Of a DNA stretch of 42,114 nt, positions 1 through 42,114 are shown one piece after another. Both the position numbers and the translations under genes were made by a program. The notes below the pieces were generated by a model. It saw nothing but the letters and a program-made list of their open reading frames with translations, made no database searches and was not told where the DNA came from. The stretch comes from a virus (taxonomy: Duplodnaviria; Heunggongvirae; Uroviricota; Caudoviricetes): the IMG/VR virus record IMGVR_UViG_2585427728_000007, one strand, 5' to 3'. Numbering within the stretch: position 1 is the stretch's first letter; the number at the start of each line of letters is the position of its first letter.

Positions 1-1158
1 ATGCTCACCGTTAAGCAGATTGAAGCAGCAAAGCCGAAAGAAAAACCATACCGCCTTCTCGATGGTAATGGCCTGTACCTTTATGTCCCTGTATCCGGGA
101 AAAAGGTATGGCAGCTTCGCTACAAGATTGACGGTAAGGAGAAAATCCTGACCGTAGGAAAATATCCGCTTATGACTTTGCAGGAAGCAAGGGATAAAGC
201 ATGGACCGCGAGGAAAGACATCTCGGTTGGCATCGATCCGGTAAAGGCGAAAAAGGCTTCGTCTAACAACAATTCATTTAGTGCGATTTACAAGGAATGG
301 TACGAGCACAAGAAGCAAGTCTGGTCAGTAGGCTATGCAACTGAACTTGCCAAAATGTTTGATGACGACATTTTACCCATCATCGGCGGCCTTGAGATTC
401 AGGATATTGAGCCGATGCAACTGCTGGAAGTAATCCGCAGATTTGAAGATCGCGGTGCAATGGAGCGAGCCAACAAAGCCCGCAGAAGATGCGGCGAGGT
501 TTTCCGTTACGCTATTGTCACCGGCAGGGCTAAATATAACCCAGCACCTGACCTTGCTGACGCCATGAAGGGATACCGCAAGAAGAACTTCCCGTTTCTT
601 CCTGCAGACCAGATCCCGGCATTTAACAAAGCACTGGCAACATTTTCAGGAAGTATCGTATCGCTCATTGCGACCAAAGTTTTACGCTACACAGCCCTCA
701 GAACAAAAGAGCTTCGTTCCATGCTATGGAAGAACGTCGATTTTGAAAACAGGATTATCACCATCGACGCCAATGTGATGAAGGGACGCAAGATTCATGT
801 GGTTCCGATGTCGGACCAGGTGGTTGAACTTCTCACTACGCTAAGCTCCATCACTAAACCAGTATCAGAGTTTGTTTTTGCCGGACGCAACGATAAGAAA
901 AAGCCAATCTGCGAGAACGCGGTGCTACTTGTGATCAAACAAATCGGCTATGAAGGTCTGGAAAGCGGTCACGGATTCAGGCATGAATTCAGCACGATTA
1001 TGAACGAGCACGAATGGCCTGCCGACGCCATTGAAGTGCAACTGGCACATGCCAACGGCGGTTCTGTGCGTGGAATTTACAACCATGCTCAGTATCTCGA
1101 TAAGCGCAGAGAAATGATGCAGTGGTGGGCGGATTGGCTTGATGGAAAGGTGGAGTAA
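1..1158 (+). CDS. int: Tyrosine recombinase / phage integrase (P4-type N-terminus)
   Basis: 385 aa ORF; N-terminus MLTVKQIEAAKPKEKPYRLLDGNGLYL typical of P4-like integrases; C-terminal catalytic region with GHGFRHEF and terminal Tyr motif (VRGIYNHAQY). ATG at nt 1. Confidence 0.9.
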   Translation: MLTVKQIEAAKPKEKPYRLLDGNGLYLYVPVSGKKVWQLRYKIDGKEKILTVGKYPLMTLQEARDKAWTARKDISVGIDPVKAKKASSNNNSFSAIYKEWYEHKKQVWSVGYATELAKMFDDDILPIIGGLEIQDIEPMQLLEVIRRFEDRGAMERANKARRRCGEVFRYAIVTGRAKYNPAPDLADAMKGYRKKNFPFLPADQIPAFNKALATFSGSIVSLIATKVLRYTALRTKELRSMLWKNVDFENRIITIDANVMKGRKIHVVPMSDQVVELLTTLSSITKPVSEFVFAGRNDKKKPICENAVLLVIKQIGYEGLESGHGFRHEFSTIMNEHEWPADAIEVQLAHANGGSVRGIYNHAQYLDKRREMMQWWADWLDGKVE

Positions 1159-1341
1159 TACTCCTTAACCACTATCGAAGAGCACAAAGCCTTGCAATCC
1201 AGTGCAAAGATTTGTGTGCCTCAGTTTTGTCTAAGTGTTCTACTGAAAACATAGTAAAATCGGCAACAGTTGGAAATCATTCAATACTCGCACTATCGAA
1301 AGTTCGCCAGCCAGCCGCAGCACGTTCTTGCATACGACGTG

Positions 1342-1724
<383 letters not shown>

Positions 1725-2159
1725 CTACGCATCCGGAGGATCAGGCCAGTTAATGTTTGGCGCGCTGGAGGTGTCTACTACTTCCAGCGCATCCAGGTAA
1801 TCCAGCCAAAGGTTATATCGTTCCAGTTCATCCGCCTTTAAACGGCCTATCGCTGCTTTTCCCGGCCACTGACGTTTGTTTATATAAACATTTGCCTCAT
1901 CAATGAGCTGCTGTCTCATATTCTCTGCATTCGATGCCATTTCCTCTGCGGTGGGTGGAGGAATTTCAAGCCAGCAGGGCATACCTGCATCATCCACTCC
2001 ACGATACTTACCTGCTGGCGGCTCATCGATAAACTCAAGATAAAGACTTTCGTCAACCTCCAAGGCATCAGAAGGCCATGAGTCTGCAGCAATATAGCTT
2101 TCCTTAAGCTCCCCGGCATAAAACGCATTTTCTGATGGAGAAAAATATTTCAGATTCAT
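1725..2159 (-). CDS. Tail fiber assembly protein (chaperone)
   Basis: 144 aa; C-terminal region ...MRQQLIDEANVYINKRQWPGKAAIGRLKADELERYNLWLDYLDALEVVD... is the conserved caudoviral tail-fiber assembly (Tfa) domain; sits immediately downstream of the tail fiber gene (stop TGA, one base, then ATG). Confidence 0.8.
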   Translation of the reverse strand: MNLKYFSPSENAFYAGELKESYIAADSWPSDALEVDESLYLEFIDEPPAGKYRGVDDAGMPCWLEIPPPTAEEMASNAENMRQQLIDEANVYINKRQWPGKAAIGRLKADELERYNLWLDYLDALEVVDTSSAPNINWPDPPDA

Positions 2160-2160
2160 T

Positions 2161-2877
2161 TCAGTACCCTATTGCAAGATAACGACCGTAACACAAATCA
2201 CTGTCACTACTGCGCGTCACTGCAGCACCCACTGAGTCAGCACGTAAGCTCATCGCCGTCGCAGTGATAGTGGTTCGGCTTGTTGGGGCAATTGCATATA
2301 CTGTCGGTCGTGCGGTTTGTATCACATTATCATGTGTTGCATATGCCTGCATAACCATAGTAGGAAAAGCAATCGGCAGATTAATATCCACAGTGCCGCC
2401 TGATCTCAGAGATGTCATTACTCCCCATTGCATAATAAGCGTCTTACGCGTACCGCCAATCATCATCGGAAATATGGCATATCCGGTTTCGCCCATACTA
2501 CCTGTCGCAACACCTGTAGCACTGATATCTCCTAAACCAAGGTTTTCGAGAGCCGTTTTCACCGTGCCATCCGATTTGATATCGCCAAACGGATTCTTGC
2601 GGCTCAGGTATTCAACAGCAAACCCCGATCCCAGCAATTCAACAAAACCGGGCAGATCACCATTATCAAGCACATCCCGTTGCGTTTTGTCACTTACAAA
2701 CTGGGCCAGAGCTGCAGCAATAAAGCTGGCCTGCCGAATAACCTTATTGACTTGCGCACTGGATGCTTTCCCTGCTGTAAATCCGGATAAAAGCGCAGGC
2801 AACGCTTCCCATTCCTCCTGCGACATAACATTGGCATTCCGATCAGTTGCAAACGCTTTAAAGTCATTTTTCGCCAT
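2161..2877 (-). CDS. Tail fiber protein
   Basis: Start taken at ATG 2877 (MAKNDFKAFATDRNANVMSQEEWEALPALLSGF...), which overlaps the stop of the upstream baseplate gene as TGATG; conserved tail-fiber N-terminal region followed by a variable C-terminal part; followed by a Tfa gene. Confidence 0.7.
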   Translation of the reverse strand: MAKNDFKAFATDRNANVMSQEEWEALPALLSGFTAGKASSAQVNKVIRQASFIAAALAQFVSDKTQRDVLDNGDLPGFVELLGSGFAVEYLSRKNPFGDIKSDGTVKTALENLGLGDISATGVATGSMGETGYAIFPMMIGGTRKTLIMQWGVMTSLRSGGTVDINLPIAFPTMVMQAYATHDNVIQTARPTVYAIAPTSRTTITATAMSLRADSVGAAVTRSSDSDLCYGRYLAIGY

Positions 2878-3557
2878 CAGAGTAATACTCCCCATGCCCC
2901 TACATCAAAACCACTGATGAATTCGTTATCCATATCAAAACCAAAAAATTTTGAACCTTCCGATGGAGTTTCCACCGAAGGTGTTTCAACGCTGCCAGCC
3001 CATACACCAGCAGCTTTAACGGTGAGATAACCCTGTTTGATAGCGGCTATCAGTTCGAGTGACACATCAGAAATATCAGTCTCAGGGAATACCCAGACCG
3101 ATATCGTCATGTCCTGGTTATCGACGATCTGCATCTTCAGTCCAGAGCCTGCGGTAGCAGCGTCAAGGATGGGAGGCAGAGAGTCGTTCCGACCATCCCA
3201 GTTGTTGATAGCGATTTTCGCTTTCAGAATGATGCGGTACGTCTCATCACTCAGCGTCGTATAGCCAGAATCAGGATCATATGGCCCTTGCCAGATGCCC
3301 TGGTCATATCCGAGCCCGTCAGTGTCCCAGCTGAAATAAACGCCGCTAATTGGCTGGCTGACTATACGACTACGCCCAATCCACAGGCCGAGGATATCGA
3401 GTTGCACGCCAACCGCCGTATCGATATCGAAGGCTGTTACAAGCCCTGACATAGTGCTGGACACATCAATCAGCGGGCGGGTGCTCAGATCTATATGGTC
3501 AAAAAAGAGTGGCTTGGTAGCATGGTAGTTAGTGATCAGTTCGGTGTATTTGCTCAT
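2877..3557 (-). CDS. Baseplate protein (Mu gp48 / P2 gpI-like position)
   Basis: Start taken at internal ATG 3557 (MSKYTELITNYH...), which forms an ATGA overlap with the stop of the J-like gene; position between baseplate J-like gene and tail fiber. Confidence 0.55.
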   Translation of the reverse strand: MSKYTELITNYHATKPLFFDHIDLSTRPLIDVSSTMSGLVTAFDIDTAVGVQLDILGLWIGRSRIVSQPISGVYFSWDTDGLGYDQGIWQGPYDPDSGYTTLSDETYRIILKAKIAINNWDGRNDSLPPILDAATAGSGLKMQIVDNQDMTISVWVFPETDISDVSLELIAAIKQGYLTVKAAGVWAGSVETPSVETPSEGSKFFGFDMDNEFISGFDVGAWGVLL

Positions 3558-4753
3558 GAGGTCACCGTGATAGTGACGTGACTCGCAACGCATGACGCAG
3601 ATTCGTCATAAGCAATATCGATATTTCCGCTTGCGACTGAGTCAGAGGATTTGCCGATGAGCAGCTCCTGAATGTCGTAATAGCGAGCACTGCCTCCGCT
3701 TACCACGCCAAGGTTTGCCGGGGAATAAATACGACTCAGCAGAACGTCATCGCCAATTGCCAGGCCATTTATATAATCGGCAACAGCCTGTTTAATCTGC
3801 TCGCCGATTTGAGAGGTATAGCCGGTAAAAACTTTCAGGGTAATGGCTACGAAAATTGGCACATCGGTAGAGCGCGAAAAACTGATGACGTGTGGATTAC
3901 CGTAAGTATCCGGCACCGTGACAGAAGTTTTACCGTAAGTTGCGGTTCCCTGCCCTTTACTCCCCCGGATTGTTTGGGCTATCTCGGTAACATCCCCTCC
4001 ATCGACGATGGCGGAAATAGAGTGTGGCGGCAGCCCGTTGCTGTCGGTTGCCCCAGTGTCGTTCTCATATAGTTTGTGACGTGTCACGCCAGCAACATTA
4101 GCGATAGCACCGTCGACACCTTCAAACGGTGTGATCGATGGTAGCGCGACGCTTTGCCCCTGCCGAATGCGCAGCTCTGCGTCGGTTTCGGCTGGTGAAC
4201 CGACAGTAGCCGCAACTGGATTGGTTACCGACACCCAACCTCGGGTCGGGGTGTTGATAGTGGTAATAGTCCCGGCCAGCGCCGCAACCGAACCGCTATT
4301 CGCACATGTGGCCGTCACCAGCACAGTACCATCAACGCCGATCGCCACACTCGCTGGAAAATTCCAGATAATGCCGTTTTTATCCCGTGCGGAGCCATTC
4401 GTGATAGTCGTGCCTGCCGTACCGGTTAACAGAAGGTCAGCAGTAGAGTTTGTCGCTACTTTTCGCGTGATCCCGTTAATTTTCACATTGTTGCTAAGCG
4501 CTGCGGCCTGCGCTGTCGTCGGTGAAAAAGAGTTGTAGATCTCGATAGCGGTATTGTTAGCGTCATGCACCGCAAGAGCCACCAGCGCGACCATTTGCCC
4601 ATCTTTGCTGTCTGGTTCGAGGTAGGCATCACTACCGTAAATCTGCCTGAAATAGCTGGTCAGTGTATCAAGGATTGTCTGGTAATCAGGCGCACTAATC
4701 CCCTGGGCGGTTACCGTTGCCGATAGCCCCAGCGTGTCGAGGTTCAAAGCCAT
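3554..4753 (-). CDS. Baseplate J-like protein (Mu gp47 / P2 gpJ family)
   Basis: 399 aa; size, composition and position (after W-like, before I-like and fiber) typical of baseplate J family proteins of contractile-tail phages. Confidence 0.7.
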   Translation of the reverse strand: MALNLDTLGLSATVTAQGISAPDYQTILDTLTSYFRQIYGSDAYLEPDSKDGQMVALVALAVHDANNTAIEIYNSFSPTTAQAAALSNNVKINGITRKVATNSTADLLLTGTAGTTITNGSARDKNGIIWNFPASVAIGVDGTVLVTATCANSGSVAALAGTITTINTPTRGWVSVTNPVAATVGSPAETDAELRIRQGQSVALPSITPFEGVDGAIANVAGVTRHKLYENDTGATDSNGLPPHSISAIVDGGDVTEIAQTIRGSKGQGTATYGKTSVTVPDTYGNPHVISFSRSTDVPIFVAITLKVFTGYTSQIGEQIKQAVADYINGLAIGDDVLLSRIYSPANLGVVSGGSARYYDIQELLIGKSSDSVASGNIDIAYDESASCVASHVTITVTS

Positions 4754-5107
4754 TTATGCCTCGCTTGTTACAGTCGTCTGGCCGTAGATTGTGTCAATGG
4801 AGGAAGTGAAGGTGACGCGACGGCTGGTGCCGTCATAATTGGTATCGAAGGAAAGAATCGACAGAACGCCCGGTGTATCCTGTATGCGTTCGCGTATAGC
4901 CAGGATGTAGACATCTGATCGCTGCTTCCCAAGCACTGACTGAACATACGGCGTGCCTTCCGTCAGATCGAGAAACCACTGACCGCGCCACAGCTCGAAA
5001 CGGGTTTTTACGGCCTGGGCGACACATTCCGGACTGTCGATAAGGAAAGTATCGTCACCCTGGCCGAAAGTGTAATCGCCTTCAGTATCTTCGCGACGGT
5101 ATCGCAT
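4754..5107 (-). CDS. Baseplate wedge protein (gp46 / W-like)
   Basis: 117 aa ORF directly upstream of the J-like gene; size and position as for P2 gpW / Mu gp46 family. Confidence 0.55.
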   Translation of the reverse strand: MRYRREDTEGDYTFGQGDDTFLIDSPECVAQAVKTRFELWRGQWFLDLTEGTPYVQSVLGKQRSDVYILAIRERIQDTPGVLSILSFDTNYDGTSRRVTFTSSIDTIYGQTTVTSEA

Positions 5108-5110
5108 AGA

Positions 5111-5749
5111 TTAACCTCCCAGCGGCTTAGTATTGCTTCCGCCGCTCTCAACGCCGCCATGGGTATGCTTATCCACGATAGAACCGTCCACCAGCTGCAA
5201 GTGACCGTCAGGCAGGATTTTGAGCCCGTTAAGGTTAAATCCGCCCGGTGCAGTGCCATTTATTGCCCCGCTGGATGGGTTAAGGCTTAACTTTGTGCCG
5301 CCGTCATCGCTGCGCAGCTCTACCGAACTGGTACTGATACCGCTGATTTTCCGTGCTTGCGACTGCGGGCCAACGATGGCGAACGCATCAGATAAGTCAT
5401 GCTGTCGAGGGTCGACTGTCTCCTGAACGCCGCCGCTCTGCCACCAGAAATCGATGCAACGGTCGGCAAAGATAAGCAGGCATTCGTCGCCTTCTTTTAC
5501 CGGAAAGGTCAGCGTGCAACCACCGCCGCGAGGAAAGATAACCGGCACATCCACCAGCGGTTTTAATTCGGTGGAGCCGTCGCCAACAATACCGCGAAGC
5601 GCCACCTCTGCTGTGCAGGTAACAGTATCAGGATCGAACGACTGAATGATGCCAGGCATCGCTACGCGCATCTGGGTAGACACCGAATCGGCAATGGCCT
5701 GCGCGGTCTGCTGCTCGCCGCCGATCTGTGATTGAGTTGGAATTGGCAT
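5111..5749 (-). CDS. Baseplate central spike / assembly protein (Mu gp45 / P2 gpV-like)
   Basis: Start taken at ATG 5749 (MPIPTQSQ...) preceded by GGAG; the 16-codon N-terminal extension in the ORF track would have to encode a terminator hairpin plus T-tract. Gly-rich C-terminus typical of spike proteins. Confidence 0.55.
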   Translation of the reverse strand: MPIPTQSQIGGEQQTAQAIADSVSTQMRVAMPGIIQSFDPDTVTCTAEVALRGIVGDGSTELKPLVDVPVIFPRGGGCTLTFPVKEGDECLLIFADRCIDFWWQSGGVQETVDPRQHDLSDAFAIVGPQSQARKISGISTSSVELRSDDGGTKLSLNPSSGAINGTAPGGFNLNGLKILPDGHLQLVDGSIVDKHTHGGVESGGSNTKPLGG

Positions 5750-5758
5750 AAAAACTCC

Positions 5759-5785
5759 ATAAAAAAACCCGCTCGGCGGCGGGTT
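5759..5785 (-). terminator. Rho-independent terminator (minus strand)
   Basis: Minus-strand reading AACCCGC-CGCCGA-GCGGGTT followed by TTTTTTTAT; 7 bp GC-rich stem. Lies at the lower-coordinate edge of the moron, just before the spike gene start. Confidence 0.6.
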
Positions 5786-5964
5786 ACTGTTCAAATGTCA
5801 GGGTTTGAGGGCTGATTTGTCCGTGCTATTTATCTTCTTTGCAGCCCTGAATGTAGGTCTTGCTTAAAACCACGGTAACGTCGTGGTTCGTAGCGAGATA
5901 CAGGCTGCCAAGAAAAAGCCGCAAGGCAATTTTTAGCTTCTCACGATAGGGGCCGGATACCTTT

Positions 5965-6315
5965 ATGCCAAAATCAGAAACAACCATAAAATTTACTCCA
6001 GCAATAGGCAAAGAATTGCTCTCCATAATCCAGGATAACATACCTGAAAGCGACTATAAAATACGCAGACGAATCAGAACTGCTGACTCAATTAATGCGG
6101 TTGGCACGCTCGTCGACATAACTATCATCGTAGCCACGTCGTCACCAGCTTGTATAGCCATTGCATCTATCGCAAGAAAATGGATACAGACCAGATCATC
6201 CAAAAAAATAACAATGACCACAGAGAAAGGTAAAATCGAAGTAGAAAACCTGACGTCAAAAGAACTGATTGAAGTAATGGAGCAGTGCAAGAACATCAGC
6301 TTCAAAGAGGAATAA
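5965..6315 (+). CDS. Hypothetical small membrane protein (moron gene, antisense to the tail operon)
   Basis: 116 aa ORF on the opposite strand to all flanking structural genes, in an AT-rich block; central hydrophobic segment AVGTLVDITIIVATSSPACIAIASIA; followed by a strong terminator. No recognisable family. Confidence 0.5.
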   Translation: MPKSETTIKFTPAIGKELLSIIQDNIPESDYKIRRRIRTADSINAVGTLVDITIIVATSSPACIAIASIARKWIQTRSSKKITMTTEKGKIEVENLTSKELIEVMEQCKNISFKEE

Positions 6316-6320
6316 CTTGG

Positions 6321-6349
6321 CGCGCCGGTCAACCCGGCGCTTTTTCTTT
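6321..6349. terminator. Rho-independent terminator between convergent moron genes
   Basis: CGCGCCGG-TCAAC-CCGGCGC followed by TTTTTCTTT on the plus strand; sits in the 38 bp gap between the plus-strand ORF (stop 6315) and the minus-strand ORF (stop 6354). Confidence 0.65.
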
Positions 6350-6353
6350 ATAC

Positions 6354-6704
6354 CTACTTCACCTTCACGCAGTCGTATGTTGCATACTGACGTGGTGCAT
6401 CCATGCTGGCTTGCAACCACTGTGCGTTGAGAATGGCTTTGCCGTTGCGCTTGATGTACTCAAGCCCAACCCAGCGGCCTGGTTGATTAGTTGCAACCGT
6501 CCATTCCATCTTGAGATTTTGATAATCTTCCTTGGCTTTCAGAAAGGTCATTTTCTGGTTTTCTGGCTTTACACCATTAATATGCATAAAACCGTCATTA
6601 CCTGCGGTGAGGCGATATGGCCCGCATTGGGTATCAGCCGTTGCAGTTGAAACTCCGACCAACGAAAGAACGGCTCCGCAGATAACATTCCTAATTTTTG
6701 TCAT
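6354..6704 (-). CDS. Hypothetical secreted (periplasmic) protein with Sec signal peptide
   Basis: 116 aa; N-terminus MTKIRNVICGAVLSLVGVSTATA/DTQ has the basic n-region, hydrophobic core and A-x-A cleavage site of an SPase I signal peptide; mature part has two Cys; ATG lies 1 nt after the stop of the upstream hub gene and follows a GGTG Shine-Dalgarno. Confidence 0.6.
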   Translation of the reverse strand: MTKIRNVICGAVLSLVGVSTATADTQCGPYRLTAGNDGFMHINGVKPENQKMTFLKAKEDYQNLKMEWTVATNQPGRWVGLEYIKRNGKAILNAQWLQASMDAPRQYATYDCVKVK

Positions 6705-6705
6705 A

Positions 6706-7770
6706 TCACACCTGTACTTTTAGGAGCGTCGACTGACTATATAATTCACGACTGCCACGCGCGAAACACATCAAATCCATGTACCACGCCTGACCTCTGG
6801 TGTCGCCAGTATAGTCGATAGCTTTGACGATATAAACGCCATCCGTCGCAATGCTGGCAGCCTGTGACGTCGTGCCGGTCAGCACACGGTTGCCGTTCTC
6901 TTCTGTTTCGGTGATACGCCCGGGCGACTGTGCGATTTCGCTATTGCCGAGCGCGGCGCGGTACACCGAAGCCTGATCGAGCTGGATAAGACCATTAATA
7001 CGGATGTTTGGGTTTATCAGGCACCGCACGTTTACTCCGCCGCCCATCGTTTGTTGCGGCATACCGATCAGGCCAGTATCGGCATTCAACACAATGGCTT
7101 CGTGAATATATTTATCCTCCGGCACCATCTGGACCTGACCATCCACCAGCTGCCATGTCGCTTTGCACTGCGCAGCAATATTATCCATCACGTTACGGGT
7201 GGATGAATAAATCGCACGGCCACGAGGAAACACGGTATCAGGAAAGTCACCGGTAATGCCCTGCGTCACGCCGAACGCGTTGAAATCCTGCATAGTCGCC
7301 CGGTGCAGGTCCGCAACGGTATAACCAGCGGCAAGCGTGGTGATGGTAGTCGCGTAGAGGAACGCTTCGTGGTTACTGATGGCCTGAATCAGCACCCAGG
7401 AATCGGTGATGTTGTCCTTCCCGGTGACGGTGAAGCGAATATCACCGTCAAATATCAGGCCGTAGTTCTGACCGTTCACCTGCCCTACCTGGTCTGGTGA
7501 AATCTCCCGGGCGACACCAACCTGGCTCGCATCAACATCCGGCGCAATACCGTCATACCCGGCAATGATGCGAATTTTTGCAAACTCCTGCCCCAGTATC
7601 TTGTTCGTGGTATCGGTCGAAAGGTTGTAAATTTTCACGTTCGCCACTCGCGGCCAGCGTGTATCTGCCCACTCGATCTGGAACGTGACCTTAAAGTTAG
7701 ACAGGGAAACGCCCTGCCCGTTCTGGTCCAACAGTTGCAGCTCAAAATGGCGCATCCAGTTAAGAGACAT
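6706..7770 (-). CDS. Baseplate hub protein (Mu gp44 / P2 gpD-like position)
   Basis: 354 aa ORF downstream of tape measure and two small tail genes; size and order as for Mu gp44 / P2 gpD. Confidence 0.55.
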   Translation of the reverse strand: MSLNWMRHFELQLLDQNGQGVSLSNFKVTFQIEWADTRWPRVANVKIYNLSTDTTNKILGQEFAKIRIIAGYDGIAPDVDASQVGVAREISPDQVGQVNGQNYGLIFDGDIRFTVTGKDNITDSWVLIQAISNHEAFLYATTITTLAAGYTVADLHRATMQDFNAFGVTQGITGDFPDTVFPRGRAIYSSTRNVMDNIAAQCKATWQLVDGQVQMVPEDKYIHEAIVLNADTGLIGMPQQTMGGGVNVRCLINPNIRINGLIQLDQASVYRAALGNSEIAQSPGRITETEENGNRVLTGTTSQAASIATDGVYIVKAIDYTGDTRGQAWYMDLMCFARGSRELYSQSTLLKVQV

Positions 7771-7772
7771 TT

Positions 7773-8078
7773 CTACTCCTGTACGAAAATGAGGTGGCTG
7801 TATGTGCCGAGGTTGGTTTTGGTGGGCTCGTCTGGTGCGCCCTTATCGGTCGCCACCACCAGCGCGCCATCAATGCCAAGCTGTGGATATTGTCGTAAAA
7901 GGTTTACGCCGGTCAGTAGAGGTACGCCAGAGAGAAGCGCGGCACCGCCGCTATCCATCACGTCCATAATCCAGCCAGCCGCATCACGCCAGATGATCCT
8001 GAGTGTATACGTGGTATTGCCCAGCAAAACGCGGAACTGCTGATTGTCAGGAGAAAGCGGTATTTCGTTAAACTGCAT
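7773..8078 (-). CDS. Hypothetical tail protein
   Basis: 101 aa ORF tightly packed between tail genes; no recognisable motif. Confidence 0.45.
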   Translation of the reverse strand: MQFNEIPLSPDNQQFRVLLGNTTYTLRIIWRDAAGWIMDVMDSGGAALLSGVPLLTGVNLLRQYPQLGIDGALVVATDKGAPDEPTKTNLGTYSHLIFVQE

Positions 8079-8079
8079 A

Positions 8080-8682
8080 TCATCCCCCGAATGCTGATGT
8101 AACGCTTCCGCCCAGCTGGCTCAGCAAGGATTCGTTTGGCGGTGTAGTGGATTTCATCCCGGAATTCTGCACCGCCGATGTGCTGACGCCATCCTGCATA
8201 TCTGATTTATCTGCAACGCTAACGCTCTGCGTCTGCGACATGATCACTTCACGCAGGGTAAGCGTGCAGTTCAGCACGTTCTCGCTGGTTTTATCCGTTG
8301 TCACCTCGATGGCTCGCACCAGCATATTGCTGTAAACCCGCTTTCCGGTCACTACATCGAACGGCACCCGAGAGGACTGTAGATCCAGTAGTTGCTGATA
8401 GGTCTCTTTCGGGCTAAGTCCGGCGCTGAGGCCGATTGACAATGTATCAATGAAGTCCAGCAACGAACCGCCACCAGCGAAGCCGCATTCCATTGTGACT
8501 TCGCTGGGGCGCTTATACGCATGATCGGCGATGAAGCCCGAAGCGCTATTCGTTGTTGGCTTCTCCACCGGGTGCTCAGTAATTTCGAGCGCATCAGAAT
8601 GCTTTTCGGAGACGACCACGCTGGGGATCAGCAGGCCAATTCGCCGGGATTGCTGGCGAAAAATCGCTGATAAAATATCCAT
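8080..8682 (-). CDS. Hypothetical tail protein (downstream of tape measure)
   Basis: 200 aa ORF whose start is adjacent to the tape measure stop; position comparable to Mu gp43. Confidence 0.45.
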   Translation of the reverse strand: MDILSAIFRQQSRRIGLLIPSVVVSEKHSDALEITEHPVEKPTTNSASGFIADHAYKRPSEVTMECGFAGGGSLLDFIDTLSIGLSAGLSPKETYQQLLDLQSSRVPFDVVTGKRVYSNMLVRAIEVTTDKTSENVLNCTLTLREVIMSQTQSVSVADKSDMQDGVSTSAVQNSGMKSTTPPNESLLSQLGGSVTSAFGG

Positions 8683-10697
8683 TATCTCGGTCCTGCGGGG
8701 AGTTGCTGGGTTAACTGTGAATTCACGCCCTTTTGACGATCAACAGTCAAACGGGCAGCCTCGCGCGGATCGGAAACGCCGTGGATGTTAATATTCGTTT
8801 CCTGCTGAATCACCGGGGCGCTGGTGGGCATGTTGCTCATTACTTTCGGAATGTAGTTACGCGTTTCCTGCGGCATTAACCCCATGCCATAGCGCTTAAC
8901 ATTCCCGATCCCCCAGTTATATGATGCCAGTGCTTTGCTAAGGTCTCCGCCGTTCTGCCGCAACAGCTGGCTGAGGTACTTAGCTGCGGCCTGAGCTGAC
9001 TTTTGCGGGTCGAATACATCGTTTCCGCGAAGGCCCATGTCGCGCGCCGTACCATCCATAAACTGAAACAGACCTTTAGCGCCAGCGCCTGAAACGGCGA
9101 ACTGATTACCGCCAGATTCCGTTATGGCCACACTGCGCAATAACCCCTCCGGAAGCCGGTAGAGCTGTTCCAGGTTGGTAAGCATCGGCTGCATCCATCC
9201 CAGCAGTTCAGAGCCTGCTTTGGTTGGCTGTGGCCGCTTAACTGACTGGCCGAGCTGTTCAGGCTCATCATCACCGAACCAGCCGCGCACCGTTCGGCCC
9301 ACGCTGCGAGGATCGAATCCCCAGTGCTCTTTAATCCAGTCGGCGGTACCGTTGGCGCTGTCTGTTACCATCGGCATCGCTGACGGATTTTCGCTGCCCT
9401 GATTTAGCAGCTGTTTGCCTATACTAGCGGCCTGCGCCCAGTTGCCATCTTTTATGGCATTCAGCAAATCAGCGATCATGTTCAGCATCTTGCCGAACTC
9501 ACCCATTTGCGAAATGAAGTTGCTAAAATCCCACTTTAGGGACCATGACTTGGGGTCAATACCGAGCAACTTAGCCAGCGCTTTTGTCAGGTCCGTAACA
9601 GTCTTTTTCAGGTCACCAATCATTTTGACGGCCTGATCAATTTCAGTCTTCCATTTCCCCCAGTCAATCAGGCTTTTGCCACCTTCTTTCCACGTCTGGT
9701 AATCATCCAAGAGCAGACCAAGTGCAATAATAAGCGTCGTTATCATGCCCAAGGGTGATGACATGAAAGCGGTATTTAGCAGCCGCCATGCAACCAACAG
9801 CCCACTGAACAATGCGATAAGCTGCTGCGTGGCTGGGTTCAGCTTTTTGAACCAGGCGATCACACCCTCAACAGCTTGCCCAGTTCGCCATAACACGCGG
9901 GTAATCGCGTCACCTGCCCAGAGAATTCCTTTGATGATCTTCGTGATGACCGCTTCAATCTTCGGCCAGTTGTCGAGTATCTGCCTGCGGAAGTTATCAA
10001 TACTGCCAGCAAGGCCACCAGCTAGGTTAGAGCCAATCTTGTCTTTCGCCTGTCCAAGCGTCATCGTCAGATTACGCATGGAGGTCATGAAAATATTGGA
10101 CTGTTTAGCCGCTGACTCAGCATTAAAACCAATACGCTTTGCCGTCAACGCGTACTCAGAACTGAGCTGCCCCATCCCTCTGCGCATCGCCATCAGCGTG
10201 TTTTCATCGATGCCAAGCATCTGCGCGTATTGTTTCGCGCGGTAATACGGCATGTTGTTGAGCTTTTGCCCAACGCCAGTAAAGATGGCCGCAGTATCAC
10301 GCATCTTTCCGCTGGCATCGCGGGTCTGTACGCCCAGACGGTTCAGGAACCCTTCCGCCCCCGGATTGCTACGCATGAAACCAGCCAACCCTTCAAGAGA
10401 GGACATGGCCGACTCGGCGCTGGCACCGGTTTGCGATGCGGCATAGCCCAGCGCTTTGATGCCCTGGACGCTGGCCCCCGTCCGCTGGGATGCCCAGTAA
10501 ATTTTATCCAGACCATTCGCGATCTGGGTGGTAAATCCGACAATGCTAAGCGCTGAGCCTTTCACCACCGCGCCGACCTTCAGAACGTTCGCGGTAACGC
10601 CTTTCAGCACGGCTTCAAACTTATTAGCGCCAGCCTGATCGATATCGAATCCCAGCGAAACAAGGAAATCTTTAATCGTATCTGCGTTACCGCTCAT
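8682..10697 (-). CDS. Tail tape measure protein with C-terminal lytic transglycosylase (SLT) domain
   Basis: 671 aa; long helical Ala/Gly-rich N-terminal part with hydrophobic segments; C-terminal ...SVAITESGGNQFAVSGAGAKGLFQFMDGTARDMGL...YNWG... carries the catalytic E-S and GLFQ motifs of soluble lytic transglycosylases; preceded by the chaperone gene with a frameshift window. Confidence 0.8.
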   Translation of the reverse strand: MSGNADTIKDFLVSLGFDIDQAGANKFEAVLKGVTANVLKVGAVVKGSALSIVGFTTQIANGLDKIYWASQRTGASVQGIKALGYAASQTGASAESAMSSLEGLAGFMRSNPGAEGFLNRLGVQTRDASGKMRDTAAIFTGVGQKLNNMPYYRAKQYAQMLGIDENTLMAMRRGMGQLSSEYALTAKRIGFNAESAAKQSNIFMTSMRNLTMTLGQAKDKIGSNLAGGLAGSIDNFRRQILDNWPKIEAVITKIIKGILWAGDAITRVLWRTGQAVEGVIAWFKKLNPATQQLIALFSGLLVAWRLLNTAFMSSPLGMITTLIIALGLLLDDYQTWKEGGKSLIDWGKWKTEIDQAVKMIGDLKKTVTDLTKALAKLLGIDPKSWSLKWDFSNFISQMGEFGKMLNMIADLLNAIKDGNWAQAASIGKQLLNQGSENPSAMPMVTDSANGTADWIKEHWGFDPRSVGRTVRGWFGDDEPEQLGQSVKRPQPTKAGSELLGWMQPMLTNLEQLYRLPEGLLRSVAITESGGNQFAVSGAGAKGLFQFMDGTARDMGLRGNDVFDPQKSAQAAAKYLSQLLRQNGGDLSKALASYNWGIGNVKRYGMGLMPQETRNYIPKVMSNMPTSAPVIQQETNINIHGVSDPREAARLTVDRQKGVNSQLTQQLPAGPR

Positions 10698-10874
10698 TGG
10701 CCGCTCTCCATTTATCTACCCGGGCGTCGTTATCCTCGCGCATGTCGAGGTAGTCATTGAGAAGCGCGATACGGCAGAGGTCTACCGCACCGCTGTTAAG
10801 GTCTTTCTGGTCAATATGGAAGGCAAGCGCCGGACGAAGAATAAAGTCTTCACCGCCCGGCAGGCTGTTGAAGG

Positions 10875-11300
10875 TTATTCCGCTGGCGGGGGGGGCGTCT
10901 CGCTGGTAGGGAGTCCTTGCAAAAAATTTCCCAGAGAGTCGGCGACCACCCGCGCCACCAGTTGCAGCATGGTCAGCAGGTCGATATCGTCAAACGCCAT
11001 TTCGCCATGCTGGCAGACCGGCACCCAGCCTTTCATGTGCTCGCGTGAAACAACGGAAAGGCAGGGGAACAGGATAGCGTCCACGTCGCCATCGCTCAGA
11101 TCGGACACAGCATTGGCAATCTTTGGCAGGATGGTAGCCATCGCGCCTTCGGTGTCTTTGCTGCTGATCTTCTCCTGAACGCTCCGGAAGTCAGAAACCA
11201 TCCCGGCCAGCACCGGCAACAGCTTGCGGGACACCTTCAGCTGTTCGAAAACGCTGAGCTTTGCGGTGCGATATTTCACGCCTTTAATTTCGAATTCCAT
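10875..11300 (-). CDS. Tail assembly chaperone (short form; see frameshift finding)
   Basis: 141 aa ORF between tail tube and tape measure; ends ...ETPPPPAE just after a run of eight C; the -1 frame stays open through the following 177 nt up to the tape measure start. Confidence 0.6.
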   Translation of the reverse strand: MEFEIKGVKYRTAKLSVFEQLKVSRKLLPVLAGMVSDFRSVQEKISSKDTEGAMATILPKIANAVSDLSDGDVDAILFPCLSVVSREHMKGWVPVCQHGEMAFDDIDLLTMLQLVARVVADSLGNFLQGLPTSETPPPPAE

Positions 11301-11303
11301 GCG

Positions 11304-11744
11304 TTAAAACTCCCCGAGAAGCTGGTCAATCTTGCCGCAGTCGAATACCCAGGCGACGGTTCCGCCCTCTTCAGCGTTATTGAAATCAGGCTGTTTCTGG
11401 AATGCACACGAACGCGCAGTAGAAATATCACCCGATGCCGTGTTGCGAATGACGATCACGTTATTGCCCCAGGTGGCAGAGGACTGGCTTTGCGCGTTAT
11501 ACGCCAGAGACAGCTTTTTATTCACCGGGGAGGTTTTGAGTAGCGTCACCGTAATGGTGCCTGACTTATCGGCGTGCAGGCTGTGCATCACCTCGCCATC
11601 GGCACCGATGGTCATGGTGTTTTTGTTGCCGCCCATGGTCTGGGTGATACCTTCCTCAGAGTTCGCAGAACCCTGACCAAGATCGATAACGCCGGTCGGC
11701 CCGGTGAGCGACGCGGTTACATCGAGAAAAGAATAAGTTGCCAT
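11304..11744 (-). CDS. Tail tube protein (contractile tail)
   Basis: 146 aa ORF immediately downstream of the sheath-like gene and upstream of the chaperone; size and order typical for tube proteins. Confidence 0.6.
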   Translation of the reverse strand: MATYSFLDVTASLTGPTGVIDLGQGSANSEEGITQTMGGNKNTMTIGADGEVMHSLHADKSGTITVTLLKTSPVNKKLSLAYNAQSQSSATWGNNVIVIRNTASGDISTARSCAFQKQPDFNNAEEGGTVAWVFDCGKIDQLLGEF

Positions 11745-11754
11745 TTATCGCTCC

Positions 11755-12915
11755 TTAGCGAACCACGTTGATCTGCACATCGGCATAATGAACTGCGCCA
11801 GCCAGCTTACAGGCCACCTGGATTAACGGTGCTTTGCGCGCTTCGCGGTCGGCCTGCGCCTGTTCGGACAGCGGTTGCGCATACACGTAATAGCCTTTGG
11901 TCAGCGTATCGCCGGAATTCAGTTGCCCGATAGGGCCACCATTCCACACGCCAGCCGCTACCAGACCGTTCGTGACGGACTGATCCATAGACTGTTCAAC
12001 GTTGGAAAGCAGACGGGTCACACCGGCATCAGTCTGCGGAATTTTGGTGGTGCTGGTGTAAAGCAGGTTATAGAGGTTGGTCTGAACGTAGTTCTGCAAC
12101 CAGTCGAGCCCGTGGCGCTCGTCGAAGAAGTCACCGTTCGCCATGACACCCTGTTGCAGGATCGCCGTGTCGTTGGCGTAGTACACGAACACGTTCGCAT
12201 TCTTCGTATCCACCGCAGCCGCCTGGCCTACCGTCAACGTTTCGTAGGTTACGCTCGGTTCCTGTTTGAATTTCAGGGTAATGGTGGTATTGCTGCCGTT
12301 GAAATTGACAGTAAACGCGCGACCGAAAGCTGAAACCGCCGCATAAGGGCTGCTGGTGGAATATTGAATAAAGGTACGGGAATACTTACCGGCCTTTAAT
12401 TTAGACGCAACATCGGTCGTCGAAGTCGTGCTGATGATCTCAGCGTCGGCTGACGTTACCCCGAAAATGCGGCTCAGGCTGGACGCTTCGATGAGTTTAG
12501 CAACCTCAATCACGTCGTCAGCATCAAGCACATCATCGCCATCAGCAACATCATCAGCGACAACCAGCCCATACCAGTTGGTATACTGCAGGCAGGCATT
12601 AACAGCTTGCACGATGGTTTCCACGCTTCCACCTTCGGAAGAGGTCAGCGTCTTCGCCCAGCGGCCAACATAAACCTGCGTCGGCTTCGGCGACTGGCTG
12701 AAGAAAACCTGCGCCGCTTCATATTCCGGGCTGTCGACTCCGAAGTCCTCGCCAATGTCCTCAACGGACGCATAAAGGCGGACGCGTTCCTGCACTGGAA
12801 TGACAGTGGAAGAACCGAGGATCAGCAGCGCGCCGAAGTTACGACCAGTAGCCGCTTTCGGCGAGATGATCACATCAACGTTTACAACGTTGGATACAGG
12901 TAAGCCCTGCGTCAT
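11755..12915 (-). CDS. Tail sheath protein (contractile tail)
   Basis: 386 aa ORF at the head of the sheath-tube-chaperone-tape measure block; baseplate V/W/J-like genes downstream support a contractile tail. Confidence 0.65.
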
Positions 12916-12918
12916 AGT

Positions 12919-13482
12919 TTATTCTCCAAAAAAGGTGACTGGCGCTTCCACCAGCGATTTAATACCGTACTCGCGCACAACCTTCCGGCGCAGGCGCACC
13001 GTCATGTCGTAGCGGCGAACCCATTGCTGGTTGATAAGTTCGGGGAAAGGGGTCAGACCGGTATAGTCGCCCAGAGACAAACCAAGCGCGTTCAGCTCAG
13101 CATTGTTTTGCGGGACAGATATGCCATCGCGAAAACGGGACGCATAAGACATACCAGCCGGGCCATAGAACGACGCCATGCACTCGAACGTTTCATGCCG
13201 CCAGAGCTGAGCGCCCTCGTCGGTCTGATTGGTGAATGCAGGGTTGTTATCAATGAGCAACCCGGTAACGCCAAACGCGCACCAGTTCGTTTCAACGGGT
13301 GGCAGTGGCGGCTGATTTTTCTGCCAGCGCGGACGAACCATTCCAGACGGCAAGCCGGAAACATTGCGCATCCACTGGCTTAACAGCCTGTCTAGCGCTT
13401 CGTCATAATCCGGATCGCCGCTGGTGGGTGTCAGCCAGCCGCGCTCTGTGCTGGTGTTATTGCTCAACGGGAGTTCCCCCAT
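12919..13482 (-). CDS. Hypothetical virion protein (head-tail joining region)
   Basis: ORF-track ORF 12919..13545 begins at a non-ATG codon and overlaps the upstream gene; first in-frame ATG is at 13482 (MGELPLSNN...). Start is uncertain. Confidence 0.4.
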   Translation of the reverse strand: MGELPLSNNTSTERGWLTPTSGDPDYDEALDRLLSQWMRNVSGLPSGMVRPRWQKNQPPLPPVETNWCAFGVTGLLIDNNPAFTNQTDEGAQLWRHETFECMASFYGPAGMSYASRFRDGISVPQNNAELNALGLSLGDYTGLTPFPELINQQWVRRYDMTVRLRRKVVREYGIKSLVEAPVTFFGE

Positions 13483-13846
13483 CAAACGGCAGTAATTCGC
13501 AATGTGCCTGGACGAAGCCAGCACCGTAAGCCGTGTACGGGTCAACGAATGTCACACGATAATCACGGTTCTGGTACGTCACGATATCGGCGTCACGGCC
13601 AGTCTGCCCCTGCGTCAGCCGCTCAGTTGTCACGATGAGAATCGCGCCACTGATAACCTGGCCGGACTGCATACGTCGGTTTTCGAGAGAGCGGTCAACG
13701 GTAACAACTCCGGCAAACTGCGTTTTAACTTCGCTGTCGCTGCCGATCCCGTCCTCGTCCACCGTTTGCGCGCGACGCGTTACCCACAGGTTGAAGTCGC
13801 AAAAATCGGGGTCAAAAAGTACGTCCGTCACATCAAGATTCGGCAT
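13457..13846 (-). CDS. Hypothetical virion protein (head-tail joining region)
   Basis: 129 aa ORF in the structural operon; no recognisable motif. Confidence 0.45.
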   Translation of the reverse strand: MPNLDVTDVLFDPDFCDFNLWVTRRAQTVDEDGIGSDSEVKTQFAGVVTVDRSLENRRMQSGQVISGAILIVTTERLTQGQTGRDADIVTYQNRDYRVTFVDPYTAYGAGFVQAHCELLPFDGGTPVEQ

Positions 13847-14420
13847 CTTTATCCCTCACAATATGGGTAATGGCTCTGCGGTACTGTCCGGTATCAATCA
13901 ACGGCCTTACATTCTCATTGCTTATCAATTGACCAGAATCTGGGTTGATAGCATTAAGCTTTCCGTCTGCCGATCTGCGTGCTAACTCAGCTTTCGCCCC
14001 TTTGCGCCCTCGACGCGCGCGGGCTTCAACGGTGCTATCAGCAAGCGGTGTAAAGCCGGTAATGGTCATGTAACGCCTGACGCCATTCGCGGCCAGCGTT
14101 CCGGCGCGGTTAAGCGCTCTTTCCGCCCCCGCCGCATTTCCATCAAGCGCAGCCTGCGCCGCTGCTTTGAGCTGCGGCACCGTCTGTTCCTCTACGGATT
14201 TAACGCCGGGGATCAGGTGCGGGCGTGGGGGGATGTTTTGCGCTGGTGAGCCGTATTCGTTGACGTAACCGATCCCGGCATTACCAAACGGAACATCCTC
14301 ACGCTCGCTGTCTTCTTCCGGGATGCCCACCAGCACATCCTTTTTGGTTAGCGACCGGAGCGCATCCAGAATGGCCTGAGCGTTATCAACCCTCGTTGTT
14401 ACACCACTTTTGAAACTCAT
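13833..14420 (-). CDS. Hypothetical virion protein
   Basis: 195 aa ORF in the structural operon; short overlaps with neighbours consistent with translational coupling. Confidence 0.45.
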
Positions 14421-14860
14421 AGCTGGCGACCGCCCGCACCGAACATCGTGATCAGCTGATAAAATTCAGCGCCATATCGGGTGTTATTCCAGAAGCCTGC
14501 GTCAGGGTTTAGCGTCGCGCTGGTGTCATAGCTGACGCTTACCTTGTCAACGGACTTGGAGGACTGAACACCATTGGTTGAGCCACCCGGGCCGCCGACG
14601 AGCATTGCCCGGCTATCTGCCGCCCAGAGCGTCATGTAGTGAGCCACGAACAACTCGACAAAGTACAGAAACAACTCTTTGCCGGTGACGTTTTCGCTCA
14701 GCAGCACATCAGCCAGATTCAGACGAAACTGGATTTGTGCTTCGGGATATTTGGCAGGGTCAGCAAACTGTGGAAAGTCGCGCCGAAAATCACTTACTGT
14801 TGGCAGGCTTTGATTCTTTGGCATCTTTCGCCCCATTACCGCCAGTCTGGGCGGCAGCAA
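14417..14860 (-). CDS. Hypothetical virion protein (possible head-tail connector component)
   Basis: 147 aa ORF; overlaps the upstream ORF by about 70 nt, so the true start may be an internal Met (MGRKMPKNQ...). Confidence 0.45.
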
Positions 14861-15179
14861 TCTGCGCTTGCAGGCTGTCTTTCTGCTCTTGCAGCTTGAG
14901 CAGCGCTTCTTTCAGATCGGCAATCAGCTGATCTTTATCGACAATCTGCTTATCTTTGTCGGCAATCTGCGCTTGCAGGCTGTCGATAATGGGTTGCAGA
15001 TCATCGGTGTCGCTAATCACGCTTTCGGAAAGCTCAGAGTGCGCCTGGGTGAACCAGTGAGACGCGACCTCTTCCGGTACGTTATGCCGCCCCCGGCCAA
15101 ACTCCTGTTTTGACTGATCGCCGAGCGTCAGCGTAAACGGGGTGTGAACATGGATGGTAACCAGCTTTTCTTTCGCCAT
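14790..15179 (-). CDS. Hypothetical coiled-coil protein downstream of the major capsid gene
   Basis: 129 aa; C-terminal half is heptad-like and repetitive ([43 protein letters not shown]), encoded by a 23 bp perfect direct repeat at 14857 and 14962. Confidence 0.5.
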
Positions 15180-15220
15180 TTTCAGTTTCCTTCTGGCCCC
15201 TTTCGGGGCCGTTCTGGTTA

Positions 15221-16162
15221 TCAGATACCGTCCACGTAGGACAGGGTTTCTTTGTACACTGGCTCAACCGCACCGAGCTTGCCGTAATAGGTCGCAATCT
15301 GGTACAGACCGCGATACTGGACAGGAACGCTTTGCAACGGCACCAGCGGATAGCGCACGTATTTCTTGTCGTTGGTGTAGGCGACCATACGGTCTTTACC
15401 GCCAACTCCGCGCCCTTTCAGCCATTTGACCGCTTTGATTTCCAGCGGAACGCCGTTCTGGTGGAAAGCGATAGTGTTCACGGCCAGATAGGTCAGCAGT
15501 GACTGGTTACCCGCTTCGGAAACCTTACGGCTCGCCAGCAGTGAATACTGCTCTGGCGGAATGCGCAGATCAGAAGGCACGACGGAATAACCGGATGCTG
15601 CCCAGGCATTCGACAGAATGCTGTTCACGCTATCGAGAATCTCGTCGTTGGTGGAGTTCGCCCAGGTCTTCGGCGCATTGTTCAGCGTCACACCGACAAG
15701 GTTTGCCAGCCCTTTCAGGCCGAGCGCATCATCGCCAATGTAAACCTGCTCGTCGTTGTCCATCTGCCATTTGAGCTGCATCCCGTCGTACTTCTGGGTA
15801 TCAATCGGGCGACCTACCTGCTGAGCTGCTGCCAGCTCTACAACGGTCCAGCCCAGTTCCATGCCCCAGAGGTTCAGCGGATTGCCGTCTTTGCCGATAT
15901 CAACATTCACGCCAGCAATAGCAGTGGAGTCTTTGCCTACCCAGTTTTTACCGTTCGGATTTGCGCCAGTACCCGCAGCGCCAAAACTGGTGTTAGTCCA
16001 GCTGGAAATGTCATCTGCGATAGAAACGTCTTCACGCAGCTGAATATCGCGGGTCCAGGTGTAACCCACCAGCGGCAGGTTCAACGTCTGGTCGAGTCGC
16101 TCCAGCTCCCCGATGAGAAAGGCACCAGAGCTATCAACGGTTGCCTGATCAAAAGTAATCAT
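15221..16162 (-). CDS. Major capsid protein
   Basis: 313 aa ORF at the expected position after the scaffold/protease-like and small head genes; size typical of Mu-type major head subunits. Confidence 0.65.
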   Translation of the reverse strand: MITFDQATVDSSGAFLIGELERLDQTLNLPLVGYTWTRDIQLREDVSIADDISSWTNTSFGAAGTGANPNGKNWVGKDSTAIAGVNVDIGKDGNPLNLWGMELGWTVVELAAAQQVGRPIDTQKYDGMQLKWQMDNDEQVYIGDDALGLKGLANLVGVTLNNAPKTWANSTNDEILDSVNSILSNAWAASGYSVVPSDLRIPPEQYSLLASRKVSEAGNQSLLTYLAVNTIAFHQNGVPLEIKAVKWLKGRGVGGKDRMVAYTNDKKYVRYPLVPLQSVPVQYRGLYQIATYYGKLGAVEPVYKETLSYVDGI

Positions 16163-16173
16163 TCGTCTGTTCC

Positions 16174-16677
16174 TTAAATCTTCCAGGAGATTTCTGCATT
16201 GCCGTTAGCGTCACCGGCCCCTGTGAATTCGGCGTTGGTCAGCGCCACGTTTTTGCCACTGACGGACGTGGACATGAAGCCGCCCAGCGGCACTTTGATG
16301 GATTCATCAGTGGAGACGACAACGTATACCGGGTCGCCTTTTTTGATGGTGCTGGCATCAAAATCAGAACCGAGATTAACGGTCATGTAGCCACGCTTCA
16401 TGGCGTCACCCGGGAAGTTCTTATCCGTCCCCACCTGGCGAACCATGTCTGGCTGCGATGTGGTCGGATACGGACGAACGTAGATCCCCTTCACCTTGTC
16501 GGCGGTGTCACCGTCCGCCAGCGGCACGAAAAAGCCGTCAGCGTCATATTTGCCAGCCAGACCATAGGCAGCGAAGGCGTTAGCGGATTTAAGGATCACC
16601 GGTTCGACGGTTAAGTCCTGCGGGCGAGAGATAGCCCCGGCAATGCCAACAGGCATCCGGTACAGATATGCAGTCAT
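16174..16677 (-). CDS. Head protein (decoration or scaffold-like)
   Basis: 167 aa ORF between the protease/scaffold-like gene and the major capsid gene. Confidence 0.45.
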   Translation of the reverse strand: MTAYLYRMPVGIAGAISRPQDLTVEPVILKSANAFAAYGLAGKYDADGFFVPLADGDTADKVKGIYVRPYPTTSQPDMVRQVGTDKNFPGDAMKRGYMTVNLGSDFDASTIKKGDPVYVVVSTDESIKVPLGGFMSTSVSGKNVALTNAEFTGAGDANGNAEISWKI

Positions 16678-16681
16678 TGGA

Positions 16682-17914
16682 TTATCCTTTGCGGTTAGAC
16701 CAGAAGTCGGCGTTTTGTTTGTTCAGGGAAGCGATGCTGGTCATGCCCATATTTGGACGTTGTGCATCGCCCGTGGTGCTGCGGGTGTTTCGCCCTTTGG
16801 CAATCTCAGACACGGCGTTAAACGCCATATCGACCGATTGCTTGGGCAATTTGCGGATATCTGCATCACCGACAACCTGGCGAACCAGTGTTTTGTCAGC
16901 GGCGGACAGCACATCACGTTTGAACGCGGTCGGTTTCACCTTACGGCTCAGATCGATACCCGGAACGATAACTTCGGCACGATAAGCAGCGTCACCGGTA
17001 ATCGTGGTTTCCTCTTCGTCGTCCTCACCGTCGCCGGTAGGGTCTTTGTTATCTTTGCCGTCAGGCTTATCGTCGTTATCGCCCGTTGCAGTACCTTCCA
17101 GCTTAGCCAGCAGGGCTTTGAGCAAGGTTTTGATATCGTCCTCGCCGTCGCCGGTTGGCTCTCCGCCCATTTCCGGCTTTTTGTCCGGCAATGGTTGCTG
17201 CGGTGAAAGGTTAATGTTGAGGTTAACGCCGCTCGGCAGATCCCCTTCGTCACCCGTTACCGCCGCTGGCGCAGAGTCCAGCAGTTCGTTCATGGTGTCA
17301 GCGTCACCCGTTTTGATGGCCGTGCGCATGCGGGTCCACCAGCTTTTCTTTTGATTTGCCATTGTGTCTCTGTCTCCAATTGCACAACGATTTCCGGCTC
17401 TGCCTTTAGGGACAAGAGCCACATGGTTTCCGGTGATATCGACCTGCTCGGCTTTTCCGGGTTCGGTCTGCTCGTACTCAGCGTCATAGCCGCACGACAC
17501 TTCGCGCAGACCATCTTCGATCAGCTGAATGGCGCTTTCGTCTTTGACGATAAGGTCAGCCAGCATCCAATCAGACTGATCACCTGTCCCGCGCCGAACG
17601 TTCTGAAGATGCCCGACCGCAAGCTCTTTCCAGTTCTCGGGGTTGACCAGCCGCACATTCCCGTTTTCATCTTCAGGATGCAGGATCGTGATGCTCATCC
17701 CTTCGAATGAGGCGAGCGTGGCCGGATGGAATACCTGCTCAGGAGAACGCGTGACGACTATTTCACCGAACTTATCGGGTTTCAGTTTTGGCAGGTCATC
17801 AGCACCATAGAGCTGCTTACCTGTTCGTCCTATCGGCACGTCTTTGCACAGCAACGAGCCGTCAGCCAGCTGATAGCGGGTTTCCCCCAGCCGGGTATTG
17901 AAAAAATATTTCAT
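16682..17914 (-). CDS. Prohead protease / scaffolding-like protein
   Basis: 410 aa; highly acidic low-complexity segment (TGDGEDD...DKPDGKDNKDPTGDGEDDEEE) typical of scaffolding proteins; sits between the head morphogenesis and capsid genes. Confidence 0.5.
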   Translation of the reverse strand: MKYFFNTRLGETRYQLADGSLLCKDVPIGRTGKQLYGADDLPKLKPDKFGEIVVTRSPEQVFHPATLASFEGMSITILHPEDENGNVRLVNPENWKELAVGHLQNVRRGTGDQSDWMLADLIVKDESAIQLIEDGLREVSCGYDAEYEQTEPGKAEQVDITGNHVALVPKGRAGNRCAIGDRDTMANQKKSWWTRMRTAIKTGDADTMNELLDSAPAAVTGDEGDLPSGVNLNINLSPQQPLPDKKPEMGGEPTGDGEDDIKTLLKALLAKLEGTATGDNDDKPDGKDNKDPTGDGEDDEEETTITGDAAYRAEVIVPGIDLSRKVKPTAFKRDVLSAADKTLVRQVVGDADIRKLPKQSVDMAFNAVSEIAKGRNTRSTTGDAQRPNMGMTSIASLNKQNADFWSNRKG

Positions 17915-17928
17915 GGTTTACCTGCGAT

Positions 17929-18702
17929 TCAGGCGAGATAAGAATGAGGGTTGGGGAAGACGATTTCTTTGTAACAGCGGCAGTTCGGGAGCTCGCCAGC
18001 GTGACCGGTCATGCCGTCAAGCGTTGGAGGTCGGCCCCATTCGACAAACTTCCCTTCCATCTCTCGATGAGAATGCCGGACGTCGCCATCTTCGGCTGTA
18101 CGCCAGATATAACCATTCGAGCCGATTGACAGCGCACGCGCCTGATCCAGTGCACCGGTTGCGCGCCCAAGCTCAGTCCGGGCGATAAGGTTCGCTCGTG
18201 AGCGTGACACGTCACCGGAAGCAGCTATCTCTTTCGCGAATGGCTCAGCGCGGCCACCAGTTACTACAGCCTCGATGGCCTTGTTCTGAATGTCATACAC
18301 CCGATCGGCGGCCTCAAGAGGCAGAGATTTGATGTACTTAATTTGCTCGGCGACGATGGATTTCATCACCTGGCCTACCGGGGCGCGGTCGACCATGTTG
18401 CGTAGTTCTGCGCTGATGTTCCGACTGTGCTGACGCCACTGCTTTTCATTCTGGCGCGCAATGTCGGCGGTGAAGCTCTCAGCAACCTTAGTCGCCCAGG
18501 GAGTGATGATTTCGCTGTAGCGCTCCAGCGCATCCATTATTTCGGTGACGCTATCGTTTGAACCATCGTAGCGACCATTTACGATATCCCCGACCGCCCG
18601 CGCTATCTGCCGTAGGCTCGTTCGATATCGGATCTCCGCCTGGCGGCTCTGGCGGTTTGTCGCCAAGTTCGCCGATGCCTGGCGGCGCTTCGTCTTCGGC
18701 AT
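17929..18702 (-). CDS. Head morphogenesis protein (Mu F / SPP1 gp7-like)
   Basis: 257 aa; C-terminal ...NGYIWRTAEDGDVRHSHREMEGKFVEWG...CRCY... matches the conserved core of the Mu gpF-like family; ATG at 18702 has a GAGGA Shine-Dalgarno and lies 152 nt inside the portal gene 3' end. Confidence 0.7.
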   Translation of the reverse strand: MPKTKRRQASANLATNRQSRQAEIRYRTSLRQIARAVGDIVNGRYDGSNDSVTEIMDALERYSEIITPWATKVAESFTADIARQNEKQWRQHSRNISAELRNMVDRAPVGQVMKSIVAEQIKYIKSLPLEAADRVYDIQNKAIEAVVTGGRAEPFAKEIAASGDVSRSRANLIARTELGRATGALDQARALSIGSNGYIWRTAEDGDVRHSHREMEGKFVEWGRPPTLDGMTGHAGELPNCRCYKEIVFPNPHSYLA

Positions 18703-20020
18703 TCTCGATATCCTCGTCGGTAATGGATGCCCCGATGCCGGTGACGTCAGAGTTTTCGCGCAGGTCGGTCATCGCCGCCTTACGCGTCATCAATCCGTCG
18801 CCCAGCGCGGTACTGATCGCGTTGGTGGTGTTTACGGCCACCGTTGATCGGTCAACGTCTGACATTTGCCATAGCGGGTTAAACTCAAACGTGAAATCGT
18901 CCGGCAGCGGCTTTCCGAGTTCCGAGCGGTGCATAATGTCCAGTATCCGGCGCATCGGCAGTCGTAAGCGGCGCTCCTGCAATGAGCTCACCCGGTCGTA
19001 ATAGTTGGCGAGGTCTGCATCACCAGTAGAGAAGCCTTTCGGGGATTGACCGAACAGGCGTACCAGCGGGATACCAACGGCACCGCTGATCTGCTCAGCA
19101 AACTGCGAAAGAATGTCATCCAGACCACTAAAGCTGTACTGGTGGGTTTCGAACTTATCCCGCGAGTCCATGAGCGTCATACCTTCATTGCTCTGGAACT
19201 GGCGGATCAGGTCGATGTTCTTCAGCAACGCTTCGAACGCCGGGCCTCCAAGCGCGATAAGCTCGCGCAACTTCTCCACGCTATAGGTACGCAGATGCGC
19301 TTTATAGACCAGCTGCGCCGCGCCGACAGTAGCGCTATCGAACGCAGTAAGCCGATCCCAGATACGCTCTACAACCGACATTCCCCATTCGTTTTCGGTC
19401 ATCTTCTGCTGGAATGGCAGCGTGACGCCATCAAAGCGGATCAGGCGGCTGTGATGGATGCGCCAGGCCGGAATGCCCGTTGCGGTGGTCACCACGTCGT
19501 AAAACTCAGGCTTGCCGAGGTCCGGCCCCATCTCTTTAATGCGGCGTGTCAGCACCGGGTTAATCATCCAGCGGTCGAGCGGGAGAATGCCCTTAAACTT
19601 GCCCTCGCCAATGGTTTCGAGTCGCAGCGGGGTCATTGGTGCTTGCCCCTCGATCATGATGAAGCCGACCGCGCCGCCGTAGAGGCGCGACCATTTCAGC
19701 ACGTCGTTCAGCGCATCCCAGATCTGCAACTCATCCAGTTGCGCTTCGAGGGTGCCACGGTCTTTGGCGTCAATCTCCGAAGTGATGCGAATGCCCTTTC
19801 GGGTCATATCGTCCGGGATAGCGTCGACCGCTTCACCGATAACCCACGAACCGCGATATGACCATTCCACCAGCATGCGGTTGCGGCTGGGGAAGTTCGC
19901 CCGGTAGGTCGATGCTGAATGCTGGTTAGGCGTCTGCATCCCAACGCGGGCGACGAAGTTCTCGTAGCCGTCAGCGGTGGCCTGTGCCGTTCGCTGAGAG
20001 GATTGCTTGTTTCGTGCCAT
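18551..20020 (-). CDS. Portal protein
   Basis: 489 aa ORF immediately after the terminase large subunit (start overlaps its stop) and before the head morphogenesis gene; size and order as for portal proteins. Confidence 0.7.
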   Translation of the reverse strand: MARNKQSSQRTAQATADGYENFVARVGMQTPNQHSASTYRANFPSRNRMLVEWSYRGSWVIGEAVDAIPDDMTRKGIRITSEIDAKDRGTLEAQLDELQIWDALNDVLKWSRLYGGAVGFIMIEGQAPMTPLRLETIGEGKFKGILPLDRWMINPVLTRRIKEMGPDLGKPEFYDVVTTATGIPAWRIHHSRLIRFDGVTLPFQQKMTENEWGMSVVERIWDRLTAFDSATVGAAQLVYKAHLRTYSVEKLRELIALGGPAFEALLKNIDLIRQFQSNEGMTLMDSRDKFETHQYSFSGLDDILSQFAEQISGAVGIPLVRLFGQSPKGFSTGDADLANYYDRVSSLQERRLRLPMRRILDIMHRSELGKPLPDDFTFEFNPLWQMSDVDRSTVAVNTTNAISTALGDGLMTRKAAMTDLRENSDVTGIGASITDEDIENAEDEAPPGIGELGDKPPEPPGGDPISNEPTADSAGGRGYRKWSLRWFKR

Positions 20021-21642
20021 CAGGCCTGTCTCCCTAGCAGCTCCCAGATGTTCAGGGCTGAATTCATTGGCGCGTAGCTGATCATCACCGAGTCGGCGAG
20101 GTTCGGCGACTTGGTGCCATCAGGCTGTTTATCAACAACGATTTTCCCCACGCCATTAATGGAGTAGGTCGGCTGCGACAGCTCAATGATGAGTTTGTCT
20201 TTGCTCGCCATGGCGCTGCTGATTGAGATGATTTCGTCCGGGTTGTAGGCCATGCCCTCAACCACGGCGCGATAGGTGTTCTGGAAAAGCTTGCGTAGCC
20301 ACCACCAGCTCTGGGCTTTGGCGTTGGCGAAGAAGTCCTTGTTCAGGCGTGCGGCCTGTCCGTTGTCCCCGCGCACCGCTTCATCGTCCGGATCAAATAC
20401 CGCGCCGCTACCACGAAACGGTGTGGCGAGTATTGACGGTCGGCGCGCTGCGTAACGCAGTTCGTTGATGGCGCGCGCATCGCCGCGAACGCCAGCACCC
20501 AGGCCGTCCTCGTCGAAGCGAAACTCTTCGAGGTTGTCCTGTTCGCAAAAGCCGAAGACCTTCTCAACAGACTGGTAAATGTCGCTGCCAACGCCGGACC
20601 ATTCACGCACGTTCTCCAGGAGGAAGCCGTGACGGGTCGAAAAGGCGTTTTTGTCCCGGCCTTCGTCGGCGACGTCCATCGCGCCCAGGCGTTTGCCCGT
20701 TGGCTGGATGCCCAGCTTAATATGAGCGTCGACGGCAGCCTGTACCCAGTCGGACGGGATCAGGACGCCTTCCGCAGATGCGCTGTAGTTCAGGTCAAGT
20801 TCCTGCGCTACCACCACCGGATTGTCGATTTTCTCGCATTCCCTGCGATACCACTCTTCATCCTTGCGCGGGTCATTTCGCCAGTGGAATGTGAATACCG
20901 GTATCTTCCCGCCGTGACGCTTCTGCGCGAACGGGTTCGCCATGCCGTTAACCGAACTCAGGTCGATACGGCAGCGAGTGGTTTGCGACAGCGCCGCATC
21001 AATCAGCAGAGGGCGCTGGAGGAATGCGGCCTCATCCACCAGGTAGAGCGTGGTACGGTCACCACGACCAATATTATCGCCAGCCTCGCCTTTGATAACG
21101 GCACCAGTTTCAGGAAACTCAACACGCATATATGGCGCGTGCTTCTTCTCGCTCCACGAACCGCGAAACTCTACAGGTAGTGTTTCCACGAACTTGCGCG
21201 CCTTCCAGAACAATGCTTTCGGGTCACCAGTGCTGTCGACGTATTCCTCTTTACGGGAGCCGAAACCGATAACCATTTCTTTGTTGAAGAGACAAAGCGA
21301 GCAGGCCAGTCCGATCGCGGTCCAACTGAGCCCCATTTCACGGGATTTTTCGGTAATACCATTCTCCCGATTACCCCAGCGTTCCATAATCCAGTGGATC
21401 CACTCCTCCTGCTTAGGGAATAGTAAAAACGGAATGGTCACCGGCAGGCCATAATCAATATTACGCGGGTCCGTTGTCATGCCCCAGTCGATGATGAACT
21501 GAGCCGGATTGGTTCGGTAAAACTGTTTTAGTGCAGGCAATATTTCAGGATTCTGGCGAATGCGCTGTAAGCGTTCCATCCGCCATTCAAAAACCATCTG
21601 GTAATCAGGATGTTTAAAATCGAAGGGGAATGGTAACGGCAT
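20020..21642 (-). CDS. Terminase large subunit
   Basis: 540 aa; N-terminal ATPase region followed by a nuclease region with acidic motifs ([14 protein letters not shown]); directly downstream of the small subunit gene. Confidence 0.85.
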
Positions 21643-21644
21643 AC

Positions 21645-22199
21645 TTAGCCCATCATTTTTCTATACGCCTCTGCAGCCTGCTCCGGCGTTAAGTTGGTAA
21701 TTTCTGTTCTGACTGGTCCTCCATCAGCGCCAGTCACTTCATTTTTGACGTTGTCTTTAAACGCCTGAACAGAAACATGACGCCCAAGCAACTCAAGGTT
21801 TTTAACCTTATCAGGCCATTTGATTTTCTTCAGAAGTGCGGCGCTATCTGCGGATACCATCTCGACGACATCCATACCCGATAGAGTCGTTCTCCATACT
21901 TTGGGCCAGTCTTTAATCGGCTTCAGTTCGCCATTGGCAAGCAGGATATCCAGCACGTCCATCTGGTCTATTTCAGTCAGCCGTCGCAATACATAGGCAG
22001 CGTCTATACCTACCTCTTCATTGCGTTCAGCCTTTAGCTCAGCAATGCGATCTGCTATGTCAGGTTTTGACAGGTTCTCGCTACCAGTGGCGCGAGCAGT
22101 TTTTTCGCTGTAACCCGCCCTGATAGCTGCCTGAGTGGCGTTTAAATCTTTCAGGTACTCACGGGCAAACAGCTCTTGTTTGTCTGTGAGCTTTGCCAT
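21645..22199 (-). CDS. Terminase small subunit
   Basis: 184 aa; N-terminus [35 protein letters not shown] is the characteristic helix-turn-helix of phage small terminase subunits; preceded by GGAG. Confidence 0.8.
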
Positions 22200-22493
22200 T
22201 GTTGGCTCCGTTTATCCGTTAAAAGGGATATCAGTTAAGTTATCCCGTGCAGGGTATAAGCCATTGTCGAGACCACTCATTGAATGGTCTCTGCAATAAC
22301 CGATGTCTTTCCATCAGTCCGCCACCACAAAGAATCTTTTTTGCCATAAGGCTGGAGGTTCATCTTTCAGTGGCTGCCAGTGTTATTTCCCCACTTACTG
22401 GCTTGGGGTGTTTCGCTGTACTGCCGTAACTGGTTGCCCAGAATAAATTCCGGTTTCATTATCAAGCCCACCCGTAGATAGGCTTTGTAATGG

Positions 22494-22781
22494 CTACTTC
22501 TTCAGAAATGATTCGATGAATTCACGTCGGGGATGACGATAGTTCAGAATATCTTCTGGCATCCTCATAAAGCGGTTGTTGCCGTCTTTGGCAGTAACAA
22601 AACAGCTGTGAACTCCGCAGACATCCGTTTTTATTGTGTCGCTATACTCAAAAAGCAACTGAGCCATCTTCTCTTGCCATTCTGGCGGCATAGCCTCCAT
22701 GAATACTCGCGGCATCACGCAGAACGGCGCATGCGTAAGACCAAACCACAGTTGCAGGTCTTTACGATATTCTTCATCCAT
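22494..22781 (-). CDS. Hypothetical protein downstream of the lysis cassette
   Basis: Start taken at internal ATG 22781 (MDEEYRKDLQLWFG...); the longer ORF-track version has an implausible N-terminus. No recognisable family. Confidence 0.4.
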   Translation of the reverse strand: MDEEYRKDLQLWFGLTHAPFCVMPRVFMEAMPPEWQEKMAQLLFEYSDTIKTDVCGVHSCFVTAKDGNNRFMRMPEDILNYRHPRREFIESFLKK

Positions 22782-23000
22782 CGTCTTTACCTTTGTTGCA
22801 ATAAAAAGCCCCGCAAATGCGAGGCTAAATCCTGGTATTTGTAATGAACTGACTCTTATCTCAACGCAGCCCCTTACTGCGCGCCAGATGCTCAATATCA
22901 AGCATCAGCAATGAGATGTTTAATCTGGATTTACTCCAGAAGTGATCACCACCCTGTCTACAGAGCCAGATGTGAAGGATGATGAGTAAAATTATCGCTA

Positions 23001-23438
23001 TCATCGAAGGCATTGCGTCCTGATGTACTCCTGCAGGTAGTTAACCTGCGCGGTTATCCTGTCTATTCCACTTCGGAGACGGTAATAATTGAGTTCAGCA
23101 TCTGCTGTAAGTCTTGGGCTTTCTCCATCGCCCATGCTGCTGGCTCCGGTCGTTGACTTTGCACAGGTGGCGGCGACTTGCAGGCGCTTACGCCCAGCAG
23201 AAACATCAGCACGGAGACTTTCGATAGTCGCGTTAGCATCAGCAAGCTCCTTTGTGTATCTGGCGTCTAGTTCTGCTACATCACGTTGACGCTTCTGCAT
23301 GTCAGCGATGATGGATGCGGCTTTGTCGCGCTGCTCTTTGTAGGCGATGGCGTTATCACGGTAATGATTAACAGCCCATAACAGGCAAACGATGATGCAG
23401 ATAACCAGAGCGGAAATAATCGCGGTGACTCTGCTCAT
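23001..23438 (-). CDS. Rz: i-spanin Rz
   Basis: 145 aa; N-terminal transmembrane segment [23 protein letters not shown] as in lambda Rz, followed by a coiled-coil periplasmic domain; immediately downstream of the endolysin gene. Confidence 0.8.
23063..23245 (-). CDS. Rz1: o-spanin Rz1 (embedded in Rz in the +1 frame)
   Basis: 60 aa ORF wholly inside Rz; lipoprotein signal with lipobox LGVSAC followed by a Pro-rich region ([13 protein letters not shown]), as in lambda Rz1. Confidence 0.75.
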
Positions 23439-23911
23439 ACCTCAATCTCTCTGACCGTTCCGCCCGCTTCTTTGAATTTTGCAATCAGGCTGTCAGCCTT
23501 ATGCTCGAACTGACCATAACCAGCGCCCGGAAGTGAAGCCCAGATATTGCTGCAACGGTCAATTGCCTGACGAATATCACCGCGATCAATCATCGGTAAA
23601 GCGCCACGTTCTTTAATCTGTTGCAGTGCCACAGCGTCCTGGCTTTTCGGAGAGAAGTCTTTCAGGCCAAGCTGCTTACGATAGGCATCCCACCAACGGG
23701 AAAGAAGCTGGTAACGCCCGGCGGCTGTTGATTTGAGTTTTGGGTTTAGCGTGACAAGTTTGCGAGGGTGATCGGAGTAATCAGTGAATAGCTCTCCGCC
23801 TACAATGACGTCATAACCATGATTTCTGGTTTTTTGACGTCCGTTATCAGTTCCCTCCGACCACGCCAGCATATCGAGGAACGCCTTACGTTGATTATTG
23901 ATTTCCACCAT
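23435..23911 (-). CDS. R: Endolysin (lambda R-type lytic transglycosylase)
   Basis: 158 aa; [53 protein letters not shown]... is near-identical to the lambda R protein as recalled. Confidence 0.9.
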
Positions 23912-24218
23912 CTTCTACTCCGGCTTTTTTAGCAGCGAAGCGTTTGATAAGCGAACCAATCGAGTCAGTACCGATGTAGCCGATAAACACGCTCGTTATA
24001 TAAGCGAGATTGCTACTTAGTCCGGCGAAGTCGAGAAGGTCACGAATGAACCAGGCGATAATGGCGCACATCGTTGCGTCGATTACTGTTTTTGTAAACG
24101 CACCGCCATTATATCTGCCGCGAAGGTACGCCATTGCAAACGCAAGGATTGCCCCGATGCCTTGTTCCTTTGCCGCGAGAATGGCGGCCAACAGGTCATG
24201 TTTTTCTGGCATCTTCAT
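23895..24218 (-). CDS. S: Holin / antiholin (lambda S-type, dual start)
   Basis: 107 aa; [39 protein letters not shown]... is near-identical to lambda S, including the Met1-Lys-Met3 dual-start motif. Confidence 0.9.
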
Positions 24219-24343
24219 GTCTTACCCCCAATAAGGGGATTTGCTCTATTTAATTAGGAATAAGGTCGATTACTGATAGAACAAATCCAGGCTACTGTGT
24301 TTAGTAATCAGATTTGTTCGTGACCGATATGCACGGGCAAAAC

Positions 24344-24373
24344 GGCAGGAGGTTGTTAGCGCGACCTCCTGCC
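24344..24373 (-). terminator. Stem-loop with perfect 10 bp stem (possible terminator or processing site) between the tRNAs and S
   Basis: GGCAGGAGGT / ACCTCCTGCC with a 10 nt loop; on the minus strand followed by GTTTTGCC (short U-run). Confidence 0.4.
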
Positions 24374-24460
24374 ACCCGCTTTCACGAAGGTCATGTGTAA
24401 AAGGCCGCAGCATAACTATCACTGATGAATTCAGGATAGCCAGTGGCTACGGCTCAGTTA

Positions 24461-24536
24461 TGGTGCTGGTTAACGGACTTGAACCGCTACCCATTCGCTT
24501 ACAAGGCGACCGCTCTACCATTGGAGCTAAACCAGC
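24461..24536 (-). tRNA. tRNA, anticodon TGT (Thr) by manual fold
   Basis: Minus-strand 76 nt GCTGGTT-TA-GCTC-CAATGGTA-GAGC-G-GTCGC-CTTGTAA-GCGAA-TGGGT-AGCGG-TTCAAGT-CCGTT-AACCAGC-A-CCA; perfect 7 bp acceptor stem, GTTCAAGTC T-loop, U33 and A37 flanking TGT, encoded CCA. Confidence 0.65.
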
Positions 24537-24541
24537 ATGTT

Positions 24542-24616
24542 TGGCGGGACAGCGTGGACTCGAACCACGATAAGAAGGTTAACAGCCTTCCGTAATGACC
24601 TTTATACGACTGACCC
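24542..24616 (-). tRNA. tRNA, anticodon GTT (Asn) by manual fold; atypical D-arm
   Basis: Minus-strand 75 nt GGGTCAG-...-GAAGG-CTGTTAA-CCTTC-TTAT-CGTGG-TTCGAGT-CCACG-CTGTCCC-G-CCA; perfect anticodon and T stems, GGTTCGAGTCC T-arm, one T-T mismatch in the acceptor stem, D-loop lacks the usual GG. Confidence 0.55.
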
Positions 24617-24671
24617 AAATAAAAAAAAGCCACCGTTGCAACTTAAGAGTCACTAACGGCAGCTTACATCT

Positions 24672-25184
24672 TTAAACGGTATGATATTTCATTCTGGCTG
24701 CCTCAAAAGCCGCAGCGGCAAGTTCGGCAGTGTCATGGTATCCAAGGTTAATACACTTTCCAGACGCATTAATTCTTGCTCTCCATTTCCCGTACTTAGC
24801 ATCCCAAGACACGCCACGGTATCCAGATTTATTATTCTTCTGAATTTTCCTGTTTTGCATATTTTCGGAATGAGTGACAAGACGAAGATTTGATATCCGG
24901 TTATCTGTTCTTACCCTGTTGATGTGATCAATAAAACCATCGGGCATGGTGCCATAAACAATCAACCATGCCAGTCTGTGAGCAGGGTATGCTTTACCAT
25001 TAATCATAATCATTAAATACCCATCAGAATTTATTGATGAGCATTTCTTGAAAGCAAAACGAGAGTTCCATGTCAAAGTGGTCCTCTCTCTCCCCTGCCT
25101 CCATCTCCAGTGAAAGTCGCCTGATGATGGATTGTAATCAACAACAGAAAGCACCATTTCTGGCGTTAATTTTATTTCTTTCAT
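24672..25184 (-). CDS. HNH homing endonuclease with AP2-type DNA-binding domain
   Basis: 170 aa; HNH motif ...DGFIDHINRVRTDNRISNLRLVTHSENMQN... plus AP2-like ...GYRGVSWDAKYGKWRARI...; AT-rich gene sitting between Q/pR' and the tRNAs. Confidence 0.75.
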   Translation of the reverse strand: MKEIKLTPEMVLSVVDYNPSSGDFHWRWRQGRERTTLTWNSRFAFKKCSSINSDGYLMIMINGKAYPAHRLAWLIVYGTMPDGFIDHINRVRTDNRISNLRLVTHSENMQNRKIQKNNKSGYRGVSWDAKYGKWRARINASGKCINLGYHDTAELAAAAFEAARMKYHTV

Positions 25185-25302
25185 CGCTTTACCTTAGGGA
25201 TAGAGCCTGTTCGCGTAGATATGACAGCCAAGAGCGGAGCGATGTTTCCACCACCATATCTCAGGCCCATATCACTAAGACTCTTGTTTTGATTGCACGC
25301 GA

Positions 25303-25331
25303 ATGCAAAAAAGCCCACAGGAGGTGGGCTT
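25303..25331 (-). terminator. Rho-independent terminator (tR' candidate) downstream of pR'
   Basis: Minus-strand AAGCCCAC-CTCCT-GTGGGCTT followed by TTTTGC (six U including the stem end); about 45-60 nt downstream of the predicted pR' start. Confidence 0.6.
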
Positions 25332-25371
25332 GTGATGGTTGCTGAATGCAAAAGCAGCAGCATATGTGAAT

Positions 25372-25401
25372 ATTATGGCTAAATGGATAATTGCATGTCA
25401 A
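25372..25401 (-). promoter_or_regulatory. Late promoter pR' candidate (-35 TTGACA, 18 bp spacer, -10 CATAAT)
   Basis: Minus-strand TTGACA at 25401..25396 (inside the last codons of Q), CATAAT at 25377..25372; immediately followed by a terminator, as expected for a Q-antiterminated late promoter. Confidence 0.5.
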
Positions 25402-25897
25402 GGCCTTTAACAGCAACATGCTTAACTTTCTCAACACGTTTACGCATTTTGAAAGCATTTTGCATTGGCTGGTACAAAACAAATAACGACGCTTTCAGGA
25501 TGTCGTCAATTTCGTTTCTACAGGTTGCCAGTGAAGGTTTTCTCCATCCCTCGCCACCACGTCCACACATCTTGCGTGGCTTTGCAGTCGCGTGATAGTA
25601 GGATGCAATTGCTCGCTTAGATGAACCATGAGCGTAGTAGCTGAGGAGGATGCCAAAGGCTTTCTTGTCAATGTACATGACGGAATCGACGACCTGAGAA
25701 ATCAACATTCCATCATCATCATTGCACATTGGCCTTGTCATAACTCTTCCCGGCTCTACGCTCTCCATGAACTTAGCTATTACGCTGCTCATGCGCTTTT
25801 CCAGACGACCTGAATAAACCCATGCGCCCCACAGTTCAAGCCAGCCATTCAGCCACTCATGCTGTTCTTTGGTGAGGTTTAGTTCTCTTATGCCCAC
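25379..25897 (-). CDS. Late gene antiterminator Q-like protein
   Basis: 172 aa ORF at the canonical Q position (after the nin genes, before pR'/tR' and lysis genes); Cys/His-containing. Call rests on synteny rather than strong sequence recognition. Confidence 0.55.
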
Positions 25898-26559
25898 GCG
25901 CCTTCTCCCTGTACCTGAATCAATGTGAGGTTTCCGCAGAACACTGCGCCGGTATCGATATACATCTGGTTGGCAAATTTGAGTGGTTTCACTGCTGGCG
26001 TATGACCAAAGATGAACGTGTCCGCTCCTTTGATTTCTTTTACGATCCCGTCTTGTGAGTTGCTGATTCGTTCGCGGTTCCAGATTACCTGCTGATGATC
26101 AACTGGCTTTCCAAACTCGTATTCGTCACAAGGATAATCGGCGTGGCAGATGACATATTTTTTATCTTTGCTCACCAGTTCGATGATTAACGGAAGTTCA
26201 TCTGCTTTATGGGCAAGAGCTTTAGCCAGAATTTCTTTGTCGTAATCGAGATTAAAGAACCAGCCACCGCCATTAAGCATCCAGTGATTGACGTTTCCGC
26301 GCTCTGATAAGCCATCAATCATCATTTGCTCATGGTTTCCACGTACAGCTCTGAACCAGGGGAATGTGATTAATTCCAGGCATTCGACGTTCTCTGTACC
26401 GCGATCGACCAAATCGCCAACCGAGATAAGCAGGTCTTTTTTGGTGTCGAATCCTATCGTCTCCAGTTTTTTCATCAGGTTCGTGTAGCATCCGTGCAGA
26501 TCGCCAACTACCCAAATATTTCGGTATTTGCTGCCATCAATTCTTTCGTAGATATTCAT
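25888..26559 (-). CDS. Serine/threonine protein phosphatase (lambda NinI-type)
   Basis: 223 aa; metallophosphatase motifs GDLHGC, GDLVDRG, GNHE; closely resembles the lambda phosphatase as recalled. Confidence 0.9.
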
Positions 26560-27167
26560 GCTGCCTCACTTCTGCTGTTTCGCAGTTTTTTAAGTTTCTG
26601 TTGATACTCCGCCTTGATGGTCTTGCACTCTTCGACAGTCCAGCGATGGCGGTTATGGTTTGATTCGATTTCGTCTACTGCTTCCTGCCCGATGCGGTTA
26701 ATCAGTTCGACGCGATACGGAACGAGATTTCCGCTTTTGTGCTGGTTGCACACCACGCATTGCTTGTGAATATTGCGTTCATTAAATCGGAGTTGAGGTG
26801 CCGCAGCAGTTGTCCGGTAATGCCCGGCATCCCACTGAGCAGACGTGAGCGTTCCGCACGAGATACATGGTAAGTCGCGGTCTCTTTCTCTGATGAAGGC
26901 GTTTACGGCTTTTTGGGGTTGTTTAATCCAGTAACTGCGGGGCTTTAAGGCGAGTTTTCGAATCTTAAGTTTATCTTTCTGTTTCTGCTCGTCTCGTCGT
27001 CGTTTCTTCTCTGCTGCTTTTTCCACTTTTTCGCGTTCTTTGCTTCGTCGTTCGAGTGCTATCTTTGTTCCACACTCTGGAGAGCACCACCACTGATTAG
27101 CGAATGCAGGGTGAAACCATTCCCGACATTCATCGTTTTTACATCGTCTTCGCGCTGGTTTAGCCAT
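26556..27167 (-). CDS. ninG: NinG (Rap) recombination-associated protein
   Basis: 203 aa; [41 protein letters not shown]... with the Cys-rich N-terminus and basic stretch of lambda NinG. Confidence 0.8.
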
Positions 27168-27330
27168 CGTCTTCTTCCTCGTACATTGAGCTATTCGGAT
27201 CGCTCATCAGTTCTGCGCAGCAGTGCTCACACACGTGAACTTCCAGCACATGCAGCTTCTGACCGCAGTTAGCGCACGTTAAAGCTCGCTCGACACTTCC
27301 TTGTTCGTAACTTCGATTTTGGTCAATCAC
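27160..27330 (-). CDS. ninF: NinF-like small Cys-rich protein (GTG start; below ORF-track size cutoff)
   Basis: Manual translation gives [56 protein letters not shown] (56 aa), resembling lambda NinF as recalled; GTG overlaps the NinE stop and the stop overlaps the NinG start. Confidence 0.6.
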
Positions 27331-27509
27331 CTTGTTTTCCTCGCACGTTCTCTAAGCCACCGGATATCCCACAGGTGAGCCGTGTAGTTGAAGGTTTTTA
27401 CGTCAGATTCTTTTGGGATTGGCTTGCATTTATTTCTGGAGCGCTTCGTTGGAAGGTATTTGCAGTTTTCGCAGATGATGTCGGTGATACTTCGTCGCTG
27501 TCGTCTCAT
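27327..27509 (-). CDS. ninE: NinE-like protein
   Basis: Start taken at internal ATG 27509 ([60 protein letters not shown], 60 aa), which forms an ATGA overlap with the methyltransferase stop. Confidence 0.6.
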
Positions 27510-28069
27510 GCTGCCCTCCTGACGCCCTGCCCGATCGCCATCAATGCCGCTTTGGATACGGTAGTAAACATCCGTCGAGGACTGATGAACGGTCGCCAAA
27601 TCAGTAGCATTGAGCCTTTGCTGTTTCCCTTCTTCTCCAGCCCTGTCGATGGTTCGATAAAATTAATCCGTCCATCAGTGATGATGCGAACTTCGTCAAC
27701 ACTCTCCAGAGCCTTGCTGAACCATCCGACAGACATATCCTCTGGCACAAGCATAACTACCGTCTGTCGCTGTTGTATGCACTGCTCAGCGGCTTTTTCC
27801 ACCCACGGCCTGATATTGCTGTACGGTGGGTTATTCCAGATTGCACCGTGGCTTACCCACTCAGAATTGAGCGCGTCGTCGGCCTCAGTTAGCCAGTGAG
27901 CACACAGAGCATTTTTGTCGCTCGCTGCCGAATCCAGCCAGAATCCAAACTCAATATCCAGTGCATCAAAAAGCCAAAGCGGCGTTTGCCAGCAGTCCTT
28001 GTCGTGTGCTGGCGTATTTGATTTAATTGTCACTCTACTTGCCTCTCCTTTAGATCCCGGTACTCGCAA
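27506..28069 (-). CDS. DNA N6-adenine methyltransferase (phage orphan MTase)
   Basis: 187 aa; catalytic NPPY motif ([13 protein letters not shown]) and conserved [15 protein letters not shown]-terminal region; no adjacent restriction gene. Confidence 0.8.
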
Positions 28070-28455
28070 TTATCAGGAATAGTTAGTCGTAATCCCTTCT
28101 GATGCGCCCACTGGTCAATATCGGTCAGATACTTGTGCATATCTCCAATATCAAGCTGCCGTGTTGATTTAACGCATCGTGTAATATTAAAAATCGTCAC
28201 CCTTTTTGCCGGACAATATATATCTTTCAGCCACTCATGAACCTCTTCCGGTGTAAAACTTTCACCAGAAACAGCGGATAATTGCGCGGCTATTTCTGCA
28301 TTCCACACCCACATCAGATTGTTTTGTGACAATGTACGCTTCTCACGGTACTCAGATATTTTGATTCGCCAGCGCTTGCCGGTAGAAAGGATTTGTTTCA
28401 GAACTAACCAGAATTGTGATTTATTGGTTTCGTGCAGAATGAAATCATTCATCAT
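28030..28455 (-). CDS. ninB: NinB recombination protein
   Basis: 141 aa; MMNDFILHETNKSQFWLVLKQILSTGKRWRIKISEYREKRTLSQNNLMWVWNAEIAAQL... matches lambda NinB as recalled. Confidence 0.8.
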   Translation of the reverse strand: MMNDFILHETNKSQFWLVLKQILSTGKRWRIKISEYREKRTLSQNNLMWVWNAEIAAQLSAVSGESFTPEEVHEWLKDIYCPAKRVTIFNITRCVKSTRQLDIGDMHKYLTDIDQWAHQKGLRLTIPDNCEYRDLKERQVE

Positions 28456-28672
28456 CAGTCATCAAATCTAATTGCTGGATAATTCTGTCACACTGAAAAT
28501 CATTATCGATTTTAACCAACCGACGAAGAACACGGTCACGCGGATAGCTCCGTGGCTTAGGGGCGCTTTTCTGTCTCTCGTCAGTAGGAAGTCTGGAAGC
28601 AGACCAGTACCGCTTTGCACGGCCAATGTTCTCCTGAAAGTCGGCGCGGACAAGCTCAGCTATCGTACTCAT
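28445..28672 (-). CDS. Hypothetical protein (nin region)
   Basis: 75 aa ORF between the tR2-like terminator and ninB; basic. Confidence 0.45.
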   Translation of the reverse strand: MSTIAELVRADFQENIGRAKRYWSASRLPTDERQKSAPKPRSYPRDRVLRRLVKIDNDFQCDRIIQQLDLMTDDE

Positions 28673-28700
28673 TTCTTAAAGCCTCCAATTACTCTCCCCC

Positions 28701-28731
28701 AAATAAAAAGGCCTGCGATTACCAGCAGGCC
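28701..28731 (-). terminator. Rho-independent terminator (tR2-like) after the helicase gene
   Basis: Minus-strand GGCCTGC-(8 nt loop)-GCAGGCC followed by TTTTTATTT; located just downstream of the DnaB-like gene, the position of lambda tR2. Confidence 0.55.
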
Positions 28732-28760
28732 TGTTATTAGCTCAGTGATGTAGATGGTCA

Positions 28761-30212
28761 TCAGAATCCTCCTTTCTTCTTGGATTGCGGTTCCTCGCGT
28801 TCACGGCGGCGCATTTCAGCAGACTGTTGGTCTGTGTCATAAATAGCGCCATTTGCCTGAATGCAATACACCGTGCCGGTATTGCCATGACGATTGAGAC
28901 GAAGGATTAGTTCGGTTTCACCAGGCGGAACACTGTCATCAAAAGCACCTTCACGATGGATCCCCACCCAATAATCGCAATCCTGTTCAATCTGCCCTGT
29001 ATCGCGCGAGTCACTTGGTAATGGGCGTTTATTGGTTCGGCTTTCCAGTGCGCGGTTAAGCTGCGTCAGAAGCACAACAACGCAATCAAGCTCTTTGGCA
29101 AGGTTCTTCAGTCCTTTGGTGATCATGCCGTAAGCAAGGTCGTTACGATCGGCTTTCTCAGCGGTCATTAGTGTCAGGTAATCGACCAGAATCATGCCAA
29201 CACATCCTTTTTCTCGCTTGATTCGACGGCTTTCGCTGACGATTTGAGCCAGAGATAATCCCGGCGTGTCGTCGATGTAAAGCAGGTCGATTTCACTCAA
29301 GCGATTGGCTGTTTCGATCGCCCTGTTGAAGTCACCATCGTAATCACCCTGATAGCCGTCATCGGCGTCATTTGTCGCCGGAAGGTAAAAAATATTCGGG
29401 TTAACACCAGACTTCTGCCCTACCAGTTTTTCCAGTATCTGATCACCTGGCATTTCAAGGCTGAACATCAGAGCGGGCTTTTTCTCATGCACTGCGCAGT
29501 TGATTGCCATCTGGCTGTATAGCGTCGTTTTCCCCATCTTAGGGCGAGCGCCAATGACAAACAGAGAGCCTTTCACCAGACCTTTCGGTGACAGCATCCT
29601 GTCCAGCGATGGGATCCCTGTGCTCATTCCCCGTTGTTCGCCTGATGGGTCAAATCGCTTCTCAAGGTCGCTAACCCAGTCTTCCATGACCTCACCAAAT
29701 GAACGAAGGCCGCGACGCGATCCGGTTTTTGCATGGTCTGTCAGTTGCGTGAAAATCGACTGAATAGCTTCGTACTTCTGCGTTGCAGTCATTCCGTTGC
29801 GGGAATAGAGCAATTCCGTCGCTTCAGTCATGCGGTTGATGGCGTAGCGTTCCATTGCGGTTTCACGAACCTGCATTGCATAGGCAACGATGTTTGCTGC
29901 GCTTGGCGTGTTCTTTGCGATCTCAGCGATATAAGCAAAACCGCCAACAGACACCGTTAACGATTTACGCTCCAGTTCATCGAAAAGCGTCAGGCCATCT
30001 ACTGGCTTTTGCTCACGGTGCATTCTGGTTATTTCTTCGAAAAGGATTTTGTGTGGTCGGCTGTAAAATGAATCAGGCTTCAGCATCGCCAGAACTTTCT
30101 GGACGCGCTCACTGCTGTCATCATCCAGAAGCAATCCACCAATCACCGCCTGCTCTGCCTCGATGCTATGGGGCGGCGCATAAAAATTATCGGTCATCGT
30201 GTTCACCCTCAC
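28761..30212 (-). CDS. Replicative DNA helicase (DnaB family)
   Basis: 483 aa; N-terminal DnaB-like region and Walker A GARPKMGKTTL in a RecA-like C-terminal domain; follows the O-like initiator gene. Confidence 0.9.
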   Translation of the reverse strand: MRVNTMTDNFYAPPHSIEAEQAVIGGLLLDDDSSERVQKVLAMLKPDSFYSRPHKILFEEITRMHREQKPVDGLTLFDELERKSLTVSVGGFAYIAEIAKNTPSAANIVAYAMQVRETAMERYAINRMTEATELLYSRNGMTATQKYEAIQSIFTQLTDHAKTGSRRGLRSFGEVMEDWVSDLEKRFDPSGEQRGMSTGIPSLDRMLSPKGLVKGSLFVIGARPKMGKTTLYSQMAINCAVHEKKPALMFSLEMPGDQILEKLVGQKSGVNPNIFYLPATNDADDGYQGDYDGDFNRAIETANRLSEIDLLYIDDTPGLSLAQIVSESRRIKREKGCVGMILVDYLTLMTAEKADRNDLAYGMITKGLKNLAKELDCVVVLLTQLNRALESRTNKRPLPSDSRDTGQIEQDCDYWVGIHREGAFDDSVPPGETELILRLNRHGNTGTVYCIQANGAIYDTDQQSAEMRRREREEPQSKKKGGF

Positions 30213-31077
30213 GAACTTTCAGGTAGGTATTATCGTTAAGCAGGAAATCAAATCCCTTTTTGTGCCAGACGGTTCCGCGTTGATGGTTTGGGCGCTCTTC
30301 GAACATCCATCGGCAATTTTCGCCTACGTAGCTCAAATAATTTCTCCAGTCCTGCATCGTGAAACCATGCCCATCAAGCTGGCGGGTTATCACTCCGGCT
30401 TTGCGCCAGAACGTTCGGATCTGGTTTTTACGCTTGTCATTCAGTGCGCGGATTCTTGGCGCTTCAGGAAGGATTTCGTGGTAAGCATCGACAACATCCT
30501 GACAGCTAACGGAAGGTTTTTTCTTGTCAGACTTTTTGTCTGCTGTGGCACTCTCTAATACGTCAGTATTAGAGATATTATTTATATTATTGTTTATGGA
30601 CAACCGTTGGACAACCGTTGGACAATCTCCGCTGAGAGCCGCGCCATTACTGGTGTTTGCGTTGGACAACCGTTGGACAACCGTTGGACAATTTTTTGCC
30701 TGAAAATCGTCATATTTAACGATTGTAAACAGGCTAAATTTCTTCCCCATCGAGCAAATATTAAGCATCCCTTTCGACTCAAAAGTCCGTAATAAGCTCC
30801 GAACTTTGTTGTCGGGGATGAATGTTTCTCTGACCAGCGACGGGCGTCCAGTTATCATCTGACCGCGATCAACAGTTATCGGCCCGATATCCGTATTGAC
30901 GACAGTAGATTCGTGATTAGCCTTGAGGATTAAGTGAAGCCAAAGATGTACTGCCTGAGAGTCCTTATAGAGCCTGCTGTCCATAAACTGGCGGTGTATA
31001 GAGACATACCCCATACTGGATGCCTCCTGATGTTGTACAGGGTTATGCCTGTAATCAGCTAACTTAACGACGCCCAT
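30187..31077 (-). CDS. Replication initiator (lambda O-like), with ori iterons inside the gene
   Basis: 296 aa; position after cII and before the helicase; coding sequence contains six 11 bp iterons that encode the repeated peptide CPTVVQRLSN; the true start may be the internal Met (MGYVSIHRQF...). Confidence 0.7.
   Translation of the reverse strand: MGVVKLADYRHNPVQHQEASSMGYVSIHRQFMDSRLYKDSQAVHLWLHLILKANHESTVVNTDIGPITVDRGQMITGRPSLVRETFIPDNKVRSLLRTFESKGMLNICSMGKKFSLFTIVKYDDFQAKNCPTVVQRLSNANTSNGAALSGDCPTVVQRLSINNNINNISNTDVLESATADKKSDKKKPSVSCQDVVDAYHEILPEAPRIRALNDKRKNQIRTFWRKAGVITRQLDGHGFTMQDWRNYLSYVGENCRWMFEERPNHQRGTVWHKKGFDFLLNDNTYLKVREGEHDDR
30597..30695. repeat. Replication origin iterons: 6 copies of TGGACAACCGT-like 11 bp unit in two clusters
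   Basis: Copies begin at 30597, 30608, 30619 and 30663, 30674, 30685; the clusters are 44 bp (4 x 11) apart, so all copies are in phase; flanked on the low-coordinate side by an AT-rich stretch (30560-30596). Confidence 0.8.
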
Positions 31078-31225
31078 GTTTCACTCCTGCTTTGGCTAGT
31101 CTGTAAACACCAACAAGGCGCTCTGCGAACGCCCTGTTATTTGCTGCGGCTACCACTAATCCCTCAGGTGAATCAGGGTGTCGAATCTCTTCTTTTTCCT
31201 GGTATTTCTTACGACGTTTTGTCAT
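31064..31225 (-). CDS. Hypothetical small basic protein between cII and O (not in ORF track)
   Basis: Manual translation MTKRRKKYQEKEEIRHPDSPEGLVVAAANNRAFAERLVGVYRLAKAGVKHGRR (53 aa); AGGAG six nt upstream of the ATG; stop overlaps the O start. Confidence 0.35.
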   Translation of the reverse strand: MTKRRKKYQEKEEIRHPDSPEGLVVAAANNRAFAERLVGVYRLAKAGVKHGRR

Positions 31226-31257
31226 AATTACTCCTGTGGATTGATCCAGTAATTACC

Positions 31258-31554
31258 TCAGAATTGCATATCAATTTGCTCAGAATCCTCGGTGGCAGCC
31301 GGGGATTTTTTCTTTGCGATTCCATCCAATGCATACTTAAAAGCCCTGCTAATCGGACTGATGTCTGATGCCATTCCGAAAGCACACAAGACCGAAGCAA
31401 TAAATCTCCAGTCCGTTCTGCTTATCTTCGATTCATGACAGCCAATCATCTTTGCCAGACCGCGCTGGGTAAGCGTTGACAGGTTGATGAGTAAATCTGT
31501 TTCTGCGCGATCAACGTCGCGCTGTGATAGTTTGCTGTAACTTGTTTGTTCCAT
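31258..31554 (-). CDS. cII: CII-like transcriptional activator
   Basis: 98 aa; HTH region LTQRGLAKMIGCHESKISR and C-terminus KKKSPAATEDSEQIDMQF resemble lambda CII (C-terminus ...KKRPAATERSEQIQMEF as recalled). Confidence 0.8.
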   Translation of the reverse strand: MEQTSYSKLSQRDVDRAETDLLINLSTLTQRGLAKMIGCHESKISRTDWRFIASVLCAFGMASDISPISRAFKYALDGIAKKKSPAATEDSEQIDMQF

Positions 31555-31638
31555 TTCTTATGATTCCAATAGTGAATATTTAGCTGAAAGGTATGCGTGG
31601 AAACGCATATGACCTTAGTTGGTCAGATATCTTGGGGC

Positions 31639-31684
31639 TCGCTTTGTCAGCGACGTAGGACGAATGTCCATTGTGAAAAGAGCG
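31639..31684 (-). promoter_or_regulatory. nutR candidate: boxA (CGCTCTTTT) and boxB hairpin (UCGCU-GACAA-AGCGA)
   Basis: Minus-strand boxA-like CGCTCTTTT at 31684..31676, eight nt after the cro stop; boxB-like hairpin at 31653..31639 with a 5 bp stem and GACAA loop. The 22 nt boxA-boxB spacer is longer than in lambda. Confidence 0.55.
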
Positions 31685-31691
31685 GTGTTAC

Positions 31692-31925
31692 TTATGCTGC
31701 TGATGCTCTACGCGATACGAACACCAGGTTTTCCTTTTTCACGGGTTTATAGGCCGTGAAATTACGAGTAGCTTCTTCGATTGCATTCGCTTTATCAGGG
31801 GAAGCTCTTCGAAATCCATATGCAATCTGGTCAAGATAGCCAACTGAAGTTTTCGCTAATGCGGCGAGTCGCTTCCATTCCTCACTAGAAGCCTCTTTTC
31901 GCCAGCGTAGTAGTTCATTACTCAT
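31692..31925 (-). CDS. cro: Cro-like repressor (HTH protein divergent from cI)
   Basis: 77 aa; HTH segment KTSVGYLDQIAYGFRRASPDKANAIEEA; divergently transcribed from cI across the operator region; GGAGG Shine-Dalgarno. Confidence 0.65.
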   Translation of the reverse strand: MSNELLRWRKEASSEEWKRLAALAKTSVGYLDQIAYGFRRASPDKANAIEEATRNFTAYKPVKKENLVFVSRRASAA

Positions 31926-31936
31926 TAGTGCCTCCG

Positions 31937-32020
31937 TTTATCATACAGAATAACTTTACCATTTTGATAAATCAACCGCAATGTAAATTTATCATATTGC
32001 GTATTTATCCATTTGCTAAA
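31937..32020. promoter_or_regulatory. Right operator region (oR) with pR / pRM; repeated TTTATC-N5-GATAAA sites
   Basis: 17 bp sites TTTACCATTTTGATAAA (31955-31971) and TTTATCCATTTGCTAAA (32004-32020), plus half-sites at 31937 and 31988; candidate pR on the minus strand has -35 TTGATT (31975..31970) and -10 TATTCT (31952..31947) bracketing the first site. Confidence 0.55.
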
Positions 32021-32038
32021 TAGAGGGAAAATTGTGAG

Positions 32039-32743
32039 ATGGAAAACAAAGATATTCGCAAATCGAATCTGGCGTTTTTGCTAGATGAGCATAAAAAAAT
32101 CGCGGGTAACACTAATGCAAGCTTTGCCGATAAGCTTGGGGTTAGCCCTTCTCAACTCACGCAAGTCTCCGGTGAAAAAAGCACTCGAAACATAGGGGAT
32201 AAACTAGCAAGAAAATTTGAAGCCGCACTTGGGTTACCTAATGGGTGGCTTGATTTGGTACATGATGTAACACCAATTGCATCATGCTCAGATTCTTTAA
32301 CTTTTGTCGGTCAGGTAAGAAAAGGGTTAGTGCGCGTGGTTGGTGAGGCAATTCTTGGTGTTGATGGTGCCATCGAGATGACCGAAGAGCGCGATGGGTG
32401 GCTCAAAATTTATAGCGATGATCCAGATGCCTTTGGCCTTCGTGTGAAAGGAGACAGCATGTGGCCTAGAATAAAATCAGGAGAATATGTACTCATTGAG
32501 CCTAACACCAAAGTATTCCCGGGTGATGAGGTGTTTGTCAGAACCGTTGAAGGACACAACATGATTAAGGTTCTTGGCTATGACAGAGATGGAGAATACC
32601 AATTTACAAGCATCAACCAAGACCACAGGCCAATAACGTTGCCTTATCATCAAGTAGCAAAGGTGGAGTATGTGGCTGGTATTCTGAAGCAATCTCGCCA
32701 TCTGGATGACATCGAGGCAAGGGAGTGGCTGAAAAGTTCGTGA
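32039..32743 (+). CDS. cI: CI-type repressor (N-terminal HTH, C-terminal S24 LexA-like peptidase domain)
   Basis: 234 aa; HTH around FADKLGVSPSQLTQV; C-terminal domain with the Ser (GDSMWP) and Lys (MIKVLG) of the autocleavage dyad; divergent from cro. Confidence 0.9.
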   Translation: MENKDIRKSNLAFLLDEHKKIAGNTNASFADKLGVSPSQLTQVSGEKSTRNIGDKLARKFEAALGLPNGWLDLVHDVTPIASCSDSLTFVGQVRKGLVRVVGEAILGVDGAIEMTEERDGWLKIYSDDPDAFGLRVKGDSMWPRIKSGEYVLIEPNTKVFPGDEVFVRTVEGHNMIKVLGYDRDGEYQFTSINQDHRPITLPYHQVAKVEYVAGILKQSRHLDDIEAREWLKSS

Positions 32744-32812
32744 CTTCATCGTCCCATAGCTGATAGCCAGTGGCCTGAAGAGACGTTTGGATGATTTTAA
32801 GGAAATATCTTC

Positions 32813-33253
32813 ATGAGAGAAGAAAAAATAATAACAATCTACACAACGGCGGTAAAACCCGGGCTGGCAATCACTCCTTTTATGACACCAGATCCTATAA
32901 TAGTGTCGGAAGAATACCCTTGTTCCGGCTCATTTTACCTAACTGCAATAATGTACTTCGAGCACGAAAAAAAATACACTACCGAACTTGATGTCGTATT
33001 CAATGGAGAATCGGTTTTACCTGATATCTCTAGCAATCAAGAGCAACTGCAAACATTTATGTTTTCTCCTGTCAATGAAAAATATGTTGTGGTTGGCACA
33101 TATCTTTTCGTTAAAAACATCAAACTTATAGAAACAGGAACATATGACATAATTTATCGCATCTTTGAAGACATTGATGGTAATCTTAGCGAAGTTATTG
33201 ATGAAAAAAAATGCGCTCTTATTTCAACCACCCCGAACAGAGATAAGGAATGA
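32813..33253 (+). CDS. Hypothetical protein, first gene of the cI-adjacent accessory cassette
   Basis: 146 aa; AT-rich coding sequence; ATG preceded by AAGGA; no terminator between the cI stop and this gene; no recognisable domain. Confidence 0.6.
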   Translation: MREEKIITIYTTAVKPGLAITPFMTPDPIIVSEEYPCSGSFYLTAIMYFEHEKKYTTELDVVFNGESVLPDISSNQEQLQTFMFSPVNEKYVVVGTYLFVKNIKLIETGTYDIIYRIFEDIDGNLSEVIDEKKCALISTTPNRDKE

Positions 33254-33606
33254 AACGACATCTGTACGCTGTGCCTCTTGACAGGAGTAAAGTTGATAAT
33301 TTTCCACATAACCACCATAATGATGAGACATATGGTGGTGGTAACGGTGGAGGTGGTGACATGTTACAGCGCATAAAAATTCTTGAAGATAAAGTCGCAA
33401 CCATGGCGACCGACATCGCTGTAATTAAGTCTAACTATGCAACATCTGCCAATGTAGAATCTGTTAAAACAGACATAGCTAATGCAAAAGCAGAACTTCA
33501 CAGCGCAATGAGACTCCAAGCCATGGCTATTATTGGTTCAGTTCTTGCAGCCGTTGGAACTGGTGTTGGGTTAATAATAAAAATGATGCCATCACTACCT
33601 CACTAA
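33250..33606 (+). CDS. Hypothetical membrane-anchored coiled-coil protein, second gene of the cassette
   Basis: 118 aa; ATGA overlap with the upstream gene; Gly-rich stretch YGGGNGGGGD, predicted coiled coil (LQRIKILEDKVATMATDIAVIKSN...VKTDIANAKAELHSAMRLQ) and a single C-terminal hydrophobic helix AMAIIGSVLAAVGTGVGLIIKMM. Confidence 0.6.
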   Translation: MKRHLYAVPLDRSKVDNFPHNHHNDETYGGGNGGGGDMLQRIKILEDKVATMATDIAVIKSNYATSANVESVKTDIANAKAELHSAMRLQAMAIIGSVLAAVGTGVGLIIKMMPSLPH

Positions 33607-33616
33607 GAATCTACAC

Positions 33617-33644
33617 AACCCGGCCTCAGCGCCGGGTTTTCTTT
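33617..33644 (+). terminator. Rho-independent terminator ending the cI-cassette operon
   Basis: AACCCGGC-CTCAGC-GCCGGGTT followed by TTCTTT, beginning 11 nt after the stop of the 118 aa gene. Confidence 0.65.
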
Positions 33645-33822
33645 GCCTCTCGATCCCCCACCTAAAAAACATAACTCATTGTATTTATTGAAAAACTGAT
33701 TGATACAACTTGCTAAACCACGCAATCCAGATCTCCCTCAAATCTCTTTATTTATCCTGTCGAATTCCTACAACAAAATAAAACACCATAAGAATCAATA
33801 CGATATTTGAAAATCAAAAGAA

Positions 33823-33866
33823 TTTATCATTTTGCTATTGCCATTAATTTATCATTCCGATAAAGT
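33823..33866 (+). promoter_or_regulatory. Left operator region (oL) with pL candidate
   Basis: 17 bp site TTTATCATTCCGATAAA (33848-33864) with perfectly inverted outer hexamers, plus a weaker site at 33823-33839, same motif as at oR; candidate pL -35 TTGCCA (33838-33843), 17 bp spacer, -10 TAAAGT (33861-33866), overlapped by the operator. Confidence 0.5.
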
Positions 33867-33934
33867 TTGCCCATCAGCAGGACGCACTACTCACCAGGGC
33901 GGTGAATATACAACGATTCGAATATGAATCTACG

Positions 33935-33949
33935 GCGCTGACAAAGCGC
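33935..33949 (+). promoter_or_regulatory. nutL boxB hairpin (GCGCU-GACAA-AGCGC)
   Basis: GCGCTGACAAAGCGC: 5 bp stem with GACAA pentaloop, the P22-type boxB as recalled; lies between pL and the N-like gene. No clear boxA identified. Confidence 0.6.
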
Positions 33950-34210
33950 AATAACCAAAGTGAACTTTGGGGTGTGGTGAAGCCAGCTAGTCACTGGCAA
34001 GTGCTTACCTACTGTTGAGCGGTGAAGCGCTCCCAACGCTAGCAATAGCGTGGACGAGATGGGGAGCCGCGGGCGATAAGGCCGCCATAACGCGCACGTT
34101 GTCGCATGGAAAAATCACTGGGGTGCCGGTTATACCCCTCCGAATGAGACTCAACAAGCTGGAGCTAGACTACCAGCCACCACACCACCAAAGTTCATCA
34201 GGAGGTCTAT

Positions 34211-34594
34211 ATGACACGCAGAACTCAGTTCAAAGGCAATTCACGTTCTCGTCGTCGTGAGCGTTTAAAGGCAAAGGCATTAGCTAACGGCGTACTGGCC
34301 CGCGAAGAAGCAATAAGTTCAGAAGTATTACACCGCCCTACTCTAAGCAGAGCGCAGATTCAGGCTAAAGGTACTCACGAAACGCCTGAGCGCATAGAAG
34401 ACGCTAAGCCAATTAAGTTCATGGCACAGGACGTGATCTGGCAACAGAAAGAATACAGACGCAATCTGGAGCGAGTGGCCATTGTGTACGCGAATGAGTT
34501 TGGACATAAGCAACCAGAAACTGGTGTATGTCTTCCAAACGTAGCCATTTACGCGGCAGGCTACCGGAAATCAAAACAACTGACAGCAAGATGA
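34211..34594 (+). CDS. N: N-like transcription antiterminator (P22 gp24-type)
   Basis: 127 aa; N-terminal arginine-rich motif GNSRSRRRERLKAKALA; C-terminus LPNVAIYAAGYRKSKQLTAR resembles P22 N as recalled; first gene downstream of pL/nutL; GGAGG Shine-Dalgarno. Confidence 0.65.
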   Translation: MTRRTQFKGNSRSRRRERLKAKALANGVLAREEAISSEVLHRPTLSRAQIQAKGTHETPERIEDAKPIKFMAQDVIWQQKEYRRNLERVAIVYANEFGHKQPETGVCLPNVAIYAAGYRKSKQLTAR

Positions 34595-34653
34595 CTTGTG
34601 TTGGTCGCCAGAAAATGAAATTAGGCAGTAAGCTACTGTATGAGGGGTGAGAT

Positions 34654-34842
34654 ATGCATAAATGTCAGTTCTGTGGATACATGTTTGAATCAAATGAAAT
34701 GCAACGTATTTCGTTAAACCTTATCGGTAGGCCATACAACATTTGCCTAGGATGTAGCGAGAAATACAAAAACAAAGACATGTGGGACGACAATAAAAAC
34801 GATATCGACTGGAATAAAGTGCCATGTATTGATGATAGTTAA
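34654..34842 (+). CDS. Hypothetical small zinc-ribbon protein (early-left accessory gene)
   Basis: 62 aa with two CxxC pairs (C5/C8 and C31/C34); AT-rich; GAGGGGTGAG before the ATG. Confidence 0.5.
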   Translation: MHKCQFCGYMFESNEMQRISLNLIGRPYNICLGCSEKYKNKDMWDDNKNDIDWNKVPCIDDS

Positions 34843-34922
34843 AAATAATTATGCCGCATAGTCGGCCTTCTTTTGGCATAAACAACAGAATAAACACTGC
34901 ACTGAATTATTTGAGGTGAGAT

Positions 34923-35393
34923 ATGACAAAATCATGGAGCGTACCTTTTCCTGAATCAGAAACTGAACATGATGGAATGCCTGTTTTCTGGAGATTCCAA
35001 GCGACAGTTGAAGAAGATGGAATCAAAATATTCGCACTTCAATATATAGCTTTTCATCAGACAGAGCATTATGCATGGTTGGTTCCTGCGCATTGGATTG
35101 TTAATTTTAAACCAGCACCAAATCAGTGGTTACAGGAATGGAAACAAAGGAGAAATAGATATGCAATTAAGAAAGTAGCAAAAAATGCAGAAAGATCTTT
35201 TGCGTTCCCGACGAAGAAACTTGCCATTGAAAGTTTATTGCGCCGGAAGAAATACCATTTGATGAGAATCAAACAAGATTTGGCTGTTGTATCAACTCTT
35301 GTTGATGGGATGAAGAATATTGATACATCAACACCAGATATTGAATATAACTTTGGACACAACCAAGAAACAGAAAATTGGGTGTTTTATTAG
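34923..35393 (+). CDS. Hypothetical protein (early-left accessory gene)
   Basis: 156 aa ORF in an AT-rich block; translation-initiation region (TGAGGTGAGATATG) nearly identical to that of the preceding small gene; no recognisable domain. Confidence 0.5.
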   Translation: MTKSWSVPFPESETEHDGMPVFWRFQATVEEDGIKIFALQYIAFHQTEHYAWLVPAHWIVNFKPAPNQWLQEWKQRRNRYAIKKVAKNAERSFAFPTKKLAIESLLRRKKYHLMRIKQDLAVVSTLVDGMKNIDTSTPDIEYNFGHNQETENWVFY

Positions 35394-35497
35394 TATGAAT
35401 AAGCACTGTGTATTCATTCCAACGAGTGAATACACGGAGCAATGTCGCTCGTAACTAAACAGGAGCCGACTTGTTCTGATTATTGGAAATCTTCTTT

Positions 35498-35524
35498 GCC
35501 CTCCGATGTGAGGGCGATTTTTTT
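35498..35524 (+). terminator. Rho-independent terminator in the pL operon
   Basis: GCCCTC-CGATGT-GAGGGC followed by GATTTTTTT, ending 13 nt before the ATG of the coiled-coil gene. Confidence 0.55.
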
Positions 35525-35536
35525 GATGGAGGATAT

Positions 35537-36505
35537 ATGAGTGAAGTAACAGATTTAGTTGTTATTGAAAAAGCAAATGCAATGACTGTATTTCAGTCTG
35601 CCGACCAGATTGAAGAAATCCTTCAAAAGGTTGAACGTGAAGTTATGTCCTTTGTGCCTGATATCACAACGGCAAAGGGCAGAAAGGAGATCGCTTCTCT
35701 GGCGTATAAAGTTGCGCAGACGAAAACATATCTCGATGGTCTTGGAAAAGACCTTGTTGCTGAACTGAAGGAAATTCCAAAGCTAATTGATGCCAACCGC
35801 AAGACAGTGCGTGATCGCCTTGATGAGCTGAAATCCAAGGCACGCCAGCCTCTTACTGATTATGAGGAGGAACAGGCACGGATTAAAGCCGAAGAAGAAG
35901 CTAAGGCAGCAGCTGAAGCTCTCGCAAAGCAAATTGAGTCTGACCATGAAATAGCTATTTTGATGGATTGCGAATTTGACCGCCAAAGAGAAGAGGCAAG
36001 ACTCAAAGCGGAGCAGGAAAAGCGAGAGCATGAAGAACGCTTAAAAAGAGAAGCTGAAGAGAAAGCCAGAGCAGAAGCCGAAGCAAAGGCAAAAGCCGAA
36101 ATTGAAGCAGCAGCAAGGCGAGAAGCAGAAGCTAAGGCCGCAGCGGAACGTGCAGAGCGTGAACGTATTGAAGCCGAGCAACGAGCACAGCGCGAAGCAA
36201 AAGAGGCAGCAGAACGAGCTGAAAGAGAAAAGCAGGCGGCAATTGAAGCAGAACGCCGAAAAGCACAGGAGGAGGCTGAACGAATCCGGCGCGAGGCTGA
36301 AGCAAAAGAGCAAGCCAGAATAGCAGAAGAAAAAAGAATCAAGGAAGAAGAAGAGTGTAGAGCAAAGGATAAAGCTCACCGGAAAGAAGTAAATAACAAA
36401 ATACTTGCTGACCTTATCAAGGTTGGCGCATCAGAAGATGTTGCTAAAAATATCATAACAGCCATCGTAAAAGGCGAAGTATTCGCAACAAAAATAACCT
36501 ACTAA
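35537..36505 (+). CDS. Hypothetical charged coiled-coil protein (TolA-like Ala/Glu/Lys/Arg-rich repeat region)
   Basis: Start taken at ATG 35537 (MSEVTDLVVIEK...) with GGAGG; the longer ORF-track start would translate through the terminator; about 200 aa of AEAKAKAEIEAAARREAEAKAAAERAERE-type low-complexity helix. Confidence 0.55.
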   Translation: MSEVTDLVVIEKANAMTVFQSADQIEEILQKVEREVMSFVPDITTAKGRKEIASLAYKVAQTKTYLDGLGKDLVAELKEIPKLIDANRKTVRDRLDELKSKARQPLTDYEEEQARIKAEEEAKAAAEALAKQIESDHEIAILMDCEFDRQREEARLKAEQEKREHEERLKREAEEKARAEAEAKAKAEIEAAARREAEAKAAAERAERERIEAEQRAQREAKEAAERAEREKQAAIEAERRKAQEEAERIRREAEAKEQARIAEEKRIKEEEECRAKDKAHRKEVNNKILADLIKVGASEDVAKNIITAIVKGEVFATKITY

Positions 36506-37052
36506 TAAAACCAACATAAGGAACCACCCATGATTTACGCAATCGCGGGAGGCGCTCGCATGGGTGCCTTCCAATTAAATGAATCTTTACTTGAACGAAT
36601 CACCCGTAAATTACGTGACGGATGGAAAAGAGTTGAGGTCTTATTATGCGCAATGAAATAGCCATCAATCACCAGATGCTTCGTGCTGCACAGAACAAAG
36701 CAGTAATAGCCAGATTTATTGGTGATTCAAAAATGTGGCTTGAAGCAAATAAAGCGATGAAATCAGCTATCAACCTTCCGTGGTATCGCAGGAAATGAGT
36801 TTTACAGATAACTGGTCAGACGAAGAATTCATTCGTCAGATGAAAGAATTAATCGGTAACGAAGGAGATATTCATGTCACTTGCAACCACAGTGAAGGAG
36901 AGCAAGTTACAGAGACGCATGTACACGCAGAAAGCTCTCTGGTATCGCCATAATGGCGACCGCGAAGGAATGCGGGTATGCCTTAATTTGTCCCGAGTCG
37001 AAGTATTAAATCAGCGTTATTTCCTTGGGCCGTGTCCATTCTGAGGTGAATT

Positions 37053-37760
37053 ATGGATTTGAACAAATTCGATGATCCATTCAGCCCTGAAGATATCGAA
37101 TGGCGAATACAGCAAAGCGGTAAAACACGCGATGGCAAGGTGTGGGCTATGGTGCTGGCTTATGTCACGAACCGGGCAATCATGAAACGCCTGGACGATG
37201 TTTGCGGCAAAGCAGGATGGCGCAATGAATACCGCGATATTCCCAACAACGGCGGCGTTGAATGCGGCATATCAATAAAGATTGATTCCGAATGGGTAAC
37301 CAAATGGGATGCTGCTGAAAACACGCAGGTAGAAGCCGTCAAAGGTGGTCGTTCCGGTGCAATGAAGCGCGCTGCCGTTCAGTGGGGAATCGGTCGGTAT
37401 CTGTATAACCTTGAGGAAGGTTTCGCACAAACATCTCTCGATAAAAAGCAGGGGTGGCACAGGGCAAAACTGAAGGATGGAACAGGATTTTACTGGCTCC
37501 CTCCATCGCTGCCAGGATGGGCAATCCCAGCATCAGATAACAAACCATCACCAGAAAATACCAACCAGAAATCTCCATCGGTTGACTGCGAACAAATCCT
37601 GAAAGACTTCAGCGATTATGCATCAACAGAAACTGACAAGAAAAAACTCATCGAGCGTTATCAGCGTGACTGGCAATTAATGGCTGGCAACGAGGAGGCG
37701 CAGGCTAAATGCGTTCAGGTAATGAACATCAGAGTTAACGAACTAAAACAGGCGGCATAA
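37053..37760 (+). CDS. Single-strand annealing protein, Rad52/Sak-like
   Basis: 235 aa; ...KGGRSGAMKRAAVQWGIGRYLYNL... resembles the conserved hairpin-helix region of Rad52-family annealases; immediately followed by ssb. Confidence 0.6.
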   Translation: MDLNKFDDPFSPEDIEWRIQQSGKTRDGKVWAMVLAYVTNRAIMKRLDDVCGKAGWRNEYRDIPNNGGVECGISIKIDSEWVTKWDAAENTQVEAVKGGRSGAMKRAAVQWGIGRYLYNLEEGFAQTSLDKKQGWHRAKLKDGTGFYWLPPSLPGWAIPASDNKPSPENTNQKSPSVDCEQILKDFSDYASTETDKKKLIERYQRDWQLMAGNEEAQAKCVQVMNIRVNELKQAA

Positions 37761-38234
37761 ATGGGAAGTAGAGGCGTAAATAAGGTGATCATTATTGGTC
37801 GCCTTGGGCATGATCCAGAAATCAGATATTCACCATCAGGAACGGCATTTGCAAACCTTACAGTTGCTACGTCAGAACAATGGCGTGATAAGCAAACTGG
37901 AGAGCAAAAGGAGCAGACGGAGTGGCACCGTGTGGTAATGAGCGGGAAACTGGCAGAAATTGCCAGCGAATATCTGCGAAAAGGCTCTGAGGTTTATCTT
38001 GAAGGAAAATTGCGGACAAGAAAATGGCAGGATCAAAGCGGGCAGGATCGGTTCACTACCGAAGTCATCGTGGGCGTTGGTGGAACCATGCAAATGCTTG
38101 GTGGCAAGCAAGGAGGCAATGAACAGTCTTCACCTCAGCGAAATGACGGTCAGCAACAAAGACAGCAACCTCAGCAGCAAGGGAATCACAGCGAACCACC
38201 TATGAACTTCGACGATTCGGATATTCCGTTCTAG
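37761..38234 (+). CDS. ssb: Single-stranded DNA-binding protein
   Basis: 157 aa; OB-fold N-terminus ([18 protein letters not shown]...), Gly/Gln-rich linker and acidic tail ending DDSDIPF. Confidence 0.9.
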
Positions 38235-38243
38235 GAGCTGAAT

Positions 38244-38723
38244 ATGAAAATCTGCTCAAGATGCCATCAACAGAAGGAAGAAAGGGACTTTCAAATCAGA
38301 AGAGCATCCAGAGATGGATTAACTGCCGCTTGCCGGGCTTGCCTGGCTGAATACGACAAAGAGCGCGCGGGATTGCCACATCGAGTATCAGCAAGGAGAG
38401 AATATCAATCATCGGAACTCGGCAGAGAACGGTGTAACGCAGCCAAAAAGCGGTTCATTCAGAGCAACCCATGGAAAAGAAAAGCCCACATCATCGTGGG
38501 TAATTTTTTGCGCGACGGTAAGCTAATCCGACCACCACAATGTGAGTGCTGCGGATCAGAATGTAAACCACAGGCGCACCACTGCGACTACAGCAAACCA
38601 ACCGATGTGATGTGGCTCTGCAAGTCATGTCATGTCGAGTGGCACAAACATAACAAACCTATCTACCCAGACGAGGAGCCAGTAACTCTCCCCTTCCCTC
38701 GTCACGCTATTCACGCAATTTAA
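38244..38723 (+). CDS. Zinc-finger protein, possible HNH-type nuclease
   Basis: 159 aa; N-terminal CxxC...CxxC and C-terminal CECCGSEC...HHCDY...CKSCHVEWH arrangement; sits between ssb and the exonuclease. Confidence 0.45.
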   Translation: MKICSRCHQQKEERDFQIRRASRDGLTAACRACLAEYDKERAGLPHRVSARREYQSSELGRERCNAAKKRFIQSNPWKRKAHIIVGNFLRDGKLIRPPQCECCGSECKPQAHHCDYSKPTDVMWLCKSCHVEWHKHNKPIYPDEEPVTLPFPRHAIHAI

Positions 38724-38731
38724 GGACTTAC

Positions 38732-39280
38732 ATGAATCACTTAATGGTTGACCTTGAAACAATGGGCAACGGGCCATATGCGCCAGTTATTTCTATTGGG
38801 GCGGTATTCTTTGACCCGAATACCGGAGAAACAGGAGAAGAGTTCTCGGTAAATATCTCGCTTGAGTCATCAATGCGATATCGGGCGCGTCCTGACGCTT
38901 CAACGATTTTATGGTGGATGGAACAGAGTGAAGAAGCCAGAAAATCGCTAACCAGCAACACTCAAGAGCTTTCAACGGCTCTTTCATGGTTATCTGAATT
39001 CATCATAAAGAACGCCAACCACAAACTCGTTCAGGTTTGGGGGAATGGAGCATCATTTGACTGCGTTATTCTCCGCAACAGTTATTCGCTGACAGGGCAG
39101 CCAGTTCCGTGGCAGTGGTGGAATGACCGCGACGTAAGAACAATCGTCGAACTTGGGAAGGCAATAGGATTCGACCCTAAGCGAGATATGCCATTCAAAG
39201 GAACTCGCCACAACGCGCTTGATGATGCCATCCACCAAGCCAAATACGTTTCAGCGATCTGGAAAAAGTTAGCTAAATAA
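38732..39280 (+). CDS. 3'-5' exonuclease (DEDDh / DnaQ-like fold)
   Basis: 182 aa; Exo I motif MVDLETMG (Asp, Glu) and Exo III motif HNALDDA (His, Asp). Confidence 0.7.
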   Translation: MNHLMVDLETMGNGPYAPVISIGAVFFDPNTGETGEEFSVNISLESSMRYRARPDASTILWWMEQSEEARKSLTSNTQELSTALSWLSEFIIKNANHKLVQVWGNGASFDCVILRNSYSLTGQPVPWQWWNDRDVRTIVELGKAIGFDPKRDMPFKGTRHNALDDAIHQAKYVSAIWKKLAK

Positions 39281-39296
39281 TCAACAGGAGAAAACC

Positions 39297-39593
39297 ATGC
39301 CAGCGCCTCTATATGGTGCGGACGACGCGCGCCGCTGTTCCGGCAATTCCGTATCGGAGGTGCTGGATAAATTCAGGAAAAACTACGACCGGATAATGTC
39401 GCTACCGCAGGAAACGAAAGAGGAAAAGGAATTTCGCCATTGTATATGGCTTGCAGAGAAAGAAGAACGCGAGCGAATTTACCAGACATCAATCCGACCA
39501 TTCCGCAAAGCCACATATACCCACTTCCCTGAATATATCGACCCGCGCCTGCGTAATTACCGCTCACGCTATGGCGCTATCAGTAATGACTGA
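39297..39593 (+). CDS. Hypothetical protein
   Basis: 98 aa ORF with AGGAG Shine-Dalgarno. Confidence 0.45.
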
Positions 39594-39603
39594 GGAATTT
39601 ACC

Positions 39604-39771
39604 ATGAGAGGACTTGCATACAATCCCGGCATTCTTCCGGTAGAAATGATTATTCGCCAACGCGTAAAGCCAATGCCATCGAGAGAGGAATTGCTTAAGA
39701 GAAATTCTTTTCCATCAGTAAATCAAAACAAATATCTGAATGCGATGTGGCGCAAAGGAGGCAACCAGTGA
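39604..39771 (+). CDS. Hypothetical small protein
   Basis: 55 aa ([15 protein letters not shown]...), GAGGAA before the ATG; stop overlaps the GTG start of the next gene. Confidence 0.35.
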
Positions 39772-40112
39772 GCAAGATTGACTATCAGGCACTGCGTGAG
39801 TTAGCAAAACAGGCAACACAAGGCGAATGGGTCGCATTTATTTCGCCGGGTACTGGTACGTATGCGGTGCATACGCCCGGTGATAAACGATGTGAAGACG
39901 TTATCAAATGGACCGGCTTTGATGGACAGAAAAACGCAGAGAACAACGCTCGTTATATCGCAGCTTTCAACCCTGAAGTAGTGCAGGCGTTGCTGGACGA
40001 GCTGGAAGCCAAAGACAAGCGGATTGCTGACATGGAGGCGCGGGAGGTTGTACTGCCGCGTGCGCACGATGTTCACCCATTAGGGCCGCAGTCGGCGAAA
40101 ATTTTTTGTTAG
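39768..40112 (+). CDS. Ead/Ea22-like protein
   Basis: Start taken at GTG 39768 after AGGAGG; ...[33 protein letters not shown]...[31 protein letters not shown]... resembles the Ead/Ea22 family of lambdoid early-left proteins. Confidence 0.55.
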
Positions 40113-40194
40113 CTTCACCGGAGTATCGTGAACAGATGCGCCGATGAGATTCGCAAGGTTGGCGTCAAAGTCAGCATCAAGGGGAATTAGGGAT

Positions 40195-41079
40195 ATGGCT
40201 GAACTAACCAAAGAATGGCTGAAGCAAACTATCGCTGAATACGAAGCCAATCGTGATGAATTACCGTTTGGACTGGATACCAACAGTGCCATTGAGCTTC
40301 AGACGTTCAAGTTGGCGCTGGCATCGCTGGAAGCAGAACCGGTTGCAGTAAACGACGACATGGCTTACGCATTCCATCACGCATTGTCAGATTCATCGCT
40401 AGGCGCTGATGAAGTAGAGGAAATTAAGGCCGGTTTGCGTGCTGCCTTTGCCAACGTCACTACCCAACCAGAGCCGGTAGTGCCGGATGAAATCGAGCCA
40501 GACGATAGCAATACGTTTGATTATGTTGATGGCTGGAACGCCTGCCGCGCCGCCATGCTTCAGTCAGGAAACTTTCGGGAAAACAAGAATTCGTCAACCA
40601 ATAATTTTCGGGAAATCGCGGAAACGTCAACCAACTATCCGGTAATTCCTAGTGAGGTATTGTCCGCAATCCTGAAGGTTGCCAAGATTCGTGCCGATTT
40701 CGATGATTTTGACGGTGACAGGCGAGGTATCGGTGATTGTCTGGATGAGGCTGAGCAAGAGCTTATCGTTACCATTAACAAATATGCCAGTCAGTTGGCA
40801 GCAGAACCGATAGCGACTAATGACGTTCGAGAGCAAACAGCCGTTCCGCCAGTGCCGGTAACTCCGGATGGTTGGATAAACTGTAGTGATCGAATGCCGG
40901 AAGACACCAAAATGTTACTGGCATTTAGTCAAGGTCAAATAGTGGCAGCATATTGGAACTGGGTAATGAGTCCAATTGATTACAAAAAATATAGAGCTTT
41001 CACATATTTATCAGGAAATATCTTGGATGACGTAACCCACTGGATGCCACTACCTGAACCGCCGCAGGAGGCAAAATGA
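40195..41079 (+). CDS. Hypothetical protein with C-terminal DUF551-like domain
   Basis: Start taken at ATG 40195 (MAELTKEWLKQ...); C-terminal ...GWINCSDRMPEDTKMLLAFSQGQIVAAYWNW... resembles the DUF551 domain common in lambdoid prophages. Confidence 0.55.
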   Translation: MAELTKEWLKQTIAEYEANRDELPFGLDTNSAIELQTFKLALASLEAEPVAVNDDMAYAFHHALSDSSLGADEVEEIKAGLRAAFANVTTQPEPVVPDEIEPDDSNTFDYVDGWNACRAAMLQSGNFRENKNSSTNNFREIAETSTNYPVIPSEVLSAILKVAKIRADFDDFDGDRRGIGDCLDEAEQELIVTINKYASQLAAEPIATNDVREQTAVPPVPVTPDGWINCSDRMPEDTKMLLAFSQGQIVAAYWNWVMSPIDYKKYRAFTYLSGNILDDVTHWMPLPEPPQEAK

Positions 41080-41336
41080 TGGATGTAAAAGAGAAGGTTT
41101 TGCAGGTGATGCGTTCCCGTTCTGCCCTGCAAGAGAAAGCTCTCGGCGGGGAATATCCATTCACGATAGCAACCTGGAATCTGCGGTTGGCAATGGAGAA
41201 GGAATTTCCTGATGAAGAATGGCGTTCGGCAGATTTGCGCAAAATTCTTATGGAGCTGGCTAAAGACGGAGCAGTATCCAAAGATACCTATGCCAGCCGG
41301 ATTGGTCAGGCGGTATGGAGACTGGAGGTGCGGTAA
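41076..41336 (+). CDS. Hypothetical protein
   Basis: 86 aa ORF; ATGA overlap with the upstream gene. Confidence 0.45.
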   Translation: MMDVKEKVLQVMRSRSALQEKALGGEYPFTIATWNLRLAMEKEFPDEEWRSADLRKILMELAKDGAVSKDTYASRIGQAVWRLEVR

Positions 41337-41405
41337 TGGCTAACCTGCAACTTGCCGTCAAAGGTGAATAACAATCCTCGCATTCGCGGGGATTTCTTTT
41401 ATCTG

Positions 41406-41429
41406 AACTCGCTACGGCGAGTTTTATTT
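41406..41429 (+). terminator. Rho-independent terminator
   Basis: ACTCGC-TACG-GCGAGT followed by TTTTATTTT. Confidence 0.5.
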
Positions 41430-41443
41430 TATGGAGACAAGAA

Positions 41444-41788
41444 ATGTCAGATTTGGCTATGAAGGTTTTGAAATGGCAATCGACTGGCGATGTTGGCATC
41501 AGTAGCGCAACTCTTGCCTCAATCGCATGTGGACTGAAAAAGAATATCTATGGTCATCACTTCGGCGCTCCCCATGACGCAGCCGATTTCAGACGATGCG
41601 TTGCACTTGTTGAGCAGATCCCAGAAATCAGAGATTCATTCGACAAGGTTGCAAAGCGCGTTCCGGCATTCAAAGGCATCCTCAACGAATGGGATTCCCT
41701 CGTTGATCTGTTGAAGTCTGAAATGAAGATACACGGAAACAAAGCACCAGAGACTTACAGAAGAATTAGCGAGTTACGCAAGGACTAA
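41444..41788 (+). CDS. Hypothetical protein
   Basis: 114 aa ORF with GGAGACAAGAA before the ATG. Confidence 0.45.
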   Translation: MSDLAMKVLKWQSTGDVGISSATLASIACGLKKNIYGHHFGAPHDAADFRRCVALVEQIPEIRDSFDKVAKRVPAFKGILNEWDSLVDLLKSEMKIHGNKAPETYRRISELRKD

Positions 41789-41793
41789 CCACA

Positions 41794-41822
41794 GCCTCAC
41801 ACTCGATGAGGCATTTTCATTT
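41794..41822 (+). terminator. Rho-independent terminator (first of a tandem pair before the xis-like gene)
   Basis: GCCTCA-(7 nt loop)-TGAGGC followed by ATTTTCATTT. Confidence 0.5.
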
Positions 41823-41847
41823 ATCAAGATATCCAGACCTACCATCG

Positions 41848-41868
41848 CCGCATCAATGCGGTTTTTTT
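41848..41868 (+). terminator. Rho-independent terminator (second of the pair)
   Basis: CCGCA-TCAA-TGCGG followed by TTTTTTT. Confidence 0.55.
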
Positions 41869-41913
41869 ATTGCCTGATTTGCAGGTTCGATTCCCTATTC
41901 GGAGATAGCACTC

Positions 41914-42114
41914 ATGCAACACGAACTACAGCCTGATTCACTGGTTGATTTGAAATTCATCATGGCCGATACTGGCTTCGGTAAAACCTTCATCTATGAC
42001 CGGATTAAGTCCGGCGACCTGCCTAAAGCCAAAGTTATCCACGGTCGAGCAAGATGGTTATATCGTGACCATTGTGAATTCAAAAATAAGCTCTTAAGCC
42101 GCGCCAATGGGTAA
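41914..42114 (+). CDS. AlpA/Xis-like DNA-binding protein (excisionase-type regulator)
   Basis: 66 aa; ...LKFIMADTGFGKTFIYDRIKSGDLPKAKVIHGRARWLYRD... matches the AlpA-family helix-turn-helix found with P4-type integrases; stop codon is the last three bases of the window. Confidence 0.7.
   Translation: MQHELQPDSLVDLKFIMADTGFGKTFIYDRIKSGDLPKAKVIHGRARWLYRDHCEFKNKLLSRANG

Follow-up and report, generated by a model that had tools for sequence, protein, structure and literature searches.

An EACC1-family gene without a protease partner, paired with an overlapping small gene, in a cargo slot between the baseplate hub and spike genes of an E. coli prophage

The window analysed here is the whole 42,114-nucleotide stretch of IMG/VR record IMGVR_UViG_2585427728_000007. 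An AT-rich gap of 956 bp separates its baseplate hub gene from its spike gene (Table 1), with a GC content of 0.41–0.47 over positions 5700–6750 as against 0.50–0.58 in both flanks. The hub gene is syntenic with the hub genes of all related loci. The spike gene starts at the ATG at 5749, with GGAG ahead of it, the TTG at 5794 proposed by the ORF finder not being the real start; the N-terminus of the spike, MPIPTQSQIGGEQQ, is kept across loci and is preceded by GGAG or GGGG. A first-pass annotation of this DNA had described an AT-rich interruption of about 950 bp with two convergent genes and two hairpin terminators, and all of these were found where it had placed them. It had counted two cargo genes, overlooking a conserved third gene on the minus strand, and the slot holds three: the gene for an exported barrel protein, the EACC1 gene and the 53-residue Orf53.

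Table 1. Features of the hub-spike junction, with positions in the window.
Feature	Position	Strand	Remarks
Baseplate spike gene, downstream flank	5111..5749	-	Pfam PF18352 (spike N-terminal domain) 1e-40; Apex motif
Conserved intrinsic terminator, just before the spike ribosome-binding site	5759..5785	-	conservation, compensatory changes
Orf53, 53 aa	5826..5987	-	ATG 5987, GGAG 8 nt upstream
EACC1-family gene, 116 aa	5965..6315	+	antisense to the late operon, without protease partner
Linker motif R38-T39-A40-D41	6076..6087	+	candidate proteolytic release site
Hydrophobic, small-residue-rich segment, residues 48-72, TLVDITIIVATSSPACIAIASIARK	6106..6180	+	most conserved stretch of the family
EACC1 intrinsic terminator	6322..6350	+	GCGCCGG-TCAAC-CCGGCGC then TTTTTCTTTA
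Exported 116-aa barrel protein, slot 1	6354..6704	-	signal peptide, two invariant Cys, 8-stranded beta-barrel
Baseplate hub gene, flanking the slot upstream	6706..7770	-	phrog_196 'baseplate hub' 6e-84; Pfam E217_GP41

The junction was compared with those of related phages. In two distant ones among them hub and spike are adjacent: in Salmonella phage yarpen (genus Rosemountvirus) the slot is empty and the hub gene (2459-3418) overlaps the spike gene (3418-4065), and in Acinetobacter phage BUCTT20 the hub gene (2501-3460) is followed directly by the spike gene (3463-4125). At least nine different sets of cargo occupy this place in temperate relatives, the alternatives including a DUF4236 protein, transmembrane and signal-peptide proteins, lipoproteins of 240 and 371 aa and a Cys-rich protein; the cargo is varied and mostly exported or membrane-targeted. 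In this lambdoid prophage, whose tail is of the myovirus type, the space between hub and spike is a genuine hot spot for cargo (morons). Mosaic junctions at ~6355-6370 and ~6737-6760 show that the barrel gene recombines separately from the second part of the slot, and the content of the slot is best explained as two independent units, the barrel gene on the one hand and a module of EACC1 and Orf53 on the other. The earlier moron reading stands as regards the empty slot in two distant relatives, the varied cargos, the AT-richness and the terminator; it does not stand as regards a single insert of ~950 bp, the barrel gene being the lineage-typical first gene of the slot and recombining independently.

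The exported protein begins with a basic n-region, a hydrophobic core and an A-x-A motif (MTKIRNVICGAVLSLVGVSTATA↓DTQCG). The signal peptide proposed at the first pass is borne out by these sequence features, read together with 41 aligned homologues. Its gene starts 1 nt past the hub stop codon, with its Shine-Dalgarno sequence lying within the hub gene, and is the usual first occupant of the slot, being present in most enterobacterial relatives; it is translationally packed against the hub and is not part of the EACC1 insert unit. The protein matches phrog_3443, so that the earlier verdict that neither cargo protein is recognisable does not apply to it, nor to the plus-strand protein, which matches Pfam EACC1. 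Searches of the barrel protein against Pfam and NCBIfam gave no match, including to the Cor, Llp and lysozyme-inhibitor families. A Cor/Llp-type lipoprotein was rejected, as the signal peptide ends A-T-A↓D, with no Cys at +1 and no lipobox, and an inhibitor of the MliC/PliC/Ivy/LprI kind was rejected in the absence of any sequence or fold match to those families. A fold search against viral models returned nothing significant for either the barrel model or that of EACC1.

The plus-strand gene encodes, as first described, a small protein with a hydrophobic segment, antisense to the late operon. Its score against Pfam PF19953 (23.6 bits) is borderline, being equal to the gathering threshold of 23.6; the same family is matched by all 13 of its aligned relatives, with a best E-value of 3.4e-7, and relatives of the protein carry the NCBI name EACC1. 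A profile of the lineage was aligned by hhalign with KrEACC1, the experimentally characterised pore-forming effector of Ktedonobacter (K. racemifer), giving a probability of 96.5% and E = 7.4e-10 over 84 columns. Its sequence identifies the plus-strand protein as an EACC1 protein, homologous to a known pore-forming defence effector, in place of the Cor- or Llp-like receptor blocker suggested earlier. A PDB sequence search with the EACC1 profile returned de novo designed proteins only, and a word-indexed profile search found nothing beyond the tight clade. PADLOC has no model for the module and gave a lone weak match to SngB (E = 0.0025), which was discounted.

The AlphaFold2 (AF2) model of EACC1, of moderate confidence (pLDDT 69), shows a beta-alpha-beta unit, a linker, a strand-helix, a beta-hairpin and a helix; this order of elements (E-H-E / E-H / E-E-H) fits the description of the family. 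The most hydrophobic 19-residue window, ITIIVATSSPACIAIASIA, reaches a Kyte-Doolittle maximum of 1.96. Within the conserved hydrophobic segment, ATSSPACIAIAS is nearly invariant and forms the predicted EACC1 helix with its small-residue patch; judged by sequence, this segment is the hallmark helix of the family, matching the transmembrane helix described for it. For KrEACC1, an auto-inhibited monomeric state has been reported, with pores forming once it is cleaved, the cut falling at Asp49 within LRTQD↓W in the KrEACC1-KrAvs12 system (Evans et al. 2025, bioRxiv 10.1101/2025.11.14.688446). T39 and D41 of the linker are invariant in 13/13 close relatives of the window protein and the Asp is retained in most distant ones; in automated alignments the Asp of the window linker lies 1-3 columns from Asp49 of KrEACC1.

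EACC1 lies here without the caspase-like protease that is normally encoded alongside. Outside the tail and baseplate genes, 30 proteins of the window (29 non-structural ones and a DUF2213 head-region protein) were scanned and showed no caspase or CHAT domain, the sole peptidase domain among them being the S24 domain of cI. The immediate neighbours of EACC1 in the window are the barrel gene downstream and, upstream, Orf53 and then the spike gene. Likewise, no caspase-like protease is encoded among the EACC1 neighbours at loci L005, L006 and L008-L010. EACC1 is flanked by spike and sec/hub in 34 of 35 loci; a nSTAND1-like ATPase, caspase-less, lies nearby at L037.

Orf53 overlaps the first 23 nt of EACC1 head-to-head on the opposite strand. 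Its length and position are unchanged in loci whose EACC1 is just 61-67% identical, its Shine-Dalgarno sequence and its overlap with EACC1 are conserved, and recognisable versions of 52-68 aa, some starting with TTG, occur in loci with 29-39% identical EACC1. Outside the overlap, substitutions fall at the three codon positions in the ratio 111:45:234, a bias towards the third position which a plus-strand ORF cannot explain because six codons ahead of the EACC1 ATG its frame is closed by a TAG. These features mark Orf53 as a real gene under purifying selection; PGAP annotates it as WP_016243572.1. Two ideas on its nature were rejected: hhalign shows no similarity to the N-terminal inhibitory domain of EACC1, of which Orf53 might have been a mimic, and a pattern-based guess at a ribbon-helix-helix regulator found no Pfam match at E <= 1 and no PDB sequence at E <= 10. 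The role proposed for Orf53 below is drawn from the genomic pattern.

That pattern is one of strict linkage. Orf53 is present in 22/22 close loci and accompanies EACC1 in all 35 loci of the lineage, including the different genomic context of L037; among these 35, EACC1 was never found on its own. Orf53 occurs without intact EACC1 at L012, L067/L068 and L030, EACC1 having been cut short on two independent occasions (at codon 42 and at codon 14) and frameshifted once, and is absent from cargo types other than EACC1 and EACC1 remnants. These few cases of Orf53 alone may mean no more than that recombination ended close to the conserved spike flank. The module is rare (13 of 5,426 complete E. coli genomes) and stays in one phage slot while EACC1 identity falls to ~30%. 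Neither gene found a match in 50,697 deposited phage records, no genomic context for two intermediate EACC1 relatives (P0152 and P0148) turned up in viral or genome collections, and a search of the literature on STY1065/STY2022 yielded nothing relevant. In E. coli genomes 100% identical to the window across the cassette, PGAP omits the EACC1 gene.

Terminators had been claimed between the convergent genes and just before the spike gene, and conservation supports both. The plus-strand site (6322-6340 and T-run) has a predicted energy of -14.9 kcal/mol (z = -2.7); a hairpin recurs at this position in diverged loci with differing stem sequences, and in most diverged loci the EACC1 stop codon has a GC hairpin after it. 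On the minus strand the hairpin of the window is followed by GCCAAGUU, without a U-run, so that transcription in that direction is expected to continue past it. The minus-strand site (5785-5766 and T-run, -11.1 kcal/mol) belongs to a hairpin found upstream of the spike in every cargo type examined, with 56/56 cells paired and compensatory double changes at three of its seven pairs, a count reached by 2 of 500 shuffles. The region contains four terminator-like sites, which is not above shuffled sequence (2.6 +/- 1.9); the terminators are credible because they are conserved, the count of sites by itself meaning little. A sigma-70 consensus scan gave no convincing promoter upstream of EACC1. It gave a 9/12 site on the minus strand inside the hub gene (6836-6808), upstream of the barrel gene, and a 10/12 site inside EACC1 (6101-6128) that is uninterpretable because coding constrains the sequence there. 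Genes for the Q and N antiterminators are encoded by the prophage, which makes the late read-through under Q antitermination envisaged in the first-pass annotation plausible by analogy with lambda.

Starting from what the comparisons above establish (which genes are present and to which families they belong, the lack of a protease gene among the proteins scanned, the strict co-occurrence and arrangement of Orf53 and EACC1, the behaviour of the slot as a hot spot and the conservation of the terminators), we give slightly better than an even chance to the reading that the slot encodes a latent EACC1 pore toxin, expressed in the lysogen and gated by Orf53, beside a periplasmic exclusion factor. 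The lysogen would make EACC1 in the form of a self-inhibited monomer, from which an infection-linked trigger would then remove or displace the N-terminal beta-alpha-beta domain at the R-T-A-D41 linker, and the C-terminal part with the small-residue helix would form a pore in the inner membrane and abort the infection. Orf53 may be the gate or antidote that silences EACC1. Late transcription of the prophage would run antisense through EACC1 and in sense through Orf53, which should at once shut off the toxin and provide the antidote. The EACC1 transcript would end at the plus-strand terminator, and the terminator before the spike gene would halt lysogenic minus-strand transcripts, to be overridden by Q. 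The barrel gene would be read with the late operon, its product being most likely periplasmic and acting, for example, to exclude superinfecting phage. A more specific form, which we put forward tentatively, is that Orf53 and EACC1 make up a self-contained abortive-infection module that does not depend on a protease and in which Orf53 replaces the caspase-sensor gate, or, alternatively, that EACC1 serves as bait for a protease of the invading phage. Either version, if true, would mean that a 'pyroptosis-like' effector has become separated in prophages from the protease dedicated to it.

Among the alternatives, both cargo proteins may be envelope-acting exclusion or receptor-blocking factors (Cor-, Llp- or Sie-like) expressed in the lysogen without killing the cell, which we consider unlikely for the slot as a whole. 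The cargo of the slot is overwhelmingly exported or membrane-targeted, with signal-peptide proteins, lipoproteins and transmembrane proteins, and the tail-module cargo of BUCTT20 includes a gene of the LprI lysozyme-inhibitor family. The barrel protein itself is periplasmic to judge by its sequence, and for this protein the view is still plausible, although a lipobox is lacking and Pfam and NCBIfam yield no match to the Cor, Llp or lysozyme-inhibitor families. The EACC1 family, however, is one of latent pore-forming death effectors and not of receptor blockers, and Orf53 is left unexplained.

Rather less probable is a selfish toxin-antidote (addiction) pair made up of Orf53 and EACC1, which would serve to maintain itself or the prophage and would not be dedicated to defence against phage. 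Linkage of the two small genes is strict, the antidote-like one occurring alone and the toxin-like one never, their overlapping 5' ends would allow mutual antisense control, and the rarity of the module in E. coli would suit such a pair. Against this, the EACC1 family is elsewhere tied to anti-phage sensors, and the persistence of the module in one phage slot over such divergence of EACC1 suggests a benefit to phage or host; defence and addiction roles are, moreover, not mutually exclusive.

It is improbable that EACC1 is a holin-like or lysis-timing pore for the phage's own lytic cycle, or a decoy against EACC1-caspase systems of the host. A small, predicted membrane-active protein within the late gene cluster would suit the former, and the N-terminal domain plus linker might in principle be competitors for a host protease. 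[quoted passage not shown] That the exported protein, and perhaps Orf53 too, are conserved virion or baseplate-assembly components is very improbable, for although the barrel gene is packed against the hub in most enterobacterial relatives and Orf53 lies in sense with the late operon, the signal peptide and conserved Cys pair are periplasmic features, unrelated exported proteins replace the barrel protein in three lineages, yarpen and BUCTT20, whose hub and spike genes abut, do not have it, and Orf53 is confined to EACC1 cargo and its remnants.

Descriptions of EACC1 have hitherto confined it to the role of substrate in an EACC1-caspase pair. Here, a deep lineage of enterobacterial prophages has kept the effector and dropped the protease, a tiny gene across the start of the effector being always present, which implies that the pore has another mode of gating. 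In this tail family the space between hub and spike, insulated by a terminator and rich in exported proteins, is a hot spot and as such a practical site for finding new exclusion and defence genes. A gap in annotation is also exposed, the EACC1 gene being passed over by PGAP in E. coli genomes that match the window in this cassette and present in no deposited phage genome.

[quoted passage not shown] 2020, PMC7159879). They share with the window a homologous small protein of ~115 aa, in which an N-terminal alpha+beta domain and an R-T-x-D linker are followed by the small-residue-rich helix and then by W-[IL]-[QK]-x-[RK], a beta-hairpin and a C-terminal helix. Unlike those systems, the window EACC1 has no adjacent gene for a caspase-like protease or sensor; it lies in the baseplate slot of an Enterobacteriaceae prophage and not in genomes of the actinobacterial or multicellular type, and it is always paired with an opposite-strand gene of 52-68 residues that overlaps its start. 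The words orphan, standalone, solo and prophage are absent from the EACC1 preprint (bioRxiv 10.1101/2025.11.14.688446). Bacterial gasdermin-protease systems, a comparison drawn in the same preprint (Evans et al.), are alike in having a latent pore-former, an inhibitory segment and site-specific proteolytic release; they differ in that the fold and family are unrelated, and in that here the inhibitory part is N-terminal and no protease is nearby. From general knowledge of type I-like toxin-antitoxin pairs, the module resembles them in its two tiny, tightly linked genes, in the complementary 5' regions that include the ribosome-binding site of the partner and in the survival of the antidote-like gene alone, whereas here both partners are protein-coding and under purifying selection.

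Classical morons and exclusion genes within structural modules include lambda bor and lom, HK97 gp15, T5 Llp, phi80 and N15 Cor, and T4 Spackle. No sequence or fold relationship of the slot proteins to these genes was found. The slot is like them in being AT-rich, in lying between essential late genes with its own terminator, in its absence from relatives and in the envelope-targeting of its products. It departs from them in that one of its occupants would be a death effector of the cytoplasm or inner membrane and not a blocker of receptors or injection, and in that recombination recurs at the slot, a hot spot whose terminator is conserved.

The hub-spike gap measures 956 bp with the spike start at ATG 5749, which is preceded by GGAG and gives an N-terminus, MPIPTQ, common to all relatives. 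As the first-pass annotation had described, the gap is AT-rich (GC 0.41-0.47, against 0.50-0.58 on the flanks), and both ORFs and both hairpins reported within it are present. The window as a whole is a complete prophage of lambdoid type, with genes for N, cII, an S24-type cI repressor, DnaB, nin genes, Q, S holin and Rz; its integrase is annotated IntS in a close relative, where it adjoins a tRNA-Arg gene and yfdC. The minus-strand late operon specifies an E217/PhiTE-type contractile tail, with a gene order starting from a tape measure bearing an SLT domain.

Features of the prophage and of the hub-spike slot (window positions)
Feature	Position	Strand	Remarks
Integrase	1-1158		First gene of window
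Baseplate J	3554-4753	-	
Sheath initiator	4754-5107	-	
Spike	5111-5749	-	
Spike-upstream hairpin	5785-5766	-	Followed by T-run
Orf53	5826-5987	-	53 codons; GGAG 8 nt upstream of ATG
EACC1	5965-6315	+	116 aa
Promoter-like match	6101-6128	+	TTGGCA-16-TATCAT, 10/12; inside EACC1
Hairpin 3' of EACC1	6322-6340	+	Followed by T-run
Barrel protein	6354-6704	-	116 aa
Baseplate hub	6706-7770	-	
Plug	7773-8078	-	
Dit-like	8080-8682	-	
HNH endonuclease + AP2-domain protein	24672-25184	-	Between Q and holin genes
Q antiterminator	25379-25897		
Early-region ORF	32813-33253	+	146 aa; around N gene
Early-region ORF	34923-35393	+	156 aa; around N gene
Early-region ORF	35483-36505	+	340 aa; around N gene

The plus-strand protein, which had been called unrecognisable, matches Pfam PF19953 (EACC1) exactly at threshold. 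The same family is matched by all 13 aligned relatives (58-86% identity; best E-value 3.4e-7), several of which carry the NCBI name EACC1. KrEACC1, the characterised K. racemifer member (sequence as given by Evans et al., 2025, bioRxiv 10.1101/2025.11.14.688446), aligned to a profile of the window lineage with 96.5% probability and E = 7e-10 (hhalign). On sequence grounds the gene belongs to the EACC1 family. KrEACC1 is an auto-inhibited monomer that a neighbouring caspase-like protease cleaves at Asp49, the C-terminal fragment then forming large membrane pores (Evans et al., 2025). Within the window protein, T39-x-D41 of the segment IRTAD|S is invariant among the aligned relatives.

The lineage was sampled at 35 loci from E. 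coli, Klebsiella, Citrobacter/Enterobacter-type prophages, Symbiopectobacterium and IMG/VR contigs, over which EACC1 identity falls from 100% to about 30%. Position and orientation, between the spike and the exported-protein or hub gene, are constant in 34. The exception, L037 (IMG/VR UViG_2869851316_000001, 3300-5928), has a 31%-identical EACC1 with a 68-aa head-to-head ORF outside the baseplate region, beside a lambda-type holin and a GH108 fragment. An ATPase gene lies about 600 bp away, convergent with EACC1; its 484-aa, nSTAND1/AAA_16-like product is caspase-less, its size leaving no room for such a domain. Some EACC1 systems are reported with nSTAND1 ATPases in a 2021 Aravind-group paper.

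A third gene, Orf53, starts 22 nt inside EACC1, giving a 23-nt overlap, and its length and position are unchanged even at loci whose EACC1 has diverged to 61-67% identity. Substitutions at codon positions 1:2:3 number 111:45:234 (ten pairs summed, overlap excluded), and no plus-strand frame is open there, since a TAG sits six codons before the EACC1 ATG; substitution pattern and frame closure together mark Orf53 as a protein-coding gene under purifying selection. Versions sharing x-[ST]-[DN]-[LF]-x-I-x-[FV]-x-G-[SP]-[YF]...K-[LI]-x-[IVA]-A...L...N-x-x-V-T are recognisable beside EACC1 genes of 29-39% identity, always head-to-head with a 20-23-nt overlap, and the pattern recurs at L037, in its different genomic context.

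A search seeded with Orf53 recovered the same 16 viral contigs and two extra. In these two and in E. coli M172-1, a lipoprotein cassette overwrites EACC1 and leaves Orf53 intact. The overwriting events are independent, since the break points differ (codon 14 in contig L067, codon 42 in M172-1) and the lipoproteins (240 aa in M172-1, locus L012; 241 aa in L067) are only 43% identical. One more contig has a frameshifted EACC1 beside an intact Orf53; among the 35 loci recovered, no EACC1 without Orf53 was seen. The M172-1 remnant stops just past D41-S42, the domain boundary; at both sites (L012 1164-1300; L067 2917-3023) the cassette also replaced the barrel gene and left the Orf53 ribosome-binding site intact.

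Where the cassette DNA of an E. coli genome is 100% identical to the window, for example in ET846 (L001 2425-2953) and C 236-04A (L007 20925-21453), PGAP/RefSeq annotates Orf53 and leaves EACC1 out, an omission that may be explained by the exact-threshold Pfam score. Variants of 80% and 69% identity do receive the name 'effector-associated constant component EACC1'.

Terminator-like sites in the region are no more numerous than in shuffles, and the judgement on terminators therefore rests on conservation. The spike-upstream hairpin is kept regardless of cargo type; all 56 of 56 cells are paired across eight diverse sequences, with compensatory double changes in three of seven pairs, a covariation reached in 2 of 500 shuffles and in no shifted register. 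In most diverged loci the stop codon of EACC1 precedes a GC hairpin, the stem of which varies in sequence. The best promoter-like match of the region overlies the AVGTLVDITII codons, where a promoter signal and the demands of the coding sequence cannot be told apart; any transcript it gave rise to would cover only the portion of EACC1 downstream of the hydrophobic helix.

The site had been proposed as a cargo (moron) locus, and relatives bear this out, with varied cargo in some and hub and spike abutting elsewhere. The hub-spike region occurs in 55 of 5,426 complete E. coli genomes, only 13 of which have the EACC1 cassette (full length in 12). Among the other occupants are lipoproteins of 240 and 371 aa and proteins of 106 and 128 aa that carry signal peptides; further ones include a multi-pass membrane protein of 185 aa paired with a 70-aa protein, a cytoplasmic protein of 181 aa, a Cys-rich protein of 145 aa containing a transmembrane segment, and a DUF4236 protein encoded on the plus strand. 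Salmonella phage SEN34 has a barrel-family gene, its start annotated too short, and a 138-aa protein; Burkholderia phage BgManors32 has a signal-peptide gene on the opposite strand. Homology among cargo types resumes at ~5769-5791, at the spike-proximal terminator.

The barrel gene belongs to phrog_3443, with 111 homologues in Enterobacterales, and its sequence reads as a signal-peptidase-I type signal peptide and two cysteines invariant among aligned homologues. It starts one base past the hub stop codon, is packed directly after hub in most enterobacterial relatives, and is bounded by mosaic junctions at ~6355-6370 and ~6737-6760. Judged from this arrangement, it recombines independently of the EACC1 module, so that the proposed ~950-bp insert stands as a cargo site and fails as a single unit. 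Unrelated exported proteins or lipoproteins take its place in Klebsiella L005, E. coli M172-1 and AR_0118/0119, and where hub adjoins spike there is no such gene; the barrel protein is therefore no universal tail component. Its simplest reading, as a periplasmic exclusion factor, falls somewhat short of an even chance, and no evidence for a specific target was found. SEN34 gp20 (L047 3570-3912) belongs to the barrel family; its deposited length of 77 aa reflects a start placed at an internal Met, and reading in frame further upstream gives the signal peptide and the conserved Cys (LKALAILIVSFMSFGASASGYTAYCGPY...). In viral contigs L018 and L022 (6682-7295), an extra ~600 bp between barrel gene and hub suggests a third insertion point within the slot.

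Mosaicism and cargo appear elsewhere too. Spike homology to relatives (L001-L017) breaks at ~5107-5300, the C-terminal part of the protein, and the gene is 639 nt long against ~741 nt in many relatives. In Acinetobacter phage BUCTT20 (L050 666-1249), the tape-measure and Dit-like genes flank a second cargo site of this tail family. It contains two opposite-strand genes, of which one is listed as a signal-peptide-bearing lysozyme inhibitor LprI family protein. The Q-holin interval, which here holds the HNH/AP2 gene, is a typical cargo position in lambdoid phages. The surroundings of N often hold defence or exclusion genes in lambdoid prophages; the three ORFs there gave no Pfam match at E <= 0.01. 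Taken jointly, terminator conservation, the gene identities, the third gene and the hot-spot behaviour carry high confidence.

Lambda-type Q-modified polymerase ignores intrinsic terminators, and the phage encodes both Q and N, which would be on hand for late transcription that must pass both hairpins. Since the U-run of the 6322-6340 hairpin lies on the plus strand only, minus-strand transcripts from the hub and barrel genes would be expected to read through it, antisense through EACC1 and sense through Orf53, and to end at 5766-5785 unless antiterminated. This geometry predicts that late transcription would silence EACC1 and supply Orf53, and that in the lysogen EACC1 would be made separately from its own putative promoter. 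Our best reading is that EACC1 may be a latent pore toxin gated by Orf53 and triggered when a superinfecting phage arrives, either through an unlinked protease of the host or the invader or through loss of Orf53. This reading draws on the mechanism published for EACC1, on conservation of the R-T-x-D linker and on an antidote found alone where the toxin never is. An abortive-infection role for EACC1 against phages is evenly balanced; that Orf53 is the antidote or gate is more tentative, and rather doubtful.

Kaur et al. (2020, PMC7159879) describe the EACC1 family as the small and constant component of its systems; it has a transmembrane helix with small residues, and its gene lies 5' of one for a highly variable protein fused to a caspase. 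In the aligned relatives and the AF2 model, the window protein has the layout of the described family, and its IRTAD|S linker is close to LRTQD49|W of KrEACC1, the two Asp residues lying 1-3 columns apart in automated alignments. In the 30 window proteins scanned outside the tail and baseplate genes, no caspase-like domain was found, the sole peptidase domain being the S24 domain of cI. An orphan EACC1 with a small partner is not mentioned in the passages of the 2020 and 2021 Aravind-group papers that name EACC1; the words prophage, orphan, standalone and solo are absent from the text of Evans et al. (2025), and neither EACC1 nor Orf53 was found in 50,697 deposited phage genome records. The gene is thus EACC1 by sequence, yet lacks the adjacent caspase-like protease that defines the EACC1-caspase system, and is therefore classed as an orphan, prophage-borne EACC1 variant with a novel small partner.

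Follow-up and report, generated by a model that had tools for sequence, protein, structure and literature searches.

Among the closest described systems, the E/E+E′ gene pair of phage P2 frameshifts at TTTTTTG, a proven site for which no downstream structure has been reported (PMC3091744). In phage lambda, the N part of the chaperone binds the tape measure protein and the −1-encoded part binds the tube protein, and the G/GT mechanism has been reviewed (PMC5009743). For the TAC-N/TAC-NC genes of Pakpunavirus (phage Adele) and Andersonviridae, a conserved −1 extension has been described along with a poly-T motif, GTTTTT, that is invariant close to the TAC-N 3′ end, and the downstream ORF there is routinely mislabeled as hypothetical (PMC12846349). 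The tail assembly chaperone (TAC) locus analyzed here has the sequence features of the G/GT-type class (Xu, Hendrix and Duda 2004), namely the characteristic gene position, a −1 overlap that lacks a start of its own, a slippery heptamer, and conservation of this layout.

The window, a stretch of viral DNA of 42,114 nucleotides, is a prophage-like myovirus. All features described below lie on its minus strand, where the ORF listing and the Pfam and phrog profile matches give the order sheath, tube, TAC, tape measure. The tail sheath protein belongs to the DUF3383 family (11755..12915; Pfam PF11863, 1.4e-103; phrog_205 “tail sheath,” 9.2e-129), and the tail tube protein, of the KPP10_Orf10/DUF3277 family (11304..11744; Pfam PF11681, 1.9e-59), is encoded directly 5′ of the chaperone gene (10875..11300). 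On the other side lies the gene for the 671-aa tape measure protein (8682..10697; phrog_2276 “tail length tape measure protein,” 4.4e-225), which carries a C-terminal SLT lytic transglycosylase domain at residues 510–605 (Pfam SLT, 1.3e-24) and whose ATG is preceded, 6 nt upstream, by the sequence GGAGAG (10709..10704). A promoter and terminator scan of the chaperone region revealed nothing notable. Read in frame 0, the chaperone gene yields a short form, TAC-N, of 141 aa and 15.4 kDa that ends in ...SETPPPPAE at a TAA stop codon (10877..10875). Residues 6–128 of this protein exceed the gathering threshold of Pfam PF21822, Phage_TAC_15 (114.9 bits vs. a cut-off of 22), and the protein also matches phrog_1688 “tail assembly chaperone” (6.7e-57).

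The original prediction for this locus, a programmed −1 frameshift at a C_CCC_CCG heptamer, described the surrounding geometry correctly. The chaperone ORF indeed stops just after a run of eight C nucleotides on the coding strand (10895..10888), and a gap of 177 nt (10874..10698) separates it from the tape measure gene. Through this gap the −1 frame remains open as far as a TAA (10689..10687), such that the end of the extension overlaps the tape measure ATG at 10697 (GCC AAT GAG CGG TAA in one frame and ATG AGC GGT AAC in the other). A slip at the C-run adds 66 residues, ASGITFNSLPGGEDFILRPALAFHIDQKDL...KWRAANER, in agreement with the earlier estimate of about 67. The −1 frame is open already from position 10989 (10989..10690), well 5′ of the C-run.

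The evidence supports the conclusion that the 177-nt gap encodes a −1-frame C-terminal extension of the Phage_TAC_15 chaperone. The extension comprises 77 codons followed by the TAA (10687..10920), running from GCA (10920..10918) to CGG (10692..10690), and its addition to residues 1–127 (or 1–126) of the short form gives, by translation, a predicted long form, TAC-NC, of 204 aa and 22.6 kDa. The −1 translation exceeds the gathering threshold of Pfam PF21829, DUF6889 (E = 8.2e-12; 45.1 bits vs. a cut-off of 23.9), with the domain located at 10702..10809 (residues 27–62 of a 66-aa query starting at 10887), and matches phrog_4364 (E = 1.4e-17). On the evidence of these two matches, the −1 frame does not stay open by chance alone. 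In addition, the DUF6889 segment is 33–49% identical to homologs in Burkholderia, Ralstonia, Bordetella, and Acinetobacter phages.

The two-frame layout is retained in ~140 relatives and in eight distant homologs (28–42% protein identity), whose hosts range from Enterobacteriaceae to Burkholderia and Acinetobacter. The extension is kept as protein in all relatives examined, with a length of 55–75 aa and an end at the tape measure start (12 phages, ~50 prophages, and the eight distant homologs). A broader statement, that conservation is higher in the extension than in the body of the chaperone, was rejected; it is true for the most distant homologs only, and among closer relatives it is the C-domain of the window that has diverged more. 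An AlphaFold2 model of the 77-aa extension, built from 18 sequences, has a mean pLDDT of 57.6 and a pTM of 0.31, and this low-confidence model hints weakly that residues 1–16 may form a disordered linker (pLDDT <50). A full-length MAFFT protein alignment intended for modeling was discarded because short DUF6889 fragments were scattered over the N-domain. A search of the PDB by sequence with the 204-aa product returned nothing relevant, the best match being an ABC-transporter binding protein (E = 0.3).

Located 27–39 nt 5′ of the C-run is a T-rich cassette, GGGAAATTTTTTG (10920..10932), which in frame 0 reads ctG GGA AAT TTT TTG (L G N F L). Three heptamers lie in phase within it, G_GGA_AAT (10932..10926), A_AAT_TTT (10929..10923), and T_TTT_TTG (10926..10920), and its sequence is identical in 12 of 12 phage genomes at ~67% nucleotide identity. 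Conserved in-phase X_XXY_YYZ heptamers lie inside the 0/−1 overlap, with T_TTT_TTN present at 49 of 53 prophage loci and in 51 of 52 de-replicated sequences (<95% nucleotide identity), and A_AAT_TTT in 41 of the 52. At the aligned Phe codon, distant homologs carry only T-rich motifs (C_CCT_TTT, T_TTT_TTC, T_TTT_TTT, A_AAT_TTT, and T_TTT_A). One natural variant has lost G_GGA_AAT (CTT GGA) and keeps the T-run, and single-ORF fusions found in databases arise by a change from T6 to T7 at this same run.

Codon usage within the cassette is strongly constrained in the same 52 de-replicated sequences. The codon for F126 is TTT in all 52 (background 48%), L127 is TTG in 43 of 43 (background 14%), N125 is AAT in 43 of 43 (background 38%), and GGA encodes G124 in 41 of 52 (background 8%), although the relatedness of the sequences inflates any probability computed from these counts. 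Codon 125 ends in T in 52 of 52 sequences, whichever amino acid it specifies. Codon-phase entropy in the alignment further shows that the most variable position changes from position 3 of frame 0 (entropy 1.4–1.56) to the wobble position of the −1 frame (1.42 vs. 0.72) in codons 128–134. This flip falls directly 3′ of the T-run and 5′ of the C-run. The dual-coded stretch that follows the cassette (10878..10919) specifies the 14-codon tail of the short form, QGLPTSETPPPPAE, in frame 0 and a linker of the long form, ARTPYQRDAPPASG, in the −1 frame; its entropies at phases 1, 2, and 3 are 0.78, 1.35, and 0.90, and the −1-frame wobble is again the most variable. In three related loci, the −1 frame opens only 52–58 nt 5′ of the frame-0 stop codon, at the cassette. 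These sequence comparisons show that the cassette is conserved and locked at the codon level, and that purifying selection switches to the −1 frame there.

On this comparative evidence, the chaperone gene is very probably decoded in two ways, with a −1 slip inside GGGAAATTTTTTG giving rise to the long form. Most ribosomes would read frame 0 to the TAA at 10877..10875 and produce the 141-aa TAC-N, and a minority would step back one nucleotide in the cassette and read 77–78 codons of the −1 frame to produce the 204-aa TAC-NC, of which the DUF6889 domain would be the C-terminal part. That ribosomes slip here is inferred, as are the efficiency, the exact register, and binding of the tube protein by DUF6889. 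tRNA-Phe on UUU is the most likely participant in the slip, which could use either of two registers or both. With A_AAU_UUU, Phe126 would occupy the A site and the product would read ...GNFF|ARTPY...; with U_UUU_UUG, the P2-type register, Leu127 would be in the A site and the product would read ...GNFL|ARTPY.... The corresponding predicted tryptic junction peptides are VVADSLGNFFAR when Phe occupies the A site (A_AAU_UUU or G_GGA_AAU) and VVADSLGNFLAR when the slip is at U_UUU_UUG. Taken singly, these heptamers are weak in E. coli reporter assays in which no stimulator is present (Sharma et al. 2014, Table S3), with frameshifting of 0.118% for U_UUU_UUG, 0.070% for A_AAU_UUU, and 0.069% for G_GGA_AAU against a background of ~0.055%. 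If lambda gpG/gpGT is a guide, the tape measure protein would be coated by many copies of TAC-N and few of TAC-NC, and the domain encoded in the −1 frame would bring in the tail tube protein. No report of protein-level data for this chaperone family was found in the literature searched.

Stimulated −1 frameshift sites of the dnaX, IS911, or IS3 type have a hairpin or pseudoknot 5–9 nt 3′ of the heptamer or a Shine–Dalgarno-like element 6–17 nt 5′ of it, and neither was found at the TAC locus. Folding of the downstream region in search of a stem-loop or pseudoknot had been proposed as a check of the C-run site, and no stimulatory RNA structure was found for that site or for the T-run. For the T-run, folds of 60 nt and 100 nt gave z = +0.97 and z = −1.73, respectively. 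The RNAalifold consensus was −0.46 kcal/mol with 0 covarying pairs, Rfam gave no match at the slip region, and inspection of 10946..10932 revealed no Shine–Dalgarno-like sequence. The efficiency of frameshifting is thus not accounted for by a stimulator, and a slip at the cassette would apparently not need one.

The alternative site, the C-run, arises from a single A-to-C change at position 10892, which creates both the run of eight C nucleotides and the heptamer C_CCC_CCG (10893..10887; the feature as a whole spans 10887..10895). In frame 0 the region reads ACG CCC CCC CCG CCA GCG GAA TAA, so the heptamer is an in-phase X_XXY_YYZ sequence inside the 0/−1 overlap. The change produces T137P in frame 0, giving PPPP, and H to P in the −1 frame. 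Polyproline stalls ribosomes, and a pause might follow there. Moreover, frameshifting on C_CCC_CCG in E. coli equals or exceeds that on U_UUU_UUG: rates with no stimulator, the IS911 stimulator, and the IS3 pseudoknot are 0.121%, 0.363%, and 1.59% for the former, and the latter reaches 0.247% and 0.765% with the two stimulators (Sharma et al. 2014, Table S3). One possibility is that the C-run is a second shift-prone site, 33 nt 3′ of the ancestral slip cassette, at which pausing on PPPP stimulates the slip, such that this phage would make two long isoforms and a higher ratio of long to short form than its relatives. We consider this proposal unlikely, but if true it would be a natural single-nucleotide experiment on how far the ratio of long to short chaperone can drift. 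Long forms made at the cassette and at the C-run would differ in 11 linker residues.

The reading that slippage in this phage occurs at C_CCC_CCG as the sole or an extra site to give a 204-aa product (...SETPPP|ASGITFN..., with the predicted junction peptide VVADSLGNFLQGLPTSETPPPASGITFNSLPGGEDFILR...) is quite unlikely. Over 671 nt, position 10892 is the one base that differs from the prophages of E. coli M172-1 and LR-33, and the C-run occurs in none of 79 close IMG/VR relatives, in none of the 60+ other homologs, and, by an exact-match scan, nowhere in IMG/VR. None of ~140 related sequences carries the heptamer, and conservation in the columns where it aligns is among the lowest (0.44–0.50). 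Relatives that lack the C-run still need and conserve the −1 product, and selection on the −1 frame begins 5′ of it. There is also no nearby hairpin 3′ of the C-run, the closest beginning >20 nt away (z = −0.93). The original prediction had named a conserved C-run with a nonconserved extension as the pattern that would count against it, and we observed the reverse, an extension that is conserved and a C-run that is private to the window. Its frameshift is supported, with the extension conserved in every homolog, but its site is not, since the C-run is private and the T-run is conserved. The C-run may nevertheless be a minor, nonconserved extra slip site. More generally, a conspicuous homopolymer beside a stop codon can mislead, and comparative codon-phase analysis finds the true site.

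Slippage by RNA polymerase, in which an extra U at the T6 run would create the long form, appears very unlikely in place of a ribosomal slip at the cassette. The site is a homopolymer, a T7 variant at the DNA level yields a fused ORF, and T7 occurs naturally in several family members. However, polymerase slippage usually requires longer runs, and 6 nt is short for the process to be efficient. Transcriptional slippage has been invoked for A7 and U7 (Sharma et al.). Furthermore, at the same position some distant homologs have no more than T_TTT_A or C_CCT_TTT (a 4-T run), and both the invariant T that ends codon 125 and the co-selection of GGA and AAT fit tRNA re-pairing rather than run length.

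It is highly improbable that a small, independent gene with its own start occupies the −1 frame, as implied by PGAP and several GenBank records. Stand-alone DUF6889 proteins of 27–75 aa are indeed listed at this position in RefSeq and GenBank, but within the window there is no ORF of at least 20 aa in that frame that begins with ATG, GTG, or TTG. The annotated N-termini are ragged (MPYQRD.., MTFNTL.., MPGGED.., and MRPVKV..), near-identical E. coli genomes are annotated differently (27 aa vs. 63 aa), and amino-acid selection in the −1 frame starts at the T-run, 5′ of any such start. DUF6889 is not a protein in its own right but the C-terminal domain that Phage_TAC_15 chaperones gain from the −1 frame. 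Finally, T5 and T7 length variants in some read-assembled contigs might suggest a sequencing error or a pseudogene in place of one continuous ORF, but this is almost certainly wrong, as the two-frame layout recurs in ~140 independent sequences that include complete genomes and isolated phages.

The practical value of these observations lies in annotation. RefSeq/PGAP and many GenBank records hold ragged proteins of 27–75 aa labeled “DUF6889 family protein” or mislabeled “lytic transglycosylase.” A single rule, to join the frames at NNT_TTT_TTG ~14 codons before the TAC stop codon, would mend hundreds of prophage annotations.

The original prediction likened the locus to G/GT of lambda and E/E′ of P2, and the comparison holds in that the same −1 chaperone logic appears to operate 5′ of the tape measure gene, with a heptamer identical to that of P2. 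As with lambda gpG/gpGT, the window appears to encode a short chaperone together with a −1 extended form that is rare and whose coding region runs as far as the tape measure gene. The lambda heptamer is G_GGA_AAG, with the highly shifty AAG codon, whereas the window has G_GGA_AAT, with AAU as the A-site codon, and this heptamer is dispensable in the family of the window, being lost in 15 of 52 sequences. In addition, the tail of the window is contractile and that of lambda is of the siphovirus type, and the proteins belong to different families. The likeness to P2 E/E+E′ extends to the heptamer T_TTT_TTG, a contractile tail, a gene located between those for the tube and the tape measure, and the lack of a downstream stimulatory structure, with none reported for P2 (PMC3091744) and none found in the window. 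However, at the level of Pfam profiles the TAC of the window matches Phage_TAC_15 and not any P2 gpE family, its products are 141 and 204 aa compared to 91 and 142 aa in P2, and its T-run is embedded in two further in-phase heptamers. The tail module of the Pakpunavirus and Andersonviridae phages is related to that of the window (KPP10 gave the tube family its name), and the frameshift claim is computational there as it is here. Pakpunavirus differs in genus and host (Pseudomonas), and its motif is GTTTTT rather than AATTTTTTG.

True homologs are found in Klebsiella phage Mulock (CPT_Mulock_014/015), which is 60% identical and carries the same GGGAAATTTTTTG, and in Burkholderia phage Magia (gp15/gp16), which is ~42% identical and uses C_CCT_TTT. 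The join position used for Mulock was sought by an exact-sequence look-up with 10 candidate fusion proteins, which gave no match, and the announcement of the Mulock genome is silent on frameshifting. For this locus, the GenBank records of both phages already contain a joined entry, “tape measure chaperone frameshift product.” Because the same frameshift is thus annotated in two homologous phages, it is an ordinary and already recognized phage feature.

The sequence features underlying the original prediction (the end of the chaperone ORF, the C-run, the gap that follows, and the open -1 frame) were all read correctly. The chaperone ORF (11300..10875, minus strand, as for all genes discussed here) encodes 141 aa, matches Pfam Phage_TAC_15 (114.9 bits) and phrog_1688, and terminates in GNFLQGLPTSETPPPPAE followed by the stop, with final codons ACG CCC CCC CCG CCA GCG GAA TAA. 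The eight C nucleotides occupy 10895..10888, and C_CCC_CCG is in phase at 10893..10887. After the stop, 177 nt pass before the next annotated start, the tape measure ATG (10697). An open -1 frame extends from 10989 to a TAA at 10689..10687, which overlaps this ATG. Transcription proceeds through tail sheath (12915..11755, DUF3383), tail tube (11744..11304, KPP10_Orf10/DUF3277), chaperone, and tape measure protein (8682-10697, 671 aa). The latter has an SLT lytic transglycosylase domain toward its C-terminus (residues 510-605), and thus is fused to a cell-wall-degrading domain. The genome is of temperate-myovirus type, with kin that include Citrobacter phage Omnitron, Salmonella phage SEN34, and Escherichia phages vB_EcoM-606R2 and relatives; many E. 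coli chromosomes also carry related prophages.

Translated by itself, the -1-frame extension matches Pfam DUF6889 (E = 8e-12, over the cut-off) and phrog_4364. Its conservation in related phages, which the original prediction proposed as a check, is borne out. In 12/12 phage genomes (~67% nucleotide identity), the -1 frame reaches 62-64 codons beyond the 0-frame stop, as far as the start of the tape measure gene. The same layout is present in ~50 prophage loci (a single locus for each bacterial species; 40-99% protein identity) and in eight distant homologs (28-42% identity) from Burkholderia, Bordetella, Ralstonia, Acinetobacter, Edwardsiella, and Providencia phages, whose extensions are 33-49% identical to that of the window. 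The exceptions among prophage loci are evident decaying copies: a second frame break interrupts the extension of L109 (Enterobacter sp. R1), L128 has a replaced C-terminus, L134 has a stop in the -1 frame, and the chaperone genes of L132 and L144 (Apirhabdus and Arsenophonus symbionts) are broken. AlphaFold2 modeling of the extension gave a pLDDT of 57.6, too low for the model to be of use, and a PDB sequence search with the 204-aa product gave no relevant match. The DUF6889 segment of the window (HIDQKDLNSGAVDLCRIALLNDYLDMREDN; 10690-10860, minus strand) is of a variant type, only 46-51% identical to those of Mulock, SEN34, EKP1, and yong1, compared to 56-79% for the chaperone body, which suggests mosaic exchange inside the gene.

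Codon-phase entropy is the decisive test for the site of the frame change. Upstream of the T-run in the slip cassette (minus strand, 10932..10920), position 3 of the 0 frame is the most variable (1.40-1.56 bits). In codons 128-134, just 3′ of the T-run and 5′ of the C-run, the -1-frame wobble is the most variable phase (1.42 vs 0.72), and it remains so through to the end. The -1 chaperone frameshift is retained as the kind of event, but its slip site is not the one proposed; -1-frame selection begins at the T-run. In three phages, the open -1 frame begins no earlier than the cassette. Single-ORF “fusions” are rare in databases and come from T7 at the T-run, which joins both parts constitutively in one frame (213 aa; P0004, a 16-sequence cluster; locus L092, about 1896-1912), and a T5 variant (P0003) shifts in the opposite direction, giving a +1-frame truncation. 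These homopolymer-length variants come from read-assembled contigs and are either real variants or assembly errors.

The invariant element in the 12 phage genomes is CTGGGAAATTTTTTG. Codon usage was counted in 52 sequences (de-replicated, <95% nucleotide identity), with usage in the same genes as background. F126 is TTT in 52/52 (background 48%), and codon 125 ends in T in all 52, whichever of Asn, Ser, Gly, Asp, or Pro is encoded; L127 is TTG in 43/43 (14%), N125 is AAT in 43/43 (38%), and G124 is GGA in 41/52 (8%), although these counts represent strong trends and not independent trials because the sequences are related. All three heptamers of the cassette are in phase: T_TTT_TTN occurs in 51, A_AAT_TTT in 41, and G_GGA_AAT in 37 of the 52 sequences. 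GGA accompanies AAT in 41 of 43 cases, and one locus (L062) has a broken G_GGA_AAT with the T-run intact. Sequences that lack A_AAT_TTT often have the stronger T_TTT_TTT (5/11, vs 2/41 with A_AAT_TTT; counts that ignore phylogeny), a possible compensation pattern. Across the distant homologs, a slip motif rich in T contains the aligned Phe codon in every case (C_CCT_TTT, T_TTT_TTC, T_TTT_TTT, A_AAT_TTT, or T_TTT_A), with G_GGA_AAT or ACT_TTC in the Bordetella phage, which argues that the family-wide core of the slip site is a T_TTY Phe codon. Two Bacteroidota-assigned loci, L008 (Elizabethkingia phage EKP1) and L124 (Chryseobacterium sp. 18061, contig NODE_1), carry an otherwise enterobacterial-type tail module (about 53-56% protein and about 66% nucleotide identity). 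They have the same slip T-run (AAATTTTTTG), EKP1 has the full GGGAAATTTTTTG, and their host assignment or assembly purity looks questionable.

The C-run is private to the window. Omnitron (98.9% identical) has CCCACCCC in its place, as do 79/79 IMG/VR relatives (94-99% protein identity) unless they carry other non-homopolymer variants. No in-phase C heptamer was found at any other locus compared (prophage loci and distant homologs), and the exact C8 allele was not found in IMG/VR. The sole difference in 671 nt from the prophage-bearing E. coli M172-1 or LR-33 is an A→C change at 10892 that creates the run, and is unremarkable because background divergence is 2-5% over 20 kb. Relatives without the run still conserve the -1 product, which excludes C_CCC_CCG as the family's programmed site. 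The change also creates PPPP in the 0 frame, converting TPTPP to TPPPP in the tail of the short chaperone (10884-10895, minus strand); such a four-proline run might need EF-P for efficient translation. A contribution of the C-run to frameshifting is possible but minor: the heptamer is in phase inside the 0/-1 overlap and could in principle be active, being shift-prone in E. coli reporters (0.121% with no stimulator, 0.363% with IS911 stimulators, and 1.59% with the IS3 pseudoknot; Sharma et al. 2014, Table S3), but there is no hairpin nearby.

Transcriptional slippage is unlikely to yield the long form, given that the T-run has only six T nucleotides, the distant homologs have only four, and the constraints are phase-specific. 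An independent small gene for the -1 ORF is rejected on the basis of -1-frame selection from the T-run onward, a search of the window's -1 frame that found no start-codon ORF of at least 20 aa, and the ragged, arbitrary N-termini of public DUF6889 proteins, which stand alone as 27-75-aa fragments and are called inconsistently on almost identical E. coli DNA. This combination argues that the extension can only be made fused to the chaperone. A sequencing error or pseudogene is rejected because the two-frame layout recurs in ~140 independent sequences.

For a ribosomal slip at the T-run cassette, Phe in the A site would yield ...GNFF|ART..., whereas the P2-type register would yield ...GNFL|ART.... 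The former seems at least as likely, because bacteria favor cognate A-site re-pairing (e.g., UUU), GGA is co-selected, and the distant homologs agree. The two forms are predicted to be 141 aa (15.37 kDa) and 204 aa (22.6 kDa) long; we infer both the frameshift efficiency and the tube-binding role of DUF6889. In E. coli reporters with no stimulator, IS911 stimulators, and the IS3 pseudoknot, respectively, U_UUU_UUG gives 0.118%, 0.247%, and 0.765%, A_AAU_UUU 0.070%, 0.355%, and 11.4%, and G_GGA_AAU 0.069%, 0.112%, and 1.05% frameshifting, with a stimulator-free background of ~0.055% (Sharma et al. 2014, Table S3). A downstream stem-loop or pseudoknot, for which the original prediction suggested folding the region, was not found by folding (60 nt, z = +0.97; 100 nt, z = -1.73), by RNAalifold on 50 sequences (-0.46 kcal/mol, no covarying pairs), or by Rfam, and inspection revealed no SD-like element 6-17 nt 5′ of the site. 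Many relatives, but not the clade of the window, carry a CCCGG-N6-CCGGG inverted repeat within RPV(D/E)AG codons (columns about 105-120 of alignment A2), which lies about 100 nt 3′ of the slip site, too far away to be a frameshift stimulator.

A useful by-product is the recognition that Phage_TAC_15 chaperones have DUF6889 as their -1-frame domain, and that its annotation is systematically wrong. On DNA identical over the 671-nt query match, the fragment called by PGAP is 27 aa long in E. coli M172-1 and 63 aa long in LR-33 (L157 851-934; L158 743-934). Stand-alone fragments in nr are often named “lytic transglycosylase” (P0125, P0128, P0130, and P0137-P0143), probably a spill-over from the overlapping tape measure gene.

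The phenomenon itself is a conserved tail chaperone frameshift that is already known, and the functional logic of short and long chaperones is taken from lambda G/GT (PMC5009743). The cassette shares T_TTT_TTG with the experimentally established P2 E/E+E′ site, which likewise lacks a downstream structure (PMC3091744). Joined “frameshift product” coding regions are already annotated in the homologs of Klebsiella phage Mulock and Burkholderia phage Magia, and a 2025 paper argues the same case, with a poly-T motif, for KPP10-like phages (PMC12846349).

Follow-up and report, generated by a model that had tools for sequence, protein, structure and literature searches.

A small gene in the head-morphogenesis module of a temperate myophage is a tandem-repeat (VNTR-type) length-variable locus: repeat copy numbers differ among close relatives, and the breakpoints that separate the alleles lie on the repeats. 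The gene encodes a member of the STY1053 family, and the repeats sit in the part that specifies a predicted coiled coil. On our account as a whole, these repeats gave rise to the allelic series by slippage or recombination, the coil is a stalk that tolerates changes in length, and the protein is an accessory factor of head assembly. We place the probability of this account at about 0.75.

Position and architecture of the repeat-bearing gene

The stretch of DNA analyzed here (the window, 42,114 bp) is the genome of a temperate myophage or of a prophage, of the SEN34/Omnitron-like type. It encodes an integrase (1–1158) and a DnaB-type helicase, along with a portal, a Mu-F-like protein, a DUF3383 sheath, and an SLT-containing tape measure. 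Over 601 bp around the STY1053-family gene, its identity is 98.8% with Citrobacter phage Omnitron and 89% with Salmonella phage SEN34 of the genus Brunovirus. Reading along the minus strand, the order is DUF2213, cement, capsid, STY1053-family gene, adaptor, Neck1-type protein, and the remaining neck genes. The features of this region are as follows.

16682–17914, minus strand: DUF2213 / Pa193-gp24-like protein, 410 aa (PF09979)
16174–16677, minus strand: cement protein (PF23982/PF22758; E = 7.7e-31 and 1.3e-22 for the two profiles PF22758/PF23982)
15221–16162, minus strand: major capsid protein, upstream neighbor (PF09950, E = 4.3e-82; phrog_264)
15194–15211, minus strand: GC-rich hairpin, CGGCCCC-GAAA-GGGGCCA on the coding strand, conserved among relatives
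14790–15179, minus strand: STY1053-family gene, 129 aa (ORF list, NF047914, phrog_2619)
15030–15179, minus strand: N-terminal STY1053 domain, residues 1–50 (AlphaFold2, invariant columns)
14841–15023, minus strand: predicted continuous alpha-helix, residues 53–113, the variable-length stalk (AlphaFold2, codon heptad layout)
14962–14984, minus strand: upstream 23-bp repeat copy (5' in the gene), DSLQAQIA, residues 66–73
14904–14966, minus strand: three tandem 21-bp (7-codon) units in codon register (Tandem Repeats Finder period 21, codon comparison of alleles)
14946–14966, minus strand: heptad unit IADKDKQ
14925–14945, minus strand: heptad unit IVDKDQL
14904–14924, minus strand: heptad unit IADLKEA
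14857–14879, minus strand: downstream 23-bp repeat copy, DSLQAQIA, residues 101–108
14793–14840, minus strand: Gly/Lys-rich disordered C-terminal tail (pLDDT below 50, residues 116–127)
14790–14824, minus strand: 35-nt overlap of the STY1053-family gene with the start of the adaptor gene (ATG at 14824; ORF list)
14417–14824, minus strand: DUF4054 / E217 gp27-type head-to-tail adaptor, downstream neighbor (PF13262, E = 9.9e-27; label E217_gp27)

The STY1053-family gene begins with an ATG at 15179, preceded by a ribosome binding site-like AAGGAA about 8 nt upstream, and ends with a stop codon at 14790–14792. Its product matches the NCBIfam model NF047914, ‘STY1053 family phage-associated protein’, at 77.2 bits, where the curated cutoff is 40 (E = 7.6e-22); model positions 1–42 align to residues 8–49, as the model covers the N-terminal domain only. 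The match to phrog_2619 is near full-length (E = 2.8e-47 over residues 3–128), and phrog_6497, which represents a coil-less 73-aa form, matches residues 1–55 (E = 2.3e-21). Open reading frames on the plus strand, such as 14868–15113, are antisense to this ORF, and a plus-strand reading of the repeat was dropped because the minus-strand ORF matches a large family with conserved synteny.

In an AlphaFold2 model built from a 32-sequence alignment, residues 6–51 fold as four short beta-strands and one helix, and this domain carries the conserved motif VHTPF...G.H.V...A.HWF..AH. A helix of 61 residues (53–113) follows, with block pLDDT values of 91–98 over residues 61–100. From about residue 65 on, the predicted helix has heptad periodicity, with Ile or Leu at a/d spacing at residues 65, 68, 72, 79, 86, 89, 93, 96, 103, and 107. 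The repeated heptads place Lys at the ‘d’ position, which implies a weak hydrophobic core in the predicted coil there, and Pfam coiled-coil families give the 129-aa protein weak, sub-threshold matches only. By this monomer prediction, the protein has the long alpha-helix with hydrophobic heptad periodicity that is expected of a coiled coil. An earlier note on this DNA had described a small coiled-coil gene whose repeat encodes a heptad-like segment, and both descriptions hold: the predicted protein of 129 residues has one long helix with heptad periodicity, and 21 bp is exactly seven codons.

At the DNA level, the 23-mer GCAATCTGCGCTTGCAGGCTGTC has two exact copies in the window, at 14857–14879 and 14962–14984, with a start-to-start spacing of 105 bp, or 5 × 21. 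No third site was found in the window with up to 3 mismatches allowed, and 100 dinucleotide-preserving shuffles yielded a mean of 0.00 matches, so that none is expected by chance. On the coding strand, which is the minus strand and had been left unstated in the earlier note, the 23-mer reads GACAGCCTGCAAGCGCAGATTGC and specifies D-S-L-Q-A-Q-I-A. Between the two copies, Tandem Repeats Finder reports an array with a 21-bp period at 14916–14970 (2.6 copies, 85% matches, score 82). A repeat search likewise found 86% identity between the adjoining 21-bp units 14916–14936 and 14937–14957, as well as a 65% copy of the 23-mer at 14878–14900. Recounting thus bears out the perfect 23-bp direct repeat of the earlier note at both of its sites, and tandem-repeat analysis agrees with the imperfect 21-bp copies it saw in between. 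Among 85 related loci with at least 2 copies of the 23-mer, the copies are identical over all 23 nt in 45 and differ by 1–2 bases in 40.

Both ends of the gene adjoin conserved elements. The hairpin at 15194–15211 lies 9 nt past the stop codon of the major capsid gene and 14 nt ahead of the start codon of the STY1053-family gene. Among about 90 related loci, all except one (L050) have the same stem and loop, and Hafnia phage yong1 has a different, equivalent hairpin (GGCCCCC-ATAT-GGGGGCC) at the corresponding place. A role as a terminator for the STY1053-family gene was rejected, there being no U-run after the hairpin on the coding strand; the hairpin may be an mRNA 3' stabilizer or an attenuator that sets the ratio of capsid to downstream protein. 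At the other end, the 35-nt overlap is identical in all relatives examined, where the adaptor is called as 135 aa. Conservation of the Lys-rich tail could therefore stem in part from the overlapping gene. The adaptor frame is +1 relative to the STY1053-family gene, and since a fusion of the two proteins by programmed −1 frameshifting would require the −1 frame, that candidate was set aside; no slippery site was noticed either.

Other repeats occur elsewhere in the window. Perfect 11-bp direct repeats (TTGGACAACCG) form two clusters of three, at 30597–30629 and 30660–30692, inside an ORF at 30187–31077 (minus strand, 296 aa, no Pfam match) directly upstream of the DnaB-type helicase gene (28761–30212); they look like λ-O-type origin iterons embedded in an initiator gene. 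A degenerate repeat with a 6-bp period (AGAAGC, about 14 copies, 63% matches) occupies 36049–36132 inside an ORF at 35483–36505 (plus strand, 340 aa, no Pfam match), and a 15-bp repeat adjoins it at 36005–36034.

Length alleles and their junctions

Homologues of the protein numbered 141, and the 120 of these that were listed include the following length classes.

94 aa: 15 proteins
122 aa: 23 proteins
129 aa: 29 proteins
136 aa: 13 proteins
143 aa: 3 proteins
150 aa: 4 proteins

A single allele of 164 aa was found in E. coli EC2001, in a chromosome deposited as complete. To parse the coil we used 91 complete family proteins, including the window protein and that of EC2001; conserved flanks delimit the coil in 84, and in all 84 the coil lengths are congruent modulo 7. 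A scan of genome contigs gave 3 loci. The IMG/VR sample consists of the best 80 of 166 loci and is for that reason biased towards the 129-aa form. Deposited phage records contain only the 122-aa (SEN34), 129-aa (Omnitron), and 73-aa forms, and the alleles of 94, 136, 143, 150, and 164 aa come from prophages and metagenomic contigs only.

A codon-by-codon comparison, in heptads, of DNA from representatives of each length class places the junctions on the repeats. Alleles of 94 aa (L087, L088) retain a single 23-mer, corresponding to an exact 105-bp deletion between the two repeats, and the 164-aa allele has the reciprocal product, in which 105 bp are duplicated perfectly in tandem with the 23-mer at the bounds. 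In alleles of 136 and 143 aa (L075, L076, L078, L091) there are one or two extra, base-identical copies of ATTGCCGACAAAGATAAGCAG or ATTGTCGATAAAGATCAGCTG. In the 150-aa allele of a Citrobacter braakii chromosome (L090), 84 bp have been duplicated perfectly in a gene of the 122-aa background. The 122-aa form itself (SEN34, L086) has a hybrid unit, IADKDKL, in which two 21-bp units have collapsed to one. The units gained or lost in the 122-, 136-, and 143-aa alleles are IADKDKQ and IVDKDQL, the first two of the three, and arrays in the alleles seen hold 2 to 4 near-identical 21-bp units.

The upstream 1 kb of these alleles, containing the capsid gene, is 97–99% identical to the window (92% for SEN34); positional comparison downstream gave 50–99%, where the low values probably reflect register-shifting indels. 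Six distinct linker haplotypes carry the 94-aa deletion, inside complete head-neck modules, so that it probably arose repeatedly, although recombination between prophages could contribute in part to its recurrence. Conversely, the commonest linker haplotype is found with six different lengths. The length comparison among related phages that the earlier note had proposed therefore finds variation, and its prediction of a hotspot for in-frame expansion and contraction stands, with relatives of 94 to 164 aa, all 84 coils congruent modulo 7, and junctions on the repeats.

The 21-bp units would be gained and lost by slipped-strand mispairing during replication, and exchange between the 23-mers 105 bp apart could proceed by slippage or by unequal recombination of the RecA or Red type, as judged from the end products. 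All events are multiples of 21 bp, and so none disturbs the reading frame or the heptad register. The length classes might instead be old, stably inherited alleles or artefacts of repeat assembly. Many homologues do come from short-read or metagenome assemblies, 129 aa dominates the best 80 of 166 IMG/VR loci, and the perfect 23-mer pair is present in only about half of the loci. But a typical read is longer than the repeats (21–105 bp), chromosomes deposited as complete contain the 164-aa and 150-aa alleles, and the 94-aa allele is represented by 24 contigs from independent samples. Furthermore, duplicated units are base-identical while their flanks differ by 1–3%, the same length is seen on more than one background, and a single linker background comes with six lengths. 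We consider inheritance of old alleles or assembly error very improbable as the source of the series.

A phase-variable contingency locus was also considered and rejected, as all unit changes are in-frame multiples of 21 bp and a single frameshifted copy was found. We found no evidence of immune or defense selection on the STY1053-family gene, or of on/off switching. The frameshifted copy is in an Apirhabdus apintestini chromosome (L006:3001–3388); it is one base longer, with the frameshift within the 21-bp repeat region, and its product of 114 aa has an unrelated C-terminus. It looks like a decaying prophage copy.

At 1.5 Å per residue, the predicted helix spans about 4 to 14 nm across the series, close to a four-fold range, from roughly 26 residues in the 94-aa form to roughly 96 in the 164-aa form. 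Since these very different lengths are found in intact head modules, and since one lineage has a coil-less 73-aa form, the coil would be a length-tolerant spacer or an oligomerization stalk and not a molecular ruler. The constrained parts of the protein would be the N-terminal domain and the basic tail, and the coil would be the adjustable part.

Role of the gene product in head assembly

The family is widespread. A search with the N-terminal 60 residues against 1.84 billion representative proteins returned 131 clusters at 50% identity, ranging from 31 to 328 aa. Nearly all of the 35 distant members inspected have an N-terminal domain, an acidic linker, a helical stretch, and a short basic C-terminal tail, and the helical stretch is either coiled-coil or Ala/Glu-rich and varies in sequence and length. 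Some distant members have two tandem N-terminal domains (P0131, P0135, P0136, P0179, and P0163 are listed). The C-terminal end of P0163 resembles, by eye, a DNA-binding helix pair of the HeH/Rho_N type, which recalls the helical N-terminal part of λ gpFI, but Pfam gave no confirmation of the motif. The cement-capsid-STY1053-adaptor synteny is kept in Hafnia phage yong1, Acinetobacter phage Ab105-1phi, and Burkholderia phage BgManors32, and RefSeq gives the same gene in E. coli prophages the name STY1053 family.

Among 5,426 complete E. coli genomes, 334 have the capsid-STY1053-adaptor region, and the match extends across the coil in only 102 of them. A sizeable E. coli group has matches in the flanks only, and there the span is shorter by about 168 nt, in agreement with the coil-less 73-aa form. 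This version belongs to a related E. coli lineage that includes vB_EcoM-689R2 and related phage records.

PHROGs, NCBIfam, and the literature assign no function to the family, and a full-text literature search found no published description of the STY1053 stalk or its length polymorphism, nor any literature on Omnitron or vB_EcoM-689R2. Searches of PDB sequences with the 129-aa protein (phmmer and profile) returned coiled-coil noise or nothing, and Foldseek gave nothing informative against the PDB and BFVD. Two candidate roles were rejected on the basis of neighboring genes. The profiles for cement or decoration proteins of the E217 gp24 type (PF22758/PF23982) match the gene at 16174–16677 and not the STY1053-family gene. 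Similarly, PF09979 matches the gene at 16682–17914, whereas the STY1053-family gene is not matched by it and follows the capsid gene, which speaks against a scaffolding protein, a helical product expected to be encoded upstream of the capsid.

The earlier note had also called this a virion gene. It is located in the head-morphogenesis module, but no evidence puts its product in the particle, and its positional counterparts are unmodeled in four high-resolution cryo-EM virions of phages that have this kind of head module. Namely, the product of the gene between capsid and adaptor is unmodeled in E217 (gp26), Pa193 (gp27; PMC11456595), and Pam3 (gp8), and no protein is reported for this gene in the XM1 virion. 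We found no virion proteomics for SEN34 or Omnitron, and the SEN34 paper does not contain such data. We infer that the best reading is a flexible or transient accessory factor of head assembly, ranked above both a gpFI-like chaperone and a flexible virion component. On this reading the protein would occupy the λ gpFI gene position without being an ordered building block of the virion, and its conserved N-terminal domain would be the working part, most likely docking on the capsid or on another head-assembly partner during morphogenesis.

A place in the virion could take two forms, either a flexible head fiber or decoration that is anchored by the N-terminal domain with the coil pointing outward, or an internal protein that associates with capsid or DNA through its basic tail. 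The gene is encoded within the head structural module, a freely variable stalk would suit a protruding or flexible appendage, and the basic C-terminal tail is kept across the family. In addition, LC-MS of purified virions picked up Pa193 gp27, whose gene has this position in a phage of the same head-module kind, although the protein was never placed in the map, and there is unassigned trimer-like density beneath the Pa193 hexons (PMC11456595). But Pa193 gp27 and E217 gp26 belong to another PHROG (3714 versus 2619), and their comparison with the STY1053 family by hhalign gave a probability of 0.1. Homology to them found no support, only 4 homologues having turned up, and the LC-MS detection therefore bears on the STY1053-family protein by positional analogy only. 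Moreover, the three-fold sites on this type of capsid are taken by the cement protein (E217 and Pam3 papers), which the window encodes at 16174–16677. A virion component of either form thus appears unlikely, at something like one chance in a few.

A packaging chaperone resembling λ gpFI, with its domain order reversed, is a tentative alternative that we also consider improbable, if a little less so. Here the N-terminal domain would sit on the prohead, the coil and basic tail would reach the terminase-DNA complex, and changes in coil length would be neutral changes of a tether. Gene position and at best a weak fold match are what suggest this role, by analogy. The position is that of λ FI, which directly follows the capsid gene and precedes the genes for head-tail joining (E, FI, FII in λ), as the STY1053-family gene lies between the capsid gene at 15221–16162 and the adaptor at 14417–14824, but gene position by itself is weak evidence. 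Both proteins, at about 130 aa, combine a small folded domain with an acidic linker and a helical part, and the counterparts are missing from the virion maps of E217, Pa193, Pam3, and XM1, as expected of a non-structural chaperone. It has been reported that gpFI bridges the capsid and the terminase-DNA complex (PMC13595911), and relatives of gpFI in other phages are attributed to Popovic et al., 2012 in PMC4493119. Against this, Pfam PF14000 and PF14553 did not match even at E ≤ 10, and hhalign of gpFI with the STY1053 family gave a probability of 0.2. The C-terminal domain of λ gpFI ranked 394 of 2,001 sequences (1,667 of which scored at all) when searched with an STY1053 HMM, within the distribution of shuffles, and gpFI was not listed by Foldseek against the PDB. 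Outright homology to gpFI (Pfam PF14000 / phrog_92) found no support, as the Pfam, hhalign, and HMM-versus-shuffles tests were all negative. A gpFI-like role would refine the function of the accessory factor and is compatible with the repeat mechanism.

Significance and comparison with known systems

The locus offers a clean natural allelic series, from 94 to 164 aa together with a coil-less 73-aa form, for a conserved and uncharacterized head-module protein. The series separates the constrained parts (N-terminal domain and basic tail) from the adjustable coil, which guides the choice of what to mutate, and it argues against a ruler-like stalk. It also provides a short, PCR-typable length marker in SEN34/Omnitron-like prophages. 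Automated annotation and clustering have split this one gene into several length classes.

The window protein is a member of the STY1053 family with no differing feature, and the definition of that family does not include the coiled-coil stalk or the heptad-unit length polymorphism. A broader proposal is that the family comprises widespread, unrecognized capsid-docking proteins of assembly or packaging, equivalent to gpFI in reversed order, with the repeats acting either as a dial of tether length or as variation against sensing by host defense, in both cases kept by selection and not a matter of neutral slippage; we regard this as a long shot.

Pa193 gp27 and E217 gp26 (PHROG 3714, Pbunavirus) are encoded, like the STY1053-family protein, between the capsid and adaptor genes, and their head-neck module is homologous (PF09979 scaffold-like protein, cement, PF09950 capsid, and PF13262 adaptor). 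They are of similar size (145 aa) and are likewise unmodeled in virion maps, but they have no detectable homology to the STY1053 family and no coiled coil evident in their sequence. For λ gpFI (PF14000, PDB 2LSM) and YqbF of a B. subtilis prophage (PDB 2HJQ), no sequence or profile similarity was found. The folded, head-binding domain of λ gpFI is C-terminal, whereas the folded domain of the STY1053 family is N-terminal, and λ gpFI does not have tandem heptad repeats.

In-frame length polymorphism of the tandem-repeat (VNTR) type is known in coiled-coil proteins, streptococcal M proteins being an example. The register-preserving repeat polymorphism of a coiled coil described here is of this known kind and is not a new type of mechanism. 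New here are the allelic series as documented, in which both reciprocal products of the 23-mer pair occur, and the inference that stalk length is unconstrained. As in the M proteins, the repeated unit consists of whole heptads, frame and register are kept, and copy number differs between close strains; unlike the M proteins, which are surface antigens, the STY1053-family protein is encoded by a gene of the phage head module.

Follow-up and report, generated by a model that had tools for sequence, protein, structure and literature searches.

The locus between the lysis and terminase genes

The window analyzed here is the whole 42,114-nucleotide stretch of a tailed phage record (IMGVR_UViG_2585427728_000007). 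Features described below are on the minus strand unless stated otherwise, and the minus strand is the coding strand of every gene around the two hairpins considered here. Upstream of the hairpins are a Q antiterminator gene (25379-25897; PF06530), a pR'-like promoter identified by a promoter scan (25401-25372), and a tR'-like terminator called by a terminator scan (25331-25311). These are followed in the order of transcription by an HNH/AP2 endonuclease gene and two tRNAs, and then by the holin, lysozyme, and Rz genes. After Rz/Rz1, the terminator scan calls a canonical intrinsic-terminator-like hairpin, AGCCUCGCAUUUGCGGGGCU plus UUUUUAUUGCA (22826-22807). The next gene, taken from the open reading frame (ORF) list, is a 95-amino-acid (aa) post-lysis ORF (22781-22494), an accessory cassette that lies between this terminator and the type 0 stem-loop described below. 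Its match is limited to positions 139-230 of the 233-position phrog_3527 profile, whose function is unknown, and it has a counterpart in HF4s. Downstream of the 95-aa ORF is a 294-nt non-coding mosaic spacer (22493-22200), delimited by megablast and blastn searches and alignments, which belongs to the post-lysis accessory-gene slot. The spacer is followed by the small terminase gene, TerS (22199-21645; Terminase_2, Pfam PF03592, E 4.8e-40; phrog_51), the large terminase gene, TerL, and a PF06381 portal gene. The translation initiation region of TerS (22194..22209) has the Shine-Dalgarno sequence GGAG at 22209-22206 and the ATG at 22199-22197.

The original prediction placed two hairpins between the post-lysis gene and TerS, and both do lie between the stop of the 95-aa ORF (22494) and the TerS start (22199). 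The coordinates given for hairpin 2 (GAGACCA, 22269-22275; TGGTCTC, 22285-22291; 9-nt loop) agree exactly with ours. Hairpin 1 also exists (GGGATA, 22225-22230; TATCCC, 22241-22246; 10-nt loop), with a start one nucleotide away from the 22224 that had been assigned to it. As first described, these hairpins are not beyond chance, because perfect stems of at least 6 bp with loops of 3-10 nt occur once per 554 nt in the window and those of at least 7 bp once per 2106 nt.

Distribution of the spacer among lambdoid phages

Positions 22194-22500 of the window are common to 206-207 phage records at 80-99% identity overall (megablast and blastn), with 93-98% identity in more than 200 lambdoid phages. 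Carriers of the spacer include HK97, HK022, the mEp and HK phages, and P22-like Salmonella and E. coli phages, and a partial spacer is found in Stx phages, ES18, and mEp460. The copies in the window are near-identical to unannotated sequence that has long been present in the HK97, HK022, and P22 records. In E. coli, 2550 of 5426 complete genomes match the query 21900-22500, which comprises the spacer plus 300 nt of TerS, so that this count is not for the spacer alone.

The genes that adjoin the spacer vary. In SEN22, HF4s, and P22 the next gene is DUF2560/orf80, and in HK97 the spacer precedes a DUF2560-like remnant and the HNH gene gp74. In P22-type phages rha is inserted at approximately 22427, and core block B of the spacer (22300..22427) lies directly downstream of it. 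Several cassettes, including a gp49-like gene, a 23-codon ORF, and other small ORFs, are inserted after AAAGACATC (22306-22301), and in some relatives the downstream homology ends at GGATAAA.

Homology to the spacer-sharing phages stops exactly at the TerS start. The mosaic joint is ATGGCA (22199-22194), the first two codons of TerS, beyond which the homology switches to TerS; this position is based on alignments with SEN22, HK97, HF4s, and PA-1, with the blast match ending at query position 45, or window position 22194. Since TerS is joined to the spacer exactly at the ATG-GCA that opens DUF2560/orf80, its ribosome-binding region appears to have been borrowed, the initiation region having come from DUF2560/orf80. 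The 5' ends of TerS in REL606, E308, and Pantoea phage PA-1 are homologous to that in the window, and their upstream DNA is unrelated; in E308, an HNH gene abuts TerS. Only 28 of the 5426 complete E. coli genomes have the spacer-TerS joint, compared to 241-365 with TerS homologues. The presence of the spacer beside unrelated downstream genes, together with that of TerS homologues beside unrelated upstream DNA, indicates that the hairpins move together with the post-lysis slot, independently of the terminase.

The hairpins and DNA packaging

Headful packaging had been suggested for this phage from its terminase types, and the homology of TerL to headful enzymes backs this suggestion. TerL is without a Pfam hit and matches phrog_2. 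The protein shares 50% identity with BcepB1A TerL and, across 96% of its length, 38.7% identity with TerL of the 9NA-like phage Sasha; the identity of its nuclease domain to that of a P22-like TerL is 34%. Given that 9NA-like phages use pac-directed headful packaging (PMC8954984), headful packaging is plausible here.

The hairpins had also been considered as possibly pac-related. They could be the pac site, or part of it, recognized by the small terminase of this phage, by analogy with SPP1, in which pac spans the start of the TerS gene (gene 1). TerS is a Terminase_2 protein and TerL groups with headful enzymes, the pac site of headful phages is usually in or beside terS (PMC8022706), and for SEN34, which has a related terminase, the packaging site was reported as not identified (PMC5261728). 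However, the distribution of the spacer makes a pac role extremely improbable. The spacer is near-unchanged in the cos phage HK97 and in phages with the P22 pac, which in P22 and L lies inside gene 3 (PMC8022706) and is also present in SEN22, a carrier of the same spacer (PMC5261728); the spacer is shared with Stx phages as well. The TerS homologues of REL606, E308, and PA-1 lack the hairpins, homology to the spacer-sharing phages halts at the TerS start codon, and the joint is rare among TerS-bearing E. coli genomes. The hairpins are thus not co-inherited with the cognate small terminase, as a pac site would be. In addition, the window contains no match to the 22-mer of the P22 pac site at up to three mismatches. 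The homologous block in HK97 occupies 38655-38962 of the 39732-bp linear record, and the roughly 770 bp between it and the right end contain the HNH gene. We take the ends of this linear record to be the cohesive ends, and a block this far inside the record end indicates that the spacer is not cos. Because the spacer is common to hundreds of lambda-like phages with unrelated packaging enzymes, the hairpins are almost certainly not the packaging site of this phage.

Predicted folding of the spacer RNA

The inverted repeat originally noted at 22269-22291 is the core of a larger imperfect palindrome of 35-43 nt. Based on sequence, inverted repeat, RNA fold, covariance model, and covariation, we assign hairpin 2 a full extent of 22259..22301 and place it in type I of the CA/GA-loop stem-loop family described below. 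In the sense RNA, an 8-bp lower stem (22301-22294 with 22266-22259) is separated by a 2x2 internal loop (C22293 A22292/G22268 A22267) from a 10-bp upper stem (22291-22282 with 22278-22269), which is closed by the loop AAU (A22281-U22279). The predicted fold has an energy of -24.2 kcal/mol (z = -6.5), a value equaled by none of 500 shuffled sequences, and hairpin 2 scores 62.7 bits (E 5e-15) against the covariance model.

Hairpin 1 (22225..22246), assigned from its sequence and fold, is a weak stem-loop, terminator-like in form, within the leader of the gene that follows. On the sense strand, GGGAUA (22246-22241), a 10-nt loop, and UAUCCC (22230-22225) are followed by UUUU (22224-22221). Its predicted folding energy is -8.3 kcal/mol (z = -3.1), and inverted repeats of 6 bp such as this one are at chance frequency. 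Hairpin 1 is near-invariant among homologues and shows no covariation. P22 has kept the stem with a different loop, and phage L/ST64T-type spacers have lost hairpin 1 by deletion, suggesting that it is dispensable in phage L.

The sense strand of the whole spacer (311 nt folded) has z = -5.1, and the 106-nt stretch 22200-22305 has z = -4.7 on the sense strand versus z = -3.3 on the antisense strand. The fold includes a predicted helix at 22374-22321, the 3' side of which was fixed by the sequence search pattern. Other predicted helices in the spacer (22433-22377, 22408-22389, and 22319-22298) were rejected because they are mismatched in many homologues or span a mosaic joint.

A family of stem-loops with a CA/GA internal loop

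A sibling of hairpin 2 (type 0; 22454..22496) is located 190 nt upstream, with a foot that starts 1-2 nt past the stop codon of the 95-aa ORF. Its sequence is TAG-C-CAUUA-CA-AAGCCUAUC-UACG-GGUGGGCUU-GA-UAAUG. It scores 61.4 bits against the covariance model, has a predicted fold of -18.3 kcal/mol (z -5.5), and keeps its pairing across 12 variants. In relatives including Ayreon, a hairpin of this family is directly behind the post-Rz/Rz1 terminator; here, the 95-aa ORF is inserted between the two. The type I sequence, to which hairpin 2 belongs, is UAUUG-CA-GAGRCCAUUC-AAU-GAGUGGUCUC-GA-CAAUG, and the type II sequence, CAUUA-CA-AAAGCCAYUC-CCUACA-GAGUGGCUUU-GA-UAAUG, is found in Ayreon, mEp460, and Stx phages. 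A search with the flanks alone recovered three further upper-stem sequences, types III-V, in the related locus L026 and in REL606. The architecture of the family consists of a lower stem of YAUUR/YAAUR, an almost invariant CA/GA internal loop, an upper stem of 9-10 bp with variable sequence, and a loop of 3-6 nt. The internal loop is fully closed in one natural variant (L052), which has UG in place of GA, so it is not strictly required.

Across 45 distinct variants of at least five sequence types, collected with search patterns that fixed the flanks as well as some of the 3' arm of types I and II, 97.5% of cells are paired and both sides have changed in 8 of the 14 pairs, with cell counts that overstate the number of independent events because many variants are close relatives. 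None of 500 shuffles did as well, and slid controls were 28-49% paired. The covariation of hairpin 2 is consistent with a selected RNA structure. Across the family, G·U pairs outnumber A·C mismatches 91:11, which favors the sense late mRNA over a DNA cruciform or an antisense RNA.

When applied to the 42-kb window, the covariance model identifies exactly two family members, each with a far higher score on the late-gene strand than on the complement. A weak match at 6155-6219 on the plus strand, within coding sequence, was attributed to chance, as its flanks fit and its stem is absent. In 920 kb of related loci the model gives 171 hits, one or two per locus, clustered around the post-lysis slot. 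For types 0 and II, about ten unrelated genes have their stop codons 0-2 nt ahead of the foot of the hairpin. In L026, two family members bracket an HNH gene upstream of the holin gene. We also found a natural recombinant hairpin, whose 5' arm is of type II and whose 3' arm is of type I; the two arms are mismatched, which points to a crossover inside the element.

Hairpin 2 could instead be an operator in double-stranded DNA, with its inverted repeat bound by a dimeric protein of phage or host origin, as its form of a 35-bp imperfect palindrome with conserved outer half-sites (ATTRCA/GAYAAT) might suggest. We consider this highly improbable because the inner 20 bp vary freely with their complementarity kept, which is the opposite of how an operator behaves, and because G·U pairs are mismatches in DNA. 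Furthermore, the phages that carry the element are very different from one another and have no candidate regulator in common.

Another explanation is that the hairpins have no function as RNA and are either neutral relics or purely DNA-level recombination linkers that hitch-hike with a recently spread spacer. Identity of 93-98% is typical of recently exchanged lambdoid modules and by itself does not prove constraint, several mosaic joints are in or beside the hairpins, and the mismatched-arm recombinant would fit such a history. In T4-type phages, intergenic stem-loop cassettes can drive modular shuffling (PMC2839356). Nonetheless, we regard this explanation as rather unlikely, given that at least five sequence types have kept the two-stem architecture through double-sided changes and that an excess of G·U over A·C is unexpected for a DNA-level palindrome. 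The constant orientation of the elements and their placement just after stop codons also argue against it.

Coding potential and similarity to known elements

Three small ORFs lie in tandem on the sense strand of the spacer, each in a different frame; their lengths are 30, 28, and 22 codons and their starts are near 22459, 22363, and 22280. If the spacer coded for small proteins, the hairpins would be incidental to coding sequence. In favor of coding, no break in ORF3 is seen in any of 69 homologues, P22 has an annotated counterpart of it ('orf25'), and the stop of ORF2 overlaps the start of ORF3 (ATGA). Set against this, ORF2 is disrupted in about 15 of 80 homologues by a frameshift, a premature stop, or an ATA start, ORF1 has an indel in HK97 and ORF2 has one in HF4s, and the start codon of ORF3 is absent from type II relatives. 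The substitutions in ORF2 and ORF3 are virtually all non-synonymous, and the plus-strand ORFs of the spacer are also broken by indels among homologues. The small ORFs thus show neither a kept frame together with a synonymous excess nor any other coding constraint, and we attach almost no credence to a protein-coding spacer. The annotated orf25 of P22 is probably not a gene.

Searches for known RNA and DNA elements gave little. With 4227 Rfam models at gathering thresholds, the window yields two tRNAs and no other match. At E values up to 10, the spacer and six homologous loci add just sub-threshold noise, and no match in the spacer overlaps either hairpin. The nearest resemblance is to Proteo-phage-1 RNA (RF03044) at 22372-22435, with 17.4 bits versus a gathering threshold of 42 (E = 2). 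This candidate was rejected because it is below threshold, is not reproduced in homologous loci (no match in six of them at E up to 10), and has a loop-tail pairing that is broken in many homologues; our literature searches found nothing on Proteo-phage-1. A promoter scan of 22200-22500 on both strands detected no promoter-like site. Two candidates picked out by eye, an IHF site in hairpin 1 and a sigma-70 promoter (TTGCCA...GATAAT), were rejected for unfit spacing or consensus. The stem-loop family has no member in the DLP12 prophage of K-12, the spacer region is not described in the BTP1 transcriptome paper, and we found no description of the family in the literature searched. The family of hairpin 2 therefore appears to be previously undescribed.

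Transcription termination

The presence in this operon of a Q gene, a pR'-like promoter, and a tR'-like terminator raises the question of whether the hairpins are Rho-independent terminators or attenuators within the late operon, which would stop transcripts that are not modified by Q and would be passed after Q antitermination. In a lysogen, for example, they would block read-through that starts at promoters of accessory genes. A UUUU stretch follows hairpin 1, a type II relative is annotated as 'terminator' in the GenBank record of phage Ayreon, and intra-operon terminators whose role is unknown have been noted in phage L (PMC8022706). However, the terminator scan that called 22826-22807 and 25331-25311 called neither hairpin. 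Hairpin 2 has a good stem, but the sequence after it is GACAAUGGCUUAUAC (tail GACAAUGG), with no U tract, and hairpin 1 combines only 6 bp (-8.3 kcal/mol) and a 10-nt loop with U4 alone; neither hairpin unites a G+C-rich stem, a short loop, and an immediately adjoining U-rich tract. Moreover, many relatives have a canonical terminator immediately upstream of the family hairpin, and a second terminator would be redundant there. Termination partly fits the type II stem-loops and does not fit the type I hairpin of the window, and we consider it an unlikely explanation overall.

Proposed role of the stem-loops

Our preferred explanation, to which we assign a probability of about one-half as a whole, is that these are hairpins of a non-terminase spacer that punctuate the late mRNA and serve as linkers for cassette exchange. 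The spacer would be part of the slot for accessory genes ('morons') that in lambdoid phages separates the lysis cassette from the head genes, and the stem-loops would be read on the sense strand within the Q-antiterminated late mRNA. A regulatory role, one of the possibilities raised in the original prediction, is plausible for the RNA, and the most likely function would be as RNA punctuation of the polycistronic late transcript. An interrupted duplex of approximately 20 bp directly behind gene ends could be a processing signal, with the geometry of an RNase III-like substrate. Alternatively, the stem-loop could protect 3' ends and in this way determine how stable the lysis, accessory, and packaging segments are relative to one another. 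Palindromes can also persist through DNA-level processes, which counts against the RNA-punctuation explanation. The conserved flanks may provide short homologies for the exchange of accessory cassettes and, in this phage, also of the terminase module. Hairpin 1 with its U4 would be at most a leaky attenuator for transcripts without antitermination.

By analogy with other mobile systems, we can also speculate that the stem-loops act in cis as dedicated boundaries within a system of gene cassettes in the late operon of lambdoid phages, although we judge this very unlikely. The folded single strand, either RNA or DNA, with its conserved foot and internal loop would be recognized by a host or phage factor. 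The stem-loop would give each cassette its stop-codon-proximal end and would direct both expression, through processing or stability, and exchange between phages, which in this phage would include the capture of a foreign terminase module.

Implications

The practical result of this analysis is negative in that the hairpins should not be annotated as pac or cos. The packaging site of this terminase family, which includes SEN34, 606R2, and the REL606 prophage, is better sought inside terS. At the same time, the late operon of well-studied phages such as HK97, HK022, P22, and the Stx phages contains a covariation-supported stem-loop family that has no Rfam match. The family, which always borders accessory genes, also occurs through prophages in a large proportion of E. 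coli genomes. If the stem-loops do control the processing or stability of late mRNA, they would represent an unrecognized layer of late-gene regulation. If they are recombination linkers, they would explain in concrete sequence terms how mosaic joints, ATGGCA among them, come to coincide exactly with gene boundaries.

Comparison with known systems

The general kind of element described here, a conserved intercistronic stem-loop at mosaic boundaries, is familiar. Like phage pac sites, such as the 22-bp pac in gene 3 of P22 and those of Sf6 and SPP1, the hairpins adjoin a small terminase gene in a phage with a headful-type TerL. They differ from pac sites in being inherited independently of TerS, in occurring also in cos phages and in phages that use the P22 pac, and in having no similarity to P22 pac. 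The weak likeness to Rfam Proteo-phage-1 (RF03044) involves a loop, AAGCCAGUAAGUG, and a tail, AACACUGGCAGCC, in a neighboring part of the spacer, and the match covers neither hairpin.

Morons in lambdoid phages are bounded by intrinsic terminators. The stem-loops resemble these terminators in lying directly 3' of accessory genes in the late operon, and a type II member is annotated as a terminator in Ayreon. They differ in that the copies in the window have no U tract, a canonical terminator is already present upstream (22826-22807), and the conserved lower stem and internal loop are not features of terminators.

Phage mRNAs also contain RNase III processing hairpins, among them the T7 R1.1-type intercistronic signals and the sib retroregulator of lambda. 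The family shares with these hairpins an intercistronic site in a long phage transcript, a coaxial duplex of approximately 20 bp, a small conserved internal loop, and sequence-variable stems. In hairpin 2, the predicted stems of 10 bp and 8 bp (-24.2 kcal/mol) would provide about two helical turns of interrupted double-stranded RNA. The two differ in that the internal loop of the family is symmetric (2x2, CA/GA) whereas the T7 loop is asymmetric, and there is no sequence similarity.

The promoter-early stem-loops (PeSLs) of T4-type phages are mobile regulatory cassettes (Arbiol et al. 2010, PMC2839356). Both they and the stem-loops described here are short, conserved, intergenic, and located around variable non-essential genes in a hyperplastic region, with recombination between copies; in our family, this is seen in the approximately ten genes that it adjoins, the bracketed HNH gene of L026, and the recombinant hairpin. 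PeSLs differ from the family in hosts, which are lambdoid here, and in sequence, which is unrelated; no sigma-70 promoter accompanies the stem-loops here (22200-22500 has no promoter-like site on either strand), and the type I copy in the window has no U tract. Together with integron attC sites, the T4 PeSLs supply the functional analogy for the speculation that the stem-loops may be boundary elements of gene cassettes.

Results and Discussion

Sequence comparison places a mosaic joint exactly on the start codon of the small terminase gene TerS (22194-22199, minus strand), where TerS (ATGGCAAAG...) is fused to the DUF2560/orf80 gene's ribosome-binding region and its ATGGCA (ATGGCAGAG...). Among 5426 E. 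coli genomes, just 28 have this joint between spacer and TerS. TerS, on the minus strand, is also a mosaic in itself, with one segment at 21645-21827 and the other at 21828-22199. In phages of the vB_EcoM-606R2 type, DNA homology spans the large terminase gene TerL, the portal gene and only the 3' third of TerS (to about 21827), and Pantoea phage PA-1 is 88.6% identical to the first 164 nt of the window's TerS.

A homing-endonuclease-like gene with HNH_3 and AP2 matches (24672-25184, minus strand) lies upstream of holin. On one side it has the pR'/tR' region and on the other a pair of phage-borne tRNA genes, tRNA-Thr(TGT) and tRNA-Asn(GTT), which are located between Q and holin (24461-24616, minus strand). 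In L026, one of the related loci, a similar HNH gene occupies the equivalent position with a member of the hairpin family on either side (two members); the HNH_3 and AP2 gene in the window has no family member beside it. The 95-aa post-lysis ORF (22494-22781, minus strand) is an insert, with the canonical terminator (22826-22807) on one side and the type 0 hairpin (22454-22496) on the other. Its match to phrog_3527 is confined to the C-terminal part of that family (positions 139-230 of 233), and the ORF may be a truncated form or one with a single domain.

Annotations in two other phages touch the hairpin family. In P22 (NC_002371.2; locus positions 1650-1727), the annotated orf25, the counterpart of the window's 22-codon ORF3, begins within the type I hairpin loop. 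The pattern of substitutions among homologues suggests that orf25 is not a real gene. In phage Ayreon (MF807953.1), the GenBank "terminator" feature at locus positions 1176-1221 coincides with the type II member of the family (model match 1174-1220), not with the canonical GC-rich terminator just upstream.

Part of the spacer (22372-22435, minus strand) weakly resembles the Rfam Proteo-phage-1 RNA (RF03044), with 17.4 bits and E = 2, where the gathering score is 42. The two are alike in the loop (AAGCCAGUAAGUG) and the 3' tail (AACACUGGCAGCC). Six homologous loci did not reproduce the resemblance, and many homologues have a disrupted loop-tail pairing.

The exact hairpin-1 pattern (22225-22246 in the window) also occurs on short genome contigs (loci L173-L175, L180 and L181) assigned to Cellvibrionaceae, Nanosynbacter, Bacillota and Collinsella MAGs. 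Most likely, the contigs are mis-binned enterobacterial phage DNA.

TerL (540 aa; 20020-21642, minus strand) matches phrog_2 and has no Pfam-A or NCBIfam match at E <= 0.001. It is 50% identical to the TerL of BcepB1A and 39% identical to that of 9NA-like phages. E. coli E308 (NZ_CP030281.1) has an HNH endonuclease gene (locus positions 654-1151) that overlaps the 5' end of a homologue of the window's TerS. An HNH gene beside the terminase is typical of HK97-like cos phages, so a direct test of how this terminase family packages DNA may be worthwhile.

Follow-up and report, generated by a model that had tools for sequence, protein, structure and literature searches.

Two late-leader tRNA genes beside an HNH-AP2 endonuclease in a probable mosaic lambdoid prophage, with a tRNA-Thr closely resembling the nuclease-resistant one of phage 21

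The region between the antiterminator gene Q and the lysis genes of the window (the whole 42,114-nucleotide stretch of DNA analysed here, numbered from its first letter) is best read, with a probability of roughly 0.65, as the late-leader region of a mosaic lambdoid prophage of the Sf6/phage-21 type. According to this reading, the two tRNA genes of the leader are functional, the tRNA-Thr is probably nuclease-resistant and the tRNA-Asn would be so likewise, the neighbouring HNH endonuclease gene is a selfish element and a hairpin that follows the tRNA genes is unrelated to them. Public records of phage 21, Sf6, HK629 and E2348/69 already annotate the two tRNAs, the HNH cassette and even the precise way in which they adjoin. 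The tRNA-Thr is a one-base variant of a tRNA with a published anti-defence function, a role that the initial annotation of this DNA had missed. What is left is a prediction, namely that in temperate coliphages the accompanying tRNA-Asn(GUU) likewise replaces its host counterpart and resists nuclease attack.

The locus is read from the minus strand, in the order Q, the late promoter pR', terminator T1, an HNH_3+AP2 open reading frame (ORF), terminator T2, tRNA-Asn(GUU), tRNA-Thr(UGU), a 10-bp hairpin and the lysis genes S/R/Rz. Its features are located as follows:

25379-25897, minus strand: Q antiterminator gene of the phage-21 family (Pfam Phage_antitermQ, 1.1e-25)
25372-25401, minus strand: late promoter pR' (-35 TTGACA at 25401-25396; -10 CATAAT at 25377-25372)
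25357-25364, minus strand: -10-like element TATGCTGC, placed by alignment in the register of the phage 21 sigma-dependent pause element (TAAGCT)
24659-25356, minus strand: 698-bp segment that phage 21 and Sf6 lack (alignments)
25307-25331, minus strand: terminator T1, AAGCCCACCTCCTGTGGGC followed by a T run (terminator scan)
24672-25184, minus strand: free-standing HNH_3 + AP2 endonuclease ORF, 170 aa
24621-24666, minus strand: second copy of the pause-element sequence (TAAGCT) with terminator T2, T2 itself occupying 24665-24621
24542-24616, minus strand: tRNA-Asn(GUU), 75 nt, CCA encoded, discriminator G73
24461-24536, minus strand: tRNA-Thr(UGU), 76 nt, CCA encoded, G1-C72 and C2-G71
24344-24373, minus strand: perfect 10-bp hairpin with a 10-nt loop, followed by GUUUUG (fold)
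23895-24218, minus strand: lambda-type holin gene S with a dual start (Pfam Phage_holin_3_1, 2.4e-30; lambda alignment)

The initial annotation had placed two tRNA genes with encoded CCA ends on the strand of the late transcript, after Q/pR' and before the holin gene, and had named tRNA prediction as a check; ARAGORN, which calls Thr-tgt and Asn-gtt, and the Rfam model RF00005 agree on both. ARAGORN found exactly two tRNAs in the whole 42 kb of the window; each lies on the minus strand, Asn being transcribed first and Thr second after a spacing of 5 nt. RF00005 scores them at 55.3 bits (Asn, E = 2e-10) and 61.2 bits (Thr, E = 5e-12), against a gathering score of 29, and an Rfam scan of 23000-27000 returned no credible families besides tRNA. 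Single-sequence minimum free energy (MFE) folding did not reproduce the Thr cloverleaf and gave weak z-scores of -1.5 and -1.7; this type of folding is uninformative for tRNAs, and the covariance model and covariation were relied upon instead.

An unusual D-arm in the second tRNA had raised the question of whether it is functional. Oddities are indeed present, but in both tRNAs: tRNA-Asn has C9, a D-stem with U13.U22 and an acceptor stem with U4.U69, and tRNA-Thr has C14 in place of the near-universal A14, together with G27.A43. The canonical tertiary nucleotides (U8, A14, G18, G19 and those of the T-loop) are found in Asn alongside its oddities; Thr departs from them at position 14. The hint of a pseudogene did not survive comparison with relatives. 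Homologues from a Klebsiella phage retain C14 and G27.A43 (Thr) and U4.U69 and U13.U22 (Asn), and all five of the five changed base pairs are compensatory and none disruptive, in what is a small sample of two lineages. Conservation of the oddities, coupled with exclusively compensatory change at paired positions, argues for functional genes rather than pseudogenes, and the phage 21 tRNA-Thr, identical at 75 of 76 positions and with the same oddities as the window tRNA-Thr, works in vivo. What we take to be the identity elements are intact in both tRNAs (G73 and GUU for Asn; G1-C72, C2-G71, G35 and U36 for Thr). Judged from these comparisons, both are probably functional genes under selection, whose products would be expressed, processed and charged.

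The tRNA-Asn is identical to the phage 21 and Sf6 copies over its full length (75/75), and the sole change that separates the tRNA-Thr from that of phage 21 is A26G, at an unpaired position, with the anticodon arm identical. The same tRNA module is present in Sf6, BTP1, SPN9CC, HK446, mEp506 and others. Among complete E. coli genomes the pair occurs in 369 of 5426, and it is 95-100% conserved across these 369 genomes and many Salmonella and Shigella phages. Both Asn(GUU) and Thr(UGU) are also present in T5 and in a Klebsiella lambdoid phage, and in P1 a separate Asn(GUU) and Thr(UGU) again lie side by side, the P1 Asn being unrelated in sequence (45/76); this lack of relationship points to independent selection for the combination. 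The tRNAs are wholly absent from lambda and HK629. The Thr gene has decayed in phage L and has recombined with host thrU in JLK-2012, which suggests that it is dispensable in some contexts.

The Q protein shares 86% identity with that of phage 21, the N-terminal 94 aa being identical. The promoter pR', which overlaps the end of Q, scores 11/12 matches in the promoter scan and sits where pR'/QBE is annotated in phage 21 and Sf6. It is the sole sigma-70-like promoter that the scan recovered on the coding strand, where none was found for HNH or the tRNAs. A hexamer annotated as 'pR'' in HK629, downstream of T1, was judged less likely than this 11/12 promoter matching phage 21/Sf6. An 8-bp direct repeat within pR', AATTATCC ATTTAGCC at 25392-25377, lies in the slot of the phage-21 Q-binding element and is a putative Q-binding element, although its 8-mers are different sequences from those of phage 21 (ATTGAGCA/AATGAGCA). 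TATGCT sits at the pause-element register of the window leader, and it is from this register that TATGCTGC is considered a putative pause element. For phage 21, a template with pR'21 from -40 to -1 and a pause element set at the native position yields Q21-loaded complexes in vitro (bioRxiv 10.1101/651190).

The single tR' of the earlier layout proved to be wrong, as the terminator scan, folds and alignments identify two terminators, T1 between pR' and HNH and T2 between HNH and tRNA-Asn. T1 folds at -17.2 kcal/mol (z = -3.2), is annotated as a rho-independent terminator in HK629 and is present without HNH in strain WCHEC115106. T2, which folds at -20.4 kcal/mol (z = -4.3) and is followed by U8, has exactly the sequence of the tR' annotated in Sf6 and phage 21 and was found in 827 of the 5426 E. 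coli genomes. In the mechanism that we propose, polymerase initiating at the constitutive pR' would halt at T1, or at T2 after reading through T1, unless modified by Q. Q-modified polymerase would pass both terminators and generate one RNA covering HNH, the two tRNAs, the block upstream of S and the lysis and structural genes, from which host RNase P and 3'-processing enzymes would excise the tRNAs.

The expected role of the tRNA-Thr follows from its phage 21 counterpart. The P2 Old nuclease destroys host tRNA-ThrU, a single-copy minor tRNA that is the only decoder of ACA, via paired CNG motifs in the anticodon stem; this tRNA is its fastest substrate, with slower cleavage of Lys(UUU), Asn(GUU) and Val(UAC) (PMC12445682). 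The phage 21 tRNA-Thr21 decodes ACA and rescues cells, protecting those that express Old and Gam, and resists purified Old (Govande 2025, NAR, PMC12445682). The resistance features named are C28U/G42A and a shorter stem, the CNG change alone having left tRNA-ThrU non-resistant, and the protection afforded by a further phage tRNA, tRNA-Thr6, depends on its UGU anticodon (PMC12445682). In the window tRNA-Thr, nucleotides 28-30/40-42 are UCG/CGA and are accompanied by the G27.A43 mispair, compared with CUG/CAG and 5 bp in the host. In common with tRNA-Thr21, it possesses U28-A42 (for C28-G42) and the stem shortening caused by G27.A43, while the window variant differs in having G26 and in being situated behind two terminators. 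The window Thr(UGU) has the features of the tRNA-Thr21 class, namely the UGU anticodon, an altered CNG and a shortened stem, and protection is predicted from them; as for tRNA-Thr21, it would serve as a nuclease-resistant stand-in for host tRNA-ThrU. HepS (Gifsy-1) was set aside as the relevant nuclease, as it reads the anticodon loop, which is unchanged in phage Thr, such that evasion is not predicted.

Objections to a role against Old in this particular genome arise from gene content and from timing. The phage carries a P22-type Abc2 at 39297-39593, and Gam was not found among the 10 leftward-operon ORFs scanned, an 86-aa ORF at 41076-41336 being outside the scan. Abc2 is reported not to trigger P2 Old (PMC12445682), and for these reasons the tRNA-Thr may be useless against Old here. 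Old is triggered early, by Gam, whereas two terminators precede the tRNAs and make their expression dependent on Q.

For the tRNA-Asn, the argument is based on motifs. Host tRNA-Asn(GUU) is a substrate of Old as well as of AriB, the Toprim nuclease of PARIS, and neither enzyme's described motif is found in the phage Asn: the host CGG/CCG and U36AAUCC are replaced in the window by AAG/CUU and U36AACCU, with A for U at D-loop position 16. The Asn(GUU) would replace a secondary target of these two nucleases. The phage Asn anticodon stem is not shortened, the Klebsiella Asn homologue regains paired CNG motifs (CAG/CUG) and the P1 Asn keeps an optimal AriB-type UAAUCA. No experiment on a lambdoid (phage-21-type) tRNA-Asn was found in the literature searched; the T5 tRNA-Asn has been tested genetically and contributes to PARIS rescue (PMC12409363). 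A more ambitious proposal is that Asn and Thr constitute a dedicated anti-Toprim cassette against P2 Old and PARIS AriB, standing in for a primary (ThrU) and a secondary (Asn) target common to the two, assembled independently in lambdoids and P1 and spread, in this lineage, by HNH cutting HNH-less leaders during co-infection or co-induction. We put this forward tentatively, with the odds against it; the Thr half is published, while the Asn half, the P1 convergence and the HNH linkage are unpublished.

An alternative to Old, which we consider possible but doubtful, is that the pair is aimed mainly at PARIS AriB. The targets of AriB are Lys(UUU), Thr(UGU) and Asn(GUU) (Belukhina et al. 2025, PMC12409363), and the pair would replace two of these three principal targets. 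AriB cleavage is abolished by U39A and reduced by A41C and U16C (PMC12409363), and both window tRNAs differ from their host equivalents at 39, 41 and 16, although the phage tRNAs are only 63-71% identical to those of the host and three differences at chosen positions are not improbable by chance. In all phage Thr(UGU) tRNAs compared, those of the window, the Klebsiella phage, P1 and T5, C31-G39 takes the place of host A31-U39, and PARIS is known to restrict lambda (PMC9122126). Against this, the P1 Asn retains its UAAUCA motif, and no tRNA-Lys(UUU) was found in the window by ARAGORN, whereas Lys is necessary for rescue from B185 PARIS (PMC12409363). It is the absence of Lys(UUU) that led us to demote PARIS as the main target.

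Codon supply, the classical account of phage tRNAs and of ileZ/argN/argO in Stx phages, would have the pair provide additional Thr(ACA/ACG/ACU) and Asn(AAC/AAU) decoding for the late protein burst, and is here distinctly unlikely. The tRNAs would be co-transcribed with the late genes and, when Thr, Asn and Lys codon use was compared between 57 greedy window ORFs and 60 annotated K-12 genes, Thr codons overall were somewhat more frequent in late genes (69 per 1000) than in the E. coli sample (55 per 1000). However, the comparison of codon usage that had been suggested for these genes does not favour the idea, with ACA accounting for 14% of Thr codons in late genes (9.4 per 1000) and 17% in E. 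coli (9.5 per 1000). This lack of ACA enrichment in late genes weakens the case for codon supply, and the early genes, whose expression precedes that of the tRNAs, have a higher ACA share (31%). Nor are Asn codons rare, and four asn tRNA genes exist in E. coli. The status of tRNA-ThrU as a single-copy minor tRNA would suit codon supply, but extra host tRNA-ThrU protects little against Old whereas the phage versions protect (PMC12445682). Sequence, rather than dose, is thus what matters.

That the tRNAs are hitchhiking relics, or processing punctuation between the leader/HNH RNA and the lysis mRNA with no part in decoding, is extremely improbable: relatives do lack them (lambda, HK629) or hold decayed or chimeric copies (phage L, JLK-2012) and unusual mismatches are found in both, but every paired-position difference from the Klebsiella homologues is compensatory, the 95-100% conservation extends over many phages of Salmonella and Shigella as well as the 369 E. 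coli genomes, the presumed identity elements are intact in the sequences, and the UGU anticodon needed by tRNA-Thr6 is shared by the 75/76-identical and also protective tRNA-Thr21.

On the preferred reading, the tRNAs function without any need of HNH. An AT-rich HNH endonuclease with an AP2 domain had been described directly upstream of the tRNAs, and this is confirmed by Pfam matches to HNH_3 (66.1 bits, 2.1e-18) and AP2 (35.1 bits, 1.6e-08; cutoff 33.3) and by a GC content of 40.9%, compared with 50% for the window. The ORF also matches PHROG 99 (2.8e-73) and the AP2 domain of plant WRI1 in the PDB. The protein is 100% identical to HK629 gp061 and falls below 45% identity with all other phage HNH proteins of the collection, and a 1201-nt query region shares 99.2% identity with HK629 where aligned. 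The cassette was found in 41 of the 5426 E. coli genomes, in all cases at a DNA identity of at least 99% (99.6% in E2348/69), and 20 of these 41, E2348/69 included, have the exact HNH-T2-tRNA junction.

Alignment with HNH-less phages, which the initial annotation had recommended for defining the insertion site, delimits a 698-bp insert at 24659-25356 relative to phage 21/Sf6. It separates the pause-element position from the older pause-element/tR'. Within this segment lie the remainder of leader B, T1, a spacer of 122 nt and the HNH ORF; its two ends are marked by the imperfect repeat TATGCTGC / TAAGCTGC and fall at the microhomologies TA(T/A)GCTGC and GGCTTTTTT. HNH-less alleles exist for both flank types, represented by Sf6/phage 21 and by WCHEC115106. 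Restriction to 41 of 5426 genomes, occurrence with or without tRNAs and low GC suggest a mobile element, and HNH is probably a sporadic, low-GC, selfish insert in the late leader. The HNH_3+AP2 gene would be a selfish free-standing cassette that landed inside the leader, having either brought in or retained an upstream terminator. Recombination between terminator or pause-element microhomologies could equally account for the insert boundaries.

The hairpin downstream of the tRNA genes had been described as a perfect 10-bp stem-loop that could act as an attenuator or processing site. The stem is as described, and folds together with its flanks at -23.6 kcal/mol (z = -2.7), but its association with the tRNAs did not stand. 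It is 100% identical to lambda 45031-45060 and lies within a conserved S-upstream block that is present both in phages with tRNAs (Sf6) and in those without (lambda, HK629, WCHEC115106), and HK629, WCHEC115106 and Sf6 have uncompensated changes at or next to the stem. On these grounds, the idea of an attenuator or processing site tied to the tRNAs was rejected; by alignment, the hairpin is lambda's own S-upstream sequence and is unrelated to the tRNAs. It may be a weak terminator in view of its GUUUUG tail, though the terminator scan makes no call. A CCCC..GGGG stem at 24226-24238 precedes holin gene S.

Should the prediction for the tRNA-Asn prove true, the repeated pairing of Asn with Thr in lambdoids and P1 would be accounted for, and the idea of counter-defence by phage tRNAs would extend from large virulent to small temperate phages.

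Among known systems, phage 21 (OL657228, AJ237660) has the same order of Q, pR', pause element, tR', tRNA-Asn, 5 nt and tRNA-Thr. It is without the 698-bp insert of the window, its Q and Q-binding-element-like repeats are diverged and, downstream, it has a pinholin and SAR endolysin in contrast to the lambda-type S/R/Rz of the window. The E2348/69 prophage HNH (WP_000658764) is embedded in the same Q-HNH-tRNA-Asn-tRNA-Thr-holin order as that of the window, whereas in HK629 HNH is found without tRNAs and T2 is followed by a lambda-type segment of ~190 nt. A search for a tRNA hidden in the lambda-type replacement segment gave only an 18-bit match to the tmRNA model, a member of the tRNA clan, and no ARAGORN call.

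Similarities also extend to more distant phages. Stx phages carry the tRNA genes ileZ, argN and argO downstream of pR'/tR', with Q-dependent expression. The slot between Q and the lysis genes is shared with the window, but the tRNA species differ and the window is without toxin genes. The T5 Lys/Thr/Asn variants that neutralise AriB (PMC12409363) include the same two anticodon species, both of which depart from the host sequence at or beside the cleavage site between positions 40 and 41, and C31-G39 is shared by the Thr tRNAs of T5 and the window. However, the T5 tRNAs are distant in sequence (49/76, 48/78), include a Lys(UUU) that is absent from the window and belong to a large tRNA cluster rather than a temperate late operon. 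Free-standing HNH and Seg homing endonucleases occur within the tRNA gene clusters of T4 and T5, with hegA/C/D located among the T5 tRNAs in the T5 annotation, and HNH-AP2 endonucleases were reportedly treated by Magnani et al. in 2004. Like the T4 and T5 enzymes, the window HNH combines a nuclease with a small DNA-binding domain, adjoins tRNA genes and is sporadic in distribution, its homing being putative.

The tRNA genes and HNH endonuclease gene between Q and the lysis genes are real, correctly identified and ordinary, as every component and their combination is already publicly annotated. Since the tRNA pair, the gene order, the GC content of the HNH gene and a hairpin upstream of S are all confirmed, the initial annotation was accurate except for the order of the tRNAs; tRNA-Asn is transcribed first and tRNA-Thr second.

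Features of the Q-to-lysis region
Minus strand, neighbouring gene: NinG
Minus strand, neighbouring gene: NinI-like phosphatase
25897-25379, minus: Q antiterminator
25401-25372, minus: pR' promoter (TTGACA-18-CATAAT; sigma-70 scan), overlapping the end of Q
25331-25307, minus: terminator T1, then a 122-nt spacer and the HNH gene
25184-24672, minus: HNH_3+AP2 protein, 170 aa
24665-24621, minus: terminator T2, directly after the HNH stop codon and abutting tRNA-Asn
24542-24616, minus: tRNA-Asn(gtt), ARAGORN; Rfam tRNA model, 55.3 bits
24461-24536, minus: tRNA-Thr(tgt), ARAGORN; Rfam tRNA model, 61.2 bits
24373-24344, minus: 10-bp hairpin, fold confirmed
24218-23895, minus: lambda-type holin S
Minus strand, lysis genes: R and Rz

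The tRNAs thus lie, as proposed, on the late-transcript strand between Q and the holin gene. A promoter and terminator do precede them, but the late leader contains two terminators rather than the expected one. The only good sigma-70 promoter found on the coding strand is pR', whose position coincides with the annotated pR' of Sf6 and phage 21, and T2 is identical in sequence to the annotated tR' of both phages. Alignment with phage 21, which lacks the HNH gene, delimits a 698-bp insert (25356-24659) flanked by an imperfect 8-bp repeat, TATGCTGC ... TAAGCTGC, that contains a sigma-dependent pause element; a -10-like TATGCT occupies the phage 21 pause-element register in the window. As Q21-loaded complexes form in vitro on pR'21 positions -40 to -1 with a natively placed pause element (bioRxiv 10.1101/651190), Q loading should survive this insertion. 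An 8-bp direct repeat, AATTATCC ATTTAGCC (25377-25392, minus), sits at the position of the phage 21 Q-binding element, and we infer that Q would bind there. The phage 21 repeats at this position read ATTGAGCA AATGAGCA (L015:1130-1145). The window Q is 86% identical to Q21, its C-terminal half having diverged in parallel with the repeats, and Q specificity may co-vary with its site.

The HNH gene was described as AT-rich, with an AP2 domain, and its 40.9% GC (50% for the window) and domain content bear this out. Its product belongs to PHROG 99, a very large family, and matches 3783 phage records, of which only HK629 exceeds 60% identity. The features fit a putative selfish free-standing endonuclease, given the sporadic distribution, near-identical copies across backgrounds, low GC and intergenic site by tRNA genes. 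The insert boundaries fall on microhomologies, TA(T/A)GCTGC and, at the terminator ends, GGCTTTTTT, a pattern that ordinary illegitimate or homologous recombination could also produce.

The modules are found in several combinations. The leader segment ahead of T1 (leader B) occurs with T1 and without HNH in E. coli WCHEC115106, and with T1, HNH and T2 in phage HK629, where the tRNAs are absent and T2 joins a ~190-nt lambda-like segment; tR' with both tRNAs and no HNH is found in phage 21, Sf6, BTP1, SPN9CC and many others. Among 5426 complete E. coli genomes, T2 is present in 827, the tRNA pair in 369, the HNH cassette in 41 (all at least 99% identical) and the HNH-T2-tRNA-Asn junction in 20. 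The exact arrangement is already annotated in the E2348/69 prophage, while the window overall is an Sf6/IME10-like mosaic identical to no deposited phage. Prophages of E. coli O157:H7 (H202-H206) keep T2 and only the first ~24 nt of tRNA-Asn, apparently what truncation has left of the tRNA module. E. coli NCTC9112 (L007:1501-1759) is a deletion derivative of the HNH cassette: leader B, T1 and the spacer are kept, but the HNH ORF breaks off after 68 nt, and the DNA from there to a SASA-family esterase gene is unrelated. The ~190-nt segment that replaces the tRNA pair in WCHEC115106 (L006:1570-1790), HK629 (L001:3280-3480) and lambda (L014:1000-1200) has at its end a perfect T-arm-like GCCGGTTCGATTCCGGC followed by an acceptor-like strand and then CCA; ARAGORN calls no tRNA in it and Rfam gives a weak 18.4-bit match to tmRNA, of the tRNA clan. 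Possibly this is what remains of a tRNA-like gene in the lambda slot.

The hairpin's 10-bp stem is real, but its suggested link to the tRNAs is ruled out. Its 30 nt are 100% identical to lambda 45031-45060 and lie within a ~240-nt block upstream of S that lambda, HK629, WCHEC115106 and Sf6 share with or without tRNAs, and substitutions at or beside the stem in the last three are uncompensated. It is perhaps a weak terminator or mRNA-stability element.

ARAGORN accepts both tRNAs, the only two in the whole 42-kb window; their Rfam scores compare with a gathering score of 29 bits, and both encode the 3' CCA, as anticipated. Not only the second tRNA but both have unusual features (C9, U13.U22 and U4.U69 in tRNA-Asn; C14 in place of A14, and G27.A43, in tRNA-Thr). 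A Klebsiella lambdoid phage whose corresponding slot holds Asn, Phe, Thr and Arg tRNAs shares these oddities, and changed pairs are compensatory. Ten of the 15 differences between the window and Klebsiella gene pairs fall in five base pairs, with both sides changed and pairing kept, the other five affect unpaired nucleotides, and no pair is broken. What we take to be the identity elements of AsnRS (G73 and GUU) and ThrRS (G1-C72, C2-G71, G35 and U36) are intact. Compared with phage 21, tRNA-Asn is identical (75/75) and tRNA-Thr differs only at unpaired position 26 (75/76). A boost to codon supply explains the pair poorly: the ACA share of Thr codons is 14% in late genes, lower than in ordinary K-12 genes (17%) or phage early genes (31%).

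A counter-defence function for the Thr tRNA is already published. P2 Old, the Toprim nuclease responsible for the classic interference between P2 and lambda, is lethal because it removes the anticodon arm of host tRNA-ThrU(UGU), cleaving at paired CNG motifs (nt 28-30 and 40-42), with Lys(UUU), Asn(GUU) and Val(UAC) as slower substrates; cells are rescued by phage tRNA-Thr(UGU) genes, explicitly including tRNA-Thr21 of phage 21 (Govande et al., NAR 2025, PMC12445682). The resistance of tRNA-Thr21 to purified Old is put down to C28U/G42A together with a shorter stem; in the same study, altering the motif by itself did not suffice for resistance (PMC12445682). The window Thr has the tRNA-Thr21 anticodon arm, GUCGC/GCGAA, in contrast to the host ACUGA/UCAGU. 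Old is triggered early, however, whereas the window tRNAs are predicted to be Q-dependent behind two terminators. A P22-type Abc2 (anti-RecBCD; 39297-39593, plus strand; Pfam 4.1e-61) is encoded, and Gam is absent among the 10 leftward-operon ORFs scanned, a set exclusive of an 86-aa ORF at 41076-41336; Old is reportedly not triggered by Abc2 (PMC12445682). Degraded or chimeric Thr genes also occur. In Salmonella phage L cII-101 (L009:1287-1358) the second tRNA, labelled Leu(TAA), is a Thr homologue with an anticodon-loop deletion (Rfam, 42 bits). The annotated tRNA-Thr of JLK-2012 (L008:1287-1362), upstream of tRNA-Gly(UCC) and tciA/tciB, is a chimera of a phage-type 5' half and a 3' half nearly that of host thrU, with a broken anticodon stem (rejected by ARAGORN; Rfam, 49 bits).

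The sole point of remaining, if mild, interest is the companion tRNA-Asn(GUU), on motif grounds a candidate nuclease-resistant replacement likewise. The PARIS nuclease AriB acts on Lys(UUU), Thr(UGU) and Asn(GUU), with U39, A41 and U16 determining sensitivity (Belukhina et al. 2025, PMC12409363), and PARIS restricts lambda (PMC9122126). Both window tRNAs are unlike the host at all three positions; ARAGORN finds no Lys(UUU) tRNA in the 42-kb window. Against the motif argument for Asn, the Klebsiella Asn regains CAG/CUG and the P1 Asn retains UAAUCA. In P1, too, an Asn(GUU) and a Thr(UGU) gene lie side by side (L011:1425-1578), with tciA and tciB ~0.9 kb downstream beyond a small ORF. The P1 Asn sequence is not related to that of the lambdoid tRNA (45/76), which suggests that Asn(GUU) and Thr(UGU) may have been selected independently in P1 and lambdoid phages. 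The proximity of the window HNH gene to tRNAs is paralleled in T5 (L012, record positions 26000-42000), where the HNH genes hegA, hegC and hegD lie among tRNA genes.

Follow-up and report, generated by a model that had tools for sequence, protein, structure and literature searches.

The DNA around the 3' end of the Q-like gene very probably forms the switch that controls late genes in a lambdoid phage or prophage of the phage 21 family; this switch lies on the minus strand and carries an HNH endonuclease gene as a selfish passenger. Coordinates refer to the window, the whole 42,114-nucleotide stretch of DNA that was analysed. By every sequence-level feature that defines such a system, the locus qualifies as a phage 21-type Q cassette: a Q21-family Q gene stands directly upstream on the same strand, a sigma-70 promoter lies at the 3' end of that gene, candidate direct-repeat half-sites for Q occupy the interval between the -35 and -10 elements, a predicted -10-like pause element begins 12 nt past the second repeat (QBEd), two putative intrinsic terminators separate the pause element from the late genes, and holin, endolysin, Rz and small terminase genes follow on the minus strand below position 24218. 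The original prediction of a Q-utilisation module is supported by element-by-element homology to the experimentally defined pR'-QBE-SDPE-tR' cassette of phage 21. The features, which are listed in the table, are ordered pR', a first leader (type B) with terminator 1, an untranslated stretch of 120 nt, the HNH gene, a second leader (type A) with terminator 2, two tRNA genes and the lysis genes. The phage 21 comparison draws on record OL657228, which annotates the -35, QBE, -10, start, SDPE, tR', tRNA-Asn and tRNA-Thr, and on the structures 6P18/6P19/6P1A and 6JNX.

Table. Features of the putative late-gene switch and adjoining genes, in window coordinates.
Feature	Position	Strand	Details or basis
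Q antiterminator gene, phage 21 family, 172 aa	25379..25897	minus	PF06530 and Q21 structure match
pR' -35, TTGACA	25401-25396	minus	within Q codons Leu-Asp-Met
Predicted QBEu, AATTATCC	25392-25385	minus	position and 8-bp direct-repeat layout as in the annotated phage 21 QBE (OL657228)
Predicted QBEd, ATTTAGCC	25384-25377	minus	Q stop TAG (25381-25379) falls inside
pR' -10, CATAAT	25377-25372	minus	shares last base of QBEd, as in phage 21
Predicted +1 (A)	25365	minus	7 nt past -10; by homology
Predicted sigma-dependent pause element, TATGCT(G)	25364-25358	minus	+2..+8; TATGCT at 25364-25359, +2..+7
Leader hairpin 1, no U-tract	25362-25340	minus	+4..+26; RNA fold
Predicted terminator 1 (type B tR')	25331-25305	minus	8-bp stem, 5-nt loop, U6; fold and HK629 annotation
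Untranslated stretch, 120 nt	25304-25185	minus	between terminator 1 and HNH gene
Free-standing HNH endonuclease gene, 170 aa	25184-24672	minus	inside late leader
Type A leader: TAAGCT (24666-24661), tR' hairpin and U8	to 24621	minus	canonical phage 21-type
tRNA-Asn	24616-24542	minus	ARAGORN, Rfam
tRNA-Thr	24536-24461	minus	ARAGORN, Rfam
Lysis cassette S/R/Rz	23001..24218	minus	Pfam holin PF05106, Rz PF03245; in HK629: holin, endolysin R, Rz

The Q protein had been described as not strongly recognisable, with the promoter module cited in support of its assignment. The assignment holds, and the protein is in fact clearly recognisable: it matches Pfam PF06530 (Phage_antitermQ) at E 1.1e-25 and the Q21 structures 6jnx/6p18 at E 1.6e-92 over residues 1-162, and because of the latter match its identity is independent of the promoter. 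In an alignment with the Q protein of phage 21, residues 1-102 are identical except for H95R, residues 103-162 are approximately 63% identical, and a C-terminal extension of 10 residues is present relative to Q21. This extension arises because the open reading frame continues through the -35 element and the Q-binding repeats, whereas the Q gene of phage 21 ends 6 nt before its -35; the six C-terminal residues of Q21 itself make contact with RNA polymerase (bioRxiv 10.1101/651190). The cassette is not of the lambda Q type, in that Pfam returned only PF06530 and DUF1133, and a PDB search with Q recovered Q21 chains only, the lambda Q chain being absent at E values up to 1. An NCBIfam search gave no match for Q, the HNH protein or the endolysin.

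The promoter had been placed within the 3' end of the Q gene, and it is indeed there, as TTGACA-18 bp-CATAAT on the minus strand. The hexamer TTGACA does fall in Leu-Asp-Met codons, as stated, although these are not the last codons of the gene: Gln-Leu-Ser-Ile-stop come after them, so that the 18-bp spacer contains the last four sense codons and the stop codon. The -35 hexamer is identical at the annotated pR' -35 position in phage 21, Sf6 and HK75. The corresponding promoter is annotated pR' in HK75 and in Sf6, where it is described as "nearly identical to phage 21 late promoter" and accompanied by a qut site and tR'. Phage 21 itself has a spacer of 17 bp and the -10 sequence AACACT. The predicted start, an A, is the counterpart of the annotated late start of phage 21, an A immediately 5' of the SDPE.

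Whether such motifs might be functionless chance matches was assessed by comparison with shuffled sequence, in which weak sites proved as frequent as in the real sequence (promoters, 5 real vs 6.1 shuffled; terminators, 8 vs 5.7). The late promoter, however, matches consensus at 11 of 12 positions and is the sole match of that quality in the 5 kb scanned, the chance expectation for the promoter pattern with at most one mismatch being 0.26 per whole window. The motifs also coincide in position with the annotated pR' and tR' of phage 21, Sf6 and HK75, and their conservation extends over many genera. A scan that took one genome per species found 32 Q21-family loci, whose proteins are 60-98% identical, in genera that include Escherichia, Atlantibacter, Shimwellia, Pantoea, Enterobacter, Cedecea, Yersinia, Rahnella, Xenorhabdus, Buttiauxella, Serratia, Morganella, Providencia, Edwardsiella and others. 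In 33 of the 34 loci tabulated, a script recovered one common layout, in which TTGAC[A/T] and 1-3 nt precede two 8-bp repeats and a -10, with a TA..-T element 12 nt past the second repeat; the 34th (L157) has TAAGCTA, which the script's stricter pattern missed, and it was retained in the co-variation table described below. Judged from this conservation, a chance origin is effectively refuted and deserves almost no credence.

Between the -35 and the predicted start region, the window closely follows its relatives. In phage 21 the order is TTGACA, TC, ATTGAGCA (QBEu), AATGAGCA (QBEd), ACACTATTCGCA and TAAGCTG; in Sf6 it is TTGACA, TGC, AATTAGCC, ATTTAGCC, ATAATTAGAAGG and TAAGCTG; and in the window TTGACA, TGC, AATTATCC, ATTTAGCC, ATAATATTCACA and TATGCTG. 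Phage 21 and the window thus share gene order, the TTGACA hexamer, 8-bp repeats with C:G pairs at -13 and -21, a start A directly before a -10-like element at +2, and a canonical tR' followed by two tRNA genes. The C:G pairs, which are essential in phage 21 (PMC6606751), are kept at predicted positions -21 (C 25386) and -13 (C 25378) of the window. QBEu of the window carries a G-to-T change relative to QBEd, a common polymorphism that is present in about half of the related contigs. The predicted binding sequence of the window Q is AATTATCCATTTAGCC.

A search for a -10-like, pause-inducing element in the initial transcribed region had been proposed as a check, and TATGCT at +2..+7 is a good candidate. 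QBEd and this element are separated by 12 nt in the window, just as they are in phage 21 and Sf6. TATGCT is one base removed from the TAAGCT of phage 21 and is nearer to consensus than phage 21's own element, and the same TATGCTG occurs naturally in a Pantoea relative (L134).

The hairpin that follows pR' belongs to a leader with two hairpins, the first of which lacks a U-tract and is the counterpart of the first hairpin in other two-hairpin leaders of the family. The second consists of AAGCCCAC-CTCCT-GTGGGCTT at 25331-25311 followed by T6 at 25310-25305. Its stem is modest, with a fold of -12.5 kcal/mol and a z score of -3.7, and none of 200 shuffled sequences was as stable. If transcription starts at 25365, the hairpin would occupy +35..+55 and the U-tract +56..+61, giving a predicted terminated leader RNA of approximately 60 nt. 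The GC-rich hairpin and U-tract are present after the start, as claimed, although the hairpin begins slightly closer to it than the stated 45-60 nt. Likewise, a terminator does follow soon after pR', but a second one lies on the far side of the HNH endonuclease gene; the original prediction had missed both the intervening gene and this canonical second terminator, approximately 700 bp downstream. The type A leader begins 5 nt past the HNH stop codon and is identical to the leader of Sf6 and phage 21, and its terminator, at 24665-24621, has a fold of -19.8 kcal/mol (z = -4.5). Both hairpins are predicted terminators, and each is far more stable than shuffled sequence.

Leaders of this family come in two forms. 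In the one-hairpin form, found in phage 21, Sf6, Pantoea and Cedecea, the hairpin overlaps the pause element and the U-tract lies at about +40. In the two-hairpin form, found in Yersinia, Rahnella, Morganella, Providencia and the window, the second hairpin is the putative terminator and its U-tract lies at +54 to +99. Because two-hairpin leaders recur in relatives, the leader of the window represents a normal variant of the family, although its first leader end, at about +61, differs from that of phage 21, at about +46, and the HNH gene separates it from the canonical leader. Among copies of the type B leader, variation is confined to the hairpin loop. In four contigs (L086, L102, L091 and L105), moreover, the type B hairpin is the sole leader terminator. 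Together with the normality of two-hairpin leaders, this identifies the hairpin, at the level of sequence and fold, as an alternative tR' allele, the terminator of a two-hairpin leader allele designated type B.

Sf6 (AF547987; gene 59) and HK75 (HM173637) carry a Q allele that is 98-99% identical in DNA to that of the window, with the same -35, repeats and -10. Homology with these phages breaks exactly past the -10 (25372) and is picked up again at about 24667, five bases downstream of the HNH stop codon. Behind their -10, Sf6 and HK75 continue directly with TAGAAGG-TAAGCTGCC... and have a single tR'; in the window, 705 bp replace 7 bp, and they hold the HNH gene as well as the type B leader with its terminator 1. 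An interpretation of these 705 bp as a single HNH cassette with its own leader and terminator was dropped, as the leader occurs elsewhere without that HNH gene.

An abrupt end of homology directly past the -10 could indicate that the module is broken, the Q site having been uncoupled from a working pause element by leader replacement or HNH insertion in a defective prophage. The pause element is not identical to that of phage 21, and some HNH copies are decaying, which would agree with such a history. However, a -10-like element nearer to consensus than that of phage 21 stands at exactly the native distance, and the same leader is found behind both Q/QBE alleles. An identical pR' and type B leader are also present in HK629 and in five PhiR12 phages, all of which are deposited complete genomes with named hosts. 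Finally, Q21-loaded complexes were obtained by Yin et al. with -40..-1 of PR'21 and the SDPE at its native position (bioRxiv 10.1101/651190). Because this much is enough for Q21 loading, replacement of the downstream leader should be tolerated, and a broken module is accordingly a highly improbable explanation of the locus. A functional late switch remains the preferred reading.

A close relative of the whole arrangement is HK629 (JQ182735), an Escherichia phage of the genus Lambdavirus. Over the stretch that starts with Q and closes with the type A leader it is 98.7-99.8% identical to the window, HNH gene included, and it carries the B-HNH-A arrangement at 99.8% identity. Its record annotates the same hairpin as a rho-independent terminator, sets pR' downstream of that hairpin, and leaves the QBE, the pause element and the second terminator unannotated. 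HK629 differs from the window in having no tRNA genes after the second terminator.

The position of pR' in the HK629 record bears on another explanation, under which the hairpin at 25331-25305 would be an insulator of the HNH cassette or a terminator of early or Q transcripts, with the real pR' downstream and Q acting only on the canonical terminator (24663-24621). Besides the "putative late promoter pR'" of the HK629 annotators, this idea draws on the complete canonical phage 21-type leader and terminator past the HNH gene, and on the fact that most phages with the window Q allele use only the canonical terminator. The hexamer given for the HK629 promoter, TCTACG, is not promoter-like, and that candidate, within 25304-25185, was rejected; a consensus scan likewise gave no promoter-like site on the minus strand in the interval that separates the hairpin from the HNH gene. 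Upstream of the downstream TAAGCT copy lies only the end of the HNH gene, without a -35, a -10 or Q-binding repeats; the conserved -35/QBE/-10/SDPE geometry is found upstream of the hairpin instead. The occurrence of the hairpin as the only leader terminator in the four contigs named above, and the normality of two-hairpin leaders, also speak against an insulator. A downstream pR' is thus very unlikely, and the HK629 record has probably put pR' in the wrong place, leaving the promoter at the end of Q as the preferred late promoter.

The HNH protein combines an HNH_3 domain (PF13392, E 2e-18) with an AP2 DNA-binding domain (PF00847, E 1.6e-8), so that a nuclease motif and a DNA-binding domain share one small stand-alone reading frame, a defining feature of free-standing HNH homing endonucleases. 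It is 100% identical to the HNH protein of HK629 and less than 60% identical to other phage relatives, many of which are annotated as homing endonucleases. In its small intergenic gene and its DNA-binding domain it resembles free-standing phage HNH homing endonucleases such as T4 mobE (PMC2790892). Further likenesses to homing endonucleases are that the gene is present or absent at a fixed site, is near-identical across differing backgrounds, and has decayed in some copies. It differs from the T4 mobE type in its predicted location within a Q-dependent leader, between terminators, and in belonging to a block that includes a second leader allele. Its domains and distribution suggest that the protein may be an active nuclease and its gene mobile.

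The distribution of the block was followed in IMG/VR contigs and complete E. coli genomes. Among 80 contigs with the same Q allele, approximately 67 have the type A leader only and 12 have B-HNH-A at identical offsets; among 41 contigs with an exact match to the B leader, approximately 31 have B-HNH-A. Two contigs (L086 and L102) carry B by itself, attached to the flank that comes after tR' in HK75; in two others (L091 and L105), B precedes another HNH gene, which is 42% identical. Across about 45 viral contigs, identity of the block is 97-100%, and at least 99% behind the window Q allele, while these contigs differ from one another in the upstream gene, the Q allele, and the tRNA and lysis genes. 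The full B-HNH-A arrangement was also found in 39 of 5,426 complete E. coli genomes. The empty allele that lacks the block is CATAATTAGAAGGTAAGCTGCC-type DNA. In phage 21-type backgrounds, the junction of the B leader falls within the pause element (…ATTCGCA TA|TGCTGCT…). Decay takes two forms: a 1-nt deletion in the HNH copy of one contig (L110) creates a stop at codon 4, and the PhiR12 phages keep only the first ~67 nt of the gene.

The B-HNH-A tandem could have arisen by insertion of B and the HNH gene into a type A phage, or else the B-only forms could have arisen from the tandem by deletion between two GGCTTTTTT stretches. Entry of the cassette may occur between the pR' -10 and the pause element or, in phage 21-type backgrounds, within the pause element (TA^AGCT). 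If the B leader and HNH gene do travel together as a mobile cassette, a correctly spaced pause element and a terminator of its own would let the host phage keep its late switch. Such a mobile cassette in the Q-dependent leader and, as separate proposals, a recognition code at Q residues 95 and 128 and a leader RNA that acts like StxS are offered tentatively, as conjectures that may well fail.

The switch itself is proposed to operate as follows. RNA polymerase with sigma-70 would start constitutively at pR', with +1 at about 25365, whereupon sigma region 2 would re-bind TATGCT at +2..+7 and the polymerase would pause. Without Q, transcription would end at the first hairpin and its U6, at about +61, releasing a leader RNA of about 60 nt. 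Once Q has accumulated, two protomers would bind the direct repeats AATTATCC and ATTTAGCC in the spacer, and Q would be loaded onto the polymerase while it is paused. There it would build a nozzle around the RNA-exit channel, as seen in the structures of Q21, that stops terminator hairpins from forming. The modified polymerase would then pass terminator 1, the HNH gene, terminator 2 and the tRNA genes to reach the lysis and structural genes. The tRNA-Asn and tRNA-Thr genes are the first genes past tR', as in phage 21 and Sf6, and the lysis cassette would provide the first late protein genes under Q control. Since the HNH gene lies between two terminators without a promoter-like site of its own, this selfish passenger is predicted to be silent in lysogens and expressed only late. 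Viability of the phage would be preserved because a pause element, at exactly the native distance from the Q site, is provided by the segment that precedes the HNH gene.

The same logic is known from the pR'-qut-tR' region of lambda, with its 6S RNA, and from the pR' leader of Stx phages: a constitutive promoter, a sigma-dependent promoter-proximal pause, a Q site within the promoter and, in lysogens, a short leader RNA that ends at a terminator. Lambda additionally requires a -35-like element. The Q proteins of lambda and the Stx phages are members of different families and show no obvious homology to Q21 in sequence (PMC6606751). In Stx phages, the pR' leader sRNA StxS has a regulatory role of its own (PMC7547250), and the predicted ~60-nt leader RNA of the window may have a comparable role in trans. 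At gathering thresholds, Rfam recognised only the two tRNAs and returned no family for the leader RNA; a permissive search of the leader gave a chance-level P9 match on the opposite strand (18 bits vs 43 for gathering, E 0.33).

Because the promoter and terminator are annotated in close relatives, the late switch is already known. A literature search that covered HK629, and HNH or homing endonucleases at the late promoters of lambdoid phages, turned up no account of an HNH gene in the leader, and no description of residue-to-base co-variation in the Q21 family was found in the literature searched. The HNH gene in the leader and the co-variation are modest additions and not a new kind of system. 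The main value of the analysis is in annotation, as it gives positions, for this group of phages, to pR' and its Q-binding repeats, to the pause element and to the two terminators. The locus also offers a natural example of a selfish nuclease gene tolerated in an antitermination leader, a tolerance explained by the preserved geometry of the pause element.

The co-variation concerns the residues through which Q reads its site. In Q21, H95, A124, R127 and R128, in the recognition helix and the preceding helix, and R113, in a loop, read the bases of TGAGCA (Shi et al., PMC6606751). Two of these five residues are different in the window Q (R95 and N128), for which TTATCC and TTAGCC are the half-sites; TTA[G/T]CC with R95 and N128 stands against TGAGCA with H95 and R128 in phage 21. 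Among close relatives, the C-terminal allele of Q pairs perfectly with the QBE, a pairing that was not taken as independent evidence because the two are physically contiguous; distant alleles of other genera were used instead. The register of the repeats was anchored on the pause element, as anchoring on the -35 left a 1-nt ambiguity and a noisy table.

Across distinct alleles, Arg at residue 128 accompanies G at hexamer position 2 in 14 of 14 cases, Asn accompanies T in 9 of 9, and Lys, represented by one allele, accompanies T. At residue 95, Arg accompanies C at hexamer position 6 in 13 of 14 alleles and His, Tyr or Leu accompanies A in 9 of 10, the lone exception in the latter group being due to a 1-nt register shift; all of these counts are inflated and do not represent independent events, because Q adjoins its site and alleles share ancestry. 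The pattern is what direct base readout predicts, and it supports the repeats of the window as the cognate QBE of the window Q. Residues 95 and 128 appear, on this comparison of alleles, to form a two-position recognition code for bases 6 and 2 of TGAGCA-type half-sites. If the code is true, Q/qut specificities would be predictable or could be re-engineered, and the preference of the window Q vs Q21 between AATTATCCATTTAGCC and ATTGAGCAAATGAGCA would track residues 95 and 128. The co-variation table thereby provides a testable hypothesis for Q specificity and for orthogonal antitermination parts. All four half-site combinations, TGAGCA, TGAGCC, TTAGCC and TTAGCA, are seen among the alleles, and both states of residue 128 occur within Yersinia and likewise within Morganella.

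Comparison of the window with loci L127-L157, which carry related antiterminator genes, revealed that two bases of the TGAGCA-type half-sites predicted to bind Q covary with two residues of the Q21-family protein. Base 2 is G where residue 128 is Arg and T where it is Asn or Lys, while base 6 is C where residue 95 is Arg and A where it is His, Tyr or Leu. All four combinations of these linked half-site states are found in nature among the Q21-family loci. Judged from this sequence covariation, residues 95 and 128 look like a putative two-position recognition code for the half-sites.

Features of the late-gene region in the window
Feature	Position	Strand	Remark
TTGC repeat motif, TTGCGTGGCTTTGC	25572-25585	+	TTGC-N6-TTGC; antisense to Q
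Half-sites in the residue-base comparison	25385-25392, 25377-25384		compared with Q codons 95 and 128
Small hairpin	25340-25362	-	+4 to +26
60-codon ORF	25181-25363	-	
HNH gene	24672-25184	-	in the leader
tRNA-Asn(GTT) and tRNA-Thr(TGT)	24461-24616	-	directly after the second terminator

The TTGC repeat motif coincides in position with the site annotated for CII binding at the antisense promoter paQ in the phage 21 record. TTGC-N6-TTGC is by itself not rare, with 6 matches observed in the window and 3.1 expected.

Placement of the late promoter pR' differs among records of related phages. In that of HK629 (L001, JQ182735), a TCTACG at 3190-3195, 3' of the terminator and equivalent to window positions 25219-25214, is labelled "putative late promoter pR'", whereas by the Sf6 and HK75 annotation the real pR' homologue is located upstream of this element, where it extends over the 3' end of the Q gene. 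The HK629 annotation is probably misplaced.

In the leader predicted to be transcribed from pR', the small hairpin overlaps the predicted pause element and continues directly after it, and a first hairpin at this position is kept across Q21-family leaders. In phage 21 this hairpin also serves as the terminator, while the window has a leader of the two-hairpin type. The 60-codon ORF begins with an ATG within the predicted pause element, at +3 of the predicted transcript, and reads across terminator 1 (the terminator nearest pR'); its TGA stop shares bases with the start codon of the HNH gene (ATGA). Every copy of this ORF is identical, and it could be of chance origin.

The HNH gene shows signs, at the sequence level, of a homing-endonuclease life cycle. 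Near-identical copies occur across many backgrounds; the copy in locus L110 carries a frameshift with a stop at codon 4, and in PhiR12 phages the gene is cut down to ~67 nt. Furthermore, L091 and L105 contain another HNH gene, 42% identical, in the region 3' of the same leader.

The tRNA-Asn and tRNA-Thr genes come right after the second terminator, an arrangement that also holds in phage 21 and Sf6. Contigs that share the HNH block differ in this respect: some have the pair, others a variant of it (89% identity), and others lack it. One IMG/VR contig, L125 (IMGVR_UViG_2713897161_000001), is 100% identical to the window in all compared segments of the region that extends from Q to the endolysin gene, and may represent this phage itself or a very close relative.

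Follow-up and report, generated by a model that had tools for sequence, protein, structure and literature searches.

Does a short array of direct repeats lying within the initiator gene of a tailed phage constitute the origin from which that phage replicates, and, if so, does it belong with the origin of phage lambda? This question is raised by a locus in a 42,114-nucleotide stretch of viral DNA (IMG/VR record IMGVR_UViG_2585427728_000007; hereafter, the window, meaning the whole of the stretch analysed), for which an original prediction had proposed a lambda-type origin made up of six 11-bp iterons beside an AT-rich stretch. As judged from its sequence features and their conservation, the array is very probably the theta-replication origin of a lambdoid temperate phage, carried within the linker-coding part of the phage's own initiator gene. 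By analogy, the element would work like ori-lambda, while its sequence places it in the Sf6 / L / HK620 family and not in the sequence family of lambda itself.

The locus is the early right operon of a lambdoid temperate phage. Its initiator is encoded on the minus strand by a 296-aa open reading frame (30187-31077) that matches PHROG 345, ‘replication initiation O-like’, at E 5.8e-85; the repeats thus lie inside the initiator coding sequence, as had been proposed. Downstream, and overlapping the end of the initiator gene, is a minus-strand gene for a DnaB-type replicative helicase (28761-30212; Pfam DnaB E 8.5e-31 and DnaB_C E 3.1e-60; PHROG 19), which is the partner of the initiator. Upstream, and also on the minus strand, are a 53-aa open reading frame (31064-31225), cII (31258-31554; Phage_CII, E 5.6e-32) and a cro-like gene (31692-31925), with matches to phrog_35, phrog_191 and phrog_1331 among the genes of this region (31064-31925), while the gene for a cI-type repressor lies on the opposite strand. 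The cro-like gene, cII and the 53-aa frame share one rightward early operon with the initiator gene and come before it, so that transcripts started at the early promoter cross the proposed origin; the homologous region of Sf6 is annotated with PR, nutR and tR1. The cumulative GC skew reaches its minimum at about 30-32 kb, but this is also where transcription changes direction, at the immunity region, so that the position does not discriminate between readings. In its structural genes, the window is similar to Citrobacter phage Omnitron and SEN34-like phages, not to P22-like phages.

Read on the gene (minus) strand, the array consists of 11-bp units, each comprising an 8-bp core and a 3-bp linker, with five cores of TGTCCAAC and one of TGTCCATA. 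Cluster 1 (30660-30692, minus strand) holds the units ATTGTCCAACG GTTGTCCAACG GTTGTCCAACG, with TGTCCAAC cores at 30683-90, 30672-79 and 30661-68. Cluster 2 (30594-30626, minus strand) holds ATTGTCCAACG GTTGTCCAACG GTTGTCCATAA, and the variant core TGTCCATA of its last unit is found in every relative of the window's clade. The two are separated by a spacer of 33 bp (30627-30659, minus strand), which is fixed in length and variable in sequence, and an exact 30-nt repeat, TGGACAACCGTTGGACAACCGTTGGACAAT, recurs at 30597-30626 and 30663-30692 with an offset of 66 bp, or 6 x 11. A tandem-repeat search, which had been suggested as a check, bore out the phasing: Tandem Repeats Finder reported a period of 11 with 100% matches for both arrays. 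The description of six 11-bp-phased units in two clusters of three is therefore sound, although in the register originally used only four of the units are exact, the third in each cluster agreeing at 8/11 positions (TGGACAAT...). The 44 bp originally given for the spacer is a start-to-start distance, the gap itself being 33 bp. Likewise, the CPTVVQRLSN peptide said to be repeated occurs at aa 130-139, but the second copy (aa 152-161) reads CPTVVQRLSI.

The exact TGTCCAAC core is found five times in the 42-kb window, all within one 85-nt stretch, against an expectation of 1.17, and a count of five was reached in 0/100 shuffles. No additional iteron copies, such as might serve autoregulation, were found elsewhere in the window, where the full 11-mer with up to two mismatches shows no excess. 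Two other ways of reading the repeats were considered and set aside. Promoter-like sites within the iterons (TGGACA-18-GACAAT) numbered 4 against 1.9 expected, which we judged not to be meaningful. In addition, the window sequence TTGGACAACCGTTGGACAA is nearly palindromic around CAACnGTTG, as would befit a lambda-like 19-bp dyad iteron. This was rejected, since L/ST160, ENT47670 and other clades conserve the 8-bp direct core but not the dyad; thus the CAACGGTTG dyad of the window is lost in L/ST160 (where the sequence is CAACGGATG) and in other clades.

Abutting cluster 2 is a tract of 21 nt with a GC content of 4.8% (30576-30596; TAAACAATAATATAAATAATA on the gene strand), a candidate DNA-unwinding element. 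The AT-rich stretch originally marked at 30560-30596 does have a low GC content (18.9%), but it is not one stretch, being made up of this tract and part of an inverted repeat. By nearest-neighbour energies, the tract is the least stable 20-, 30- and 40-bp duplex in the window (z about 4), and the 19 nt that run from the last core to the inverted repeat (30576-30594) show zero polymorphism among 73 close relatives. In the gene direction, the order of elements in the window is therefore iterons, AT-rich tract, palindrome. We also examined a comparison set of 35 genes, comprising 29 diverse Enterobacterales prophage loci (34-96% protein identity) and reference phages. In almost all 35, three units, 33 bp and three further units are followed by an A+T stretch of about 21 nt and then by a perfect palindrome, the 9-10-bp arms of which flank a spacer of 4 nt. 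The offset between clusters is exactly 66 bp in 33/35 of these relatives, despite the variable sequence of the spacer.

These features bear on the possibility that the array is a genuine initiator-binding site used mainly for control, through autoregulation, titration/handcuffing or phage exclusion, with opening and helicase loading taking place elsewhere. The iterons of plasmids and of lambda do also inhibit or titrate, cloned lambda ITN3-4 together with oop silence lambda replication (PMC3349717), and unwinding at this site is a step that we infer. The least stable duplex of the window nevertheless abuts the array and is invariant in close relatives, the order of iterons, AT tract and palindrome copies that of ori-lambda, the layout is retained in all relatives examined, and the window contains no further copy of the core, all of which makes a role mainly in control very unlikely.

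Beyond the AT tract lies a perfect palindrome, TCTCTAATAC-TGAC-GTATTAGAGA (30552-30575), with 10-bp arms (30552-61 and 30566-75) and a 4-nt spacer. The original prediction overlooked this element. The single-stranded DNA hairpin predicted for it has an energy of -7.5 kcal/mol whichever strand is folded, with z scores of -6.4 and -7.0. Pairing between the arms is found in 97.4% of cells across 19 distinct versions, with changes on both sides in 10/10 pairs; controls in which the partner columns were slid gave 30-48% pairing. The nine inner pairs are strictly Watson-Crick, G-U never being seen in the 19 distinct versions. Among relatives, the arms take at least 10 different sequences, while the spacer is constant at 4 nt, T(G/A)A(C/A), and the peptides encoded over the variable arms include ISNTDVLES, NSLTNVRES, ISSTDVEES and NSISKDIEC, among others. 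Since changes in the arms alter the encoded peptide, it is complementarity that is kept, and the lack of G-U among the inner pairs fits a DNA palindrome that needs self-complementarity on both strands.

A palindrome following the AT-rich region of lambda was already noted around 1980. This lambda element, GTCAGAGAATTC-TGGC-GAATCCTCTGAC, has 12-nt arms and a 4-nt spacer and lies directly after the AT-rich region, and its sequence is retained in PhiR30_1, SEN34 and HK225, while P22 and HK97 have a G+C-rich palindrome (CCCCCTTA...TAAAGGGGG) at the equivalent place. The presence of palindromes in lambda-type, P22-type and window-type origins implies that lambdoid origins in general carry one after their AT-rich region. 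We tentatively suggest, at somewhat less than even confidence, that the palindrome is selected as a DNA structure and not as a sequence, forming a hairpin or cruciform when the origin melts and acting in helicase loading or priming.

Could the palindrome instead be an RNA element, either an intrinsic terminator of antisense (+ strand) transcription or an mRNA hairpin? A terminator scan flags a + strand stem followed by TATTATTTAT, and the annotators of phage L placed a terminator on the + strand at the equivalent site. Terminator-like sites are, however, no more frequent than chance would give (1 found, 1.3 expected), the stem is AT-rich, with G-C at 3/10 pairs, and an Rfam search of 30000-31700 returned no match. 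Together with the exclusion of G-U from the nine inner pairs in all 19 distinct versions and the recurrence of a palindrome just after the AT-rich region in lambda-type and P22-type origins, this renders an RNA role very unlikely. If the palindrome does act as a DNA structure, a functionally unexplained component of lambdoid origins gains a testable structural role, and there might also be consequences for defence systems by which hairpins in phage origins are sensed. Work on origin or hairpin sensing by Lamassu and DdmABC has concerned lambda iterons and T7-like or vibriophage hairpins, not the element found in the window.

The protein encoded by the gene that carries these elements can be divided into a predicted N-terminal winged-helix-like DNA-binding domain (about aa 22-126), a linker (aa 127-176) in whose coding sequence the origin lies, and a domain at the C terminus (about aa 190-296). 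The N-domain was assigned from weak matches to wHTH and Phage_rep_org_N models, the latter seen for 3/14 members of the N-domain family with a best E of 3e-4, under the curated thresholds; PHROG ‘DnaD-like helicase loader’ families are also matched by the initiator. An AlphaFold2 model built from a shallow alignment (10 sequences) has pLDDT <50 for residues 1-188, with values of 25-41 over aa 120-190. A Foldseek search of the PDB with this poor model returned nothing at E <0.5, and PDB sequence and profile searches with the initiator were negative. Since the N-domain is not confidently modelled, the winged-helix assignment rests on the weak HMM matches together with predicted secondary structure. 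The description of the gene as O-like holds in the sense of the PHROG 345 annotation, but not in the sense of sequence homology to lambda O: hhalign gave a probability of 0.2%, that is, none detectable, and neither Pfam nor NCBIfam matched the initiator to the phage O N-terminal family (TIGR01610 / PF04492), which lambda O itself matches at 5.4e-39. With all three analyses negative, we set aside homology to lambda O.

Because the iterons lie within a coding sequence, it is important to ask whether selection acts on the DNA or on the peptide. Since 11 is not divisible by 3, copies of the core fall in each of the three reading frames, and a peptide repeat cannot be the source of an 11-bp period. 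We compared codon positions across 8 diverged genes that share the TGTCCAAC core. Third-codon-position identity in these 8 genes is 0.95 in cluster 1 and 0.93 in cluster 2, compared with 0.57 in the N-domain and 0.58 in the C-domain, and the variable positions of the array are exactly the 3-bp linkers, where the encoded changes are non-conservative (V/D/N, R/D). A similar picture is seen over shorter evolutionary distances in 73 near-identical viral contigs with a two-cluster origin, which represent 30 distinct origin sequences. In this sample, the number of variants per nt is 0.10 in cores, 0.75 in linkers and 0.44 in the spacer between clusters (the 36 nt between cores, 30625-30660); the palindrome has 0.04 and the AT tract 0. 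Few parts of the origin thus vary more among close relatives than the inter-cluster spacer. These patterns of conservation indicate that the cores, the AT tract and the palindrome are under selection at the DNA level.

The core itself is not the same in all relatives, in which we found TGTCCAAC, TGTCCAGC, TGTCCGGA, TGCCAAC, T(G/T)ACCAGC, AATCCAA, TTACCAA and TTCCCAGA. These can be set beside the predicted recognition helices of the corresponding initiators: ...PDNKV[RK]SLL goes with TGTCCAAC, ...ADRVKSLL with TGTCCAGC, ...DNKVKSLL with AATCCAA, ...PDRVKYLL with TGCCAAC, the core of Klebsiella-type arrays, ...PDRVQYLL with T(G/T)ACCAGC, ...SDRVQYLL with TTACCAA and ...PNRIQYLL with TTCCCAGA. 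Across this set, the base before an invariant CC(A/G) tracks helix residues 93/94, which are R93/S94 in the window initiator, being T with [RK]S, G with KY, and A or C with QY. Since the sequences are related, this match between helix and core is a correlation and not proof; it is nonetheless the pattern expected of cognate pairs of proteins and binding sites.

Relatives also differ in the number and spacing of units. The initiator has 1605 homologues, among which there are forms of 274, 296 and 318 aa, in steps of exactly 22 aa (66 bp) that correspond to 1, 2 and 3 iteron clusters. A nine-unit array is seen in the DNA of one relative (L114). One of the one-cluster forms occurs in a Shigella flexneri prophage that has IS4 between cro and cII and may be defective. 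These natural one- and three-cluster variants (274 and 318 aa) mean either that six sites are not strictly required or that one-cluster forms are defective. In two further relatives (L024 and L025) the units are spaced at 12 bp, so the 11-bp phasing is not universal. That the repeats are merely a duplicated peptide linker (CPTVVQRLS x2) left by slippage, without function as DNA, is extremely unlikely: they do lie in a low-complexity, probably disordered linker (pLDDT 25-41, aa 120-190), and the 66-bp unit varies from 1 to 3 copies as slippage might produce, but a period of 11 bp does not keep the reading frame, and synonymous sites are conserved in the cores (0.93-0.95 vs 0.57) while the amino acids encoded by the linkers undergo non-conservative changes. 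Quite different peptides (VPADYQQITT, VPTECQQSAN, NPKEIQGKSN) accompany the same DNA layout in other clades, and the core co-varies with the helix of the HTH.

Further support for an origin comes from natural recombinants. Identity of 97-98% between the window and HK022, HK620, VT2-Sakai, Stx2-II and others begins only at gene nt 481, which corresponds to 30597 in the window, and continues downwards from there; upstream of this point, HK022, HK620, VT2-Sakai and Stx2-II have their own N-domain and their own iterons. The point at which identity begins places the exchange junction at the border between iterons and AT tract. In a prophage of Dryocola sp. BD626 (L028), an N-domain of the window family and TGTCCAAC iterons are joined to the C-domain of a lambda O, which shares 62% identity with residues 162-299 of lambda O itself (E 3e-61). 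The fusion point lies immediately past the palindrome, and the next gene encodes a homologue of lambda P (PF06992, E 4.9e-65). This natural swap, in which the N-domain and iterons have taken the place of the lambda module, is strong indirect evidence that the two do the same job, namely origin recognition.

How, then, might such an origin operate? We infer protein binding and its stoichiometry, the wrapping of DNA, the point of unwinding, the recruitment of helicase and the role of the palindrome as parts of the following scheme. The N-terminal winged-helix domain of the initiator would bind the six 11-bp direct-repeat iterons (core TGTCCAAC and 3-bp linker), which, grouped in two threes with 66 bp from one cluster start to the other, would present all sites roughly on one face of the helix. 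The resulting nucleoprotein complex would strain the adjacent 21-bp AT tract and melt it, whereupon the neighbouring palindrome could extrude as a hairpin or cruciform. The C-terminal domain of the initiator would recruit the phage's own DnaB-type helicase, encoded just downstream, while transcription of the early rightward operon would cross the origin, as it does at ori-lambda.

For the phage of the window, these results fix the origin, the initiator and the helicase for annotation with good confidence, and they show that a real cis-acting element had been recovered from raw sequence by the original prediction. The biological gain is small, because the repeats have already been annotated or described in Sf6, HK620 and phage L. 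The field of lambdoid replication may nonetheless find some results of the comparison useful. One is a table that pairs at least eight iteron specificities with variants of the recognition helix. The comparison also yielded the fixed 66-bp spacing of clusters, the variation from 1 to 3 clusters, the exchange junction between iterons and AT tract, the lambda O/P chimera and the covarying palindrome. Together, these comparative by-products provide ready predictions for binding-specificity swaps and for the role of the origin palindrome.

The relation to previously annotated origins is close. At the DNA level, the initiator gene shares 99% identity with Sf6 gene 43 (99.2% over the whole gene) and with its counterparts in the E. 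coli phages HK106, mEp234 and HK75, in IME10 and in others, and 84% with those of the Salmonella phages L, ST64T and ST160. The rep_origin feature of the Sf6 record AF547987 (locus 3411-3506), to which the array is nearly identical, maps to window 30597-30692 and carries the wording ‘putative; repeat region reminiscent of the phage lambda origin; similar to phage HK620’, and the HK620 and phage L records have rep_origin features at the equivalent position in the gene. The same six 11-bp repeats are described in a paper on phage L (PMC8022706), from whose consensus the window iterons differ at 1/11 positions. As the records of Sf6, HK620 and L already mark this sequence as a putative origin, the reading as an origin, correct as it appears to be, is not new. 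In the literature searched, we found no binding, unwinding or origin-activity experiments for an origin of the Sf6/L/HK620 type; genetic data (Hilliker 1981, cited in PMC8022706) indicate that the L replication region is exchangeable only as a whole, and these data, the covariation of core and recognition helix and the selection on cores, AT tract and palindrome give indirect support to an iteron-controlled theta origin.

Amongst known systems, the putative origins of Sf6 (gene 43), L / ST64T (gene 18), HK106, mEp234 and HK75 are thus the same element as that of the window. All have six 11-bp TGTCCAACG(G/A) repeats arranged 3+3, the same AT tract, the palindrome and a DnaB-type helicase partner. 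In its early right operon, the window has six 11-bp repeats of the consensus TGTCCAACGG/A in two groups of three, with the initiator gene directly upstream of the gene for the DnaB-type helicase within that operon. In kind, they do not differ, the module of the window simply being housed in a phage with Omnitron/SEN34-like structural genes. HK620, HK022 and VT2-Sakai share with the window the 3 + 33 bp + 3 arrangement and the 11-bp period, together with a nearly identical palindrome, C-domain and helicase (97-98%), but their core, T(G/T)ACCAGC, and recognition helix, PDRVQYLL, mark them as another specificity class of the same family.

The resemblance to ori-lambda is one of architecture. In both, the origin lies inside the initiator gene, where iterons are followed by an AT-rich region and a palindrome with a 4-nt spacer, in the direction of transcription, and in both, by analogy, the N-domain and iterons may be seen as a specificity module and the C-domain as a module for helicase recruitment (PMC3349717; PMC7466680). 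Lambda has four iterons of 18-19 bp, and an O dimer binds each of these imperfect inverted repeats (PMC7466680), whereas the window has six 11-bp direct repeats with no conserved internal dyad. The AT tract is also shorter in the window (21 bp, compared with 38 bp in lambda), the N-domains have no detectable homology, and the partner is a DnaB-type helicase of the phage where lambda has P, a loader of the host DnaB. The window therefore possesses the iterons, AT-rich region and palindrome of ori-lambda inside an initiator gene, in lambda order, but none of the marks of its sequence family: a TIGR01610/PF04492 N-domain, 18-19-bp dyad iterons or a P-type loader. Without homology to lambda O, and with 11-bp direct repeats, ‘lambda-type’ as originally applied to this locus stands as a description of architecture and not of family membership.

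P22 gene 18 and HK97 O occupy the same genome position as the initiator of the window, with a DnaB-type helicase partner (gp12) and an AT-rich region followed by a palindrome, but they differ in having a lambda-O-like N-domain, with 42-43% identity to lambda O residues 19-152 (43% for the N-domain of P22 gp18). Origins of the P22/HK97 type have about four repeats of about 20 bp (PMC8022706). Outside the lambdoid phages, the weak Phage_rep_org_N matches of part of the N-domain family, together with the PHROG DnaD-like matches, may point to Bacillus phage SPP1 oriL in gene 38, which encodes the replisome organiser G38P; this is a lead. G38P of SPP1 likewise binds repeats that lie in the gene encoding it, and in iteron plasmids, too, direct repeats occur together with an unwinding element rich in A+T.

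Comparison of residues 85-101 of the initiator (encoded at about window 30775-30825) with the iteron cores of loci L001-L034 revealed a pairing in which the base preceding the invariant CCA is T where the helix carries [RK]S, G where it carries KY, and A or C where it carries QY. At the level of sequence, this pairing constitutes an apparent recognition rule, and at least eight specificity classes were identified in Enterobacterales prophages. We also noted initiator sequences of enterobacterial type in assemblies labelled with unrelated phyla, namely those of Chryseobacterium sp. 18061 (L008), Catenulispora (L033, a 501-bp contig) and Xanthomonas pisi (L035, a 386-bp contig), occurrences that likely reflect assembly contamination or mislabelling.

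The organization of the iterons was found to be variable across initiator genes. The copy number of a 66-bp unit differs, giving one, two or three iteron clusters (variants: L114 2501-3457; the proteins P0001, of 318 aa, and P0036 and P0041, of 274 aa; and L118, Shigella flexneri CP000266), and one single-cluster form belongs to a prophage with an IS4 inserted between cro and cII. In a variant lineage, represented by genes at 2492-3418 in L024 and L025 (a Leclercia MAG and Silvania hatchlandensis), the TTACCAA units are spaced by 12 bp rather than the usual 11, and are therefore in frame, coding for NYQP/NYQE/DYQA.

The border between iterons and AT tract, at window 30597 (nucleotide 481 of the gene), coincides with a mosaic junction in the phage records HK022, HK620, VT2-Sakai and Stx2-II. 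While these phages are 97-98% identical to the window in their AT tract and palindrome as well as in the C-domain and the helicase, their N-domains and iterons are unlike those of the window. A natural chimera was identified in a Dryocola sp. BD626 prophage (L028 2441-4083), in which an N-domain of the window's family, together with TGTCCAAC iterons, is joined to a C-terminal domain of lambda O type (62% identical to that of lambda O) and the gene is followed by a homologue of lambda P.

The genome as a whole is a typical lambdoid mosaic: its structural genes (window 1-25000) are closest to those of Citrobacter phage Omnitron (95% identity across 70% of the query), with a more distant likeness to SEN34-like phages, whereas its replication module is that of Sf6, HK106 and mEp234. 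Between cII and the initiator, whose start it overlaps by 14 nt, lies a conserved 53-aa ORF (31064-31225, minus strand; phrog_1331), a homologue of HK97 gp53 and P22 orf48.

Adjoining the AT tract is a perfect palindrome (window 30552-30575) with 10-bp arms and a 4-nt spacer (30562-30565). Across 19 distinct versions in relatives, the arms show strict covariation with Watson-Crick pairs only, and pairing is kept despite the resulting amino-acid changes in the initiator. Lambda-type and P22-type origins possess a palindrome at the same position. The spacer of the palindrome reads T(G/A)A(C/A) in the Sf6 / L / HK620 family (TGAC, TAAC or TAAA), as compared with TGGC or TGAC in lambda-type origins (575-578 in the lambda locus, L116), a similarity that may reflect a common loop constraint.
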